The notes beneath the pieces were generated by a model. That model worked only from the letters and a program-made list of their open reading frames with translations, did no database searches and was not told the origin of the DNA. DNA of 64,000 nucleotides, from contig NC_092679.1 of the NCBI RefSeq assembly GCF_964355755.1, forward strand, positions 2,634,201-2,698,200, in the 5' to 3' direction. The position numbers were made by a program, and so were the translations under genes. The stretch's first letter is position 1, and each line of letters starts with the position of its first letter. The stretch is from Antedon mediterranea. Lineage: Eukaryota > Animalia > Echinodermata. Shown in pieces: positions 1 to 64,000 of the stretch.

Positions 1-308
1 AACATTTTGGATATACTTGGCCACCTTCCAGAATTTAAACAGCATATGCTTAGCTTGGAAAATATATTATTTCAGTCAACAAGTTTTTTAGACTTATATA
101 TTTCACACAACTTATTACAACATTTATATTTTTATTTGGCATTTAAATAATATTGACATAGAAGAACAGAAGTATCAGTTATAATATTGATTGTAGCAAC
201 AGTTTCCCTGGCAAAGCACCTAGCCTTGGTTCCGCTTTACTCTGGCCCAAAGCGTAGCGACTTCCACCTTCAATTTGATTGTGTTAAATCTACTTCTGAA
301 TGTAACTA

Positions 309-3300
309 TTATCTTGAGGTATTAACCTGCAAAAAAAACAAAAAACAACCCAATTTTATCAAAGTTTCATGCATATAAAAGTTATGAGCAGTTTGTCTAA
401 GCGCAGAGCAACCGAGTATACTTACGATATCGTCAATTTTCATGATACTTCTGACTGTTTCTGAAGCGAGTTGAATTGCACTGATGGACACTAGGACAGG
501 CTGGACAACGTTTTCATCAAGAATGTTCGTAATAGCCCCCTGAAACACAAACAAATCTTGGTATTTATTTAACACTAACCAAAGGGAGACTTTGAATAGG
601 TAATTTTTAGTTTGAAAAAAGTTAACACTTTCGTAGGGAAAAAACCTCAAAAAATGTTTTCACTTATAAAATGACAAAATAAATGGTTAAATTCAGACAA
701 AAATCTATTTTTTTTCGGAGGGAAAATATATCTTTAACATGAATGTGGTGCATCAGTGGTTCCTTGGGGATCTTCATTGTCAAAGATGACTTGGGGTTGG
801 ATTGAGTATGCATCATTTGCACAACATATTCATCTATACATCCCATTTGATTAATAATTTGATTATTACTGACCTTTCTAACATTGATACCAGCGGCCGT
901 TTCTCCATGGGCATGCCTATTCCTAAGATCTGTGACGACCGATATGGGATTCAATCCAGCATTCTCTGCCAGGGTCGACGGAATCACTTCCATAGCTTCT
1001 GCAAAAGCTCTAATACAATATGCTTCTAATCCCGACAGGCTTCTTGAGTACTCCATCAAACGGTAGGCAACTTCAATCTCCGGTGCTCCACCTCCTGCGA
1101 TCAATGCCCTGTTCTTGACAAGACATCGGATGACACAGAGAGCATCATGGATGGATCTCTCGGCCTCTTCCATAACCAGTTTATTGGAACCTCTTACTAA
1201 CACTGTGACAGTCTTGCCTGGATTAGCAGCACCTGTGACCTGTAAGAAAACAAATCCAACATCTTCTAAATCTATGATTTAATACCAGGATTAAGAGGAT
1301 ATAGGTGTACATTCTAGCAATAGCAAGTTTTTGCTTCAGGATAATAGAAAAAGGTTGATAAATAGATTACAAATGGAACGGTTTATACTGGCCTCATGCA
1401 CATATAATATTTTGTATCCTTCCGTCTACAATACCAACATCATATCAACACCATATTTAAGCATACCACTACCATATTTGGGCACATCAAACTAGTTTGA
1501 TAGTGTAGACGAAGCTTAAGCCTCGGAATTGTGCATCAGTGGTTCCTTGGGTAATCCACATTGTCTCCCCAAAAAGAAGAACTGAGATTTCGATTGAATA
1601 TGCATCATTTGCACAATATATTGTATCATTTATCTGTACAGCCATTCATTAATTTTACCTTAACAGCTTTGCTTGTGCCTGCAACAACCTCCTCTACTAA
1701 CTCAGCTTGAGCGAGCATATCAGGTTGGAAGTGATCAATGCTAGCAATCGGCTTGCAACCAATACTCTGAAAAAAGTAAAGTGAAAGGTGGTTAACATGC
1801 ATGCCTTATAATCCCGAGGGCATAGGTTCAAATCTGGCTCTGACCATTCAAAGCAATAGTAATTATACACATGTTTAATAATAGACTTATTGTGCATCAG
1901 TGGTTCCTTGGGGGATCGTCATTGCCTCCGTATTACAAAGTACTTGGAGTTGGATAGAGTATGCATCATTTGCACAAGCTATTAAGAACGTCAAAAAGAC
2001 CCAAAATGGTAACACACGCATACCTTGCAAATGAATTCAATTTCAGAGCGTTCAATATCCTTGATTACCATGATCTTCATCTTGGCAAGGAAATGGAGTG
2101 CTAGGTCGTTGACTGCATCCCTGTTAAAACAAATGTCAAAGATCATTATACTGTCAACTCTCCCAATATTGGACACCTTTGGGCTGGCCCAATATGTCTG
2201 GTTTTTCGGAAAGTCTGGTATTTGAAATGCGTTTCTAATGGTAAAATCAATTTGGGACCTTTTTGATCTCAAGACAAGTGTCTGGTTTTTGAGTTTTCAC
2301 ACCAGTCCACTGTAAAAGTTATATAGGAAGACTGCAGTCATGTAGACAGTTTAGAAATCAAGCTGCTATAAAAACACTAACCTGAGTATAGATTTCTGAA
2401 TGAGCAGAACATTACATCCCGCTTTCTTGATTTTCTTGACGAGGTCCAAGATGTATGCACGCTCTTCGCGCAGAATTCTGTCCATTTGAGTGTAGTCGCT
2501 CACAACAACTTGGTTGTCCATCTATACATTATAAAAAAAAAGTGATAATTATTTGCTTTATAGACGACAAGAAATACATTTAACTTGCATAGAAGATACA
2601 ACGAACAACCAACATGTCATCTTGTTTTTCTGTCTGTATAATGAATTATATTTTTTTATCGCTGTTTGGTTTGGAGTGAAATAAAAAAATAGCAAAATCA
2701 GTATTTAATGTTAAGAGCAGGTTCATGATAACTCACATCTGTTTTTGGTGGAGATAGACAAAATTGAATAAGACCAATCTTGGCTTTCTCTACTTTTGAT
2801 GGTCCTCCAGTTCCAGCTGGTCTCTGGGTGAACACAAGTCCATCAACAAGTTCTGTATCTTCAATTGTTCCACTAAAAAAATGATATATATATAACTATA
2901 GTGAGATTGTGGTTTGAATCCAACTTTTATCACATTGCTTAGATGTTTCCTTACGTGTTTGATCAACAAAAAAATGACCGCGTAGTAATGTGCAGCGAAT
3001 TGAGAGCTTGCTTATATGCGCTATATAAGAATGAACTATTATTAATATAACTATAATTGGAAATTTGACATGACTTTACAGTATCCGAAATACAATATAA
3101 TAAAATCCCAAAAAACCTTACCCTAATTTTTGTATTAATTTCACATCATTTAGATCAACATTAGTTGCCGTTGCAGGGTCTATAACACGTAGAACAGCGT
3201 CCACTGATATGGGAGCCAACAAGTTGGAATATTGTGAAACAACCTAGAGATGTAAAAACAAGAGAACAGGGGTTTTTACGGAATAATCACATTCAGCTTT

Positions 3301-5538
3301 TATACCAGCTTTAATTATGTGAATGATAGGAGACTGCATACTACCTGTACCCTTGGGTAGTCCCTAATGCTTGGTTCCCACTAAAGACGCAACACAAGGA
3401 CGAAACGCAATGCAAGTGAGTTGACCAATCACAAGCGATAGATTATTCGAACTGTTGCTCGTCATTGGTCAACACGCTTACATTTGCATTGCGTCCTAGT
3501 GGGAACCAAGCTTAACAAGTTACTCAAAATTAAACCATCATTTACATGTTGTGCATCAGAACAAAAACAATCTGCACATTCCACTGGGGGAACTAGGCGT
3601 TGGATCTTGTTTTAATCATCATTTTGCACATTTCATTCACCAAAATTAAATTAAATCAAATTTTTTCTTACTTACTCCCAGTACGTACTACTCTTAGTTT
3701 AACAATAAAGGCAGCAAAGTCAACCCAATGTTATGTACACAAATTTGTGCAATAGAGTGGGGTGTTCCATGAACTTTTAATATTTCCTATCTAAGCCCTC
3801 CCAGTGTAGAGCATGGGCTACTGTCAGTTTATCCAGGTAAGCTAGGCACGAAAAAGACAACTACAAGTTATACCTTTGAACTAAGTGATGTCGTTGCGCT
3901 TTGAAGAAGTGCTTCTCTGTTATCAAGATCAAGTGGAATTGACATATTGTTGAGGATTTCTACAGCCTTGGTCGATGCGTGTTGGAAAGATTCAGATATT
4001 GTGGTGGGATGGATACCTGTAAACAAAAAATAAATGGATAGATATTATTTTCTTATTATCAACATTTACAGTAGCATCACTAATGTCACTCCAAAATATT
4101 GTGTACACTTAAAAGTAGCATTAATCTAAATGCCAACTTGGTGTCAATGGCTAACAGATGCCTCTAGGTAGACGGTTACCTGAACCAGTACCAGTTTTGG
4201 ACTTACATAAATGTCTTAAATTGAATTGAAAATGTGTAGCTGGTTCAATTCCGGCAGATGATGTTTTTAAACAAAATTATTGTATTTATTGTGCATCAGA
4301 ATATTTTATTAATCTGCACATTCCACTAGTGGGAACTAGGCGTTGGATCTTGTTTTATTCATCATTTTGCACATCAAATCAGTTTAATATTTTCGTAGAG
4401 CTAAAGTGATAGAAAGGAAAAATACCTTTCTGTAACAGTTTAGAAGCAGCATCCAGTAAGCTGCCTGCGATGATTACAACAGAGGTAGTGCCATCCCCAG
4501 CTTCTATGTCTTGTGCTTTGGACAGCTCAACCAACTGAAAAATTAGACACACATACATGACATAGTACAGTACTGTAATATATATAAAAAAACAAATGAA
4601 GTGAGAATATTTAAAGTGCGTTTAAAAAGCATTGGTAACATTTTAAAAGCAACATGTTGGGACTGCGCAAACAAACAAAACTTAATATTGCTGCCTTGAC
4701 CGTACTACTAACTCACCATTTTAGCTGCTGGATGCAAAACCTGCATTTGCTTCAGGATGGTGGCACCATCATTTGTGATTGTAACATCGCCTTTGGCATT
4801 CTGGATCTGAAAAATTGAAACGCAACATTTTTGGCTCGGTTTTGATTTTAATCGATTTAAGAGAACAGGAGTGCTAGTGCAATTTAACAATTGTGTTTGT
4901 TTTACTTTTATTTTTAGAAACAATATTTTATACAAACAATAACAGGAATTTGGGCAGTTTATTATTGTGATGGGAATTATAGGTTAATTTTGTTGGATGT
5001 AGTACGTTATGCTGCTCTCTAGACTAGCGATCAATTATTTTTTAAATTAAATGATCTTGTTTGTTTTTACCATTTTATCCATTCCTTTAGGTCCTAAACT
5101 TGTCCTGACTGCATCTGCAACAGCTATAAAAAAAGGAATACAAAGAAATCAACATATACTGCCATACACATGTATAACAGATGGAGAAGACATTACTTAC
5201 ACTTCTCTTCATTCGCACAAAATTCAATTATAAAAATTAAAAACACAAATGAGCTAGCCTAGGCCTAGCCCATTTTAGCAACAAAAAAAAACACGTTGTT
5301 GGCTAGGCCACAAATTCAAAGAAAACTCTTTTTTACTAGTTACATATTGCACGATTTAGTAAGCGTAGGCCTATAATACCGCAAGCTATCCTACCCAGCC
5401 ACCAGGCCCAACCCTGCACCGATACCCGGCTTCATCACACTTACCTTTGGCTGCGCCGATGTTACTATTTCGAATTTGGGTCGGTTTTTCTTTATCGTGA
5501 AAATTACGACCCTTACTTGCTTTCGCTTGTCCAGGCAT
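309..5538 (-). CDS. CCT4: T-complex protein 1 subunit delta (chaperonin CCT-delta), 13 exons, 529 aa
   Basis: Exons 5445-5538, 5071-5123, 4717-4806, 4426-4534, 3874-4016, 3122-3243, 2737-2872, 2382-2521, 2024-2120, 1659-1766, 874-1239, 426-539, 309-326; all GT-AG, total 1590 nt. Motifs [49 protein letters not shown]; N-terminal DKEKPTQIR and the C-terminus are delta-type. Confidence 0.96.
748..822 (-). ncRNA. Intronic C/D-box snoRNA, SNORD42/U42-like (copy 1)
   Basis: Minus strand GTGCAA-ATGATGC...ATGAAGA(C')...CCCCAAGGAACCA-CTGA-TGCAC with terminal stem; sense to CCT4 in intron 540-873. Guide AAGGAACCA+CTGA matches the 3' end of vertebrate SNORD42 as recalled and is complementary to 18S TGGTTCCTT. 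Confidence 0.85.
1531..1614 (-). ncRNA. Intronic C/D-box snoRNA, SNORD42/U42-like (copy 2)
   Basis: Same termini, box C, guide CCCAAGGAACCA and box D as copy 1 with a diverged middle; lies in CCT4 intron 1240-1658. Confidence 0.83.
1788..1846 (+). repeat. tRNA-derived SINE head fragment
   Basis: GGTGGTTAA...GGTTCAAATCTGGC with A/B-box spacing; resembles 31871-31933; no complete cloverleaf. Confidence 0.4.
1892..1975 (-). ncRNA. Intronic C/D-box snoRNA, SNORD42/U42-like (copy 3)
   Basis: Same termini, boxes and guide; C' box ATGACGA; lies in CCT4 intron 1767-2023. Confidence 0.85.
3368..3512. mobile_element. PIF/Harbinger-type MITE (family B)
   Basis: TIR GCTTGGTTCCCACTA / TAGTGGGAACCAAGC flanked by TAA on both sides; related partial copy at ~21803-21943. 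Confidence 0.75.
3551..3629 (-). ncRNA. Intronic C/D-box snoRNA, second family (guide CAAGATCCAAC, SNORD19-like target), copy 1
   Basis: GTGCAAA-ATGATGA (perfect box C)...AAAACAAGATCCAACGCCTAG...CTGA-TGCAC in CCT4 intron 3244-3873; guide complementary to the 18S motif GTTGGATCTTG. Confidence 0.82.
4291..4372 (-). ncRNA. Intronic C/D-box snoRNA, second family, copy 2
   Basis: Paralogue of 3551-3629 in CCT4 intron 4017-4425; boxes, stem and 5' guide conserved, region upstream of box D diverged. Confidence 0.82.
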
Positions 5539-5882
5539 CTTTAATAATTTAAACTAATATATTTTTACCAATATATAAAAAAGGATGTTTTAGATAGATG
5601 CCGATTTCAATGCTAATAATCCACCGAAATCATGCAAACCAAATGAGCGAACATGCCAGAAGACAAAATCATTTTTTTATATATGCAATATATTAATGAA
5701 AATGAATGTTAAGAGGTTAGCCGTAAAACCTAACAAAATATAAATATTATTTCAAATATTTATTTTTTTCTAACGGTATATGTAGATTTTGTATAAAAAA
5801 TAAATAATTTTATCCTATTTTAAAAAATAGTGACAAAGCCTAACATTTTGAAATTTTGCTCTGCCATATTGTAAACATTATC
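5539..5882. promoter_or_regulatory. Bidirectional promoter region CCT4/FAM161
   Basis: Only 344 bp separate the two divergent ATGs (5538 and 5883). Confidence 0.7.
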
Positions 5883-8800
5883 ATGGCAACTGGGCACAGC
5901 CTATCTGTCGTAACAAATTCATGTATTAAAACACCACTAAACCCAAAAACTAAACTTTCAGCAACATTAAATGAAAGAGAAGACAGTTTGTATCAAAGTT
6001 GGGGTACACACAATGGAACAAGAGGTATCATCGAACGGAGCCCAGACAAATACTCACCTCGATCTCCGGATGTTGATTTCTCGACTGCAGATGGTATGAT
6101 AAACAGTCTAACAAATGACTTGGGAAATTTAAGTGATTCCGAGTTTTATACTAAGTTAACTGAGTTAAGACAGGAGCATAGGCGTACACTTGGTATATTT
6201 GAATCTTTGTACAACGAACAATTGCATGAACAATACGATTATAACAATGATTATAATCACGAATTTGATGATTTCCAAAAATCGCCAGCACCTTCTTTCA
6301 GCCGTGGTCATCCAGTGTATGTTGGTGATCATGAGCTTCATCATATTGATGATGAAATTGAAGCATTTAATAAAAGCCAACCATCATGGTCAGCACTAAA
6401 AGACAATGTGAGAGATATGTCGTCAGGGAAACCTCCAACTGGCCGCTCACGGTCAGCATGGTCAGGGAGAAGTTCCCAGAAACAAAAACTACATCGAACT
6501 GGTAGTGTATCTGGCGATGATGGCACCAGGACGCCTTCTCTGAGTTCTAGTCGAAATCTTAGCAGAAGTTACGAAAGTCTGACTTCATCAGCCACAAATT
6601 CTAGGCGTCACTCAAGATCAAGTACACCAGTGGCCGTAGTTGAGGACATGTGGGAAGATTTTTCATTGGATAATTACATGCCACGGCCACGCAGTGTTAA
6701 TTCTTCATCCAGGTCATCGTCATCAACAAAGAAAAAAGATTGGTCACCAAAGATAACAATACCTCAACCCTTTAAGATGACGATGCGTGAAACCTGCAAA
6801 AAAAGAGCTAAATCAAGAACGTTGTTGGAACATGAGCAAGAAGAACTAGAAAGAGAGAAGCAGCTTGAGGCAGAATGCAGCCAGAGGTTTACAGCAGCAC
6901 CCGTACCTGGACATACTTATCTACCTCTATTTGATGAAATTATGGAAAGACAAGAAGAAAGAAGGCGGAAGAACCAAGAATTAAGCCAAGAAATCTTAAA
7001 ATCAACAGAAAAACCATTTGCATTCATTAAAAGAGAAACACAGAAAAAACAAAATCAACAAAAACCATTCAAAGCTATTGCCCCAAAACCTAAAAAGCAA
7101 CAATTTAAGGCAAAACCAACACCAAAAGAAATGTTAGACTCTTCTATTGATGAGAAGATCGCCGAAGAGGAGGAATATCGCAAAATCCGTATCAAGATGC
7201 GTGCAGAGGAACTTCTTAGACAATCATCACTACCTCCAAATATGCAGATAAAAGGTAAAGAATACACAGATGGAAAGATGCGGCAAAAGATGTACAAGAA
7301 GCGTGCAAAGAATGCCTTCTTAACTGATGAGCATAAATTCCATCCAAACATCAATGGTGGAGATGTGCCTGACTACGAGGAATTGCATTGGAAATTTAAA
7401 CTGAAATTAGACAGAGAAAAGCAAGTTAAAGAGCCAACAGTTGTTGAACCATTTAACCTAAGAACAGCGAGAATACCATCAAAAAAAGAGAAAATATTAG
7501 AGGACATTTCAAAAGATGAGGAGACTCTGACGGAGCAGAGATGGCCATATATGAGCTCAAGATCCAGTATGAAGTTCTGCCATGGCAGCATAAACATTCC
7601 AGATGATGCTATTCCAACTAAGACTACCCATACAGCATCATTGCGAGATTCCTTAAAACAGAGAAGAAAAGAAGAAGATACGAAGAAGAGGCAGGAGATT
7701 TTGGAAAAGGAGAAAGAGAAGCAAATGCGGGAACGGAAACTTAAAAAGTTTATAGCAGAAAAAGCTCTTGCTAATGACAACTCAACTACATTGGAATCTA
7801 CTCAGAAAGACAAACTACGCAGGCATAGGTTTGTTTACAATATATCAACTTTTAGGCCTACTAATATCTTGTCTAGGTTCTAAAGGGATGGTGCGTGCCA
7901 TATGTGTACTTGAGCTGGATAGGGCTGCCATTAATAATTTGAAAAAAATAATGAATGGATGAACAATAACTAAACTCAAGTTTAAAGCTCTATCTACGCC
8001 GGTCTACACTATCAAACTAGTTTTACCAAAAAAAATGTGCCCAAATATGGTTGTGATATGACATCATCATGTCCATATATGGTCAGAAAATTACTTAATA
8101 TTTTGTCTGGTTACATGGTATTAATATTTTATTGATCGAGTGATGAAATTATTTTTTCAGGGAGGCTGATAGAGCAAGACGAGAAGAGTATGAGCAGGAA
8201 GTCCGAGAGATGATGAGTAGAGTGGAGAATCGTCCATTGCTCTTTGAACGTGAATCTCAGGTTTGTATCTCAACATTACATTACAAAATCATCTTAAATT
8301 TGTGTGAATGTTTAAAGATAAAAAGCTGTGGACAGATGTTAAATTAAAATATATTGCAGTATCTGTTTAATATATATTATAAAAGAATTCTCATCTAAAT
8401 TAGGTAAATAAAATTTATGTTTTTGTTGTTTCCTATTACACTTCCAGTCATAAAATGAATACAAGACTATACATATAATTGTATAAAGCATTGTCTACAC
8501 TATAAAACTTTATGTGACAAAAAAATGTGATGTGCCCATATTTGGGAATATCACTACCATATTTGGGCACATCACACTTTTTTGTCAAACTAGTTTAATA
8601 GTGTAGACAGAACTTTAGCAAAATTAAATTATATGAATTTATAATCTTGCTCCTCTTCTATCATTATTTTATGTATACCTGTAATTAAAGCTATGTATTG
8701 ATCCCATGAATATAACACTACACCAAATCTATAATGCATCGCATTATGTCTCGTTAAGTTATTCCGCGAAGATCTACAGATTAAAGATGTACTCCCCAGA

Positions 8801-10043
8801 GATGTGATTTTGCTGGGTAGTAGATATGAGAAAGGTTAACAACATCCTGGTCTTCTACCGGGCTCACACTATATCATATTTTAGATTCGTACAAGCAACC
8901 TAAGTTTATACTAAAGGCCCATTTAACACTAGGACAATAAATATATAAATATGCATTTTCATACATAAAACAAAAAAAATCTAGGTTTTCTTTCTAGAGT
9001 ACAAGATAACCATTTATGCTTCCTTTGATAAAAATGGAAAATATTTTCACACGTCGTTTAATAAGGAAATTAATTTTTTCCATATTATTTTATTTCCAAA
9101 ATTATTTTTTTTTCATTTCCAAAGGCACTCCAACTTTGGAGATGTATCTGAGTGTTCACATTTTTCACACCATAAAACTATCCATTTTGTAGACATACAG
9201 CGTTGTAAATTACCACTATCGCAATTGTATACAAAAGAGTATTAATTAAGCGTGTGTACTGTACATGCATATTAGATGATCGTAAGGTCATTTAAATTAA
9301 GTAGCCTAAGGTGAAGTAAGTTTACTATATCACACTGAGATGAGGTTAATGAGAAGAGACATTGCATGGCTTAATTAATGAGTTTATTATGAATTTGTTA
9401 CTTGCAAACGAATGGCTTTACATTCTGTCTGTTGTACTGACAGTATATACAACTGTGATCATGTGAACACTATTATACTGTACAGTCAACTCTCCAAACA
9501 CTGGACTCTCAAAACCAGAAATTCTCCTAAAACTAGACTTTTTTTTTAGGTTCGAAAGGTCCCAAATTCTTTGTTATCATTAAAAACACTTTCCAGAAAA
9601 CCAGACATATTAGGCCAGCCCAAAGGTGTCCGGTATTGGGAGAGTTGACTACTACAATGTGTACAGTATTATCAAGTAAATACTTTATATTGATTTTAAT
9701 TTCATAACAGGTGAATGCTAAGAAAAAAGCTGAACGAAAATACCAGCAAGCTCTTCTAGATGCCGGCATAGAGGAGGACTTTCTTTTACGTAAAAGTCGT
9801 GGAAAGGTTTCACCAGTACACGTGAATGGCATCGATTCCAATGATGATTACGACAACGATGCCAATGATGATTACAATTATTCGTTTGAACAAGATGTAG
9901 AATCGCGGGATGAATCTAGGTACGATAGCTATCAAAAAACGCGTTCGCACGGGTCTAATGACGGGTTATCTGATGGAGACCGAACAGAAAGTTCAATCCA
10001 TTCTGAGTATGAAGAAGACGGAGAAACAAATGGCAATATATGA
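5883..10043 (+). CDS. FAM161A: FAM161A/B family ciliary/centriolar microtubule-binding protein, 3 coding exons, 792 aa
   Basis: Exons 5883-7828, 8161-8260, 9711-10043 (2379 nt). UPF0564-type motifs WSPKITIPQPFKMTMRE, FTAAPVP..YLPLFDEIME, EEEEYRKIRIKMRAEELLRQSSLP, TVVEPFNLRT, RPLLFERESQ. Best regarded as the pro-orthologue of vertebrate FAM161A and FAM161B. Confidence 0.9.
8487..8614. mobile_element. PIF/Harbinger-type MITE (family A)
   Basis: TIR consensus AGCTCTGTCTACACTATCAAACT, TAA/TTA flanks, internal ACTACCATATTTGGGCACATC repeats. Confidence 0.8.
9483..9650. mobile_element. Tc1/pogo-like MITE
   Basis: TA-CAGTCAACTCTCC ... GGAGAGTTGACT inverted termini; related copies at ~2150-2315 and possibly ~32905-33000. 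Confidence 0.6.
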
Positions 10044-10956
10044 TGGAAGATATGAATTATTTAATGTAGTACAGTACTTAATGTGAATATGCTTGGTGTG
10101 ATGGATTTTTATTGGATATATTGTTGGTGGGAGACATGTGCTTGTGTTAAGATAATGAGGCTATATTTATATTTCAATGCGGAGGGACATATGTATTGTT
10201 TAGGATCGGTGTTGGACCCTGATGCTTTATAATATTGTATATAAATTATTTGACAACGTCCATGGGTAGGCTTTATTATTGTTTTAATGAATTTCAAAGT
10301 ACTAATGTCAATTATTGTGAATGTAATATTGGACTCTACATCATAGAAATTCTAATATCTGCTCCATGACTTTATTCTTAAATGTGTATATACAGTAGGT
10401 TACGTACTAGCATATTAAACAAATGGATTGTAGAAGGACAAACCAAAAACTGGGAGAATAGACAAATTTTGGCAACTGAATTTAATGTAATTTATTTATT
10501 TTTTGCATGAAATAATTAAAGAATAAAAATGCACACCATGTAAAGTGTTATGATCTGTCTACACCATCAAACAAATTTGACAAAAAAAGTGTAATGTGGC
10601 CAAATATGGTGGTGATATACCCAAATACGGTAGAAGCAGGGAGTTGTACAACTCCCTGGTAGAAGTTTGATAGTGTGGACAGAGCTTTAGTGTGTGTCAA
10701 TGTAATTTTAAATTATTTTTTTGTTTTCCAACTGCTGATACAAGCGTAAATACTAATAAAAACATTATGCAGTTTGTTCTTTGTTATCTCACAAAATACA
10801 ATTTTGACCATGTTATTAAATGCAATTACAAAGTGAAAGTAGACTGTGTATGTAATGTTATCTTGTGGTGTGGTGAATGTTCTTTATGTTTATATTAAAT
10901 ACTATACAGCTAGCATTAATATTGAACATTCTGTTGTTTGTACTATGGCTATCTTA

Positions 10957-11108
10957 AGCTCTGTATCAAACTAGTTTGACAAAAAAAGTGATGTGCTCAA
11001 ATATGGTAGTGATATGTCCAAATATGCTGATGATATTAAATCATCATGTTCAGATATAGGCACATCACATTTTTTTGTCACATAAAGTTTGATAGTGTAG
11101 ACAGGGCT
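10957..11108. mobile_element. MITE family A copy (neighbouring partial copies at ~10555-10686 and ~11205-11330)
   Basis: Same TIRs and internal sequence as 8487-8614. Confidence 0.78.
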
Positions 11109-14100
11109 TTAGACCTATACACCTTTCACATTTCCTAGCTCCTTCATGTTTTTACAGGTACACTGATACTGAGTGCTGGAAGACTATCTTGTTGCCTGCT
11201 AAAAAACTTTATAACAAAAAAATGTGATGTGCTCATATTTGGAATGGACACGATGATGTCATCAATACTGTACCATATTTGGGCACATCATACTTTTTTG
11301 TCAAACTAGTTTGATAGTTTAGACAGAGCTTTAGACTAGGTTCTAGACAGCGATACTTTGTAGAAATAGAAATGTTTTGCCGTAAGTGTAATACTGTAAC
11401 TATACTTAAGCTGGAAATGTTGTGCCACAAAGGAAGAATAATATAACTGGAAACTTCAGCAACAGACCCTCAACAACTTCTACTTTCTCTCAACAATGAC
11501 AGAATAATTGGTCAGATCCCTGACGCAAAGCTACTTATTGCAGTGGTTCTACAATTATCCAACGACAAAATAATCATAAAGTTACTGTACATCTAAAATT
11601 AACACTGTGTAACAATTGAACTTTTATTAATACAATGAAACATTTCGCATCTTACAAACAGTTAATATAGAAAAAAACAAATAATAGGAAAGTATAAACT
11701 AACAAAGAATGAAATAAAAATGAAAAGCAAAGATAAAAATACATTTTTAAATTTTACTAAGGTGGAATTAGCTACTAATGTTTGTTCAATACAATGTTTA
11801 CTCGATGCAACATTGAACAAATTCTAAATCGTCCGGAATCAAATAATTTAAACATTTTAAAGCTAAAAATCTGAATGAAAATTTGAAGCCAATTGCAATA
11901 ATTGTTAACACATCAAATGGTCTTGCTATATAACAAGAGTACTGTATGTATGTTTTGTTTTTTATACGGATTAAATAATGTGGAAAGGACACTGATAATT
12001 ATATGCAGAGTGATTTGGATAAAATCACACATTTATGGAATTACATTAGTTGCATTTGCATTGGTGCAGATTGTACTAACAACTGCCCTTGGAATATATT
12101 TGCATAATGAATGTTGTTCTATCATTGACATGGTGTAAACATGAAGAAATATGTGTGAATTATGTGCACAAAGCTGATGTATATCATTACAATTTTCATG
12201 TGGTTGCACTACGCAGTTTCCAGATTATGAAACCAACCAAGCATAACGTCTACACATGATAAATGCGGCTAAAAATTTCTGTTACTGAAGCACATTTTTA
12301 AAGAGCCCGTGCAAATGTCTGTTGCTTTCGAACTCTTAATGGTGAATTTTGTTATCATGACTAACCATGTGAGAACACAGCTATCAAGTCAACGCCATTT
12401 AGATGCTCAGAGTGCAGATGCTTGACTCAATAGCCGCATAGTCTAGTGGCATCTCATGAAAATAAAAAGTTGCTAAGGTTTAGGTGGAAAGTTCCAATGA
12501 GTGCAATTCACATGTGTGAATCTTTAACTGTATATATAATACATAAATTAATAACATGTTAAGTTTAACATGTTTATATTATTTAAGTTTTTATCAATAA
12601 CATAAAGTGCTTTTTGTCTTATTAATGAAATTTTGATATGTCTTAATTATGTTTCCTTAGAAATGGAGAAATCACAGAAAATATATCAATTATGTTGGCT
12701 ATTAATTTGTGTTATACAAAAGAAAATGATTTTGTGTTAACTTACTTATTATATGGACTTACAGTACATTACACAATTTCCCATTTAGACTGAAAGTCAT
12801 CATAAACTAAATCTTGCATTTTTTCATGTTGCAACACAAAAACCCTTACATATTTTTACAAGATATTATGAAACACTATTGACGATCAAACTATCTGGAA
12901 TACAAGTTGTATAATAGTGAAAAATAATATAAATTAATATTAATTACTGTATAAAAGATGTGAAGGGCGTTACAATTCTGGCAAGTCAGGTCATATTTTA
13001 GTGTGAAATTCATAAATATGCATCTTTTCATACCAATTTGTTACTTAACTTTGGTCTATGTACTTCAATAATGCACACAATACTGTTTTCAGTGTCTTTT
13101 AAAAACCTGGTTTTCATATGCAATGACTTAAACTTGCCTTCAATTCGATTGCAAACACCTCATGGATGTAAACCCTGTGGGTGACTACACCTTGTGGATG
13201 CGTTTGCAGTGAAATTACAGCAAAGTTTGTGGAAATATGCATAAATACTCATATATATGGTGATTTTATGTTTATTCTGTGTATGCAAGTTCCTCAAAGA
13301 AGAGCTCTCCTCTTCTCACCACTGTGGAAAACAATCTATCCTTGCTACCACATAACCATATCAGGTATTTTATGCTTTTTGTTGTGTACTGTATGGGTCA
13401 AAACACTGAGATCTCAATGGGCATGATATTGTAATCAAAATACTGAAAATGCAAGGAAAACCAGGTTTTTTTTAAAACATCAAAAAATAAATAACGGTAA
13501 CGATCATCACCACCACAACACAATTTGTCAACAGAATTTACAGCATCTTCATTTAAAATTAACATCCACACACTACCAACGACCTCTGCTCGCATCATAC
13601 ATACAAATACTTAAAAACATACTATATCAACTTTATGCATATTATAATAAATATAAAAACTAGAAAACATCTTTCAACATATTTCTTTCAGGCATTTTCA
13701 TTTATGCGGACATCCTTCGATTAAATCGAGAGAGCTTACAAACCTTATGGGACAGACTGGAATATCATAAAGCATAGTCCAGGAGAAAATAAACATTTAG
13801 TAAGGTTTTTAAGCAGATGCTTTGTTTTTTTCTCCCAGTATATTACTTTCAATTGAAAGCTCCCTAATATGGGTATATCGCGACTATATATGGTAGTACC
13901 CAAATGAGTCACATTGAAGTAATTTTAATACCCTGATTATTATGTACACCTAGTATGGCAACTTGGGTACATTATGACTATTTTTAAGCATGACTATATA
14001 AGGGCATTAAAACCTCATACAATGGGTGCTTTGTGACCATATATGGGCAATAACATTATATAACGATAACATTAGTAAACCATTATATTATATACGCAAA

Positions 14101-14576
14101 ATATAATAACTTGAATATGGATGTGACTTATAATATATATTATACTAATATGGATATTGCATGACCATATTTGGGCATATATCAAATAAACAATGCCTGC
14201 AGTAAGGATGCTCTAAACTTTTAACTATTTAAATTTTATATCTGTTCATTTCACAAAACATTCCTCAAATACTAATACAATACAAACGATTTAACTTACA
14301 AACACAAAGTCTATTTTTTCTTTTCTGATCATACAAAATCATGGCCTTGCCTAGTCTGTATTTACAAGTTATTTACATTATAATTTACAGTCCTTTATAT
14401 ATTGAAAAAACAACATCAAAATAAAGGGTTACAACGTCACAAACACATTATTTCTTAAACTGTTGGAAAGAAATTGGATTTAATTATAATCATCTGTCTT
14501 TCAATGATCAATATTCATTTTATGATTGTTAAATCAACAATTTCATGATCTTTCTTCAGAATCTATTCATGGCTAA

Positions 14577-14718
14577 AGCTCTGTCCACACTATCGAACTT
14601 TATGTGACAAAAAAATGTAATTTGCCCATATATGAATATGATGATGATGTCATAGCACTACCATATTTGGGAGTATCACTACCATATTTGGGCACATTAC
14701 ACTTTTGTAGACAAAGCT
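14577..14718. mobile_element. MITE family A copy in the probable XPO1 3' UTR
   Basis: AGCTCTGTCCACACTATCGAACT ... TGTAGACAAAGCT, ~220 nt beyond the XPO1 stop. Confidence 0.78.
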
Positions 14719-14939
14719 TTAAGCTGTGGTAGAAGATACGGTGTATTTAACAAACACGTTCATCAGGGCTTAGGTAACTAACAAAATGGCTATTTGCATC
14801 TTGGGTTGTAAACATCAACGTCAAACTACGCCACACGGTTAAGTATGCTAGAACCTTGTGCCTTTCCTTCTCTACCACGACACGCATCTAGCGGCGCAGA
14901 ATTTCTTCAAGTTCTGTGTTTACTAAAGGTTATAGTTTT

Positions 14940-17900
14940 TTAGTCCTGCATGTCATCCGAGATGTCGTGCGGGTTGATGATACCAGGGACAGACATTTGC
15001 ACCTTCCTCTTTTCTTCTTCTGCTTGTCTTAACATCGATTCTCGTTCTTCGACAAATAAATCTGATTGATCGGCGCCAGCAATTTCCTACAAACGGAAAA
15101 AAACAATCCAAAATTGTATTTTCTGCTTTTAAACATTTTTTGTCAGAGATACTTTCATCTAAATATTTCTGAAAATACTGTATTTATATTATATTTTAAT
15201 ATACCTTTATTTGAACCAAGAAGTCCCGCAGATGTTCTTTGAAGGCTGCAATATCTTGGTTTAAACTGAAGAGTCCCGTAACAAACAACTTGATTTGTAA
15301 CCTAGTAAAGAAACAACGAAAAGTATATCTGATAAGGACACTAAAGCACAGTTTTTAGAAGCTCATTATTTTCTTTACTTTATTTATTGTTATGGACAGA
15401 TAAATTTTTATAAATAGACGATAAAAAAGTTAGACTTACTCTTGAAGATGAGGGAATGCATTCTTGAGCAACTTGCCCGTAAACTCCTTAATGTAATCTT
15501 CGTTGGCCGCCTCGCCACGTGCGGCATCCAACGCCACCACTATTCTCTTCCTTTCTACCAAGTTAAACATGTACGCTAGGATAGTCGCATGCATTGTCAA
15601 ACCTGCAAATAATAATCAATTTATATATTAACGCACATAACCAGAAAATTGCTCAAGGCGTAAATAATAACAGTAAGTCATTCTTGTATTTTGAAATTTG
15701 AAAAATGTCCCAACAAATTGCATTCCTCAAAACATTCAGGGGTGCTGTAGGTATGCTGTTTGTATATCGTGGTGGGTAGAAGTTTATCAAATTTAAATGT
15801 GCTGTAAATGACGCACCCCAAAGGCATTTTAGGAGTGTGTTGAGTGATCAAAAAAGACAATGCCTTAGTCTCTGGATCAGCTATTAAATGATGCAAAAAG
15901 TGCCTCATAAATCATAGATGAGTTTCGTTACCTGCTGTATGAGATGTATCCGTGACAACTGAGAGAACATGTTGTAAGATATCGGTGTAGTATGTCTGGT
16001 AAAAGTTCTGGGCAGCGTTTGTGTCCTGCCATATGTTCTGCAGTAAGCCATAAAGTATTGCAAGCCCTGTCAAAGAAAAACGCATTCACATATTAAAAGT
16101 ATGTTCAGACTAAAGCTCTATCTACACTATCAAACTACCTAATCCAGAATCATGTTTACGGAACTTGCTATACAAACACTAAAAATCTGTCTACATTATC
16201 AAACTTTATGTGACAAAAAAATGTGATTTGCCCATATATGGACGAGGTCATAATACTACCATATTTGGGTATATCACTACTAGATTGATAGTGTAGACAG
16301 AGCTTTAGCTCAGTGGATAGTGTGGAAATATGAGCATTCAAATCCATCCAAGTTTTTTTATGAAGTGTGAATGCAGAGCTTAAAAGTATTGTATAGATAT
16401 ATTCCTAATGGATTCTGTGTGAAATTAAATTGTGTTGGTTGGGAGGACCCTCAGAGCTTTCTAATTTCAACATATCACCCAAGAAATCTTTGAGTACTTA
16501 AAAGTACTCTATATAGCTAAATCGCCAAGTATGAATTCCTAGTGTAAGTGTTTTTAAAACGGCATAACAAATTCTTACCAGTATCTGCGACATTTCTCAT
16601 GGTATGCTTCATCGCCCACACGATGGAGTCGAGAATAAGCTTGAACTGTGCCGCTGGTATCTGAATAAGAGCCGCAAAGCAATGATTACTAACAGCTTGT
16701 AACAGCAGGAAGAAGTTTGTCCTGTGTTCTGGGTATTCTTCAAAGTCCTTGTTTATCATTTCAACAGTACATTCAAAAACGTGATCAAAGATTTTGGGGA
16801 TTTGGTTTGTTATGTGATTCTGAAATAAAAAGAAGAAAACATAGAAAATGTACACAATAAAAATTATCTATTTAAAGTATTATTTAATTTATATTTATAT
16901 TTATCATTTGTATTATTTAGTAAACAAAACCATGAATATTGTAAAGCTCTGTCTACACTATCAAATTTTGACAAAAAAGTGATATGCCCAAATATGGTAG
17001 TGATATGCCCAAATATGGTAGTGGTATGACATCATCATGTCCTTAAATGGTCACATAACTTTTTTGTCACATAAACTTTGATAGTGTAGACATTTCCCTA
17101 TATTTCATATAGAAATTGCAAAAAAAAGTATTGGTGCATGTCACTTTTGTAAAATCTATATAATGGTATATTTTAATTCCACTTCTGCCAATGAATAATT
17201 AAGAAATTATCAATTACAACACTTACCTCTAGTTTATTTACAATTGTTGCCATAGTACTAAGTACCTCAGGTTCTCTGCCAGCGGGAACGTTTCGTTTGT
17301 AATCGGAAAGAACAGCTTCCAGAAGCGGTGGGATAAAATTCTCAATTACCTGAAAAAAGCAACCAAAATTAATAAAAAAAGGAACTTTAATTTACATTAT
17401 TAATATTAATGAATGTATGCGTTAGTACTAATTCTTATTTTAGGCAAATTGCCAAGCAGCCAACAGTGAGTTAATTAATTAACTATTCTTCACAGTTACT
17501 AGCAACGCAGTCCTGAAAAAAAAACACCCAAGAAACATGGCACCTGACACGATTTGCACCCAGTACTCTAGGATCAGGATCTGAAAGAAGTATATTTACC
17601 ATTTTGGGGTCATTTGATCTGCTAACCCAACCAGAGATCAGTTTCAACGTCTCTTTCTTTACAGTTCTCATAGCTCTGATAAGAGGCACCTTTGTCACTG
17701 ATTCTCCATTTTGTGTTATGGCTGCCGAGATATTCTCACTCATACACTTATAAACATTCAACATATCAAGGTATATTCTCCCAAGCTGTAAAGAAATTAA
17801 CAAAATCAATCATTATATCTAATAATATTATACAATAGTGTTTATATGTTGTATACTTTTAATATATATAACATAATTTTGATTTTACATATTTTTTATA

Positions 17901-20900
17901 TACTTTACAGAACCATTTATTTACAGAACCATTTCTTTACAGAACCAGTTCTTCCACACTGTAAAGCTCTGTCTACACTATCAAACAAGTTTGAAAAAAC
18001 TACCGAAATATAATAGTGCTATGCCTAAATATGGTAGCGATATGACATCATCATGTCCATATATGGGAAAATCACATCTGTTTTTGTCTCATAAAGACCT
18101 GACCTGGGATTACTAACCAATCCAGAATCACATGTTTACGGAACTTCCTATACAAACACTTAGTTAATGGGAATAACAGACATACAAGTATTAACTTATA
18201 ACAGTAGAGCTAATGACAATAACAGCCATACAAGTATGAACTTAAAATAGTATGAAGAGCTAAAAATATCCTTACCTGTACAACAAAAGGATGTCCTACA
18301 GCCTTACATGCCCGCACATTTGTCTTCAAAATACTTCCTAATTGTTTTACGGTCTCCGGTTCTTGCAATACATCCATTTTCTGTAAAAAACACAAAATAG
18401 TAGTAATTGTCACAACATGTAGTATTGTCAAAACATTCTAAAACATTGTTATAAGGTAGGCCTACAGCCTTTTAGCAAATTCACAGTATTAGTCGCATTA
18501 CTATGTCACCCAGAGCTTCCAAAATTGTTCCTGTACCTCCATGACATAAAGAGAATGTCACTTACTTTAGTTGCTTCTTGAATGATATTATCCCAGACTT
18601 GGTTTGGTAACAACATATATTTTTCTATCAGATGTTCTTGTACCATAGAGTCTGTTTGCGCACTTATCATATAACCAACTGCTTCATAAAACGTATGCAC
18701 CTACAAAAGTTAGTAAAGGATGGTTATTAAAGTTAATGAATGGTAAACAGTAAAATATTATAAATGTTATATTTTAATGTTAATATTTATTATGATTATT
18801 GAATTACTGATGACTTAATTGATTATTAAAGATAGATTTTGATGGAAATTACCTGTTGGGGTTGAAGATCACATATGATAGATTGAATACCATTGAGTAT
18901 TTCCTCAATAAATGGCATCACTTCGCCAACTTGTACCTGCACAAAATGACGCCTACACTTCTGTGCAATTTTTATAAATGTGTCACATGCCATGTCCTGT
19001 ACCCCATCATGCGTTTCTATGTTTAAAAAAGAAATTTGTCTTATATGAGATATTGAAATAATTTTTCCATACTCTTCAACCAAATTAATTAATCATAATT
19101 GTACAAATGAACAACAAACATAACTTTAAACTTCTCTAGAAACGTTTTCCGTCATTACGCTTTCCCCAATTTGTTTCCATATTTTTCTGTTTTGGGCAGG
19201 ATGGTTTGTTATTGTGCTAAATTCTAACTTTAAACTCACCATGCATAAACTCAAACAGCTTATTTACAACAGTTTTCAGAAATTTCCAATGAGCTCTGAG
19301 GAATCGTGGGTATTGGCCAACGACGTACATGATGTTTGAAGCTATGATGGCTTTGTTGTCTTTTCCTCTCTTTTGTTCACACAAACCCAATAAATCTTTG
19401 ATTACTGTTACTAAAAATCGTTTTTCATCCTCTTCGTGCATAGCGCCACTAATTGAGCCTATTGCCCAGCATAACTGTGGAGGAATGATAGAAAATATTC
19501 AGCGGGTAATCTTTCATGATTCTAAAGCTCTGTCTACACTATCAAACTTTAGGACACAAAAAAAAATGTAATGTGCCCATATATGGACATGATGACATCA
19601 TATCACTACCATATTTAAGCATTTTACTACCATATTTGGGCACATCACACTTTTTTTGTCACACATGTGATAGTGTAGGCAGAGCTTTAAGGAGGTAAAT
19701 ACAATGCTGTATATATCATGTTATAATTTGCATAAATAATATGAACTCTTAAGTTTTACAGTCTGGGGGAAAATGGCAAAGGCTTCCTACTTTCTAGGAG
19801 TTTTATGTTTTCACTAAGAATCTTTATCTTACTGTATTGAGATTTTTCCAAGACCATTCCTGTCCATTAACCTGCAGATGCAGTTTTTCTGTCATTATTT
19901 GTTCTGTGTCGGCATAATCCAAATGAGTCAAGTATACTGAAAATATTAAATAACATCAATCACATTCAAAATGAGTTCATCCACATCAAATAGCAATCGC
20001 CAATTACAGGATAGATAAACTATATCATGCCTTAAAGCAAGGCAATCTAACAACAGGACACTGAGCTCACATTGCCAAGATAGGAACTAGTAACAGTCCT
20101 TTGATCTTATGTCTGGCTGCAACAAATACCAACAGTACTGTACTATGTACGCATTCTCGGCAGCATGTGGTGTCTGTTTAGGGGTGTGGAACTGATCGTG
20201 TCGCAGCCACAGATAAACCCTTAGCATTCTATTGTTAGATTGCCTTACTTAAAGTTTCTTATGAGACTGAGGGAGTGGTAGAACCACAAGTTACATGCTA
20301 CTTTCACATACCTAATGTTTCTCTCATATTTTTGTACATATTAATTGAGTCTGTATCCTTCATGAACTCTCTCACAACTTCTCCTTGGTCGTTCTCAACG
20401 ACTAAAACCTCTTCTGGCTTCGCCATTCTTGATATCATAATTTTTCTGACCTGTAAAAAAAAAAAAAAGTTAAGTTGATTAGTTATTAACTGAATTATTA
20501 AATGCATAATCCGAACTCTTTGGTTAATTTGCTCTTTTTCAACTCGTAAGGACAAAAGTGAGTCATTTAGGAGTTCTAAGTAGGTGATTGAACCAATATT
20601 TTTTGGAAGAGTGCCATTGAATCTAAACAAAACAATACAGTATTTTCCAGAAAGCAACCAACATGCCAAACCGCTAGCGGCAATATTTTCTTTATTTTTC
20701 TACATGCTTTCAATTAAAGAACTTGCATAAGAAAACAAATATATTAACACGGTTAAAAAACAAATGATATTAAGTTTAGAAAGGTTGCCCTTATTTATTT
20801 ATTAACTAATTATTCTTCAATGTTTAGGGGCTAAACTTGATTAGTTCTTTAGCCCTTGATATATTATGTTTCATAAATGCTTATAACTTATTTTTAGATA

Positions 20901-23900
20901 AATAATAAAATAAATAAATAAAAAAATACCTTTGATAAAACATTAAGGTACATTTTTCTTCTCGGTGGGATATCAGTTGATGACGTATTTGCTAAAACTA
21001 TTGGAGATGACGGTGTCGATGAGAACGGACTCTCTCGATACAAATCTGAAGCAAGTGTGTTCCAGTTCTCCAAACAAATCTTAAATATTTCTGTTTCTTC
21101 CACTTCTGATATTAATGTCAAATAATGATGTGCCTGAAAAAAATCATAATCATAATATAATTAGTGTTGCTAAAAAAAAATTATAAGTTCGAAATCATAA
21201 TACTGTCAAATGAATATAATAATATAGTCAAAGAAAGTCAGATGGAAACGAGATCTGTCAGATTCGACGGCTCAGTCCATCATATTATATTTTTATATTT
21301 ATTTATATTTTAATATTGAATTCATTCAATTAATTCTATACTACTGTAAGTAATCGTACAAGGTTAATGGTATCAGGATAAATTTGTACTTGTGCTTTAT
21401 AAATTAACAAAAATATATGTCATTTTTATCCATTGTTGCTAATTAACAAGCCAATATGTAAAACTTACCTCAAGAAGAATTTCAGATAATTCTTGTTTCT
21501 TTTCTATCAATTGAATATGCTCTTTAAAAAACGTACAGAGGAATAACGCTAGATTCTGAATAAAGTTCTGCTCATCATCTCGTCCATTAGCATAAGCTTC
21601 TTTGATGTTTGTATCAAGCGGTAGCATCTACGAAAAAATTAATTTAATGTATAACCAATCCTCATCTAAACCACTGTTTCAATGTAAAATGTATTGATTT
21701 GGTACTATGCTAGAATAAACCCTTTGAAGAATTTTCGATTTCATATATTTTTTCCTCTGAAAATTTAATTTTGTCCTTCCTGTACTGTATTACGTAATCA
21801 CAAGTGGGAACCGACGACGCAACAGTGCTGCATACATCGTAGGTTTCATTTCAAACAGGCAGGGGCAAACACAATTATTGGAAGGGCATTTTCTTACGTT
21901 GCATAGGTTGTGTTACGTTGTGTCGCTAGTGGGAACCAAGCTTCAGACGTGCTAAGCCAGTGGACTTTGCAATGCTTCCTACATTACACCACTAAATTCC
22001 TTACCTGTTTTAACTGCGTCATTGTGAGTGTAAAGAGTACCACGAATTGTTCATCGTACTGGCTGACGTTTATTCCAGCAATTTCAGTCAAACATTTCAG
22101 CGTTGTGTTTCGAAACATTGGAACGTTCAAAAACTATAAAAATTAAAGAAATGAATAGATTCATTTTTAGAACTGAAGGACTGAAACGAATTCCCTTAAA
22201 TATTTGCTACAGTTAATTTATTGTTATAATGAGCAGTATGTGTTGCTGAATGAAACTAAAGCTTTGTCTACACTATGAAACAAAACAAATATATGGTAGT
22301 GATATGCCATGTCCATATATGGGCACATCACATTTCTTTTTGTCACATAAAGTTTAGTAGTGTAGACAGAGATTTAGATTAAAATCTATCATTCTCTTTA
22401 AATGAATTATTAGAATGCTTTATTATTGCCATAGAAATATTGACATTAAATATCTATGGAACTGAAAAATGCTTTAAAACAACTACCGTATAATAAAAGT
22501 AGTACAATTTAATTGAATCAATAAACAAAGCTATTTATAGGTTTCTTCTTAAAGATGCCACTAGTTCATAACAAAACTAGGTTGTAAAAATCTTGTCTAA
22601 TTAACTATTTAAGACAGGGCCATGAAGTGAACAACAACCTCACAAAAAAACAAAAAACACAATGACGAACTAAGTGTTGGAAATGGTAAAAACGTGAACA
22701 CACAGATTACATTACAACGTTGGTAAAAAAAGTTTGTTTTTCTTTCTACTGAGTTGATTTAAAAATTAAAAAAAAAGAAAAAGAAAGAAAAAACTAAGAA
22801 AAATTAAAATTTGAAAAAGTGTATAAAATGTACTTGTTTTACTTATTTCATACACATACCGGTATTTGCTAATAATATTTTATTATTATAAAAATCCATT
22901 CAGTGAGTCTACATTGTCATTGTGGTTCGTTTGATTTAAGATTTTGGTATCAGTCACTTCATGTTCCTATGTATCATTATGCATGTGTTTTTATAATAAG
23001 CAGTCGGCCTACACCACAGGGTGAGGTCAAGCATTTTGTTACCACTAATACCTGACTGTAGGCCCTCTGTATGGGAGGAGTACTAGGACAGGTTAGCAAA
23101 CACTCAAAGGACCTGAAAGAGATCATTCTGCTATAGCATGGAAAAAAACAAGATCACTTTACCTAGGGCTACATAAACCAAAATAAAGTATTGAATTTCC
23201 CAATTTTGAAAACTATCATTATAACAAATCTCATTACAAACATAGTTTTATCAGAATTCAATTTTACTTTGTACTGTTTTCTGTTGCTAAGGAACAGTCA
23301 CAGTTGATTGCACTCGATACTTTTATTATAATAGTGAAAATAATAATTGACTTTGTCCATGAAATTTGTTTTGTGAAAATATAACCTTTCATAAACTTAT
23401 GAAGGTTCTTGCACACAAAACTGCTTCATTCAATAATAATTTAAGTAAATTATGTTTATAAATGACATGATTATAAAATGAGGTTATATTCATACTATAG
23501 ATGGTTGGATCACAGTATGAATATTATCAAAAATTGAGAATAGATTTACCTTGTCAGTATGGCAATGATAAAGATGATGAGTCATGAGAAAATAACATAA
23601 ACAAACAACAACATAAACCAACAGAATTAATATATTGCAACTGAATCAATCACTTCAATAAATATGCAATTTATCACAATTAGGCAATTAAAAGCATTGT
23701 TGTGACTAATAAACCGCAACTAATTCATAGTTAAATTGAATTATATTGCATTTAGCTTGGTGTATGTTACAATCACTTCAGTTATATAATATAATTTCCT
23801 TCAGTAGTTAGTAATCAACGCCTTTACAAATGTGCAATACATGTTGAAACTTGTTATCCTTATACATTTTAGTTCATAATGTTAACAACATTTATAGAAT

Positions 23901-26900
23901 ACTATAACCTCTCCTTTGGAACACTCTAATTCAGGAACACCAACATTTTTATGAGTACTCGCGGTGTCCTAATTGGGTTGTTGGTTGATAAATCAGAAGT
24001 TAAATTAATTATTCTTTTATTTTTATTGAGATTTTGGAGTATTCATTGCACATATTTGTAAAGAATATGATTATTTAAATAGATAATTATATTAGTTAGA
24101 AATGTGAAACAAATGGTTACCTTGTAGATCAGAGTACTAATTTGTTTAGTTTCAAAAATATATCCAAGTGGAATCCAGTTTAAGAACTTTAACAACGTTT
24201 CAAGTGTTGAACCAACAAGTGGTGCATTCTGGGAGTTGTCCTAAAACAATAAGTAAGAAAGTATAAATAGTTATTGCTTTCCAAGAACAGTACAATAAAA
24301 CAGCATAACATTTACATTGACTAAACATTATACTCACAGTTGATATTTAGATATCATAAATATTACTACCGATTGTTAAACAAAAATAATTGATAATAAA
24401 TAATTATTTCTGAAGAACATTAATTAAACCTGTTAGTGTTAGGTCAAAAAGTGGAGCGGCGATTTTTGTAAAAAATATTTCTTGTTTTAAATATTTTCAT
24501 TGTGAAGATGCATACTTAACAAATGTATTAGATTACATAGGGGTCTGAGAAACCTTACTGTTTTGGTTATAAAATATATCACCTTTTGGGGAAATAATAG
24601 TAAAGTTTGAAGCAGGAAGAGAAAAGAATGTAAAATGAATAAGAAAATGGCAATAATGGTATATTATAACAAGTGTGTATTTAAAGAAACACAAAAAAAA
24701 TGAAGGTCAAAATTTTTTTAATTTAAATTGGCCATATCAAAGTATGAGATATGTTTTGATAGAAAACTTTGACCGGAAGTCAAAGTTATTTTTTGAACCA
24801 AAAAAACACAAAAACAAATTAATTTTTTACTCATTTTTGGTGAAAATTAATAACTATTATGATACTTCAAAATGACCCACTTTTTTTAAAAATCTTTTTT
24901 TTGGGGGGGGGGGGGGAAATTTGACAAAGAGACAATACATCTTTAAACATAATAAAATGTAAACAAAGAAATTAAAGTTTATTTATGTGTTTATTCTAGT
25001 ACTGCACATTAGAATGAACAATCCATTTAACCAGGCATGTATATAAAAAGTTGGGTCTTTATTTATAATCCTTTGAAAAGAAAAAAATTCAACTATAGAA
25101 TTCAATAACAGAAGAAACAAAACTAATAACAATTAATCCTATTTTTTCTTAGTGGGAGGCTGCTTATAATTCAATTCACAAATGTTTATTTTTCTCATCA
25201 AATAAAAGTAGAAAACAACAAGGAAATACAAATAGTCCATAGATATAATTAGAAAACTTACCAGAACTAGCTGACACAACTGAAACACTTGTGAGAATTC
25301 ATTACACATACTGTCTTTAAGATGTTTGGCTTTTGCCTGTGTCATCTGACCACTTGAGAAGTCAAACACTTCCTCACTAAAAAACAATAACAAAAATTAC
25401 AATGATGATTTATTGTCGCATATAAAAAAAAGTAAGGCATTAAAAGTACATAGGTTATACTCTAAACAAACAACAAGTGCCGCAAATAATACTTAAAAAA
25501 ATACTTTTATTTCACTTGCTCTGGTCGCACCTTCATTCAAGAAGTGTACCACTGTTTCAAAAGTGTAGCTTCCAAATAATTTATATTATTATGTATTGTT
25601 TATAGCATCATTCTATGTATGATTTTTTTATTTTTTTCCAAGAACATGTATAGTAATTTAAACAGCGTGCTAAAAATACAAAAGGAAAAGATTATGCTAC
25701 CTATAATATTATACACACACGTTAATTAGTAGTACCATCAACTGTCTGCAACAATCGTAATTGATTTAAAATTTAAAATAAAAAATAGCACTTTAAGAGC
25801 ACTTAATTAAGATGCTAATTGTGGGCGACGTACACTGTAAAAACAAACAACAAACATGTAAAGAATAACATGTTGTCTAATTCTTAATGAATAATGTAAT
25901 TGATTATGAACATCGTTTTTAATGACATGTTGTAGTCCCATCACAAAACCTTGATTTAAGTCAGTCAAATAGAAATAAATTATCACATCTGTATCTTGGA
26001 GTAAATAAGTATTTAGTATTCATGGTCAAACACAGGTTTGAAATTATTTTCGTTTGTTCAACGTTAAAAAATTGACATAAAAAAATATAAAAATGAGTTT
26101 AAAAAAAGTAAAAATTTAGTAAAATACAGATAAAACACATCATTTAAAATACAAAATACAATAAAACCAAGCTGTATACATTAAAATAATAAATAATGGT
26201 GGTAGTAGTCTTTATTTAGCGCACAATACAATGTTTCTAAGCACTTTACACACAAAAAAAAACAAAATACCCAAAAAACAAAGGGGGAAAAAATGTGTAG
26301 CAAATAAATTATGACAAACCTGAGAAGTTTCAAGATAATCATATTATTCTGACAAAGAGATTCATTTGTCTTGCTAGCGCCAACGATGTCACTGATAAAC
26401 GTTGGCCAGTTCTTAGGCCACTCTTGTTTCACAATCTGCACTAAGATCATGTTCAGCTTACCAAGGTACACCTTCTCTTTCTGTAATAAAAAAAAAAGGA
26501 ATGTCAAAGTCACAGCAGAAAAAACAAATACTTATAGTTTTTTTATTATTAAATATAGAATCATTTCCTTGTTTTACAGATTTTTAAATAGGACACACAA
26601 TTTTTGTTGGGTGGAAAAGAGCTTTTAGAGGGTTGGGTTAACTTGATCTAGGAGTCAGGTTGATTATTAAAGCTTTGTCTACACTATCAAACTATTTTGA
26701 CAAAACAAGTGTGATGTGCCCAAATATGGTAGTGATATGACATCATCATGTCCATATATGGGCACATCACATTTTGTTGTCACATAAAGTTTGATAGTGT
26801 AGACAGAGTTTTAATCTTGAGTTAGCTTGATAATCTAGGGGTTAGGTAGATATACAGTACATTTTACTTTTAAAATTGTGCAGCCGAATTTGTTGGTGGC

Positions 26901-28418
26901 TGTAAACAATGCAATGCCATTTATCTTCATAAGCAAACACTAACATTATTTTCATATAGCTACTGTACAGCTCTGTATGTAAGCATTTTAAAACTATTTT
27001 ACACAATTTTCCCGGATATAAGAGACACACCTCCAAGTTGGTGGCATCCGATGACAGCTTTATTATCAGACCAACTGTGTATTTCTTGATACCCTCACAC
27101 TGAGCTCTATCCAATACCTTCCATCTGGTTTTTATGACAGTTTCAAGAATTTGAAGTCCGTAATACTAAAAAAAAACAAGACAAATTAAAATAATCAAGT
27201 GTTTATTAATGTAAATAATATGTACAAACCTGTTTTAATTTGATAATGGGAGGCAGCAGATGATTAATGACTTTCACAAGGTGTGTAGTTCCATGTAGCC
27301 ATTAAACATTCATTATAAATACAGACTGATCTGATATTTAAATTTAACAATTTTTTTCAATTATAATTATTAATTCATTCCACATCTGTATTCTACTACA
27401 AAACACTTAAACATTATTTTATGAAAATATGGTCGATATTAAAACATCAACTTTAAATTGAAGTAATAAATTATTAAATATTGTTTAATATATTGTACTT
27501 ACTTTTGTTTCCTGGTTGCTGGCAAATTCTAAAATGGTGTCAACTCTGGTCCAGGCGTCTGGATGTTCTTTCAGGCTGGTCAGGATCTCTTGTGCCATTC
27601 GTTGCTATATAATATTAATTAAGTCAATTAATTCAATATACATCCATATAAACTAAATTACAAAAAAATGTATTCAATTAATGCTGATTTAAATAACTTT
27701 ACATCCATGAGTCTAAAGCTCTGTCTACGCTATCAAACTTGATGTCACAACAAAATGTATGTGCCCATGGACACGATGATGCCATATTACTACCATATTT
27801 AGGAATTTCATAACGGTAACCATATTTGGGCACATCACTATTTTTTTTAAATTTTAGTTGGATAGTGTAGACAGAGCTTTAAATCTGTTATTTGTTTTAT
27901 TTTTATTTCAAAGGTATTAATTTTGACACAAAGTTTCAAAACTCAAAGATTTCAGGTTTTGCTTTGTCATTGCGATACAGGACATGGTCAGAATGATCAA
28001 TTAACAATTAAATGTTTTAGTTTGTAGTTTACTAAGCTAAAGTTGGATATAACAAGGAAGTGGTTTTTAATTGATCATATATAATACCATGTAGTTGTAG
28101 GTTGCTTTCCAGTATAACAGGTACAGTATTAGGAGAAAAAACTTGTATACAACACAAGTGGAGAGCTCCCGTAAAAACATGAAAAAATATGCTTCTTAAT
28201 CTTGTCTAGGAATTAATGTCAAGGAATAAATTAGCCTCCAATTTCTCTGAATAATCCTGGATAGTACCAAAGGTGAAGAAGCATGGTCTTACCTCTGGTC
28301 CTTCCCCTCCGTACATTCTACCAACGACATCATCCAGCAAAGCAATATCAAGCTTCTGGTTAAAATCTAGCAGCCGCGATGCCTGCTCTGTTAAAGTTGC
28401 CATGCTTTGTGAAGGCAT
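14940..28418 (-). CDS. XPO1: Exportin-1 (CRM1), 22 coding exons, 1074 aa
   Basis: Exons 28293-28418, 27503-27604, 27031-27165, 26320-26480, 25262-25376, 24121-24240, 22005-22133, 21469-21627, 20930-21133, 20312-20450, 19833-19936, 19240-19474, 18853-19016, 18566-18700, 18276-18380, 17600-17785, 17227-17349, 16579-16819, 15932-16066, 15440-15602, 15205-15301, 14940-15086 (3225 nt). Motifs [45 protein letters not shown] (leptomycin-B cysteine retained), [12 protein letters not shown]. Probable 5' UTR exon with donor near 29189. Confidence 0.97.
16114..16304. mobile_element. MITE family A copy with internal insertion (further intronic copies ~16945-17091, ~17964-18095)
   Basis: Both TIRs present; internal AATCCAGAATCATGTTTACGGAACTT segment recurs at ~18118-18160. 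Confidence 0.75.
19526..19686. mobile_element. MITE family A copy
   Basis: TAA-AGCTCTGTCTACAC ... GTGTAGGCAGAGCT-TTA. Confidence 0.82.
20036..20250. mobile_element. Unclassified MITE
   Basis: Inverted termini AAGGCAATCTAACAA / TTGTTAGATTGCCTT in an XPO1 intron. Confidence 0.55.
22260..22374. mobile_element. MITE family A copy (internally deleted)
   Basis: Both TIRs recognisable. Confidence 0.75.
26671..26809. mobile_element. MITE family A copy
   Basis: Near-consensus copy with both TIRs. Confidence 0.82.
27717..27878. mobile_element. MITE family A copy
   Basis: Both TIRs, TAA/TTA flanks. Confidence 0.8.
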
Positions 28419-29189
28419 TGAATTTCAATCAAATAAAATATACCACTCTTCTTGAAATCTGCAATTCAAATCATTTAACCATGTCAAAAAGAAAAACATA
28501 AAAAAACAAACAATTTAATTACATGTTTTTCTTCTTTTTTTACGATGCATAATCAAAATTTACAAAAAAAATTAAATATCGTAATTTTTATTTAAAATCA
28601 TTCATATTGAAAATCAATTTTGTGTGTCTAGAACTTGGCGTTAGTCTAATTAAAATAATTTGTATGTATTTTTTAGAAGTTTCCAGCAAAGTTTCTTTCA
28701 TATCAAAAATTACATCACCCACCAACCACAAACACGGATCCCACAAACACAACACACAATTAAAATGTGATGACAAAATACAATTTAATTGATAATTTTT
28801 ATTTACTTACATAAAATAAGGCTTAACAATATAGTATTATACAGTTTAAATAAATATTTAATTTAGCAATTGATTAATGTACATGTGTAGGGAGGCATAA
28901 GTAAATAGGTCTATCCTTTTTTTTGGATAGCCAACAGGCCAAGTGTGACGGATTTTTTTCACCGTCGTCGATCGTAAACAAGCCCAACTGGTTTGGTCTG
29001 GCCTCGACCATGTACAGACGAAGGTAAGGCTACAACCAATCGTGTGCACCAAACCCATAAAATGACATACACTTTTATTCTTATAACATTAAATTAATTA
29101 CTGTACAATCAACCATAACAATGAACGTGAAAAATATACCTAAATTACTATGCCAAATATTACAGAATTATATTGATTAATTCCTATAC

Positions 29190-30850
29190 CTGGATGGAAT
29201 TTCCAATATTATATTTTTTTTCTACACCGGAATCATCATGAAAACGTCCGCGAGGCGCGATAAACGAATCCCGTGCGAGCATTCTCATTGGCTGATCAAC
29301 CTGATCCACAATTATCAATGAAAATAAGATTCAATGCCCAAAAAATATCTAACCTGGTACTACCTTACCTCTAAACGTACCGTATAGCTTAAGAAAAATT
29401 ACCTGAATTCAATAAAGATACTTCATATACAATCATTTATGCCGGAGTACTACTATCCACACTGTATCTCTGATTATTGTCTGAATTGGAGTGATGGAAA
29501 ATTTTGAGTTTCCTGAACCGGTTGGAACCAGTTTATGCTTGACTTTCTTTCTTCAACCATTCGCACAAAACACAAACACATTCATCATGTTTGTTGTTTT
29601 TCCAAATACACAATATATAAATAATATAATATACAGTTTATTAATTTATGTACAAAACACATATACGAGATTTTATGCTCCATAATCGGCGGTGTTACCC
29701 AGCCGCTCTGAAAAAAATATGGCAGGCCTACAACAATTCTAATAATACTGTACTACTACTAGAGTATATTAAATTCCAATACTTAGCATAACTGACTACA
29801 GACAGTACTATCCGATCCCGTATCCGATATATTCCGATTGATTTTGTCCCCTGTTTTAAATTGTATCAAAAACTAGGCTAGATTTGAACTCGTCAACCTA
29901 TTTACCTAAAAAAGAACTGTAAATTAATGCCAATGGGGAAAAATTGTCACGGTACACAGACACAATGGGCTTTTGGTTTCATTTGACCATTTATTTTGTC
30001 TTTCCATGGAGTAAAGAATTTTACTCCATGGTCTTTCTAAGTGATTATTTTGGTCCGCTTTTTTAAAATAAGGAAGTTAGTATAGCTATGAGAATTACTG
30101 AGCTAGCTTTTTTCCCCCTTTATCACATGCGCATTTGCTTATCCATTTGCTTGTGATGAGGGATTTTCCCGCGTGCGCACATGGCAAGTGACCATGTATT
30201 TGTTTTGCTATAGGCCTACTACTGTGTGCGCTCTGTATGCATAAGAAGTAGAGTTTTAATTCTTATGTAGAGTATAATATTTCATATGCAAAACAAATTT
30301 CTTCTTTTTTTTTCAAACTGAAGTGTTTACTATTGTACAAATAACGATATTTTATATGCTATACTTCTACACAACAATTTTTGGCAGTCGAAGTTTTAAA
30401 CACGGACAGTTTGGTCTATGGTTCAAACTATTTTTATACCTCCATGGTTCAATCAATATAAATTCCGGGTTATACTTGTTGTTGGTACTTACGTAGTACA
30501 ATTTCAGCACACTTTTCTTCTTTTACGCATGCTCATACATAGTCGCTCCTATATCTCTATTTGTATTTTTCAATATCCAAACGTTTTTTTTGTGTCTTTC
30601 TGTCAACCTGGTTGGAAATCATAATGGGATTACTGTCAAACTATAGTTTCTTGTTTCTTTTAGAAAATTAGCCGGTGTAATTGTCTAAATAATCTAAATT
30701 GCAGAACATCGTACTAGTACTTTTTGTAGGCCTAGTAGAACTTAGACCTATCCTAGCCAGGCTTCTAGCTAGGCCTTTGTGTACGCTCTGTCTTCTAATT
30801 TGTTTGTGTCTTTTGTGGGAAAGCGATGCTCTTTGTTGGGCGTAAGTATA
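29190..30850. promoter_or_regulatory. Divergent promoter/5' UTR region of XPO1 and ZNF410
   Basis: CpG-richer patches; CCAAT box (ATTGG ~29287), NRF1-like CATGCGCA (~30126) and GCGTGCGCAC (~30171); 5' UTR donors near 29189 (minus) and 30842 (plus). Confidence 0.5.
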
Positions 30851-31221
30851 TTCCCAGATTAGTTTTTAGGCCTAGACATTTTTACACGTTGTTAAAAGTA
30901 TATAGTTATCTATAAAATAAGGTTTGTGCCTTTTACTGTTAGTGAATTTAATAGTTTACTGTATGTTACGTCAAGTATGTAAAATAATTATAATTTAAAA
31001 TTGATTCAATATTTTATTAAAATAAATAATTCTGTCAGCTGTCAATGAAAATCCCCTCACAAATTTTATAGTGATTTGTTTAATTGATATTTTTTCTTCT
31101 TTTAATGATTTTAGTATGTATAATATAATTACTAATAATTTCTCTTAATAATATCATTTATTCATCGATATGTTCGTTGCATTGTTTGATAGGCAGATGA
31201 TGTCTTAAATTGACCATCAAT

Positions 31222-33946
31222 ATGACCAGTGACGCAACATCCAAAACTACCTACACGGCAAGTCTGTCTGTCGATTTCTTAGATTCTTCTCTTCATCACG
31301 AAACTGTTTCTACGTCAACGGCCCCAAAGGTTATCAACTTGAACGATGATAACATTCAAATTGATTTTTCTGATGGTAACGCCACAACAAACATACACGA
31401 AGGCTTACTGAACATTAGACATGATCAGATAGACAGAACAATCACAACAGACATCTGCGAAACATCTATTCATGAATCGCGTATTATGGACGAATCAAAC
31501 AATGACCAAACAACCGATGATATGGTTGTTTCGCAACCGAGCTACTTGTTATTCAGCATTCCGAACCCGTCGCAAACGCCCCTCCTTGACATGCCTCCTG
31601 TGTATGTTTTAAGTAATCACCTTGCGAAAGACAATTTAGATGCAAACGCTTTAGAAGAGCATCAGAAGAAGACTGCTGATCACATGGTACACCTACAAGA
31701 ACTGGCGCATGCGAATCTCATCACCGCTACACAGGAGAGTATAGCGAGAACATTTGGCATGGAATTGTTAGATGATAAGAAAGGTTTGTATAGGATCGAA
31801 AACCATCTTTTGGAACACCAAATAAGGAGAATTTTCCTATAAATTGAACAAGGGTAATATATGTTTTAAGGAGTGGCTTGGTGGTTATGATGCTTGGTTA
31901 CCAATCCAAGGGTCCTGGGTTCAAGTCCTGTCATATGTTAGAAATTGTTCTAATGACAATTTACAACTCCACTTTCAAATACTTGTAATAAGACTTTGTT
32001 TATGTAGAGCATCTTCCGATATGTTTGTCTTGTGAACAGGATTGCCACCTCTAATGAATTATCCTTGGCAATCTGCCTAAATATATAAGAACCAAATAAA
32101 CAAAACAAAAAGAACACTATAGCTATATCCTTTATAATAATACCATTTTATTTCCATTTTCCTATAATGTCTGTAGAAATTTAAAATCTATAAAAATAAA
32201 ATTGGAGTAATATAAAAATTGTAGAACAAAGGAATAATAGTTTAAATAATTTCTATTTTAGTCCGAAAAATCTACCTCTGTAAAGAGTGCGGTAAAGGGT
32301 TTAAGTCTTCAACAAATCGTAAATATCATATGGAGTTACACAAAGGAAATAAGGTGCTAAAATGCTCTTATCCCAACTGTGAACGTCGCTTCTCTTGGCC
32401 TACGCATCTTCAGTATCATCTAAAAACGCATACGTATGTCATTTTATTTTACATTTTTTAGAAATATTACGAAGTATAACCCCCAGTCCTCCCCTTCCTT
32501 TCCCCTACAGACACAAGGCATTTTTATTAATGCAATTCAAACATAATCCCACCCCTAAAGTTGGTTACATTTTGTACTTAGACCCCTGGGACTATTACTT
32601 GGGTGATTTATCATTTAAAATGAATGTTTTAACATGTTCTATATTGTACAGAAAAAGTTTTGTTTTTTGCTTTAATTAACATAAATTAATATTTTACTCT
32701 GTTCCAGTAACAATAGGCAGTATTTATGTGATGTACCAAATTGCGGGAAAGCATTCTTCACAGAGCAGCGACTGGTAGTGCACAAACGTACGCATACCGG
32801 TGTGCGGCCATACTCGTGTACGGAAAAAGGCTGTAACAAAAGTTTTACAACCGCCGGAAACTTGCGTAATCATATTAGGACTCATACAGGTAAACTTATA
32901 AGAGGTGTGTCCTCTGGATAGAGGTTTAGTCTTGGTGTTAAAACATATATTTTTCAGGAAGTTGTCCCCTTTAGGTGTGTCCTGAAAGGAAAGTGGTACT
33001 GTATCTTTAAATAACACATATTGACTGGCAAACAATTCATAAAGATTTTGTTTTCGTCTATATTATTCAAATAGGTGAAAAACCATTTGTATGCAATATG
33101 ACCGGATGTTCAGTTCAGTTCACTGAGAGGTCAAGTCTCAGAAAGCACATGTTGACCCACACTGGTAAGTAGAAATTGAAAAGATTGAATAGATCAGACA
33201 TTTTGATTCATAGTATACAAATAGTGAATGTTTACGAGTGTAATGGTACAAATAATGGCATGAGATGAATGATAAAAGGTTATATTTTTGTTATTTTTAT
33301 ATTTTTTCAGGTGAAAAACCATACAAATGCGAAGTTTGTGATAAATTGTTTACACAGATTGGAAGCAGGAACACTCACATGAAACGCAAGCATGCCAACT
33401 CGGCGACAGACATTGGCTCATCATTGGTCAGCAAGACCCTCATGGGCGATAGTCTAGTAGAATTACAGGGTCATATTTCTTATACAAGTAAGTCTATGTA
33501 CTGTACAATTACTGTGTATATGCCCACACCAACATTTTGAGCGATTTCTATTCAATTTCTTGGTTGTTTTTATAGGTTTGAGCCATGCTGAAACAGTGTC
33601 CTCGTCTTCGAATGGAGCCGTTGTGGTTTTATCTGAACCTCATACTAGTGTGACCATCAGCAACTCTGGTCATCTTGATCATCAGTCTGTTTCACGAGAA
33701 GACATGGTGTATGGGAACGATCTTTTACAGTCGGAACTGGACCAAAATATATCGCACAATATTCACGTTACTGGAGATATGGTTGGCACACACAAGCTGT
33801 CTAGTGACGTACATGGTATGCTGCCCTCGCAGAAAGGCATTGTAGGGTTAGATACGATGATTCACGGGAATGGGTCGGATGATGGTAGCAACGAAGACAG
33901 TAGGGAAAGCCTACGGAATGCAACGCAAGCCATGTATTGTCCATGA
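31222..33946 (+). CDS. ZNF410: C2H2 zinc-finger transcription factor, ZNF410 orthologue with six fingers, 517 aa
   Basis: Exons 31222-31783, 32262-32433, 32708-32889, 33075-33164, 33311-33487, 33576-33946 (1554 nt). N-terminal [13 protein letters not shown] matches the ZNF410 QELAHDSLIAAT motif; finger helices [40 protein letters not shown] parallel human WPAHFKYH, VLQRLKVH, TAGNLKNH, EYSSLRKH, QSGSRNVH as recalled. Confidence 0.88.
31868..32100 (+). mobile_element. tRNA-derived SINE in ZNF410 intron
   Basis: A box TGGCTTGGTGG, B box GGTTCAAGTCC, body, A-rich tail. Confidence 0.6.
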
Positions 33947-34501
33947 CAACTCTCTGTGAACTTGTTAGTGTAGTATATTAGGCATAGTAGAAATAATATA
34001 TTTAAAGAGCTAGCACGTACAGTCACATGATCATCTGCCATCATGTGAAAATATACAGTATAACCACGTTAAAGAATGCATTTACTTTCAGAATTGAAAA
34101 CGCTTTTACAAAACAAAATCGTGACCACTTTTCGGGTGCGATGCATGCAAAGGCGTGAGGACAATCATGGTATTACTATTAAATAGTGTATTTTCAATTT
34201 GTGCTAGTGCTTTTTATAGGTGCAATATACAGCTGCTGAGGATGAATAAAGATAGAAAATGATTATACTTTGTGTTATGTGTCCATTTTTGTTTCTACAC
34301 TATCAAACTTTATGCGATAACAAATATGATGTGCCCAAATATAGTAGTAATATGACATCATCATGCCCATATGAGCACATCACATAAAGCAGCATATAGT
34401 TTGGTAGAGCTTAAGTGTCATTTATTTGTGCAATCAGAAGTATATTCATAAACGTTCATGAGGTGGGAAAAAGTTCATTAAACAACTAACTCTACTTTCT
34501 C

Positions 34502-34762
34502 CTATGAAATGAATAAACTTGTATAGCAATTGACAGCCACATTAAGCTTCAAGAGAACAAAACATTGGGGTTCAATTTTATTTGCTGGAGCCGGACTGAA
34601 GCAGGTGTGAAAGAGATTTAAATCATGCAGTGTTTTAAATTCGACATGTAATGATTCGGGAGGAAGCATGGCTTCTAATACAATAAAACATTGTGTCCGT
34701 TGTAATTGGTTAATTTGGGTAGTCCGGTTCCCCATACTGGACTTGTGTATTCAATCGCTAAA
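34502..34762 (-). pseudogene. Degenerate non-LTR retrotransposon (CR1/L2-like) ORF2 3' fragment
   Basis: Minus strand translates IEYTSPVWGTGLPK, resembling the post-RT LEY..PVW..GLP motif; frameshifted afterwards. Confidence 0.55.
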
Positions 34763-36579
34763 GGGTCTTTCACACCTGTTCCGGTCCAACATCAATGTTT
34801 CGTTTTCACGACGCTCTACGCAGCTATGCTCCAATCAATGGTCGATTGGATTTAGTTGAACAGGAATACAGTATTAACTTTCCAATGAAAATTCAGGAAT
34901 ACAATTTTATAACACTATTCTAGAGTACTTTTATTAATTAAATTTCAGAAGATGACTAGGCATTGAAATGCGAGAAAACCAATGAATGACATGCAAATTC
35001 TGGTTGTACCGCCTCAGTGGACATCCCTGCATCAAATGTATCTTCAAACTTGCAAATATTTTCATGCAACTTGCTGGAACTGGAAATTTGTATCTCTTCA
35101 CCATGTCGTCGTCAATGTTTGGTCTGTTCTATTCGTCGTCAAGTCAGTCGACTTTTAATAAAACAACAACAACCTAATACTTTTTAGCGCCAAGTTTTGA
35201 CATTTATTTCTTTTTTAAAAATTCGAAATACATGTTTTTTTTTTCTTGTGTAATATTTTTGTTTTCTATTATATTTGTTTTATATTTTGTTCAATAAATT
35301 ATTACAATTTAAAGGATGCTAGACAATGCTGCGAGCCGGACACCCAACCCTAACTCCTTTGGCGCCAAATTTTTTTTTGTAAGGAGGGGGAGGTGCGATT
35401 TCCCAAATGCTCTGACCAGCTAAGGTGTTTTCTCACCTTCTAGCATCCATTACAACCTAACAGAAATCTAAATAAAAATCTAGACAGGCGCCTATAAGGC
35501 CCCACCGGGAAGCGGGGTCCGCTCTTCCTATCAAGTTTTACAGAATGTGTTCCGAACAAATTTAGAAATATGCTTACAAGAATATCTCAAGCTTTTTACT
35601 AATTTACATTATATTAAACCATGAAAAAATATATATATTTAGTATTGACAATTCAATGTGACAATGTCCATAACTTTACAAATTATTTTTCTGAAATACA
35701 TTATGCATAACATTTTTTGGAAAAAGAATGTGTAATTTTCACAATAAAATCTTTAGTTAAATTAGGGATAATTTTTTTAGAAATTTAGTTTTCGATGAAT
35801 AAAAATCAGTTTTAAATTTACATTTAACAATTACTACTGTTTAATGATATAATTTACTATCGATCAAACCTTGCTTTTAACTGATTTAGAATAAAATGAA
35901 ATTTTATACCTGGATTATGCTCTTTTTACATTTTGAAAATATAATTTCAGATTTTGAAATGGCTAAAGAATTTGTGAACCTTTTAAATTAGATATAAACT
36001 AGTGAATAAAATAAAACCATTTAATACCATTTCTTTACATTACTAACTTGTGTTATTAGTTGTTGAATTGCTAACTACATGAAATTAATTATCAATTATT
36101 ACGAATAAAATATCTTTTTTTTTCTAGAATGGTTTTTTTTACACTTCCAGCCAGTGTTAAGTCATAACTACTATTTGTCCGTACAATATTAATTAAATGT
36201 TTCTGAAATACCGGTAAAAACCGAAATTGTTACTTGCACAATTTTCAACAATACTTTTTTTCACATTACAAACCAGTGTTATTAATCACAATTGATATTC
36301 TATAATCTTTTGTTCAAATATTTACAATTTGTAAAAAAAATTAATTTTTGAAATGAAATAATGATTTGACATTTTGTTGTGTACAATTTACAACATTAAA
36401 AAGGTCTGAATGTTTCATTTTCATTTAGTGAAGATAAATATTAAACAATTCGCAATACATGTATCAAGACTATTAATAATCAGGAATTTTACATTAAAAC
36501 TTATGTTGTCAAAGTTATAGAATTTCTACTTTACATAACCTTAAATATTATTATTAACCTTTAGAATTATATACAGTAT

Positions 36580-37020
36580 AATTTATTTGTATTTAAAATT
36601 CATATTTTGAAATAAAGATATTGTATAAAATGGAGTACTTTTTACAGAAAGTTTAAAACATATTTTCAGTTATATACTAATATTTCGCAGCTAAAGTTAT
36701 TCAATGACTATTAGAACTTCTACATTTATTTTTGTAAGTGCACATAAATATATTTACCAAAATATTTTTGTATTTTGAAAACTTGTATTATTTAAAATTC
36801 ATATTTTGAAATAAATGTTATTGTTGTTATTTTATATAAATTAAAAGAAAATACAAAAAGGATTTTTTTAGATACTGAAATTTTACAACATATTTTCAGT
36901 TTGATATTCATATTTCGCAGCTGAAGTAATTAAACAAACTTTAGAATTTTAGTTTTGTAAAGTGCACATAAATATATTTATTTAAAAAAATTTAGGATAC
37001 TTTCTTTAAATTATTTGTAT
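36580..37020. repeat. Diverged ~220-bp tandem duplication
   Basis: TTTAAAATTCATATTTTGAAATAAA...ATATTTCGCAGCT...GTAAGTGCACATAAATATATTTA occurs twice. Confidence 0.7.
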
Positions 37021-37507
37021 TTTAAACGCATGTTATTAGTTATAGAATTTTGTGTACAAATAAACCTTAAGTTTATGTTACTGAAATGAAAATAGGTGTA
37101 TACCTACTAGACTATTGTAAATCAAATTGATGTTCATTAACAGAATAAAAAAACCTTTGTACAATATATTAAAAATAAAAGAGCTAATGAATAAAGTTTT
37201 ACAACAAATATTACAAGTTTAAATTGATAACATTTAAAAATTATAAAATTATTTTTTGTCGAGATTAAATGTTTACTTTTTTGTAAACATTTAGATGTAA
37301 TTAACAAAATTGGTATGAATATATTTATATAATTTGTACTAGATTTGTGTACATTTTTAAATTGTAATTGTAAATCAATAAACATTTTGTAACTATATAA
37401 AATAATACAATTTATAGCTCAAGTGATTCTACATGATAAATATTATTTAAAAATACATGCGACAGTGATAGTAATTGCTAAACCATAATATACCTTTTTA
37501 CTTTTGT

Positions 37508-37645
37508 ATATATTCAATTTTTAGATTTTACAAATTCTTACTTTTTGTGTGTCTAATATTCACAACATATTCAATTTTTAGATTTAACAAATTCTTACTT
37601 TTTGTGTGTCTAATATTCACAACATATTCAATTTTTAGGTTTCAA
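37508..37645. repeat. 57-bp tandem repeat, ~2.3 copies
   Basis: ATATTCAATTTTTAGATTT.ACAAATTCTTACTTTTTGTGTGTCTAATATTCACAAC repeated. Confidence 0.85.
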
Positions 37646-38094
37646 CATACTGTATTTATTTTTTAGATTTTACAACGATGAAACACCTTAATTTCATCAC
37701 ACGATACTATTTCTAAGGCTAAACATTTTACTATAGATTTGTATTTATAATTCAATTTTAACAGATCATTTTTTATATTATATTTTATTGTTATAATATT
37801 TATTTTTTATAGTTTCAACTTTATTATGAACAACTTGTATTAATCTTTTTTCGAACATTTTCATTTATTACCTGTACAGCATGTTTAATTTTTATTTTTG
37901 GTCAATTACTAATTATGTTATGTTATTTTGCGTTTGTCCGTTTATTACCTGTTACAGTGTGTTTAATTTCTATTTCAGATTAATTAAAAATTGTTATTAC
38001 TTTATTTGATTTATTGGTTAAGTTTCAAAAAAATAATTGTAATTTTTAAGCAAGTAAGTTAACCATTTTTTCTATATATATATGTATATGTATA

Positions 38095-38545
38095 TTTACA
38101 AAACCGTAAACCTTTGTGCATCTGTACTTGTTTTTAAATTAATGTAAATTAATGCATTTAAAACTTGTTTTATATACCCGTATTTTGTTTATAACGTAAT
38201 CTACCGACCGACAACCATACAAAATACGTACACAACAATTAATCAGTACAATTTCTACAAAATTTAAATATTTTACAATCGTTTAAAAAGATGTGGCTAT
38301 AGAAACTATTCATTTTCTTTTAACATGTATAGTTACGGCGTAAACCTTCATGCATATCTGTATTTGTTTTTAAATTACCGTAAATTAATGCATTTTAAAC
38401 ATGTTTTATATACCAGTAATCTACCGACCGACAACGAGGCAAACCTACACAATATGTATACAACAATTATCGGTGCAATTTCTACAAAATTTTGTATAAA
38501 TATTTTACAATTACTGTATTTACAAAGAAGTGGCTATTCACAATA
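38095..38545. repeat. ~240-bp tandem duplication
   Basis: CGTAAACCTT...GTAATCTACCGACCGACAAC...CAATTTCTACAAAATTT...GTGGCTAT twice. Confidence 0.75.
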
Positions 38546-38804
38546 TTAACAATGATTTTGGTCCCTTGCATGTTGATGTGACTTGAATGTCTGCTCCCCC
38601 AACCATATTTGGTATTTTCCTATATTAAGAATTATGGGCGGTTTCTTGTTTGATTATGATGGCATAGTCTGGTCCCTGTGATATGTTGGTCTGGTTTTAA
38701 TGATCAACTCCTTGAAGAATACCATTGTCCTAATATTGACACCTAATACGATCATTTCATCTGGAAAATGGGTTCTCCTAAAATACTGCAATTCCCAAGA
38801 TGCA

Positions 38805-39020
38805 TGTCCCTCTTAAACTACTGCAACACATGAAGAAACTGGTCCCTCCTAAACTACCGCAACACCTGAAGAAGCTGGTCCCTCTTAAACTACCGCAACA
38901 CCTGAAGAAGCTTGTCCCTCCTTAACTACCGCAACACCGGAAGAAGCTGGTCCCTTAAATGCCGGATAGTGGTCCCTGAGTCCTAAAATACTGCAACGCC
39001 CAAGAAGTTGGTCCCTTATG
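38805..39020. repeat. ~37-38-bp minisatellite
   Basis: TAAACTACCGCAACACCTGAAGAAGCTGGTCCCTC x4-5, with further GGTCCC units on both sides. Confidence 0.85.
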
Positions 39021-39678
39021 GTAAAGTAGTCCCTGGTCTTTTCACAACACACTGGGTGGTCCCTGTTATCTTTGTCTACACGTTCTTTGCCCTCCTCCCA
39101 TTGGAATCATTGGTCTCGTCTCAAGTACAGTTCCCCATTCCAACCACTCAACACTACAAGGCCATGTTTGGGATGTCACTACTTTCCAAAACCATTCTAG
39201 TACCATTAACCATTACACCAATCCAATTTTTTTTTTGCCAAGAAACCTGAAACTGAACTATGTTACGAGAAAAACAAAACACACAAGGTATATTTGTAAA
39301 CAAAAAAATACTGCTTTTTCACTAGTATCACTCACGGTACTCGATAACCATTTACTTTGCGCGTACATGAAACTTTACAGCATAGGGAAGCACACAAGTA
39401 GTCAAGAGAAAAACGACAATTCACCATACTCCTATCTTGATACCGATTCTATACCTAGTTACCCCAGCTAAGTCACTGTTTTGTTACAAGTCTGAAAATG
39501 AAGGGGAAACAAACAAAAAACACACACAAGAAAGCATGTTGCATATGACAATGTATGGCAATCAAATTACTGTATATACTTATCTTTTATACTAACCAAT
39601 AAAAATGTTCAGAATATAACTTTTATAACACCATTTCTTAAATTTCAACTTCTTCAAATTATTCTTTACACGCCTGTG

Positions 39679-39925
39679 TTTATGTCCCTATCAATTTTGC
39701 CCAGATCTGCCAGATTTCTAACTTCTTTTTCCCAATCAAGTTATGTCCCTAGAAATTTTGCCCACATCTGTTAAGATTTCTCACTTCTTTTTTCAATCAA
39801 GTTATGTCCCTAGAAATTTTGCCAACATCTACCAGATTTCTCGCTTCTTTCTTTAATCAAGTAATGTCCCTAGCAATTTTTCCCCAATCTGCAAGATTTC
39901 TTGCTTCTTTTTTTCAACCAAGTTC
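39679..39925. repeat. ~60-bp tandem repeat x4
   Basis: TTATGTCCCTAGAAATTTTGCCCACATCTG...AGATTTCT..CTTCTTTTT..AATCAAG. Confidence 0.85.
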
Positions 39926-42900
39926 ATAATGTGTACAAGTCCCAATCATTTCACAGATCCTTAACATACACTGCTAAAAAGGCTGCAAATCCCACTCCCC
40001 ATTTCTAAGCAAGGTAGCACGGGTAGTAGCTTCCAAAATACTTTCCCTCCGCCAATTCAGGCTTTTACTTCTTACATTGAGGTTTACCACAAGTTCAAAC
40101 TTCTTCATGCATTTTACCAATGCTCACTTTAGTCCAAATAAATAAAACAAATATGCACACAAATCCAAACCAAATGCTTGCTCTACTGCTGCTAAAAATG
40201 AACACATCTTGCCACTACTAAATGATACATGAAGTGCAGTCAGCGATACAATGCTTTTGATTTCTGAAAAGTGAGCAGAAAAGTATAGTTTGCCCCAAAC
40301 CCCCCTATACGATTGATTTCATGCTGATCTTGTGACAATAATAAATAATTATTAATCCATGCGAACACAAGGATACAATTGTTTAGCGGTTATTACAAAC
40401 GATTATCATACCTGTTATTATTAAGAAGAAACCATTTGAAATATATACAGTGGTGCTATCCTTATCGGATTCTACAGCAATGCTGTGAGAAGACATCGCA
40501 AAGCTAATTGTATTATAGTAGATTGTTCAAACATATAGTGTTATTATCTGGAAGTACAGAATAAGAAACAAAATCCCTCCGCATACACCCAATGATATGT
40601 ATATCAAATACAGTGCTAACAAAATGAAAAACGAGTTATTATCTAAAGCAGTAACCAAAAGGTTGGGTTAATTTAGGATGAAAACAAAAAATAAACACAC
40701 GCAAATGATACAATGTTTTTTGCAAAACTAGCAACGCTTTTCAGAAAGTAATCGGCCAATGTAATTAAACAAAATGTTCAGTGTTGTAACACCTAAAGCC
40801 ATAAATCGTTAAAAAGGTAGATGATTAAGAACTAAAAGTACAAGCAACTCACAGTTGATACTCATGTTAGTTTGCGATAGTAGTAGTAGTAGTAGTGATG
40901 GAAGAAAGCTTCAAATGTGCTTGGTTCTTTTGACTATAGAGTTATACAATGTGTAGATAGATATATCTGGCAGTAGGTGGTGGAAATGTCATTTTCTAAC
41001 AGCACAGACAGGCAGGTTTTGTCACCTGAAGAGCAAAAATGAACTAAAACAAGCCCACCCCTCATGCAACAAGTTTATGGTAAAACAAACACTAAATTAA
41101 ATTGAAAATCAAGAAACCATGAAATTAAAACACATTGTGCAAATTATAGGTTCTATCCAAGATTATGATATACAATACAAAAGTTCTTTTGGTAAATACA
41201 AACTACTGTTTTTATATACACGCACGAAAAAAAAAACACGAAGTATTTGTTTGAAGGGGAAAACTCACAGTTATGGAAATCAAACGCTTGAAAATCACTG
41301 AAAATGTCTTGCTCAAAACCATAAACCCTTGGCAACCTACATAACACAAATACAAAAAGATTCCACCCACATTCCCTACAGCCAACCCCATTAAAATTCT
41401 TACAAATTACTGACAAAACCAATATATATGTTCAAACTAGTAAGTAAAATACAGTATACCTTTTTTCATCCGCGTTTATTTCTGACAAACACCAACAATA
41501 AATTGGTCATCGCTTTTATTTAACAAAGCTGTAGTAAGCTCCAAAGAGAGGAGAAATTCACCAAAAATAATAGGTCTTGATAATCTCTGAAGAATATCTT
41601 TCTCGCACCATTAAATCTTGTTAACCTACATAACACAAATATAAAAAAATTCCACCCACGTACCCTACAGCCAACCCCATTAGAGTTCTTACAAATTACT
41701 AACGAAACCAATATGGTAGCATTAACATAGTAAATTAAACAATTTATCATTACATATACCTTTTTGCGTCTGCGTTTATTTACGAATTCATACACCGATA
41801 GAAATGCCGGTTTGATTACGATTTTGTCCTGTAGGATATAAAAAAATACAAACTCCCTCTCCCAAAATATTTACAACACTTTCAATGGTTAGGATGAAAA
41901 CATACAAGTTTGCTTACATACAAAATGTGAAATATCTGTGCCACATCAACTTGGTTCTTTTTCAATTCGTTGTATGCAACTGTCCACAAACCTATATGGA
42001 GAAACTAACAGAAACCAACCCGTTTTTTACACTCCCAACCCCGTTATTGCACAACATTTTATGCTAAATACAGTACATTACAAAATGTTACCTTTATGCA
42101 AGTTGAAACAATTCATGCATATACCTTTCATTATGGATTGTTCTTCTTGAACTACGACTATAACGCGTAAAACTGACAAACTACCGCAACACTTGCATTT
42201 TGAAACCTGTGTAAACACAAGATAAAAAGGAAAGGGAAAGAAAAAAAAAAAACACGGCGATATCTCCTAGAACCAAACGACGACTTCAGAACAGAGTCTT
42301 CTCAATTTCCAATGATTTCCCAATGATAGCCAACTTATACAACACCACACCTCATGTTTCGTTTAATACTCCAGGGACGTAATCGCTCAACGACTTAGAT
42401 CTGTAAAATTTTGAGAAAAAAACCCACATCCCCAACAGCCTACCCATGGTTATGTTTAAATACAAAATATTTACTGGCGAATACGTAATTTAAAACGACC
42501 TATTCCTACTTGCAACACTACTTGCGAATCTTCTATCATAATTCCTACTTTTCCATACCGTAGTACTCGCTCACTTTCTTGCAATTTAGTATTAAGCGGT
42601 GTCGAAGCTTTTTGTACGTTGAGAAAATAATTTGTTATGAAAATGCTACCGAGATAAAAGATAATCATTTTATTACGCTCCCCACCCCATCACAAACAAC
42701 GAAAAACAACTAGACAAATCACATCTATCGACTTCCTTTGAACCTTACTTGAAAAACCTGAACTTGAGGAGACTTGGATGTTCAGAACTTTCTTAATCAT
42801 TACCAAGATAGCGGTTTTACAGACGACATAAAGTTCAACCTGTATAGCGACAAAAATATAAAAAAAATATTCCCCAAACCCATTTCCCTTGTGTTGATGT

Positions 42901-44754
42901 ACAGTATTAATGAATAACTGTTACTGTTGATAATTTCAAATTTGCATGGATATTGAAAACCTGTAGATAATATGGGAAAGAAAAAACAAACAAACAAACA
43001 AAACAAACAAGTCTTCTTGGGTCCCACTACAATCAACACCTCATCCTAATACACCATTCCAACATCAGAAAAGTTAATCTTGCAATAGGTACTACTACAC
43101 TGCTGCAATGGGTACATCTCTATGAAAACAAAGACATATAATTGTCTCCCGCCCTCCCCGATGCTTCGACAACAATTAAACTTGAAAAACCATCTAATTT
43201 GCAAACTTGAGGCTTACTTGATACTTCTAATCTATGAACTTGTTAAAAGATCTTGCTTAATGGAATCACTCGCACACAAACTCATCAAGTTTTCCAAAGC
43301 CGGTGTGGACGACATGTTTAAGTGTATTCAACTTGAAATTCAAATCTAAATAACACTGGAAAAAGAGAAAAAAGGAACCAACCCACTTCCCAACAGCCAA
43401 CCCTCATTTTATGAAACTTTAAATTAAACAAATCCATTTTACTTAATACAGTACATATCTTATGCTACTGGGTGGGCACACTTGCCTTTTTTCCCCTTCA
43501 CACTTTACTATTTCTGTAAGCAACACAAGACTTTCTTCCTACGAAGATGAAATATCCAAACCTAGACAAGAAACAAACACAACCAACCCATTTTCCCAAC
43601 AGCCAACCCTCTCGAGTAAAGTTCAACCCAAATTTTATGCCTTTTTAAAAAATAACCTACTGGTTTTAGGAACAGTTTCAAACTTGAATGGCAGGAGTTG
43701 GAACCTGTAGAAAATACAAAGAGAAAAAAAACCAAACTGCGACCGTTAACCATTTGCATCCCGAGAAGCTTGGTAAACCATTTTATGGCAGATTGATAGA
43801 GTAGCAGATTCAAATGCTCTTGTAACTTGAACAAATTCTTCACTAGAAGCTATTTAAAAAAGAACAGACAAAAATCATTGTTCCCCACCCTCCCTCAAAG
43901 ATTCACTACGAAAACAAAAACATGCACAAACTCCAATCCAAGGCTTACTTGAAATCTATGTACTGTACACTCGCGCATTTAGTTTGTAGACTTGATTGAT
44001 ATCTTCACACTGTTTCCAACACACCCAAGGTCTCTTTTACAAACTTCAATGAGAGGGTTTTTTTTTAACCTAATATCAAAATGGAGATAAAAAAGAAAAC
44101 TAGCTCCCCACATCCCAATTTTCACCATTCGGTTTGAAACTGTAGATACATACATTATCTTTTGGCTTACGCAACAACGTTTACTCGACTCGCCCGGCTT
44201 TTATCTTGAAAACTTTTCATTCACGTAAAGTTTACTTGGTCAGAATAAGGTACAAGCTGTTTAACAATACAAGGAAACACGATGACCGCTACTATCAACG
44301 ACCTGAATAGTAGAAATCGGAAGATAGAAAAAAAAGAACCAACCCACTACCCCAACAACCAACCCTTTCTTTGTTAACATTTACTCTACTGTACAAAATT
44401 TAACACAAAAAACATGCCTCTTGCATGCACCAAAATACATAAAACAAATTAACTTCCAATTAATAAAACATATGACTATAGTTCTCTGGTTCTTATCAAT
44501 TATTTTAATTTCTTCTTTGCGACATAAATTATGTTATCTGAATTAAGACTCTTACCACGTGGGATGTCATGCCGGTAATTAGCCACGGTGAAAACCAATT
44601 TAGTTACGATTTAATAGTCAGGAATTTGAAGTAGAAAAAAAAATAAACAACCAAGATACTTATGTTTGAGAAGAATCCAGATTGGTCAACTTGTTTGAAA
44701 TATCGGTACGCATGGATTGGTAAGCTTTTCCAGAAAGACCGGTAACTTGTTTAA

Positions 44755-44960
44755 AGATTGGTACACTTGTTTTGAAAAGGTTGGTACACGAAAAGGTTGG
44801 TACACTTGTTTTGAAAAGGTTGGTACACGAAAAGGTTGGTACACTTGTTTTGAAAAGGTTGGTACACTTGTTTTGAAAAGGTTGGTACACTTGTTTTGAA
44901 AAGGTTGGTACACTTGTTTTGAAAAGGTTGGTACACTTGTTTTGAAAGATTGGTGAACTT
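44755..44960. repeat. 23-bp minisatellite with 16-bp variant
   Basis: GGTTGGTACACTTGTTTTGAAAA x~7 interspersed with GGTTGGTACACGAAAA x2. Confidence 0.92.
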
Positions 44961-46679
44961 GTCCGAAAACATGGGCTGCTAGGCTCGGTAACCTGCTGAA
45001 TTTGTAAGGCCGTTCACACTTAGTACCTGCTGAATCACCCCTGACAACCATGACTTGCAGGAATCTCGACTAAAAAGGCTAATGTTGCAGCTAGCTAGCT
45101 TGGCAATATTTTCCACTGGTGGGATATCCTAAATAGATAAAAAAACAGATTTTTCCCCACCCTCCCCAATATACTTTATGACAAACAATATCGATATTAC
45201 AATTAGCTCTACTTCTCTTACCCAATATCCAAAACTTAACCAGATGTTTTTAAATGTTCCAATTGAGTATCAGTACTTTCCATTTAGGGGTATAATAGAC
45301 GAGTCATACAATTTAGACACTCCCTCTCTCTATGGTATAGGTTCTAACTAAACCGGTTTCCGACGAATTTTTTAAAGCGCCTTCTTTCCGGGTTAAAAAG
45401 CTGTGACAAATCATCTACAAGGGGAAAACAAAGATGTTATTCGCCCACCCCACCCATTTACAAAATTACACGCAATAATAACGGAAACTTATTTTTAAAT
45501 CTATGTAAAATTCATTTTCGAGACTTATCTTTAAACTATTGAATCTTCTTCCATGTTCATGACACTTGTCAACTACCTACAACTAAGGTAAAAGAAATTG
45601 GTTATAACCCCCCGAACCCGTAATAAAAAATGTTACATTACTCTATACATTATGATTTAAACTTCGATTGACTAGTAGGTTTTCTGTAAAGGCTACTGTA
45701 CTGTCCTTAGGGTAAATAGTTGAATCCTCCAATTATAAATTATTAAAATATCTGCTTCTCGCGTTCTTGGCCCACTGGTTATTGGAAATTCCTAAATAAA
45801 AAATGAAAGATTATAATAGTAACACTGTACGATTTTTATCCAACTAGAACAATTTCAATTATTTTTGTCACATCCACGGTTCTTATCAATTGTAGGATTA
45901 CATTAAATAAAAAAATATGTTCAATGTTACAGATGAAAATAAACTAGGGCCTGGGCCTAAAAAAACAGTTATTATACTGTATGTAGGCCTCCTAGATTAG
46001 CCTTAGGCGACAAAAAACCAAGCATATAAACAGGTTAGGCTACTACCATGCCTTTTAAATATTCAAAATACACTGATAAAAAAACACAATTTAGGCTAAA
46101 TCGAAATACAATTTGAAAAACAACAGACTTCGTTGTTAATTTACCTGTCAATACATTGGGAATGTTCTTCGTCGATTTGCAATCAAAAGAAAACGTTACT
46201 TCAATAAAATCAATTCATTATTCGGCAACAAAAAATAGGATGGAACAAATCATGCCCATGGACATTGCAGACACAATTTCATCTTCAAAAAATAACCACT
46301 ATTTTCTCTTTCAGTTCCAACAATTTCTCCATGAAGTTGCTAAAATGCGACAGCACATAATCCTACATATCTCAAGAGCCAACAAAATAAAGCAAAACTG
46401 GTCTACAGATGGTAAAGATACCACTCGACGCCATTTTGAACTTCAGAATCTTCATCCCACAAAAACGATTAAATTTACTGCCTAAAACTAATTATTTAAC
46501 TAATTACTTGCTATAAGATTAATATTTACATATTACTTTATAAGAATTAATGAAAAATATGATCTAATATCACAACGAGCTCACAGTTTTTAGACGACTA
46601 CGAAAAGAATCAGACAACAATGAATGCGTTTCCAGACCACAACTAAACACAAGCATATTCAACGAATCCTAACAACGTT

Positions 46680-47100
46680 AACATGACGCTTTCTAATCGC
46701 CCACTCCTTTATATAGTAGCGTCTACCCTATCACTACCGTATCCATCCGACTAATCAAATAGTTCACCACACGGTAAAATTTTACCAAACTTACAAACAT
46801 TTTCAGTTAGTTTTATGACTCTAAACAAATATGACTTATTTTGTTATTAAATTGTTATAATAAATATTAGGTAATAAAATAATAATGCAAATAAATTGGC
46901 TACGCCTTGGCGGAATGTTATGTGATTATGCAAATTTTATCCGCCGGACGTTGGTGGAAACGTGTTGGATCAAGGAACGTTTGTATTAAACATGACGTCA
47001 TCATATATTATTGTCAACATCAAGGATCGATTTAGTTATTGCAAATAATTACGTCACAATGTCGCAACGTCATGTAACCACCAAAACACACGTCATTACA
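46680..47100 (-). promoter_or_regulatory. Pol II promoter: TATA + octamer + CRE/ATF cluster
   Basis: Minus-strand TATATAAAGG at 46706-46715; ATGCAAAT at 46885 and 46928; TGACGTCA at 46993, TTACGTCA at 47049, ACGTCA at 47067 and 47090. Confidence 0.6.
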
Positions 47101-48589
47101 TAGGTGATATTTTTAAACAACAATTACAGTAATACAGTTTTTGCATGAAAATTCTAGAAAATGTGAATGCTATTGATTGAGACTTGTAGGAATTGCTATA
47201 TAAATACCATGATAATACTTCTTTTTTTTTTACAAAAATAACCCTATCTATAATTATATTATATCCAGTTTAAATCGTTTATTCTGTTCAGGAGATAAAG
47301 TAATGTGTTTTTCTTTTAGACTTATACTGCCTTTTAATTAAATTGTTAAATTACTATTGTTAATGGGTATATATAATTTAATAGTAAAAAAAGTATACAT
47401 GTTTTATACTAGTAGTAGCAATATATATTTTTTTAAATAGTCAAAGACCCTAAATATCGCTAAAATTACATTACATTATTTGATCTTAAAATAACCAGGG
47501 AATAGTGTGTCATACCGTTTTCAACATAATCAATGTTAATTTCATGTTTAAAAGCATGTTGGGTATTTCCAAATTTGGTTTACCATTAATTACTGTAGGC
47601 CAATCAGCAAAGGAAATAGCAAAAATGACATAAATTTGTCTGTATATCAAATTTGGCAGTAAAGTCATTAATGTCCTGGCTTCAAATACAAACGGAAGAA
47701 GAATAATGTTTTAATGAAAAATGATTGACATTGAAGGAAATTATGACAAACTGTCTATTTCCCTTTCCGTCTAAGACGTGTGTTTTATTTTTGTGAAAGT
47801 TGTGAAAAAATATTCTATACTAGATATTATACACCAATAAAAATAATTATGTAAATTGCAAAACCAGATAAAACCAGTTCGAAGTTTTTTATTTTAGCAA
47901 GATGATCTATATCACATTTTAATAACTACAGTATATAATACAGAGTTTTCTGCATTTGGCTGGCACTATGATAGGAAGCTATGCAGCCTAAATGACGACA
48001 CTAATATGGAGGTGCTAATGGGGGTACCCTCACTCACCTTCATTTGTTTACAGGTGGCATAACATAATGGGTTATTGTGTAAAAATAATACATTGTTGTA
48101 TGTCCAAACAAAGTGATTCATACAATTTAGCAACGCCCTTTGAGTGGGAGGGCATGTGAAGATGGTCTATTACATTTTGTCAACATTTGTTTAAATCTAT
48201 TAATAATCATTGGTATAACCAGGGATCTCCCTGGTATAACAAATAATTTCATTTTACTAAATTCATGGCTAAATGATAAGCCTGAACACATATGATGAAC
48301 ATAATTCTGAAGAGAAACTATTTAATGGTTAATTCCATTTTTCATTAAAATGTCAACAAACACAAACATGTAATTCAATCAATGTTACGATATACAGTTC
48401 ACGGTGCCGACTGTGATGTAGTAAAATGCTCTTTTATTACATTAACAGCGAGAAACTGAAAACACAAAAAGCATAATTCAGCATAAGCTAGTGTATTAAC
48501 CAAACAACATGTTGTGTACCACACGCCCAGGGTATCATGTAGTCACTCCCTTGATGCTGATAAGATTATTACATTAAATACAGTAGCTT

Positions 48590-49035
48590 CAGACATCATC
48601 CCTGGGTATGATGTAGTCCCTGGATATCACAGTAAATAACTTGTACCAGACATTACCCTGAGTAGAATGTAGTCCCTGGATATTAGGATCACAGTAAATA
48701 ACTTGTACCAGACATTAAACCTGGGTAAAATGTAGTCCTTGGATATTAGGATCACAGTAAATAACTTGTACCAGACATCATCCCATTAAACCTGGGTAGA
48801 ATGTTAGTCCGACTCCCTGGATATTAGGATCACAGTAAATAGCTTGTACCAGACACCATCCCTGGGTAGAATGTAGTCCCTGGATATTTGGATCACAGTA
48901 ATACTAGCTTGGACCAGACATCATCCCTCGATATAATGTAAGTCCCTGGATATTGGGATCACAGTAAATAGGTTATGTACCAGCCATCATCCATGGATAT
49001 AATATAGTCCCTGGATATTTGGGTCACAGTAGTAG
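48590..49035. repeat. ~60-bp minisatellite x~7
   Basis: CAGACATCATCCCTGGGTAGAATGTAGTCCCTGGATATTAGGATCACAGTAAATAACTTGTAC tandem units. Confidence 0.9.
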
Positions 49036-49336
49036 TAAATACCTTATCTTGATATGACAGACAGCCAATCTTTATCAATACAGTAGTACTAGTATGATAG
49101 TTATGGAGGTCCTTCATAATCTTTGTATTGATCAGTTGGTCCAAAGTTAAAAAGGTGATGACCATCAGACGAAGGTAATACGCTGACCTTGACCATCAAG
49201 ATGATAATGAGTTCACCTTCACCATCAAGATGTCTTGAATTCCAACCAGAAAATACCTTGACCATCAAGATGTCATGAATTCAAACTAGAAATGGTTTTT
49301 TTTGTCTTGCATTATTGTGCCACTTTTTAAATGTAA

Positions 49337-49449
49337 AGCTCTGTCTACACTGTCAAACTAGTTTGAAAAAAAAAAATGTGATGTACCCAAATGGAAATAC
49401 AGTACCCCAAATATGGTAATATGGTATGGTGATATGACATCATCATGTC
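49337..49449. mobile_element. MITE family A, left half (interrupted by LTR element)
   Basis: Starts with TIR AGCTCTGTCTACAC and stops at CATCATGTC; continues at 57120. Confidence 0.85.
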
Positions 49450-50563
49450 TGTACAGAAAAGGTCGGACGACTACACACAGGTTAGCAAATGAGTAGATAT
49501 ACCACGGGAATAAGTTTGAGATGAATCTGTTTATTAAACGTCTCATTCAATTCTACAAATAAATACAGAAAAGAATCATAAACAACCTTTAACCTTATAC
49601 CATAGCATATAACCTCAATAATCATTTACAAATCTCCATACCAACATTCAATCATAAATAAACTGTTAAAAGCATAATCAAATATAAACAATACTAAGTA
49701 TTAAAATACAGATACAATAATGTTTCTCATACACTTGTCATTAATGTTCTTGGTAACTTTCATCATAATACCACATTTTACATAGATTTTAACATGACTC
49801 ACAACTTTGCCGGGCATAAATACTTCCAGATTATACAGCGTACAGTTTCTACAGTTACGTTCTCAGGTTAGCAAAAGCACATGAATAACTCCATAGCCTA
49901 AAACAATATAATTATATTCATTATGTATCAATATCCCTGCTTAACTCATACGTATAAACAAACCTCCATTCAGAACAAAAAGCAACTCTGATCTATAAAT
50001 AATGTTAACCTACAGCAAAGTTAAGTCGACGCGAGGTCAGATACGAATCACTCATGCGTGACGGATCAAATTCAGAGTGAACATTCTTATGCAACCGGTC
50101 TATACCTAGAAATTCTAAGTTACATACATAGCATCTAAAGAATCAACATTATCATGTGAACCAATATATCGGATACTAAATTTAGCCTAAATATATTTTA
50201 GGAATATTACAAAATGTTTCGGTCTATCATCATAACAACCTTGTCTTATATAGTCTACCGTATCACTCAAAATGGCGGCTACCACGATGCAGCACATGTT
50301 CAAGATAAATCTCATAATTAAAGGCAAAATATCGTAACTATGACTAAACAAATAGTATCACATAAATATAATAAACTTACATTTATCATTGTAATTTACA
50401 CAAGCAATCGTACGGAACAGATCACGGAAATATAGACGGAATTTCCGGACAGCTCAATTACACATGTCTACAGTAACTCGACTATAGCTGAACTGTACCA
50501 CACAACCGTAGGTGGCAGCAAATATTACTCGATCGTATATAAGATTATCGCAATAATCCTACA
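49450..50563 (-). repeat. 3' LTR (1114 bp)
   Basis: Direct repeat of 56006-57119; no difference found by eye. Confidence 0.96.
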
Positions 50564-50765
50564 CTCCCCCCGATAATGAGGAAATCTCATTATAACAAAA
50601 CATTTATAACATTTCAAAAGATCAACTAAATAAAGGCAACTACATGATACAAATACAATATCTCTAAACTAAGCAAGTCGTGTATTAAACTTAAACAGAT
50701 TAATAATTTAATACAAAGAAACTAATCCATCTTAGCTCAGCTGTGATACTTCAATACAGTATAGC

Positions 50766-53700
50766 TTAATGCTTCCATTCCTCCAGTTTGATCAATTTTA
50801 CGACTGGACGTTTGTATACCTTTTCTTTCATTTTCACATCCGCTACCCTTACTCGTCCATCTGCACTGGGATGAACTTTCAGTACTTCTCCTGTTAACCA
50901 ATCTCCTCTCTGTGCTTGGTTGTCAACAACTAACACCTGGTCACCCTCCTTCAAGTTTTCTGTCTCTTTATCCCATTTCTGTCTGATTTGTTGACTTGGT
51001 AAATATTCCGATACAAACTTTTTCCAAAATAAGTCAATGATAAGCTGACTATGGCGCCATTGCTTCTTGCTTTTGATTTCTTGAGGACTGACTAATGAAA
51101 ATGGTAAAGATGGGTCACGCCTACCCATTAACAGAACATTCGGAGTAACCGGATCAGCATCGGAAACATTGGATGATGCATAACCCAGCGGCTTTGAGTT
51201 CATTAGGCCTTCCACTTCAACTATCACTGTCTGCAACACAACTTCCGTTACTACTCGATCTTTCAAGGAACACTTAATGGCATTCTTCACCGACTTAACC
51301 TCTCTTTCCCAGACGCCTCCGAAGTGTGGTGCGTTGGGAGGATTAAATTTAAACTCTACCTGTTGTTGTGCTAGTTTCTCTTGCAAAGCTGGGCTCATAG
51401 CCTTGAAGCACTCATGCAATTCTCTTTCCGCTCCCCTGAAGTTTGTTCCACAATCGGAGTACAATTCCTTCGGGACTCCTTTGCGAGACACGAATCGTCT
51501 AAACGCCATGATAAAAGCATCTGTATTCATGTTATGAAGAATCTCCAAATGAACTGCCTTAGTCGTCATACACTTAAAAACTAATCCCCATCGTTTTTCT
51601 TGGGATCTTCTAACCTTCACCATCATAGGACCCCAACAGTCCATTCCAGTAGAAAAAAATGGTGGTTTACCAATTCTTAGTCTAGCTTCTGGAAGTTCTG
51701 CCATCTTAGGGGTTTCTGGTCCCTTCCTCCATTTCTGACATTCAATGCATTTACTTAATTCAGACTTGATTTGGCTTCTTCCCTTTAGGATCCAGTACTT
51801 TCTTCTTAAGTACGCGAAAACTTGATTAGGTCCTGCGCTGTGATTGAATACATTAGCATCCGCCCTTCTAATTAGCAATTTGGTGATGCGATGTTTCGGA
51901 TCCAATAGTATTGGGTGAACATCCAAGTCTATTTTCTCTACATTTCTAAGCCGTCCTCCTACTCTGATCACTTCATTCTCTGCTTCCAACATAGGATCCA
52001 AGTTACATATACGGCTATTACTCTGGACACCTTTACCATTTCGAAGCAATTGTAATTCCTCTGCGAAACATTCTCTTTGTACCCTTCGCAAAAGTAGTAA
52101 CTCAATGTCCCTGACTTTATAGACATCCAGTGCTGGTGAATCATCACCATAGATTCTCCTTCTATAGACTTCCAACATTTCTTCCCACGTTTCACAGTTA
52201 TCAATCTCCACCTCCGGTCTCACTTGCTTTATCTCTACATTTCCAGTAAATTTTACAAGCTTTATTTCACTGTCATCGTCTTCCACTCTCAAATTCTCTT
52301 GTTCCCACTCATGCATTGGACTCTGCAGGAATGGCGGCCCTCTTATCCATCTTCCATTTAAGTTTGTCACTGGAATTCCCCTAGAAACATCGTCAGCCGG
52401 GTTTTCCACTCCGGACACGTGTCTCCAATTCTCAGGTTTCGTTTTGTTCTGTATTTCCAGTACTCTCGTACCTACAAATTGCTTATAGCAGCATGATGGC
52501 TTTTTTAACCAACCCAACACTATCATGCTGTCTGTGAAGAACAATACATCTGTTAATGGCAGCGATGATTCATCAGTTATAGATTTACCCATTCTAGCAG
52601 CCATAACTGCGGCTTGTAACTCTAGTCTTGGGATGGTCAACTTTTTTAGCGGTGCCACTCGAGACTTTGCAGTAACGAATCTTGTTTTGAATAAACCATC
52701 CTGCAGTCTCCATCTCAGGTAAGCACAGGCCCCATACGCCTTTTCAGATGCATCACAGAAAATTATCAATTGCGCGTCAGTAGAATTATCCGGAGTCAGA
52801 CATCTTGGCAGCTTGATTTCACTTGCATTGTTGAGTTCTTTTAGTAATATTCTCCATTCTTGTTGAGTTTCATTAGGCAGGTCTTCATCCCAGTTAACAC
52901 CTGACTTCCATAGTTCTTGCATCTTTATTTTCAGCTTCACAACCACTGGCGCCAAAAATCCAATTGGATCGAAAACTTGCGCAATCATACCCAACGCCTT
53001 TCTCTTTGTTACTACTGCATTCGTAATGTCATCATCTAGCTTCACCTTAACCTTCAGTGTATCATCCGCGTAGTTCCATGAGACACCCAGAACCTTTTGT
53101 TCCTTATCTTTTCTTTCTTCATTGTTTAGCGGTTTGTTTGATATCCATTCTTTGATATTAAATCCTCCGTTGCCTAACACGGCATCCATCTGTTTGGTTA
53201 GGGTTTTCGCCTCTTCGATCGTTGTCACCGAAACACATATGTCATCCATGTACGTCTCGTTCTTCAACACATGCGCAGCTCTTGGATACATTTCCTCACC
53301 CTCTTTGGCGGTTAACCTGAGAGCAGTTTGCGCCATCGCCGCAGCTGGCTTATCCCCAAATGTCAACACTTGCATAACATAGGTATCAGGATCTCGATCA
53401 GAATTAAGATCTCGCCACAAGTATCTGTGTACGTGCTGGTCCATTTCTGGTATCAGCACTCGGTGGTACATCTTTGAAATGTCCCCACAGACAGCAACTT
53501 CTCTTTCACGAAACCGCATCAGCACCCCACTCAGATTGTTCAATAGATCTGGACCTTTCATCCAGTACTCATTGATCGCTTCCCCCTGGCATCGGTTTGC
53601 CGAGTTGAATACAATCCTCACGGGTGTACTCTTATTTTCAGCCCTGACTACCGCATGATGTGGTAAGTAATGAACAGGTCCCTGATATAATTTCATTTCC

Positions 53701-54092
53701 GTATTGTTTAATTTGCGAGAAAATCCTTTTTTGACCATTTCCTCCATTTGTTTTTGGTAAGCCGCACCATGCTCCTTATTCTTCTTCAACCTTTTCTCTA
53801 AACCATTTAGCATTTTAATTGCTTGGCCTCTGTTGTTGGGAAGTTGAGATGGATCTTTCGCCCATGGATAGGGAATCAACCACTGATTGCCAACTTTCGA
53901 ACTAGAGTCTTCAATTAGTTTCCCTTCCATGTCTTCTACTGCGCTAAGTCTTGCCTTACACTCACAATTTCCAACATCGACACCCATCGCTTCAACGGAC
54001 CAAAAGTTGTCTAAATTGACTGGTTTGCTTACTTTCACATTCATAACCTGGTTAAACCTTGCATCCTTCTGGTACCACCAAATACAGCCCAT
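50766..54092 (-). CDS. BEL/Pao Pol (RT, RNase H, integrase); its own ATG probably not used
   Basis: YLPHHAV, KGPDLLN, DISKMY, YMDD, FCDASEKAYG, IPRLELQAA, NPADDVSRG, GMDCWGP, YSDCGTNF, GGVWEREVKSVK. Confidence 0.95.
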   Translation of the reverse strand: MGCIWWYQKDARFNQVMNVKVSKPVNLDNFWSVEAMGVDVGNCECKARLSAVEDMEGKLIEDSSSKVGNQWLIPYPWAKDPSQLPNNRGQAIKMLNGLEKRLKKNKEHGAAYQKQMEEMVKKGFSRKLNNTEMKLYQGPVHYLPHHAVVRAENKSTPVRIVFNSANRCQGEAINEYWMKGPDLLNNLSGVLMRFREREVAVCGDISKMYHRVLIPEMDQHVHRYLWRDLNSDRDPDTYVMQVLTFGDKPAAAMAQTALRLTAKEGEEMYPRAAHVLKNETYMDDICVSVTTIEEAKTLTKQMDAVLGNGGFNIKEWISNKPLNNEERKDKEQKVLGVSWNYADDTLKVKVKLDDDITNAVVTKRKALGMIAQVFDPIGFLAPVVVKLKIKMQELWKSGVNWDEDLPNETQQEWRILLKELNNASEIKLPRCLTPDNSTDAQLIIFCDASEKAYGACAYLRWRLQDGLFKTRFVTAKSRVAPLKKLTIPRLELQAAVMAARMGKSITDESSLPLTDVLFFTDSMIVLGWLKKPSCCYKQFVGTRVLEIQNKTKPENWRHVSGVENPADDVSRGIPVTNLNGRWIRGPPFLQSPMHEWEQENLRVEDDDSEIKLVKFTGNVEIKQVRPEVEIDNCETWEEMLEVYRRRIYGDDSPALDVYKVRDIELLLLRRVQRECFAEELQLLRNGKGVQSNSRICNLDPMLEAENEVIRVGGRLRNVEKIDLDVHPILLDPKHRITKLLIRRADANVFNHSAGPNQVFAYLRRKYWILKGRSQIKSELSKCIECQKWRKGPETPKMAELPEARLRIGKPPFFSTGMDCWGPMMVKVRRSQEKRWGLVFKCMTTKAVHLEILHNMNTDAFIMAFRRFVSRKGVPKELYSDCGTNFRGAERELHECFKAMSPALQEKLAQQQVEFKFNPPNAPHFGGVWEREVKSVKNAIKCSLKDRVVTEVVLQTVIVEVEGLMNSKPLGYASSNVSDADPVTPNVLLMGRRDPSLPFSLVSPQEIKSKKQWRHSQLIIDLFWKKFVSEYLPSQQIRQKWDKETENLKEGDQVLVVDNQAQRGDWLTGEVLKVHPSADGRVRVADVKMKEKVYKRPVVKLIKLEEWKH

Positions 54093-55969
54093 CCCAATGG
54101 CGTCTTCAATGCCACTAGGCCATTAGTCTTCTTGGTTTCTCCGGTCATCAAATAGGCATGATCGACTCCAATTAAGATGTCTATCGGCCCACCTCGTCTT
54201 CTCAGAGTATTCTTCATATTAAAAAATTTCTCTAAATTTTTTATGTTGACACTGTTCACATCGTTGATGGTCAGCATTTCTAAGGCTTTGATGTTGTGAA
54301 CAGACGAATCCATTCCCTGCAACTTTATTTCACACAACCGTGACTCGAAGATTTCTTCCACGCCTCCTACTTTGGTTATTGCTGCAGCCACACTCTTTCC
54401 ACCAATCCCCAATTTGTTGGCGAAATCCGTTCTCACAAAAGTTCCCTGTGACCCAAGATCCAGCATAACGTTTGCCACATGACTCCCATTTTTCCCAATC
54501 ACTTCTACGTCTAGAACACACAGCAAAGGCTCCTTATCACCAATAACACTCACATGGCCGACACCAGCTTTCTTTGTTAAATGAAGAAGTTTGTGGTGAT
54601 ACCTGTTACAGTTGTTCTCGCCCATCTTTTCTCCACATACCTTTTTTCTTGAGCAATTACTCAGCCGATGGTTGCGTCCTGCTATCTTGAGGCAGGAAAA
54701 GCATGCATGATTAGATTTTGCCAGCTCGAATCGATCTTCTACTTTCATCTGGCTAAACTTCTCACACTCATCTGGCCAATGTGCATCAGACTTGCATATC
54801 CAGCACTTTGGAAACTTCTCTTTTGCAGAACTCTGTGAAGGAACTGAAGCATTAACGTTATTTACCTGGCGTTTCTTCTGTCTCGACTGTTGAACTTCAG
54901 CCGTAGCGTTGGTAGTGTTCCCAAACACTGGATCATTGATCTCCTTTGCCGATGCTTTGACAAACTTCACCACATCACTTAAGCCAGGTACAACTCCCTT
55001 TTCCTTCAGCTTGTAATTCGCTCCTTGCCATCGGTTCTGCAGGAATCTCGGCAACTTATCAATTATCTGCTTTAGACTACTCTGATTGTTAAGTTCATTA
55101 AGAAAACCTAAAGCTAACAGTGCTTCATGGCAGTTCTCCAGATCATCCGCAAAGTCGCCTAGCTTAGATGCATCAATTTTGGGCCGGTCCAATACTTTCC
55201 CAATCCATGCTTGCACAATAACGGCTGTGTTACCATATCTGTCTTTAAGAGTTTTGCAAGCTGATTGGTACCCTTCATTAGGGGGCTTCAATACACAATA
55301 CTGGATCGATTGTAACGCCTTGCCAGCGCACAAAGACATTAAAGTGTTTAACTTTACCTTGTCTTCTGGAATACCAGAGACAGTATTATTAAAGGAAGTA
55401 ATAAATGCATGGTAATACAGTGGATCGCCTTCGTACTGCCTTATTGGAGTCTGTGGCAAAGTTAATGCTTTAAACAGACTTACTAAAGTGTTATCTACGT
55501 TAGATACACCAGTACCACCACCACTAGAATCAGATGTATTATCTACATTATTAGACACATCATCGGATACACTAACATTAGGTATATTTTCTATCGGTAC
55601 ACTATCAGACACATTATTTGTTACATTACTTATAAGTACATCATCAGATTCATTATCTATAGATACGTTCTCTTGGATTACCTCATCCCTTGTTACTTCA
55701 AATCTTGCCATTGCGGTCATGAATTGATCCTGGCAGTGATTCATCCACTCTTGTTCTGTCTCGTATTCCTCTTCATCTTTTATCTTTTCGACCAAACTGT
55801 CATGGGACTCTTCTACAAGCTCAAACCGCGTCTTTGCTTTTGCCTTCGCAGTGGAAATCTCCGCTTCAGAAGCTTTCCTTTCCATTAAATGTGATAACTC
55901 GTTTATCACCCTCGTGAGGTTCCCCTTCCGGTTCCTCCTGTTTATCCGCAGTTGGTCAATCGTAGCCAT
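54041..55969 (-). CDS. BEL/Pao Gag plus aspartic protease
   Basis: Three Cys/His knuckles (CWIC..H..C, CFSC..H..C, C..C...HHKLLH), protease MLDLGS, DILIGVD, TPLGWAVFG. Confidence 0.93.
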   Translation of the reverse strand: MATIDQLRINRRNRKGNLTRVINELSHLMERKASEAEISTAKAKAKTRFELVEESHDSLVEKIKDEEEYETEQEWMNHCQDQFMTAMARFEVTRDEVIQENVSIDNESDDVLISNVTNNVSDSVPIENIPNVSVSDDVSNNVDNTSDSSGGGTGVSNVDNTLVSLFKALTLPQTPIRQYEGDPLYYHAFITSFNNTVSGIPEDKVKLNTLMSLCAGKALQSIQYCVLKPPNEGYQSACKTLKDRYGNTAVIVQAWIGKVLDRPKIDASKLGDFADDLENCHEALLALGFLNELNNQSSLKQIIDKLPRFLQNRWQGANYKLKEKGVVPGLSDVVKFVKASAKEINDPVFGNTTNATAEVQQSRQKKRQVNNVNASVPSQSSAKEKFPKCWICKSDAHWPDECEKFSQMKVEDRFELAKSNHACFSCLKIAGRNHRLSNCSRKKVCGEKMGENNCNRYHHKLLHLTKKAGVGHVSVIGDKEPLLCVLDVEVIGKNGSHVANVMLDLGSQGTFVRTDFANKLGIGGKSVAAAITKVGGVEEIFESRLCEIKLQGMDSSVHNIKALEMLTINDVNSVNIKNLEKFFNMKNTLRRRGGPIDILIGVDHAYLMTGETKKTNGLVALKTPLGWAVFGGTRRMQGLTRL

Positions 55970-56005
55970 CGTTGCTCTTCTCTGGTTAGCAGCAGTTAAT
56001 TGAAT

Positions 56006-57119
56006 TGTACAGAAAAGGTCGGACGACTACACACAGGTTAGCAAATGAGTAGATATACCACGGGAATAAGTTTGAGATGAATCTGTTTATTAAACGTCTC
56101 ATTCAATTCTACAAATAAATACAGAAAAGAATCATAAACAACCTTTAACCTTATACCATAGCATATAACCTCAATAATCATTTACAAATCTCCATACCAA
56201 CATTCAATCATAAATAAACTGTTAAAAGCATAATCAAATATAAACAATACTAAGTATTAAAATACAGATACAATAATGTTTCTCATACACTTGTCATTAA
56301 TGTTCTTGGTAACTTTCATCATAATACCACATTTTACATAGATTTTAACATGACTCACAACTTTGCCGGGCATAAATACTTCCAGATTATACAGCGTACA
56401 GTTTCTACAGTTACGTTCTCAGGTTAGCAAAAGCACATGAATAACTCCATAGCCTAAAACAATATAATTATATTCATTATGTATCAATATCCCTGCTTAA
56501 CTCATACGTATAAACAAACCTCCATTCAGAACAAAAAGCAACTCTGATCTATAAATAATGTTAACCTACAGCAAAGTTAAGTCGACGCGAGGTCAGATAC
56601 GAATCACTCATGCGTGACGGATCAAATTCAGAGTGAACATTCTTATGCAACCGGTCTATACCTAGAAATTCTAAGTTACATACATAGCATCTAAAGAATC
56701 AACATTATCATGTGAACCAATATATCGGATACTAAATTTAGCCTAAATATATTTTAGGAATATTACAAAATGTTTCGGTCTATCATCATAACAACCTTGT
56801 CTTATATAGTCTACCGTATCACTCAAAATGGCGGCTACCACGATGCAGCACATGTTCAAGATAAATCTCATAATTAAAGGCAAAATATCGTAACTATGAC
56901 TAAACAAATAGTATCACATAAATATAATAAACTTACATTTATCATTGTAATTTACACAAGCAATCGTACGGAACAGATCACGGAAATATAGACGGAATTT
57001 CCGGACAGCTCAATTACACATGTCTACAGTAACTCGACTATAGCTGAACTGTACCACACAACCGTAGGTGGCAGCAAATATTACTCGATCGTATATAAGA
57101 TTATCGCAATAATCCTACA
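56006..57119 (-). repeat. 5' LTR (1114 bp)
   Basis: Direct repeat of 49450-50563; contains TATA-like TATATAAG (~56801-56808, minus) and a YY1-like CAAAATGGCGGC. Confidence 0.96.
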
Positions 57120-57177
57120 ATGTCCATATATGGGCACATCAAATTTTTATGTCACAAAAAGTTTCATAGACAGAGCT
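57120..57177. mobile_element. MITE family A, right half
   Basis: ATGTCCATATATGGGCACATC...AGACAGAGCT-TTA completes the element begun at 49337. Confidence 0.85.
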
Positions 57178-57739
57178 TTATAACAAAATGTATACCTTCT
57201 TGAGATCTTCATGATTTCATCATTGTCACCGTCCTGCTCGTATTTTTCACACATGTCAAATAAATAAAAACATGAAATCAAATGAATGACAGTGGTGATC
57301 ATATGAATGAGAATTTGATAATGTCAGCAATGTGATAATGTCATCAACGATTGCAATGGCATGATAGTGATAAGGTTTACGGATTACAGTAATTGTTTGA
57401 CGTAAAATGTACAAAATACAACCATGAATGTTGATGGCTGAAATGGTGATGATGTAATACAATTAGTATATTTATTATGATATAATAATTGTTTACACAG
57501 CAAACTGTACATAAAAACTACATTATCTTCCCACTTAGATATAATATAATATATATTTATTTTCATTTTGTACATATGGAAATAAAAATGACGCAACAAA
57601 GCATCACAAACCTACAAGACTTTCTTAAAAACAAAATGAGTATAATTATTTCCACATTTTTTAAATACAAAAACCCTGTTTGCTGGTATAACAGCAGTAA
57701 AATGGCTAATTATTATATATAGTATATACAACAAACTCA

Positions 57740-58065
57740 TGAGGAAAGGGACAAATATAACGAGGAAAGGGACAAATATTAAAGGGACAAATATAACAGG
57801 GACAAACATAAAAGAGAAAGGGACAAATATTAAAGGGGAAAGGGACAAATATATAGGAGAAGGGACAAATATATAGGGGAAGGAATAAATATATAGGGAA
57901 AAGTGACAAATAGTAAAGGGGAAAGGGGCTGATAATAAAGAAGAAATTGACAAATAGTAAAGGGGAAAGCGACTGATATAAAGAGGAAAGTGACAAATAG
58001 TAAAGAGGAAAGGGACTGATATAAAGAGGAAAGTGACAAATATAAATGGAAAAGGGACAACTATA
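57740..58065. repeat. Purine-rich ~20-bp minisatellite
   Basis: GGAAAGGGACAAATATA-type units x~15. Confidence 0.88.
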
Positions 58066-58630
58066 AATTGAGTTGGGGTGTAAGCAGCATCGCAATAGTG
58101 TAAACAAGTTATACCATAAGAGAGAAAAAAAAAATTAGACAAATTATATTTTAAGTACATTATCATCAAAGCATGTTTCAATACGCATATGATATTCTGC
58201 AACATAAGACACTGTATGCAAATAGATATTGTAATAATATGTAAATATACACTCCTTATTAGGGCATTAACACCTGGTTTTAGGTTAATAATACTGTAAA
58301 TAATATATAAATATATTAACATTAAATAAAATATTTTCAAAGGCAAGTGTGTAAAATAATGAATATACAGTACATTAGGATATAAATATTTCTTTGTTAG
58401 CCATGATAAGTGATTACTTAAATGAATACTGTATCTTTTAGAATACATTATTGAGTTAGCAGCAGTAGAGAAAAGAAGACAAGTTAATTAACAATTTAAT
58501 TCAACCTAAATTGGGTGTGACCTCCATACTAAAGACATTAACATGACAATTTGCTACAGATGCCAACATGAAGCAGATGCCAGACTATTATTAAAATCAC
58601 TACTTAAACATCAGGTGATTAATAAATTAA

Positions 58631-58700
58631 TCATGTGACCAGTCATCATGTAACCAGTCATCATGTGACCAGCCATCATGTGACCAGTAATATGACCACA
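58631..58700. repeat. 15-bp tandem repeat
   Basis: TCATGTGACCAGTCA x~4. Confidence 0.8.
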
Positions 58701-60271
58701 CAAACATCATCATGAAAATAGAGTAATTAAAATAAAAGCGAGTTACTCATTTACATACTGAATTTGTATGTATTTGATTACTATAAATAAACCTGTTTTT
58801 GTTGTTACTGGCCGTTATATATATAATAATAATTATTAGATATTGTCGTCAAATAGTAAATAACTTTATATAAAACTAAAACTACAGAAAACATTCAAAT
58901 TGAGATGTGTTCCATATCTTTATGGAGTTGTTTTATGATTAAACATTAGAATACAATTTATACTGTAAAAAACAAAACAAGAGCATAAATTCTGCTTTTA
59001 AACTATATTATAACTGCCCTTAAAATAAATAAAACATTTTCCATTTACAGACTCTTAATTTTAAGCCGTAAAAGACCAACTTGCTAAAGTAAATATTCCA
59101 TCCATTTTTTTATATTATTAGGTAGACACTCACTTTATAAACTGTACTGCGATATATATACACAATACTTATCATATTTACAAAAATAAGCAATACTTAA
59201 AACTAAGCTTTTTGTTACTCTTAAAGGTACTAAAGTTTATGTATGTCGGAATAATTCTTAATTATCGTAACATATAATAGTTCTAATTAATTCATAGGTT
59301 TTATAAAAGACATATTTGGTTTCTATCTGGTTTATATCTTCTTTGTTTATCACATTTTATTTACATAACTGAATTTTGTAGCCTTTAATTCTGAGAATAA
59401 TGAGTTAATTAATCATGATTTTACTTTCGATTTGTAATGATCGATGACCTAACAAGGTCAGGTCAAACTCAGGTGATACAGGTCAGCCCTGTGACACAGT
59501 ACTAAAATACATATTTGTTTTTGTTGATGTACCACAATAAAAACTATTTACTTTGTATAACTGCAGCATTTTGATATTGGAATGGGTTAGATTATATTTT
59601 GGGTCATTACTTTATACAGCAGATACTCACTCACACCAATGCAAGAACGCACCATAGCAACATGACACGGTAAAACAACAGAAGTTAAAAACTTTTTTTA
59701 TCCTAATGATATTCAGCATGAGTGTAAAAAACTCCATCCCCATCCACCAATGAACCCTTGACGTAGAGATTTTGGCAGAGAATAACCAAACGCAGCATTC
59801 AGTCTTCACAAATTGGTATAAATTTGAAGAAAAAAAATGACATTTAAACACAGCCAAATGGCTAAAGTAAAATTATTATTGGTCATACAGTTTAAGAGAT
59901 AGAGTTTAAGAGATAGAGTAACACATTTTGGGTTTTGATTATGACACTGTCTCATTGCATTGCATTGGTTTGAATAGATTTAAAGTATGAATTTCACTCA
60001 AACATCACATAGGTTAGCAATCACACTTAAGAAATATGCACTTTTAAGAACTCAGTGCTTAACAATTCTCACTTACAGTTACACCCTGTATTTTCAAACC
60101 ACTTTACATATGGAAATAAGTGTCAACTTAAATATTTACAATGTTCTCTACACAGATTGTCCACTCAAATAGGACCCTTGAGTTCCAAACATTTTTAAAA
60201 TGTAACCCTAAATTAGTAAAACAATTAAAATTAATGTCTATATTGTATACTAATGTTCTCAAATAGATTAA

Positions 60272-60605
60272 AGATGTATTGTCCCCCAAAAACATGAAAA
60301 ATGAAGATTAATTAAATCAGAATTTAAATAGGTTATTTTGTAGTTTTAATAAAGTTAATCCCTTCTTAAAAAAAAAAACAAAAAAAATTATGTTTTCTCA
60401 TACAAAATGACAAAATAAATGGTCAAATTCAGCCAAAAACCCATTGGCTGGCAGCCAATTTGGCTATATTTTGCATAAAATTACAGTTTTTTCAGGTAAA
60501 TACATGCATTTTTCGATTCAATTTTTGTTCAAAGTGGATAACTATTATGTGACATTAAAATGGTATATTCAAACAAAATTTTTTTTTCAGGGAGACAATA
60601 CATCT
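60272..60605. mobile_element. Non-autonomous DNA transposon with TTAA TSD (Kolobok-like)
   Basis: TTAA-AGATGTATTGTCCCCC ... GGGAGACAATACATCT-TTAA; related fragments at ~575-737, ~8781-9150 and ~24500-24946. Confidence 0.72.
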
Positions 60606-61499
60606 TTAAAACAAATGAGCAGTCGCACTTTTATTCTAAACTGAGTAGTCCCATTTTACACTATCTGCACATCATCCATTCATAGCATACATGCATCTGT
60701 ACACACATTCATACACATTTTTTAAATCGTTTTTGTTTTAAAAGCTACTTTCAAGGTATGTAATTATCATAACAATTTAAAATAATGATAGACTATACAT
60801 TACGGTTGATAATAATGGTTAAAATTAATTAAAATATGGTTCCCACTATTAATGCAAAACTCAAATATACAAAATGCACTGACGTAAACAAAGACATCAT
60901 ATGCTCTATAGTGCGAACCAACCCTTACACATTGAGTATTAGTAGAAGCAAGTACATAGCCAGGTGGGGTTCAAAGAAACCCCCAACCTCCATTTTTTAA
61001 AGAAAAGCTTTTTATCAAACTAGAGATAAGCAGGGGAAGTGATGGTAACCTTCAGTAGCTAGCTCATGGAAATTTTTACTCTGTACAAATTCTGGCTACA
61101 TGCTTGGCATAAGTATGATATTTATCAATGCAATACAAGTACTTAATCCAATTTAATATTTATTCCCATTTATAAACCACTTCCCATGTAGCTGAAACAC
61201 AATAGCGCGGTTCTTTCTTGATTGGAGAACAATGCAAAATAAATTGCCTTTTAAATAGAGGATGCCATTATTATCATTGTCATTATTAATATTATTATTA
61301 CTGTATTATTAATATTATTCTATATTTAAATTCCTATACTTGAAACTTCTTTAAAAAGTTTTTATACATAAATGATTCAAGCTGAATTGATTTGTATTGC
61401 ATAAGAAAATCTGCTATTAATCCAGCACACAAGGTTTTAGGGACAATACAAAGAGATAGAGTAAAGTGCTTATAATAAGTCACACATATTGAAGTTGTT

Positions 61500-61788
61500 T
61501 GTGCCCAAATACGGTAGTGATTTGCCCAGATATGGTAGTGATATCATCGTGTACACAGGGGCGTTTCCAGCATTATAGATTAGGGGGGGGGGGGGCTAAA
61601 TATTTCATAAATGATAAAAATGATCCGGCAGGTTGCAGAAAAATAAAAATAGTCATTATTTTGTTTTAAAAAGTTAAATTTTAGAGGGGAGTTAAAGCCT
61701 GTTTAGCGCCCGCCTAAATCCGCGCCTGGTCCATATATGGGCACATCACATTTTTTGACACATAAAGTTTGATAGTGTAGACAGAGCT
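61500..61788. mobile_element. MITE family A copy interrupted by a CAGG...CCTG (hAT-like) MITE at ~61556-61728
   Basis: Family A sequence stops at ~61555 and resumes GTCCATATATGGGCAC at ~61728; the insert has imperfect TIRs CAGGGGGCGTTTCCAG / CTAAATCCGCGCCTG. Confidence 0.65.
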
Positions 61789-62044
61789 TAATACTATGAA
61801 TTAACTCATCACTGGGAAGAGTTAGGTAACCAGCTCTAATCAGATTCTATACATTTTACATTTTAGTATGTAATACAGCTAATAAAAGGCTAAATACTCG
61901 CATGATCCTTATACCATGAAACATACAAAAATGGCTACCTGAGCATTCACAAGGGAATGTTAAAAAAACACCCTCATTGAGCACCTGGGGCTGTCAAAAA
62001 ACTACCTCGGCATATCTTCACTGCCTACTGGAAAGAGAAACATC

Positions 62045-62282
62045 TTAATGCTTAATCCGCTTGAGATAGTTAAGACATCACTGGAATGGCTACTTGAGTT
62101 CCCTGCTAAATGAATCCGCTTGGAATACTAAAGACATCTCTAAGATGGTTACTTGAGTTCACTGCTAAATGAATCCGCTTGGAATACTAAAGACATCACT
62201 AGAATGGTTACTTAAGTTCCCAGCTAAATGAATCTGCCTGCAACACTCAAGACATTCCTGAGATGGCTACTTGAGCTCCTGG
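62045..62282. repeat. ~59-bp tandem repeat overlapping the stop codon of the right-hand gene
   Basis: AAGACATCACTGGAATGGCTACTTGAGTTCCCTGCTAAATGAATCCGCTTGGAATACTA x~3.5-4. Confidence 0.85.
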
Positions 62283-64000
62283 GGAAAGGTTAGGAGCAGA
62301 GTATGACACACATTCTTCTTTAATGACCCCTGACCCTCCTAAAAGTAGCATTTGTTCGCTTGCTGTCATCTTAGATGGTAAGGTCTGACACTTCAATCTA
62401 TTATTTCCTTGCTGTTCATACCTACCATCAATCGGTAAAGAGTTCAACCCTGACATTGTCTGATGCTTTGATAAATGCTGACTTGCTAACAAACTTGAGC
62501 TGTTATGCATGGAATGTATCTTATGGACATCCGAATCAATTGAACTGTGATTCACTAACGTTGTCAGCGATGTGTTGATGTCATTTGAATCAACGTTTAT
62601 TGTGACATCTTTGCCTGAACTTTGACTGCTAGGTGTCCGATATGGATCCGATTCTGTCCGGTATAATTCATTACTAGCTAAATTATCGTATGATTCTCCA
62701 CGTTGTTGGATTTGCATCAATAATAACGTGCGGTCGTTGCAGAGTGCGTTAAGAAACGGTGCTGTGGCGCCCTTTCCTTGGATTTCAGCTTGAATCTTTT
62801 GCCGATCGATGCTGGCTAATGGTCTCAATAGTGGAGACGCTCTTCTTCGGTCTTTTGTGTTTTCTTTTCTGTGAGTACAACGAAGGTCCTCTGGTTCATC
62901 ATCCTAGAAAAGAAAAAAGATTATAAGTATAAGTTATATTCTTCAATTTATCTTTAAATAATCTTGGACTAAGGCTGTACTGAATTTACAAAATTTGTAA
63001 GCACCCGTAACCAGTTTCTTTTATTCCAGTCAACCGTTTTAAACGGTGTGTACTCTGAAAATTTGGTAAGTCAATTCCAGCCTCTAAAGGCCCGCTAAAT
63101 CCAGACAGAGAGCAATTAAAATGAATAATTAATGAGAAAGTTATGCAGACATAATACCTAGAACTTCACGTTTTGTGCACTCTGCGTATGCTGAAAATTA
63201 ATTTATGAAATGAAAGGTGCAAGAGAGTTGAATACTATAACACCTACCTCATCATCAGATAATTCAGAATCACTAGCAGAACTTCTAAAACCACCAACTG
63301 AATTAACTGTTGTACCTAATGAGTTGCTTAGACCATGTTGCAGAGGAAGCTCTGGCACTGATATCGGGAAGTTGTTGTTACCTAATGAAAGAAAAAAAAT
63401 AGATTATTTATTTGTTTGTAATTTTTTTCATAAAATATCAAGTTTTACAATGATTAGTTTTTAATATAAAATATTTCATTTCTTTGTGTTTTGTATTTGA
63501 AGTTTATTAGTGGATTCAGATTAGGGCATAGAGAGTCACATGTTTCCGCAGCGGCCAAAACATAGTTATCGGTTAACTTTTTAATAATAAAGTGCGTATG
63601 ATTAGTCATTACCAATCACATCGCAACAATTTGTCCTTCAGGTCAAAGGTTAAAAATTATTGCATGTATCCGATTATTATCTGATTTAAATGAGATAATT
63701 ATTCGTTAATTTTTCGGGTTAAACCCTGTTTCTACAGGCAGTTGGTTAATTTTTATTGGTGAATTATCGGTTAATTTTGTTAGCGATAAAAGCGTACAAA
63801 CCTAATATGTTTTCTCTGCGAGTGAGCGTGCTATCGAGTTGTGTAGACGCCAGCATCGCAGATTTTGTTTTTTTCCTCAAAACCTCTTCTGGTATATAAG
63901 CTAAGTCATCATACTCATTCTCTGCTGTAGGGATATTTTAAAATAACATTAGAAAAAAAAATACAAATAAGATATCAAAAATGATGATGGCGTACCTGCT
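62247..64000 (-). CDS. 3' end of an unidentified protein-coding gene (Ser-rich C-terminus)
   Basis: Exons 63248-63381 (NNNFPISVPELP...SDSELSDDE) and 62247-62903 (DDEPEDLRC...RPLASIDRQKIQAEI...PFLNALCNDRTLLL...) splice in frame with GT-AG; next donor CAG|GTACGC at 63995. Confidence 0.75.

Follow-up and report, generated by a model that had tools for sequence, protein, structure and literature searches.

A minus-strand locus of the feather star Antedon mediterranea is a real and likely highly transcribed non-coding unit, and its most striking trait is that many of its splice acceptors go unused. Our preferred interpretation, held tentatively and at somewhat less than an even chance, is an abundant, once-spliced long non-coding RNA (lncRNA) of ~8.7 kb in which repeated modules, each composed of G-runs, a pyrimidine tract, and an AG, serve as decoy acceptors and as docks for hnRNP F/H. 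This interpretation is favored because no protein frame is present in the unit, its depth is that of a single-copy locus, and, in one sequencing run that is likely RNA, a single intron is lost and ~20 acceptor-like sites are retained. The window, that is, the whole stretch of DNA that was analyzed, spans 64,000 nucleotides, and all coordinates refer to it (Table 1).

Genomic Setting and Promoter

The Antedon mediterranea FAM161A protein is a 100% match to the frame at 5844-7883, which confirms the crinoid source of the DNA. To the left of the lncRNA locus are CCT4, FAM161A, XPO1, and a plus-strand C2H2 zinc-finger gene; the names CCT4 and XPO1 were assigned from Pfam families together with recognition of the sequence. 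A complete Bel/Pao element sits 2.3 kb upstream of the unit, which is outside both of its long terminal repeats (LTRs). The locus lies between the CCT4-side genes and this element and is part of neither.

Five runs cover the window, and four (X1-X4) were used. No record lists any of them as RNA, and the RNA status of X1 is a guess; X1 was treated as RNA because a canonical joint in it is absent from X2-X4 and because its depth shows a step at the promoter. Copy number was derived from run depth, which in X2-X4 is flat across the unit and its flanks at single-copy level, so the unit is taken to be single-copy.

An earlier reading of this DNA, the first-pass annotation, described a TATA box, two octamers, and four CRE-like sites upstream of a noncoding minus-strand unit. 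All of these elements are present (TATATAA at 46715; octamers at 46935 and 46892), and the full CRE at 47000-46993 is the only one in the window. A start of the unit just below the TATA box also agrees with the X1 contigs, whose cover begins at 46657, with zero cover above that position in the same bin, and with an X1 joint whose CT..AC ends are those of a minus-strand GT-AG intron.

Table 1. Coordinates of features in and around the lncRNA unit
Feature	Position	Strand	Remarks
CRE-like cluster, four sites	46993..47095	-	TGACGT at 47095, 47072, 47056; full TGACGTCA at 47000-46993
Octamers	46885..47046	-	two ATTTGCAT at 46935, 46892; near-octamer ATTTGCAA at 47046; CCAAT at 46899
TATA box TATATAA	46715-46709	-	motif scan
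Initiator A	46684	-	31 nt downstream of TATA box; putative start site
Exon 1, ~540 nt	46145..46684	-	holds unused donor 46584, acceptor 46482, many short uORFs
Sole intron seen removed, 353 nt, GT..AG	45792..46144	-	joint 45790/46144, depth 1470.6, absent from X2-X4
Module array, 19 units (G-run cluster + pyrimidine tract + AG)	40264..45650	-	median spacing 262 nt
Module AGs, 5' half	45583, 45415, 45129, 44303, 44070, 43850, 43562, 43356, 43120	-	
Module AGs, 3' half	42840, 42646, 42401, 41992, 41829, 41626, 41337, 41026, 40548, 40264	-	
G-run-free acceptors within array	43705, 42961, 42207	-	
23-nt tandem repeat, ~10 copies	44753..44962	.	source of longest ORF
61-nt tandem repeat x4	39680..39924	-	UAGGGA in each copy
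36-nt tandem repeat + degenerate AGGGAC-rich flanks	38560..39070	-	
Poly(A) signal cluster	37640..38030	-	AATAAA 9 minus vs 0 plus
Bel/Pao LTR element	49450-57119	same as unit	right of lncRNA locus; Pfam + self-comparison
Bel/Pao LTRs	49450-50563 and 56006-57119		identical, 1114 bp each

A Probable Once-Spliced Transcript

X1 contig depth is 1,471-2,294 over 46657-40093 and ~1,100-2,800 on to 37610. It is 5-11 at 47001-49000 and 12.4 at 34741-34915. These data are contigs of one run from one study and carry no strand, ends, or expression level. Two joints are seen: the 353-nt skip with CT..AC ends and a 32-nt gap with AA..AA ends, the latter probably an allele. Bin means of 653.2 and 677.2 exactly fit zero cover inside the intron at 46144-45792 and above 46657. 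The used acceptor at 45792 is host-like, with no G-run and with 11 A residues and three TNAY motifs in its branch zone.

Splicing of the unit into about 20 or more exons, as the first-pass annotation had proposed, is not what X1 displays; it has one canonical joint, and all resolvable intron-like segments except the first are kept. Five long X1 contigs (722-1336 nt) pass unbroken through 20 of the 25 acceptors named in that annotation and through 17 of the 19 modules, where a read-through call requires at least 31 nt of unbroken contig on each side of the acceptor. One of the remaining five is the used acceptor at 45792, and four (42401, 42207, 39492, and 39247) fall outside the listed pieces, a listing that leaves out 573 shorter ones. 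Acceptors 46482, 43705, and 42961, which have no G-runs, are likewise read through, so G-runs are not the sole cause of non-use. The unspliced path is dominant in the X1 sample, which is not a total absence of splicing; minor spliced isoforms may exist because contigs drop rare variants.

An Array of G-Run Modules

An AG is found at all 25 named acceptor positions, apart from a one-nucleotide shift of 43704 to 43705, and most of these acceptors have a pyrimidine tract. The array itself is therefore real, even though its dense splicing is not observed: between 39000 and 46700, the minus strand holds 32 Py-YAG sites, as compared to 12.0 ± 3.2 (maximum 23) in 500 dinucleotide shuffles, the control used for both site and module counts. 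The plus strand of the same interval has 12, and the enrichment is thus confined to the minus strand. A stricter, hand-set weight matrix for acceptors gives 13 sites versus 2.7 after shuffling and none on the plus strand.

Ahead of the unused acceptors lie G-run clusters that the earlier sequence-only reading had overlooked. Clustered G-runs, defined as two or more GGG runs located 18-65 nt before the AG, accompany 18 of the 32 Py-YAG sites versus 0.55 ± 0.75 (maximum 3) in shuffled sequence; of 182 comparable sites in the rest of the window, only 2 pass this filter. The count of 19 modules comprises these 18 plus 42646, which fails the filter and was added by eye for its similar layout. Two module subtypes recur, and among copies of one subtype only a 40-50-nt G-run/tract core aligns; the cores are kept while the spacers have diverged past alignment. 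The array holds 11 of the window's 12 minus-strand clusters of three G-runs and 16 of its 22 G4Hunter peaks, and a canonical four-run G-quadruplex was not found. One recent duplication (41287-41481/41576-41781) lies within the array.

Host Introns and Donors

Fourteen host acceptors, from 12 CCT4 and two FAM161A introns rebuilt from the window, served as a control. The joined CCT4 exons give an open frame of 492 codons, and for one FAM161A donor in the set (score -6.0) the script probably picked the wrong position. A search for the host XPO1 protein, which could have supplied further control introns, gave no match. None of the 14 acceptors has two or more G-runs. The mean A count in positions -45..-19 is 9.5 for host acceptors versus 5.0 for modules, and TNAY occurs in 12/14 versus 8/18 (Fisher p 0.028), a contrast between A-poor, G-rich modules and the host that is partly circular because modules were picked by their G-runs. 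Pyrimidine content is alike (host 14.0, modules 15.1). Occlusion of the tract by G-U pairing was considered and rejected; predicted pairing is 0.53 for modules versus 0.42 for the host, a difference that is not significant (p 0.087).

The claim that splice signals are intact is not supported on the donor side, where 14 matches versus 12.4 ± 3.4 in shuffled sequence represent no enrichment and several of the matches are GGG/GTGGG within G clusters. The six individually named donors all exist, but the one at 46144 reads GTAAAT rather than GTAAAA.

These features bear on the main rival to the decoy reading, a regulated multi-exon lncRNA in which the modules would end real introns of ~100 nt with G-triplet enhancers, detained in this sample and spliced in other tissues, at other stages, or on a stimulus. 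We consider it unlikely, though with an appreciable share of the probability. The modules may be true short introns, since about half have a plausible donor and host donors are often equally weak: a donor-like GTAAG or AG/GTA lies 89-148 nt upstream of 11 of the 19 modules (for example, caa/GTAAGC at 43948 and 43217), true CCT4 donors are often weak as well, and the tract and YAG are of host quality. In short vertebrate introns, splicing is usually promoted by G-triplets close to the intron ends, a point that also counts against the decoy reading. However, X1 lacks a second splice joint, and the placement of donors 85-140 nt upstream of modules is at chance, with p 0.16 for a generic matrix and p 0.11 for a matrix built from the 14 host donors. 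The window's host introns are without such G clusters, and CCT4 introns are longer, at 182-630 nt in 11 of 12.

The 3' Part of the Unit

The unit runs on to about 37600, beyond the boundary at 39000 drawn earlier. Short motifs in it are strongly one-sided: AGGGAC occurs 15 times on the minus strand versus once on the plus strand, and for GGAC(A/C/U) the sense strand has 25 occurrences versus one on the opposite strand. The UAGGGA found in each copy of the 61-nt repeat is presumably an hnRNP A1-type motif. AATAAA is found four times in sense and 14 times in antisense in the body of the unit. X1 depth falls from 1125 at about 37610-38046 to 149 at 36869-37552, within a stretch of low cover at 36350-37550. 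This fall and the AATAAA cluster at the same place hint weakly at a main RNA of ~8.7 kb whose 3' end likely lies near 37630.

A further very deep X1 spot is located at about 35250-35610. The structured island at 35310-35535, which has an AACCCTAAC on the plus strand, does not have a tRNA-like fold. Telomerase RNA was not adopted for this island, as no P1.1, pseudoknot, or H/ACA layout was found by eye, with the layout in the excerpt of PMC4712671 as the yardstick.

Other Explanations

It is improbable that the unit is a precursor of piRNAs or endo-siRNAs whose stalled splicing would flag the long unspliced RNA for small-RNA production. The unit is ORF-less, single-copy, and one-stranded, and in the excerpts of PMC7782496 drawn on here, mouse pachytene piRNA clusters are characterized by long transcripts that stay unspliced, with suppressed splicing tied to piRNA/siRNA output. 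Against this link, the unit is below the 10-kb mark of those excerpts, and splicing near its 5' end is the opposite of the model that they describe. The unit also shows no similarity to the window's Bel/Pao element or MITE family.

We see little chance that the unit is a highly transcribed but neutral by-product, in which a strong promoter drives an intron-exon unit multiplied through ancient tandem duplication and the modules have no role. The recent duplication and the several tandem repeats are consistent with such an origin. So are the few polymorphisms listed for X1's long contigs, which reveal no measurable constraint and also weigh against the decoy reading. Modules make up 664 of the 2826 nt covered and contain 7 of the 21 differences; none lies in a G-run or AG, where 0.8 would be expected. 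However, module cores persist between spacers that no longer align, at least two subtypes have arrived at a common layout, and sense-strand AATAAA is sparse in the body (4, against 14 in antisense) and concentrated at the 3' end (9, against 0).

A transcribed pseudogene, the remnant of a multi-exon protein gene with surviving splice signals, is very improbable. The spacing is exon/intron-like, and 11 of 25 hypothetical exons have an open frame. On the other hand, a Pfam search of 16 ORFs of 81-148 codons from 37137-46485 gave no family at the curated cut-off, in line with the first-pass view that the region encodes no credible protein. The segments at 44171-44302 and 41460-41625 do have stops in all three frames, as that view held, and splicing together all the hypothetical exons would yield a product with 106-135 stops in each frame. 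At 121 aa (shuffled mean 70 ± 16), the longest ATG frame is inside the 23-nt tandem repeat. The acceptors are intact though the exons are not, and the G clusters are unlike host coding introns.

Typical hosts of intronic small RNAs are ORF-less RNAs with many short introns. The unit, with no ORF and many short intron-like segments, fits that description, and it contains a single long irregular hairpin (43120-43001, z -3.5); a host gene for snoRNAs, miRNAs, or mirtrons is nonetheless highly unlikely. Rfam gave no matches at the gathering threshold and two at E<=5, which is chance level, and Rfam at three settings plus ARAGORN found nothing credible at the locus. Neither of two C/D snoRNA candidates has an intact C box, the mean folding z over 293 windows is +0.44, and the intron-like segments stay in the X1 contigs.

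The idea that the unit is the cargo transcript of a mobile element is scarcely tenable despite the complete Bel/Pao element upstream on the same strand, given the flat single-copy depth in X2-X4, the position of the unit beyond both LTRs, the lack of terminal repeats of its own in self-comparison, and X1 depth of 5-11 between element and promoter.

Proposed Mechanism

Our preferred reading, a decoy-acceptor lncRNA, can be described as a series of steps. Under the control of the CRE and octamer cluster, RNA polymerase II would initiate ~30 nt past the TATA box; the motifs are present, and the start is predicted from them. The intron at 46144-45792, with its host-like acceptor, is removed, as seen in X1 contigs. 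The modules offer a good tract and YAG, with G-runs in place of the A-rich branch zone of the host, and 17 of the 19 are read through. By analogy with vertebrate work, U2AF would occupy the AG and its pyrimidine tract, U2 would be blocked either by a poor branch site or by G-run-bound proteins of the hnRNP F/H type, and spliceosome assembly would stall early. Each molecule would carry ~20 such docks as well as the UAGGGA/AGGGAC repeats, and it may be retained in the nucleus and serve there as a multivalent scaffold or sink, with possible tuning through CRE-driven induction. Its 3' end would likely fall at the AATAAA cluster near 37630. This scheme is close to the splicing-dependent regulatory RNA suggested by the first-pass annotation, except that splicing would have failed rather than been completed.

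In the excerpts of the papers concerned, decoy exons bind U2AF1/2, are poorly spliced, and promote nuclear intron retention (PMC6097662), and single-stranded G-tracts are binding targets of hnRNP F (PMC4081105). Decoy sites have the acceptor consensus and are rarely spliced, and 20 of the 25 acceptors here are read through in the dominant X1 contigs. The decoy exons of SF3B1 intron 4 resemble the modules as poorly spliced, U2AF-bound acceptors in unspliced nuclear RNA (PMC6097662, in part), where binding and localization are predictions for the modules. However, SF3B1-type decoys are a few cassettes in a long intron of a coding gene, whereas the ~20 modules form the body of a non-coding RNA. 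REPA-G elements are similar in that G-tracts at a 3' splice site lower its use; according to the excerpts, they are placed between the tract and the AG, whereas module G-runs precede the tract and occupy the branch-point zone (PMC4320613, PMC6339879).

Relation to Known Systems

The comparisons in this section draw on excerpts of the cited papers. Like the unit, hsr-omega of Drosophila is a single locus with one 5' intron, no long ORF, and distal tandem repeats, and it keeps short repeated motifs amid diverged sequence, proposed to be hnRNP landing sites (10.1101/695486, PMC5750707). It differs in having a 280-bp repeat with a nonamer, whereas the feather-star unit repeats a splice-acceptor look-alike with G-runs. 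The likeness is one of layout and not of sequence kinship, and both a nuclear body and stress induction are putative in the feather star. By analogy, the unit likely works like hsr-omega.

The same type of analogy suggests that it likely works like architectural RNAs (arcRNAs) in general. An arcRNA builds its body, and its depletion dissolves that body (PMC5750707); abundant scaffold-type lncRNAs are documented there for mammals, flies, and fission yeast. Of the features associated with arcRNAs, repeated units are represented by the 19 modules and three tandem arrays. With respect to induction by a stimulus, the promoter has four CRE-like sites, and expression is seen in one RNA-like run only.

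MALAT1 and NEAT1 resemble the unit in being long, deeply covered, non-coding, and G-tract-rich (PMC10869381, PMC12941219), and U2AF2 is among the proteins listed on MALAT1 intervals (PMC13370960). The excerpts describe both RNAs as intronless and as ending in a triple helix and a tRNA-like element in place of a poly(A) signal, and they report both from jawed vertebrates only, absent even in lampreys (PMC10869381, PMC12941219). The feather-star unit, in contrast, has a 353-nt GT-AG intron that is removed in X1, a likely poly(A) end at the AATAAA cluster of 37640-38030, and no Rfam or ARAGORN match. For these reasons, it is not a member of the MALAT1/NEAT1 family, although its function may resemble that of NEAT1. 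A bolder proposal, to which we assign a low probability, is that it is an independently arisen echinoderm counterpart, whose ~20 disabled 3' splice sites would build their own nuclear body and act as a CRE-controlled buffer of U2AF and hnRNP F/H that tunes splicing genome-wide.

Among echinoderms, the nontranslatable poly(A) RNAs of sea urchin eggs are likewise long, non-coding, pre-mRNA-like, and U1-linked. Set against the unit by description, they are cytoplasmic, maternal, and repeat-interspersed (Calzone 1988; Ruzdijic and Pederson 1987; both cited in PMC6146417). The literature search, with most subscription journals outside its scope, returned no account of the locus or of a lncRNA built from such an acceptor array and no scaffold-type lncRNA for crinoids. 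In metagenomes, the module motif gave 23 single matches, which is chance level; the contigs concerned had 41-64% GC and at most two modules per strand.

Implications

The unit offers a natural test set, with one used and ~20 unused acceptors per molecule that differ mainly in the content of the branch-point zone. If its introns are instead spliced on cue, it would be a compact model of coordinated intron detention. If nuclear location and the binding of early splicing factors hold for this RNA, it would show a route to a scaffold RNA via tandem decoy acceptors.

Deep read cover and sequence features in and around the transcription unit

Cover from X1, a run presumed to be RNA and available only as contigs whose depth is no measure of expression, is very deep at 35250-35610 (bin mean 77,999), with a summed depth of 165,591 over four contigs at position 35369. 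Three other runs, X2-X4, are at single-copy depth here, unlike X1. The spot coincides with an island of higher GC that contains a 135-nt domain with a 10-bp closing stem (folding z −2.2 on the minus strand, −2.6 on the plus strand) and an A9/U9 loop, for which a length variant is present. An Rfam search of the island returned no hit. The deep cover may come either from a separate abundant RNA of ~300 nt or from a longer isoform of which a stable 3′ fragment persists.

X1 cover also rises locally at 36140-36350, immediately 5′ of an A-tract on the minus strand (bin mean 6,134 versus 185 for the contig from 36353). In the surrounding AT-rich stretch, AATAAA below 37640 is biased toward the plus strand (13 plus versus 3 minus).

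Within the minus-strand lncRNA unit, the best fold containing GC is a hairpin (Table). Tandem repeats with GGGAC cores also occur outside the unit, and the motif is therefore not exclusive to the lncRNA.

Table. Features in the window. The MITE copies are a selection.
Feature	Position	Strand	Description
AT-rich stretch	35600-38300		2.7 kb, ~20% GC; several degenerate tandem duplications
Long irregular hairpin	43001-43120	minus	z −3.5
Further tandem repeats	48590-49031, 57741-58067		GGGAC cores; outside the lncRNA unit
Complete Bel/Pao LTR element	49450-57119		two long open frames
MITE copies	8468-8633, 10964-11114, 14573-14722, 16940-17092, 19520-19690, 26666-26815, 27710-27884

Mobile elements and neighboring genes

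The window holds at least 15 copies of a palindromic, ~150-bp MITE family. One copy, split into 49332-49449 and 57120-57183, is the insertion site of the Bel/Pao element, whose 1114-bp LTRs are 100% identical; LTR depth in runs other than X1 is a few times single copy.

Across 300-29500, CCT4 and FAM161A lie head to head, followed by XPO1. These three genes are likewise adjacent at human 2p15, and the shared adjacency suggests an old microsynteny. This neighborhood may serve as an anchor for finding orthologues of the lncRNA.
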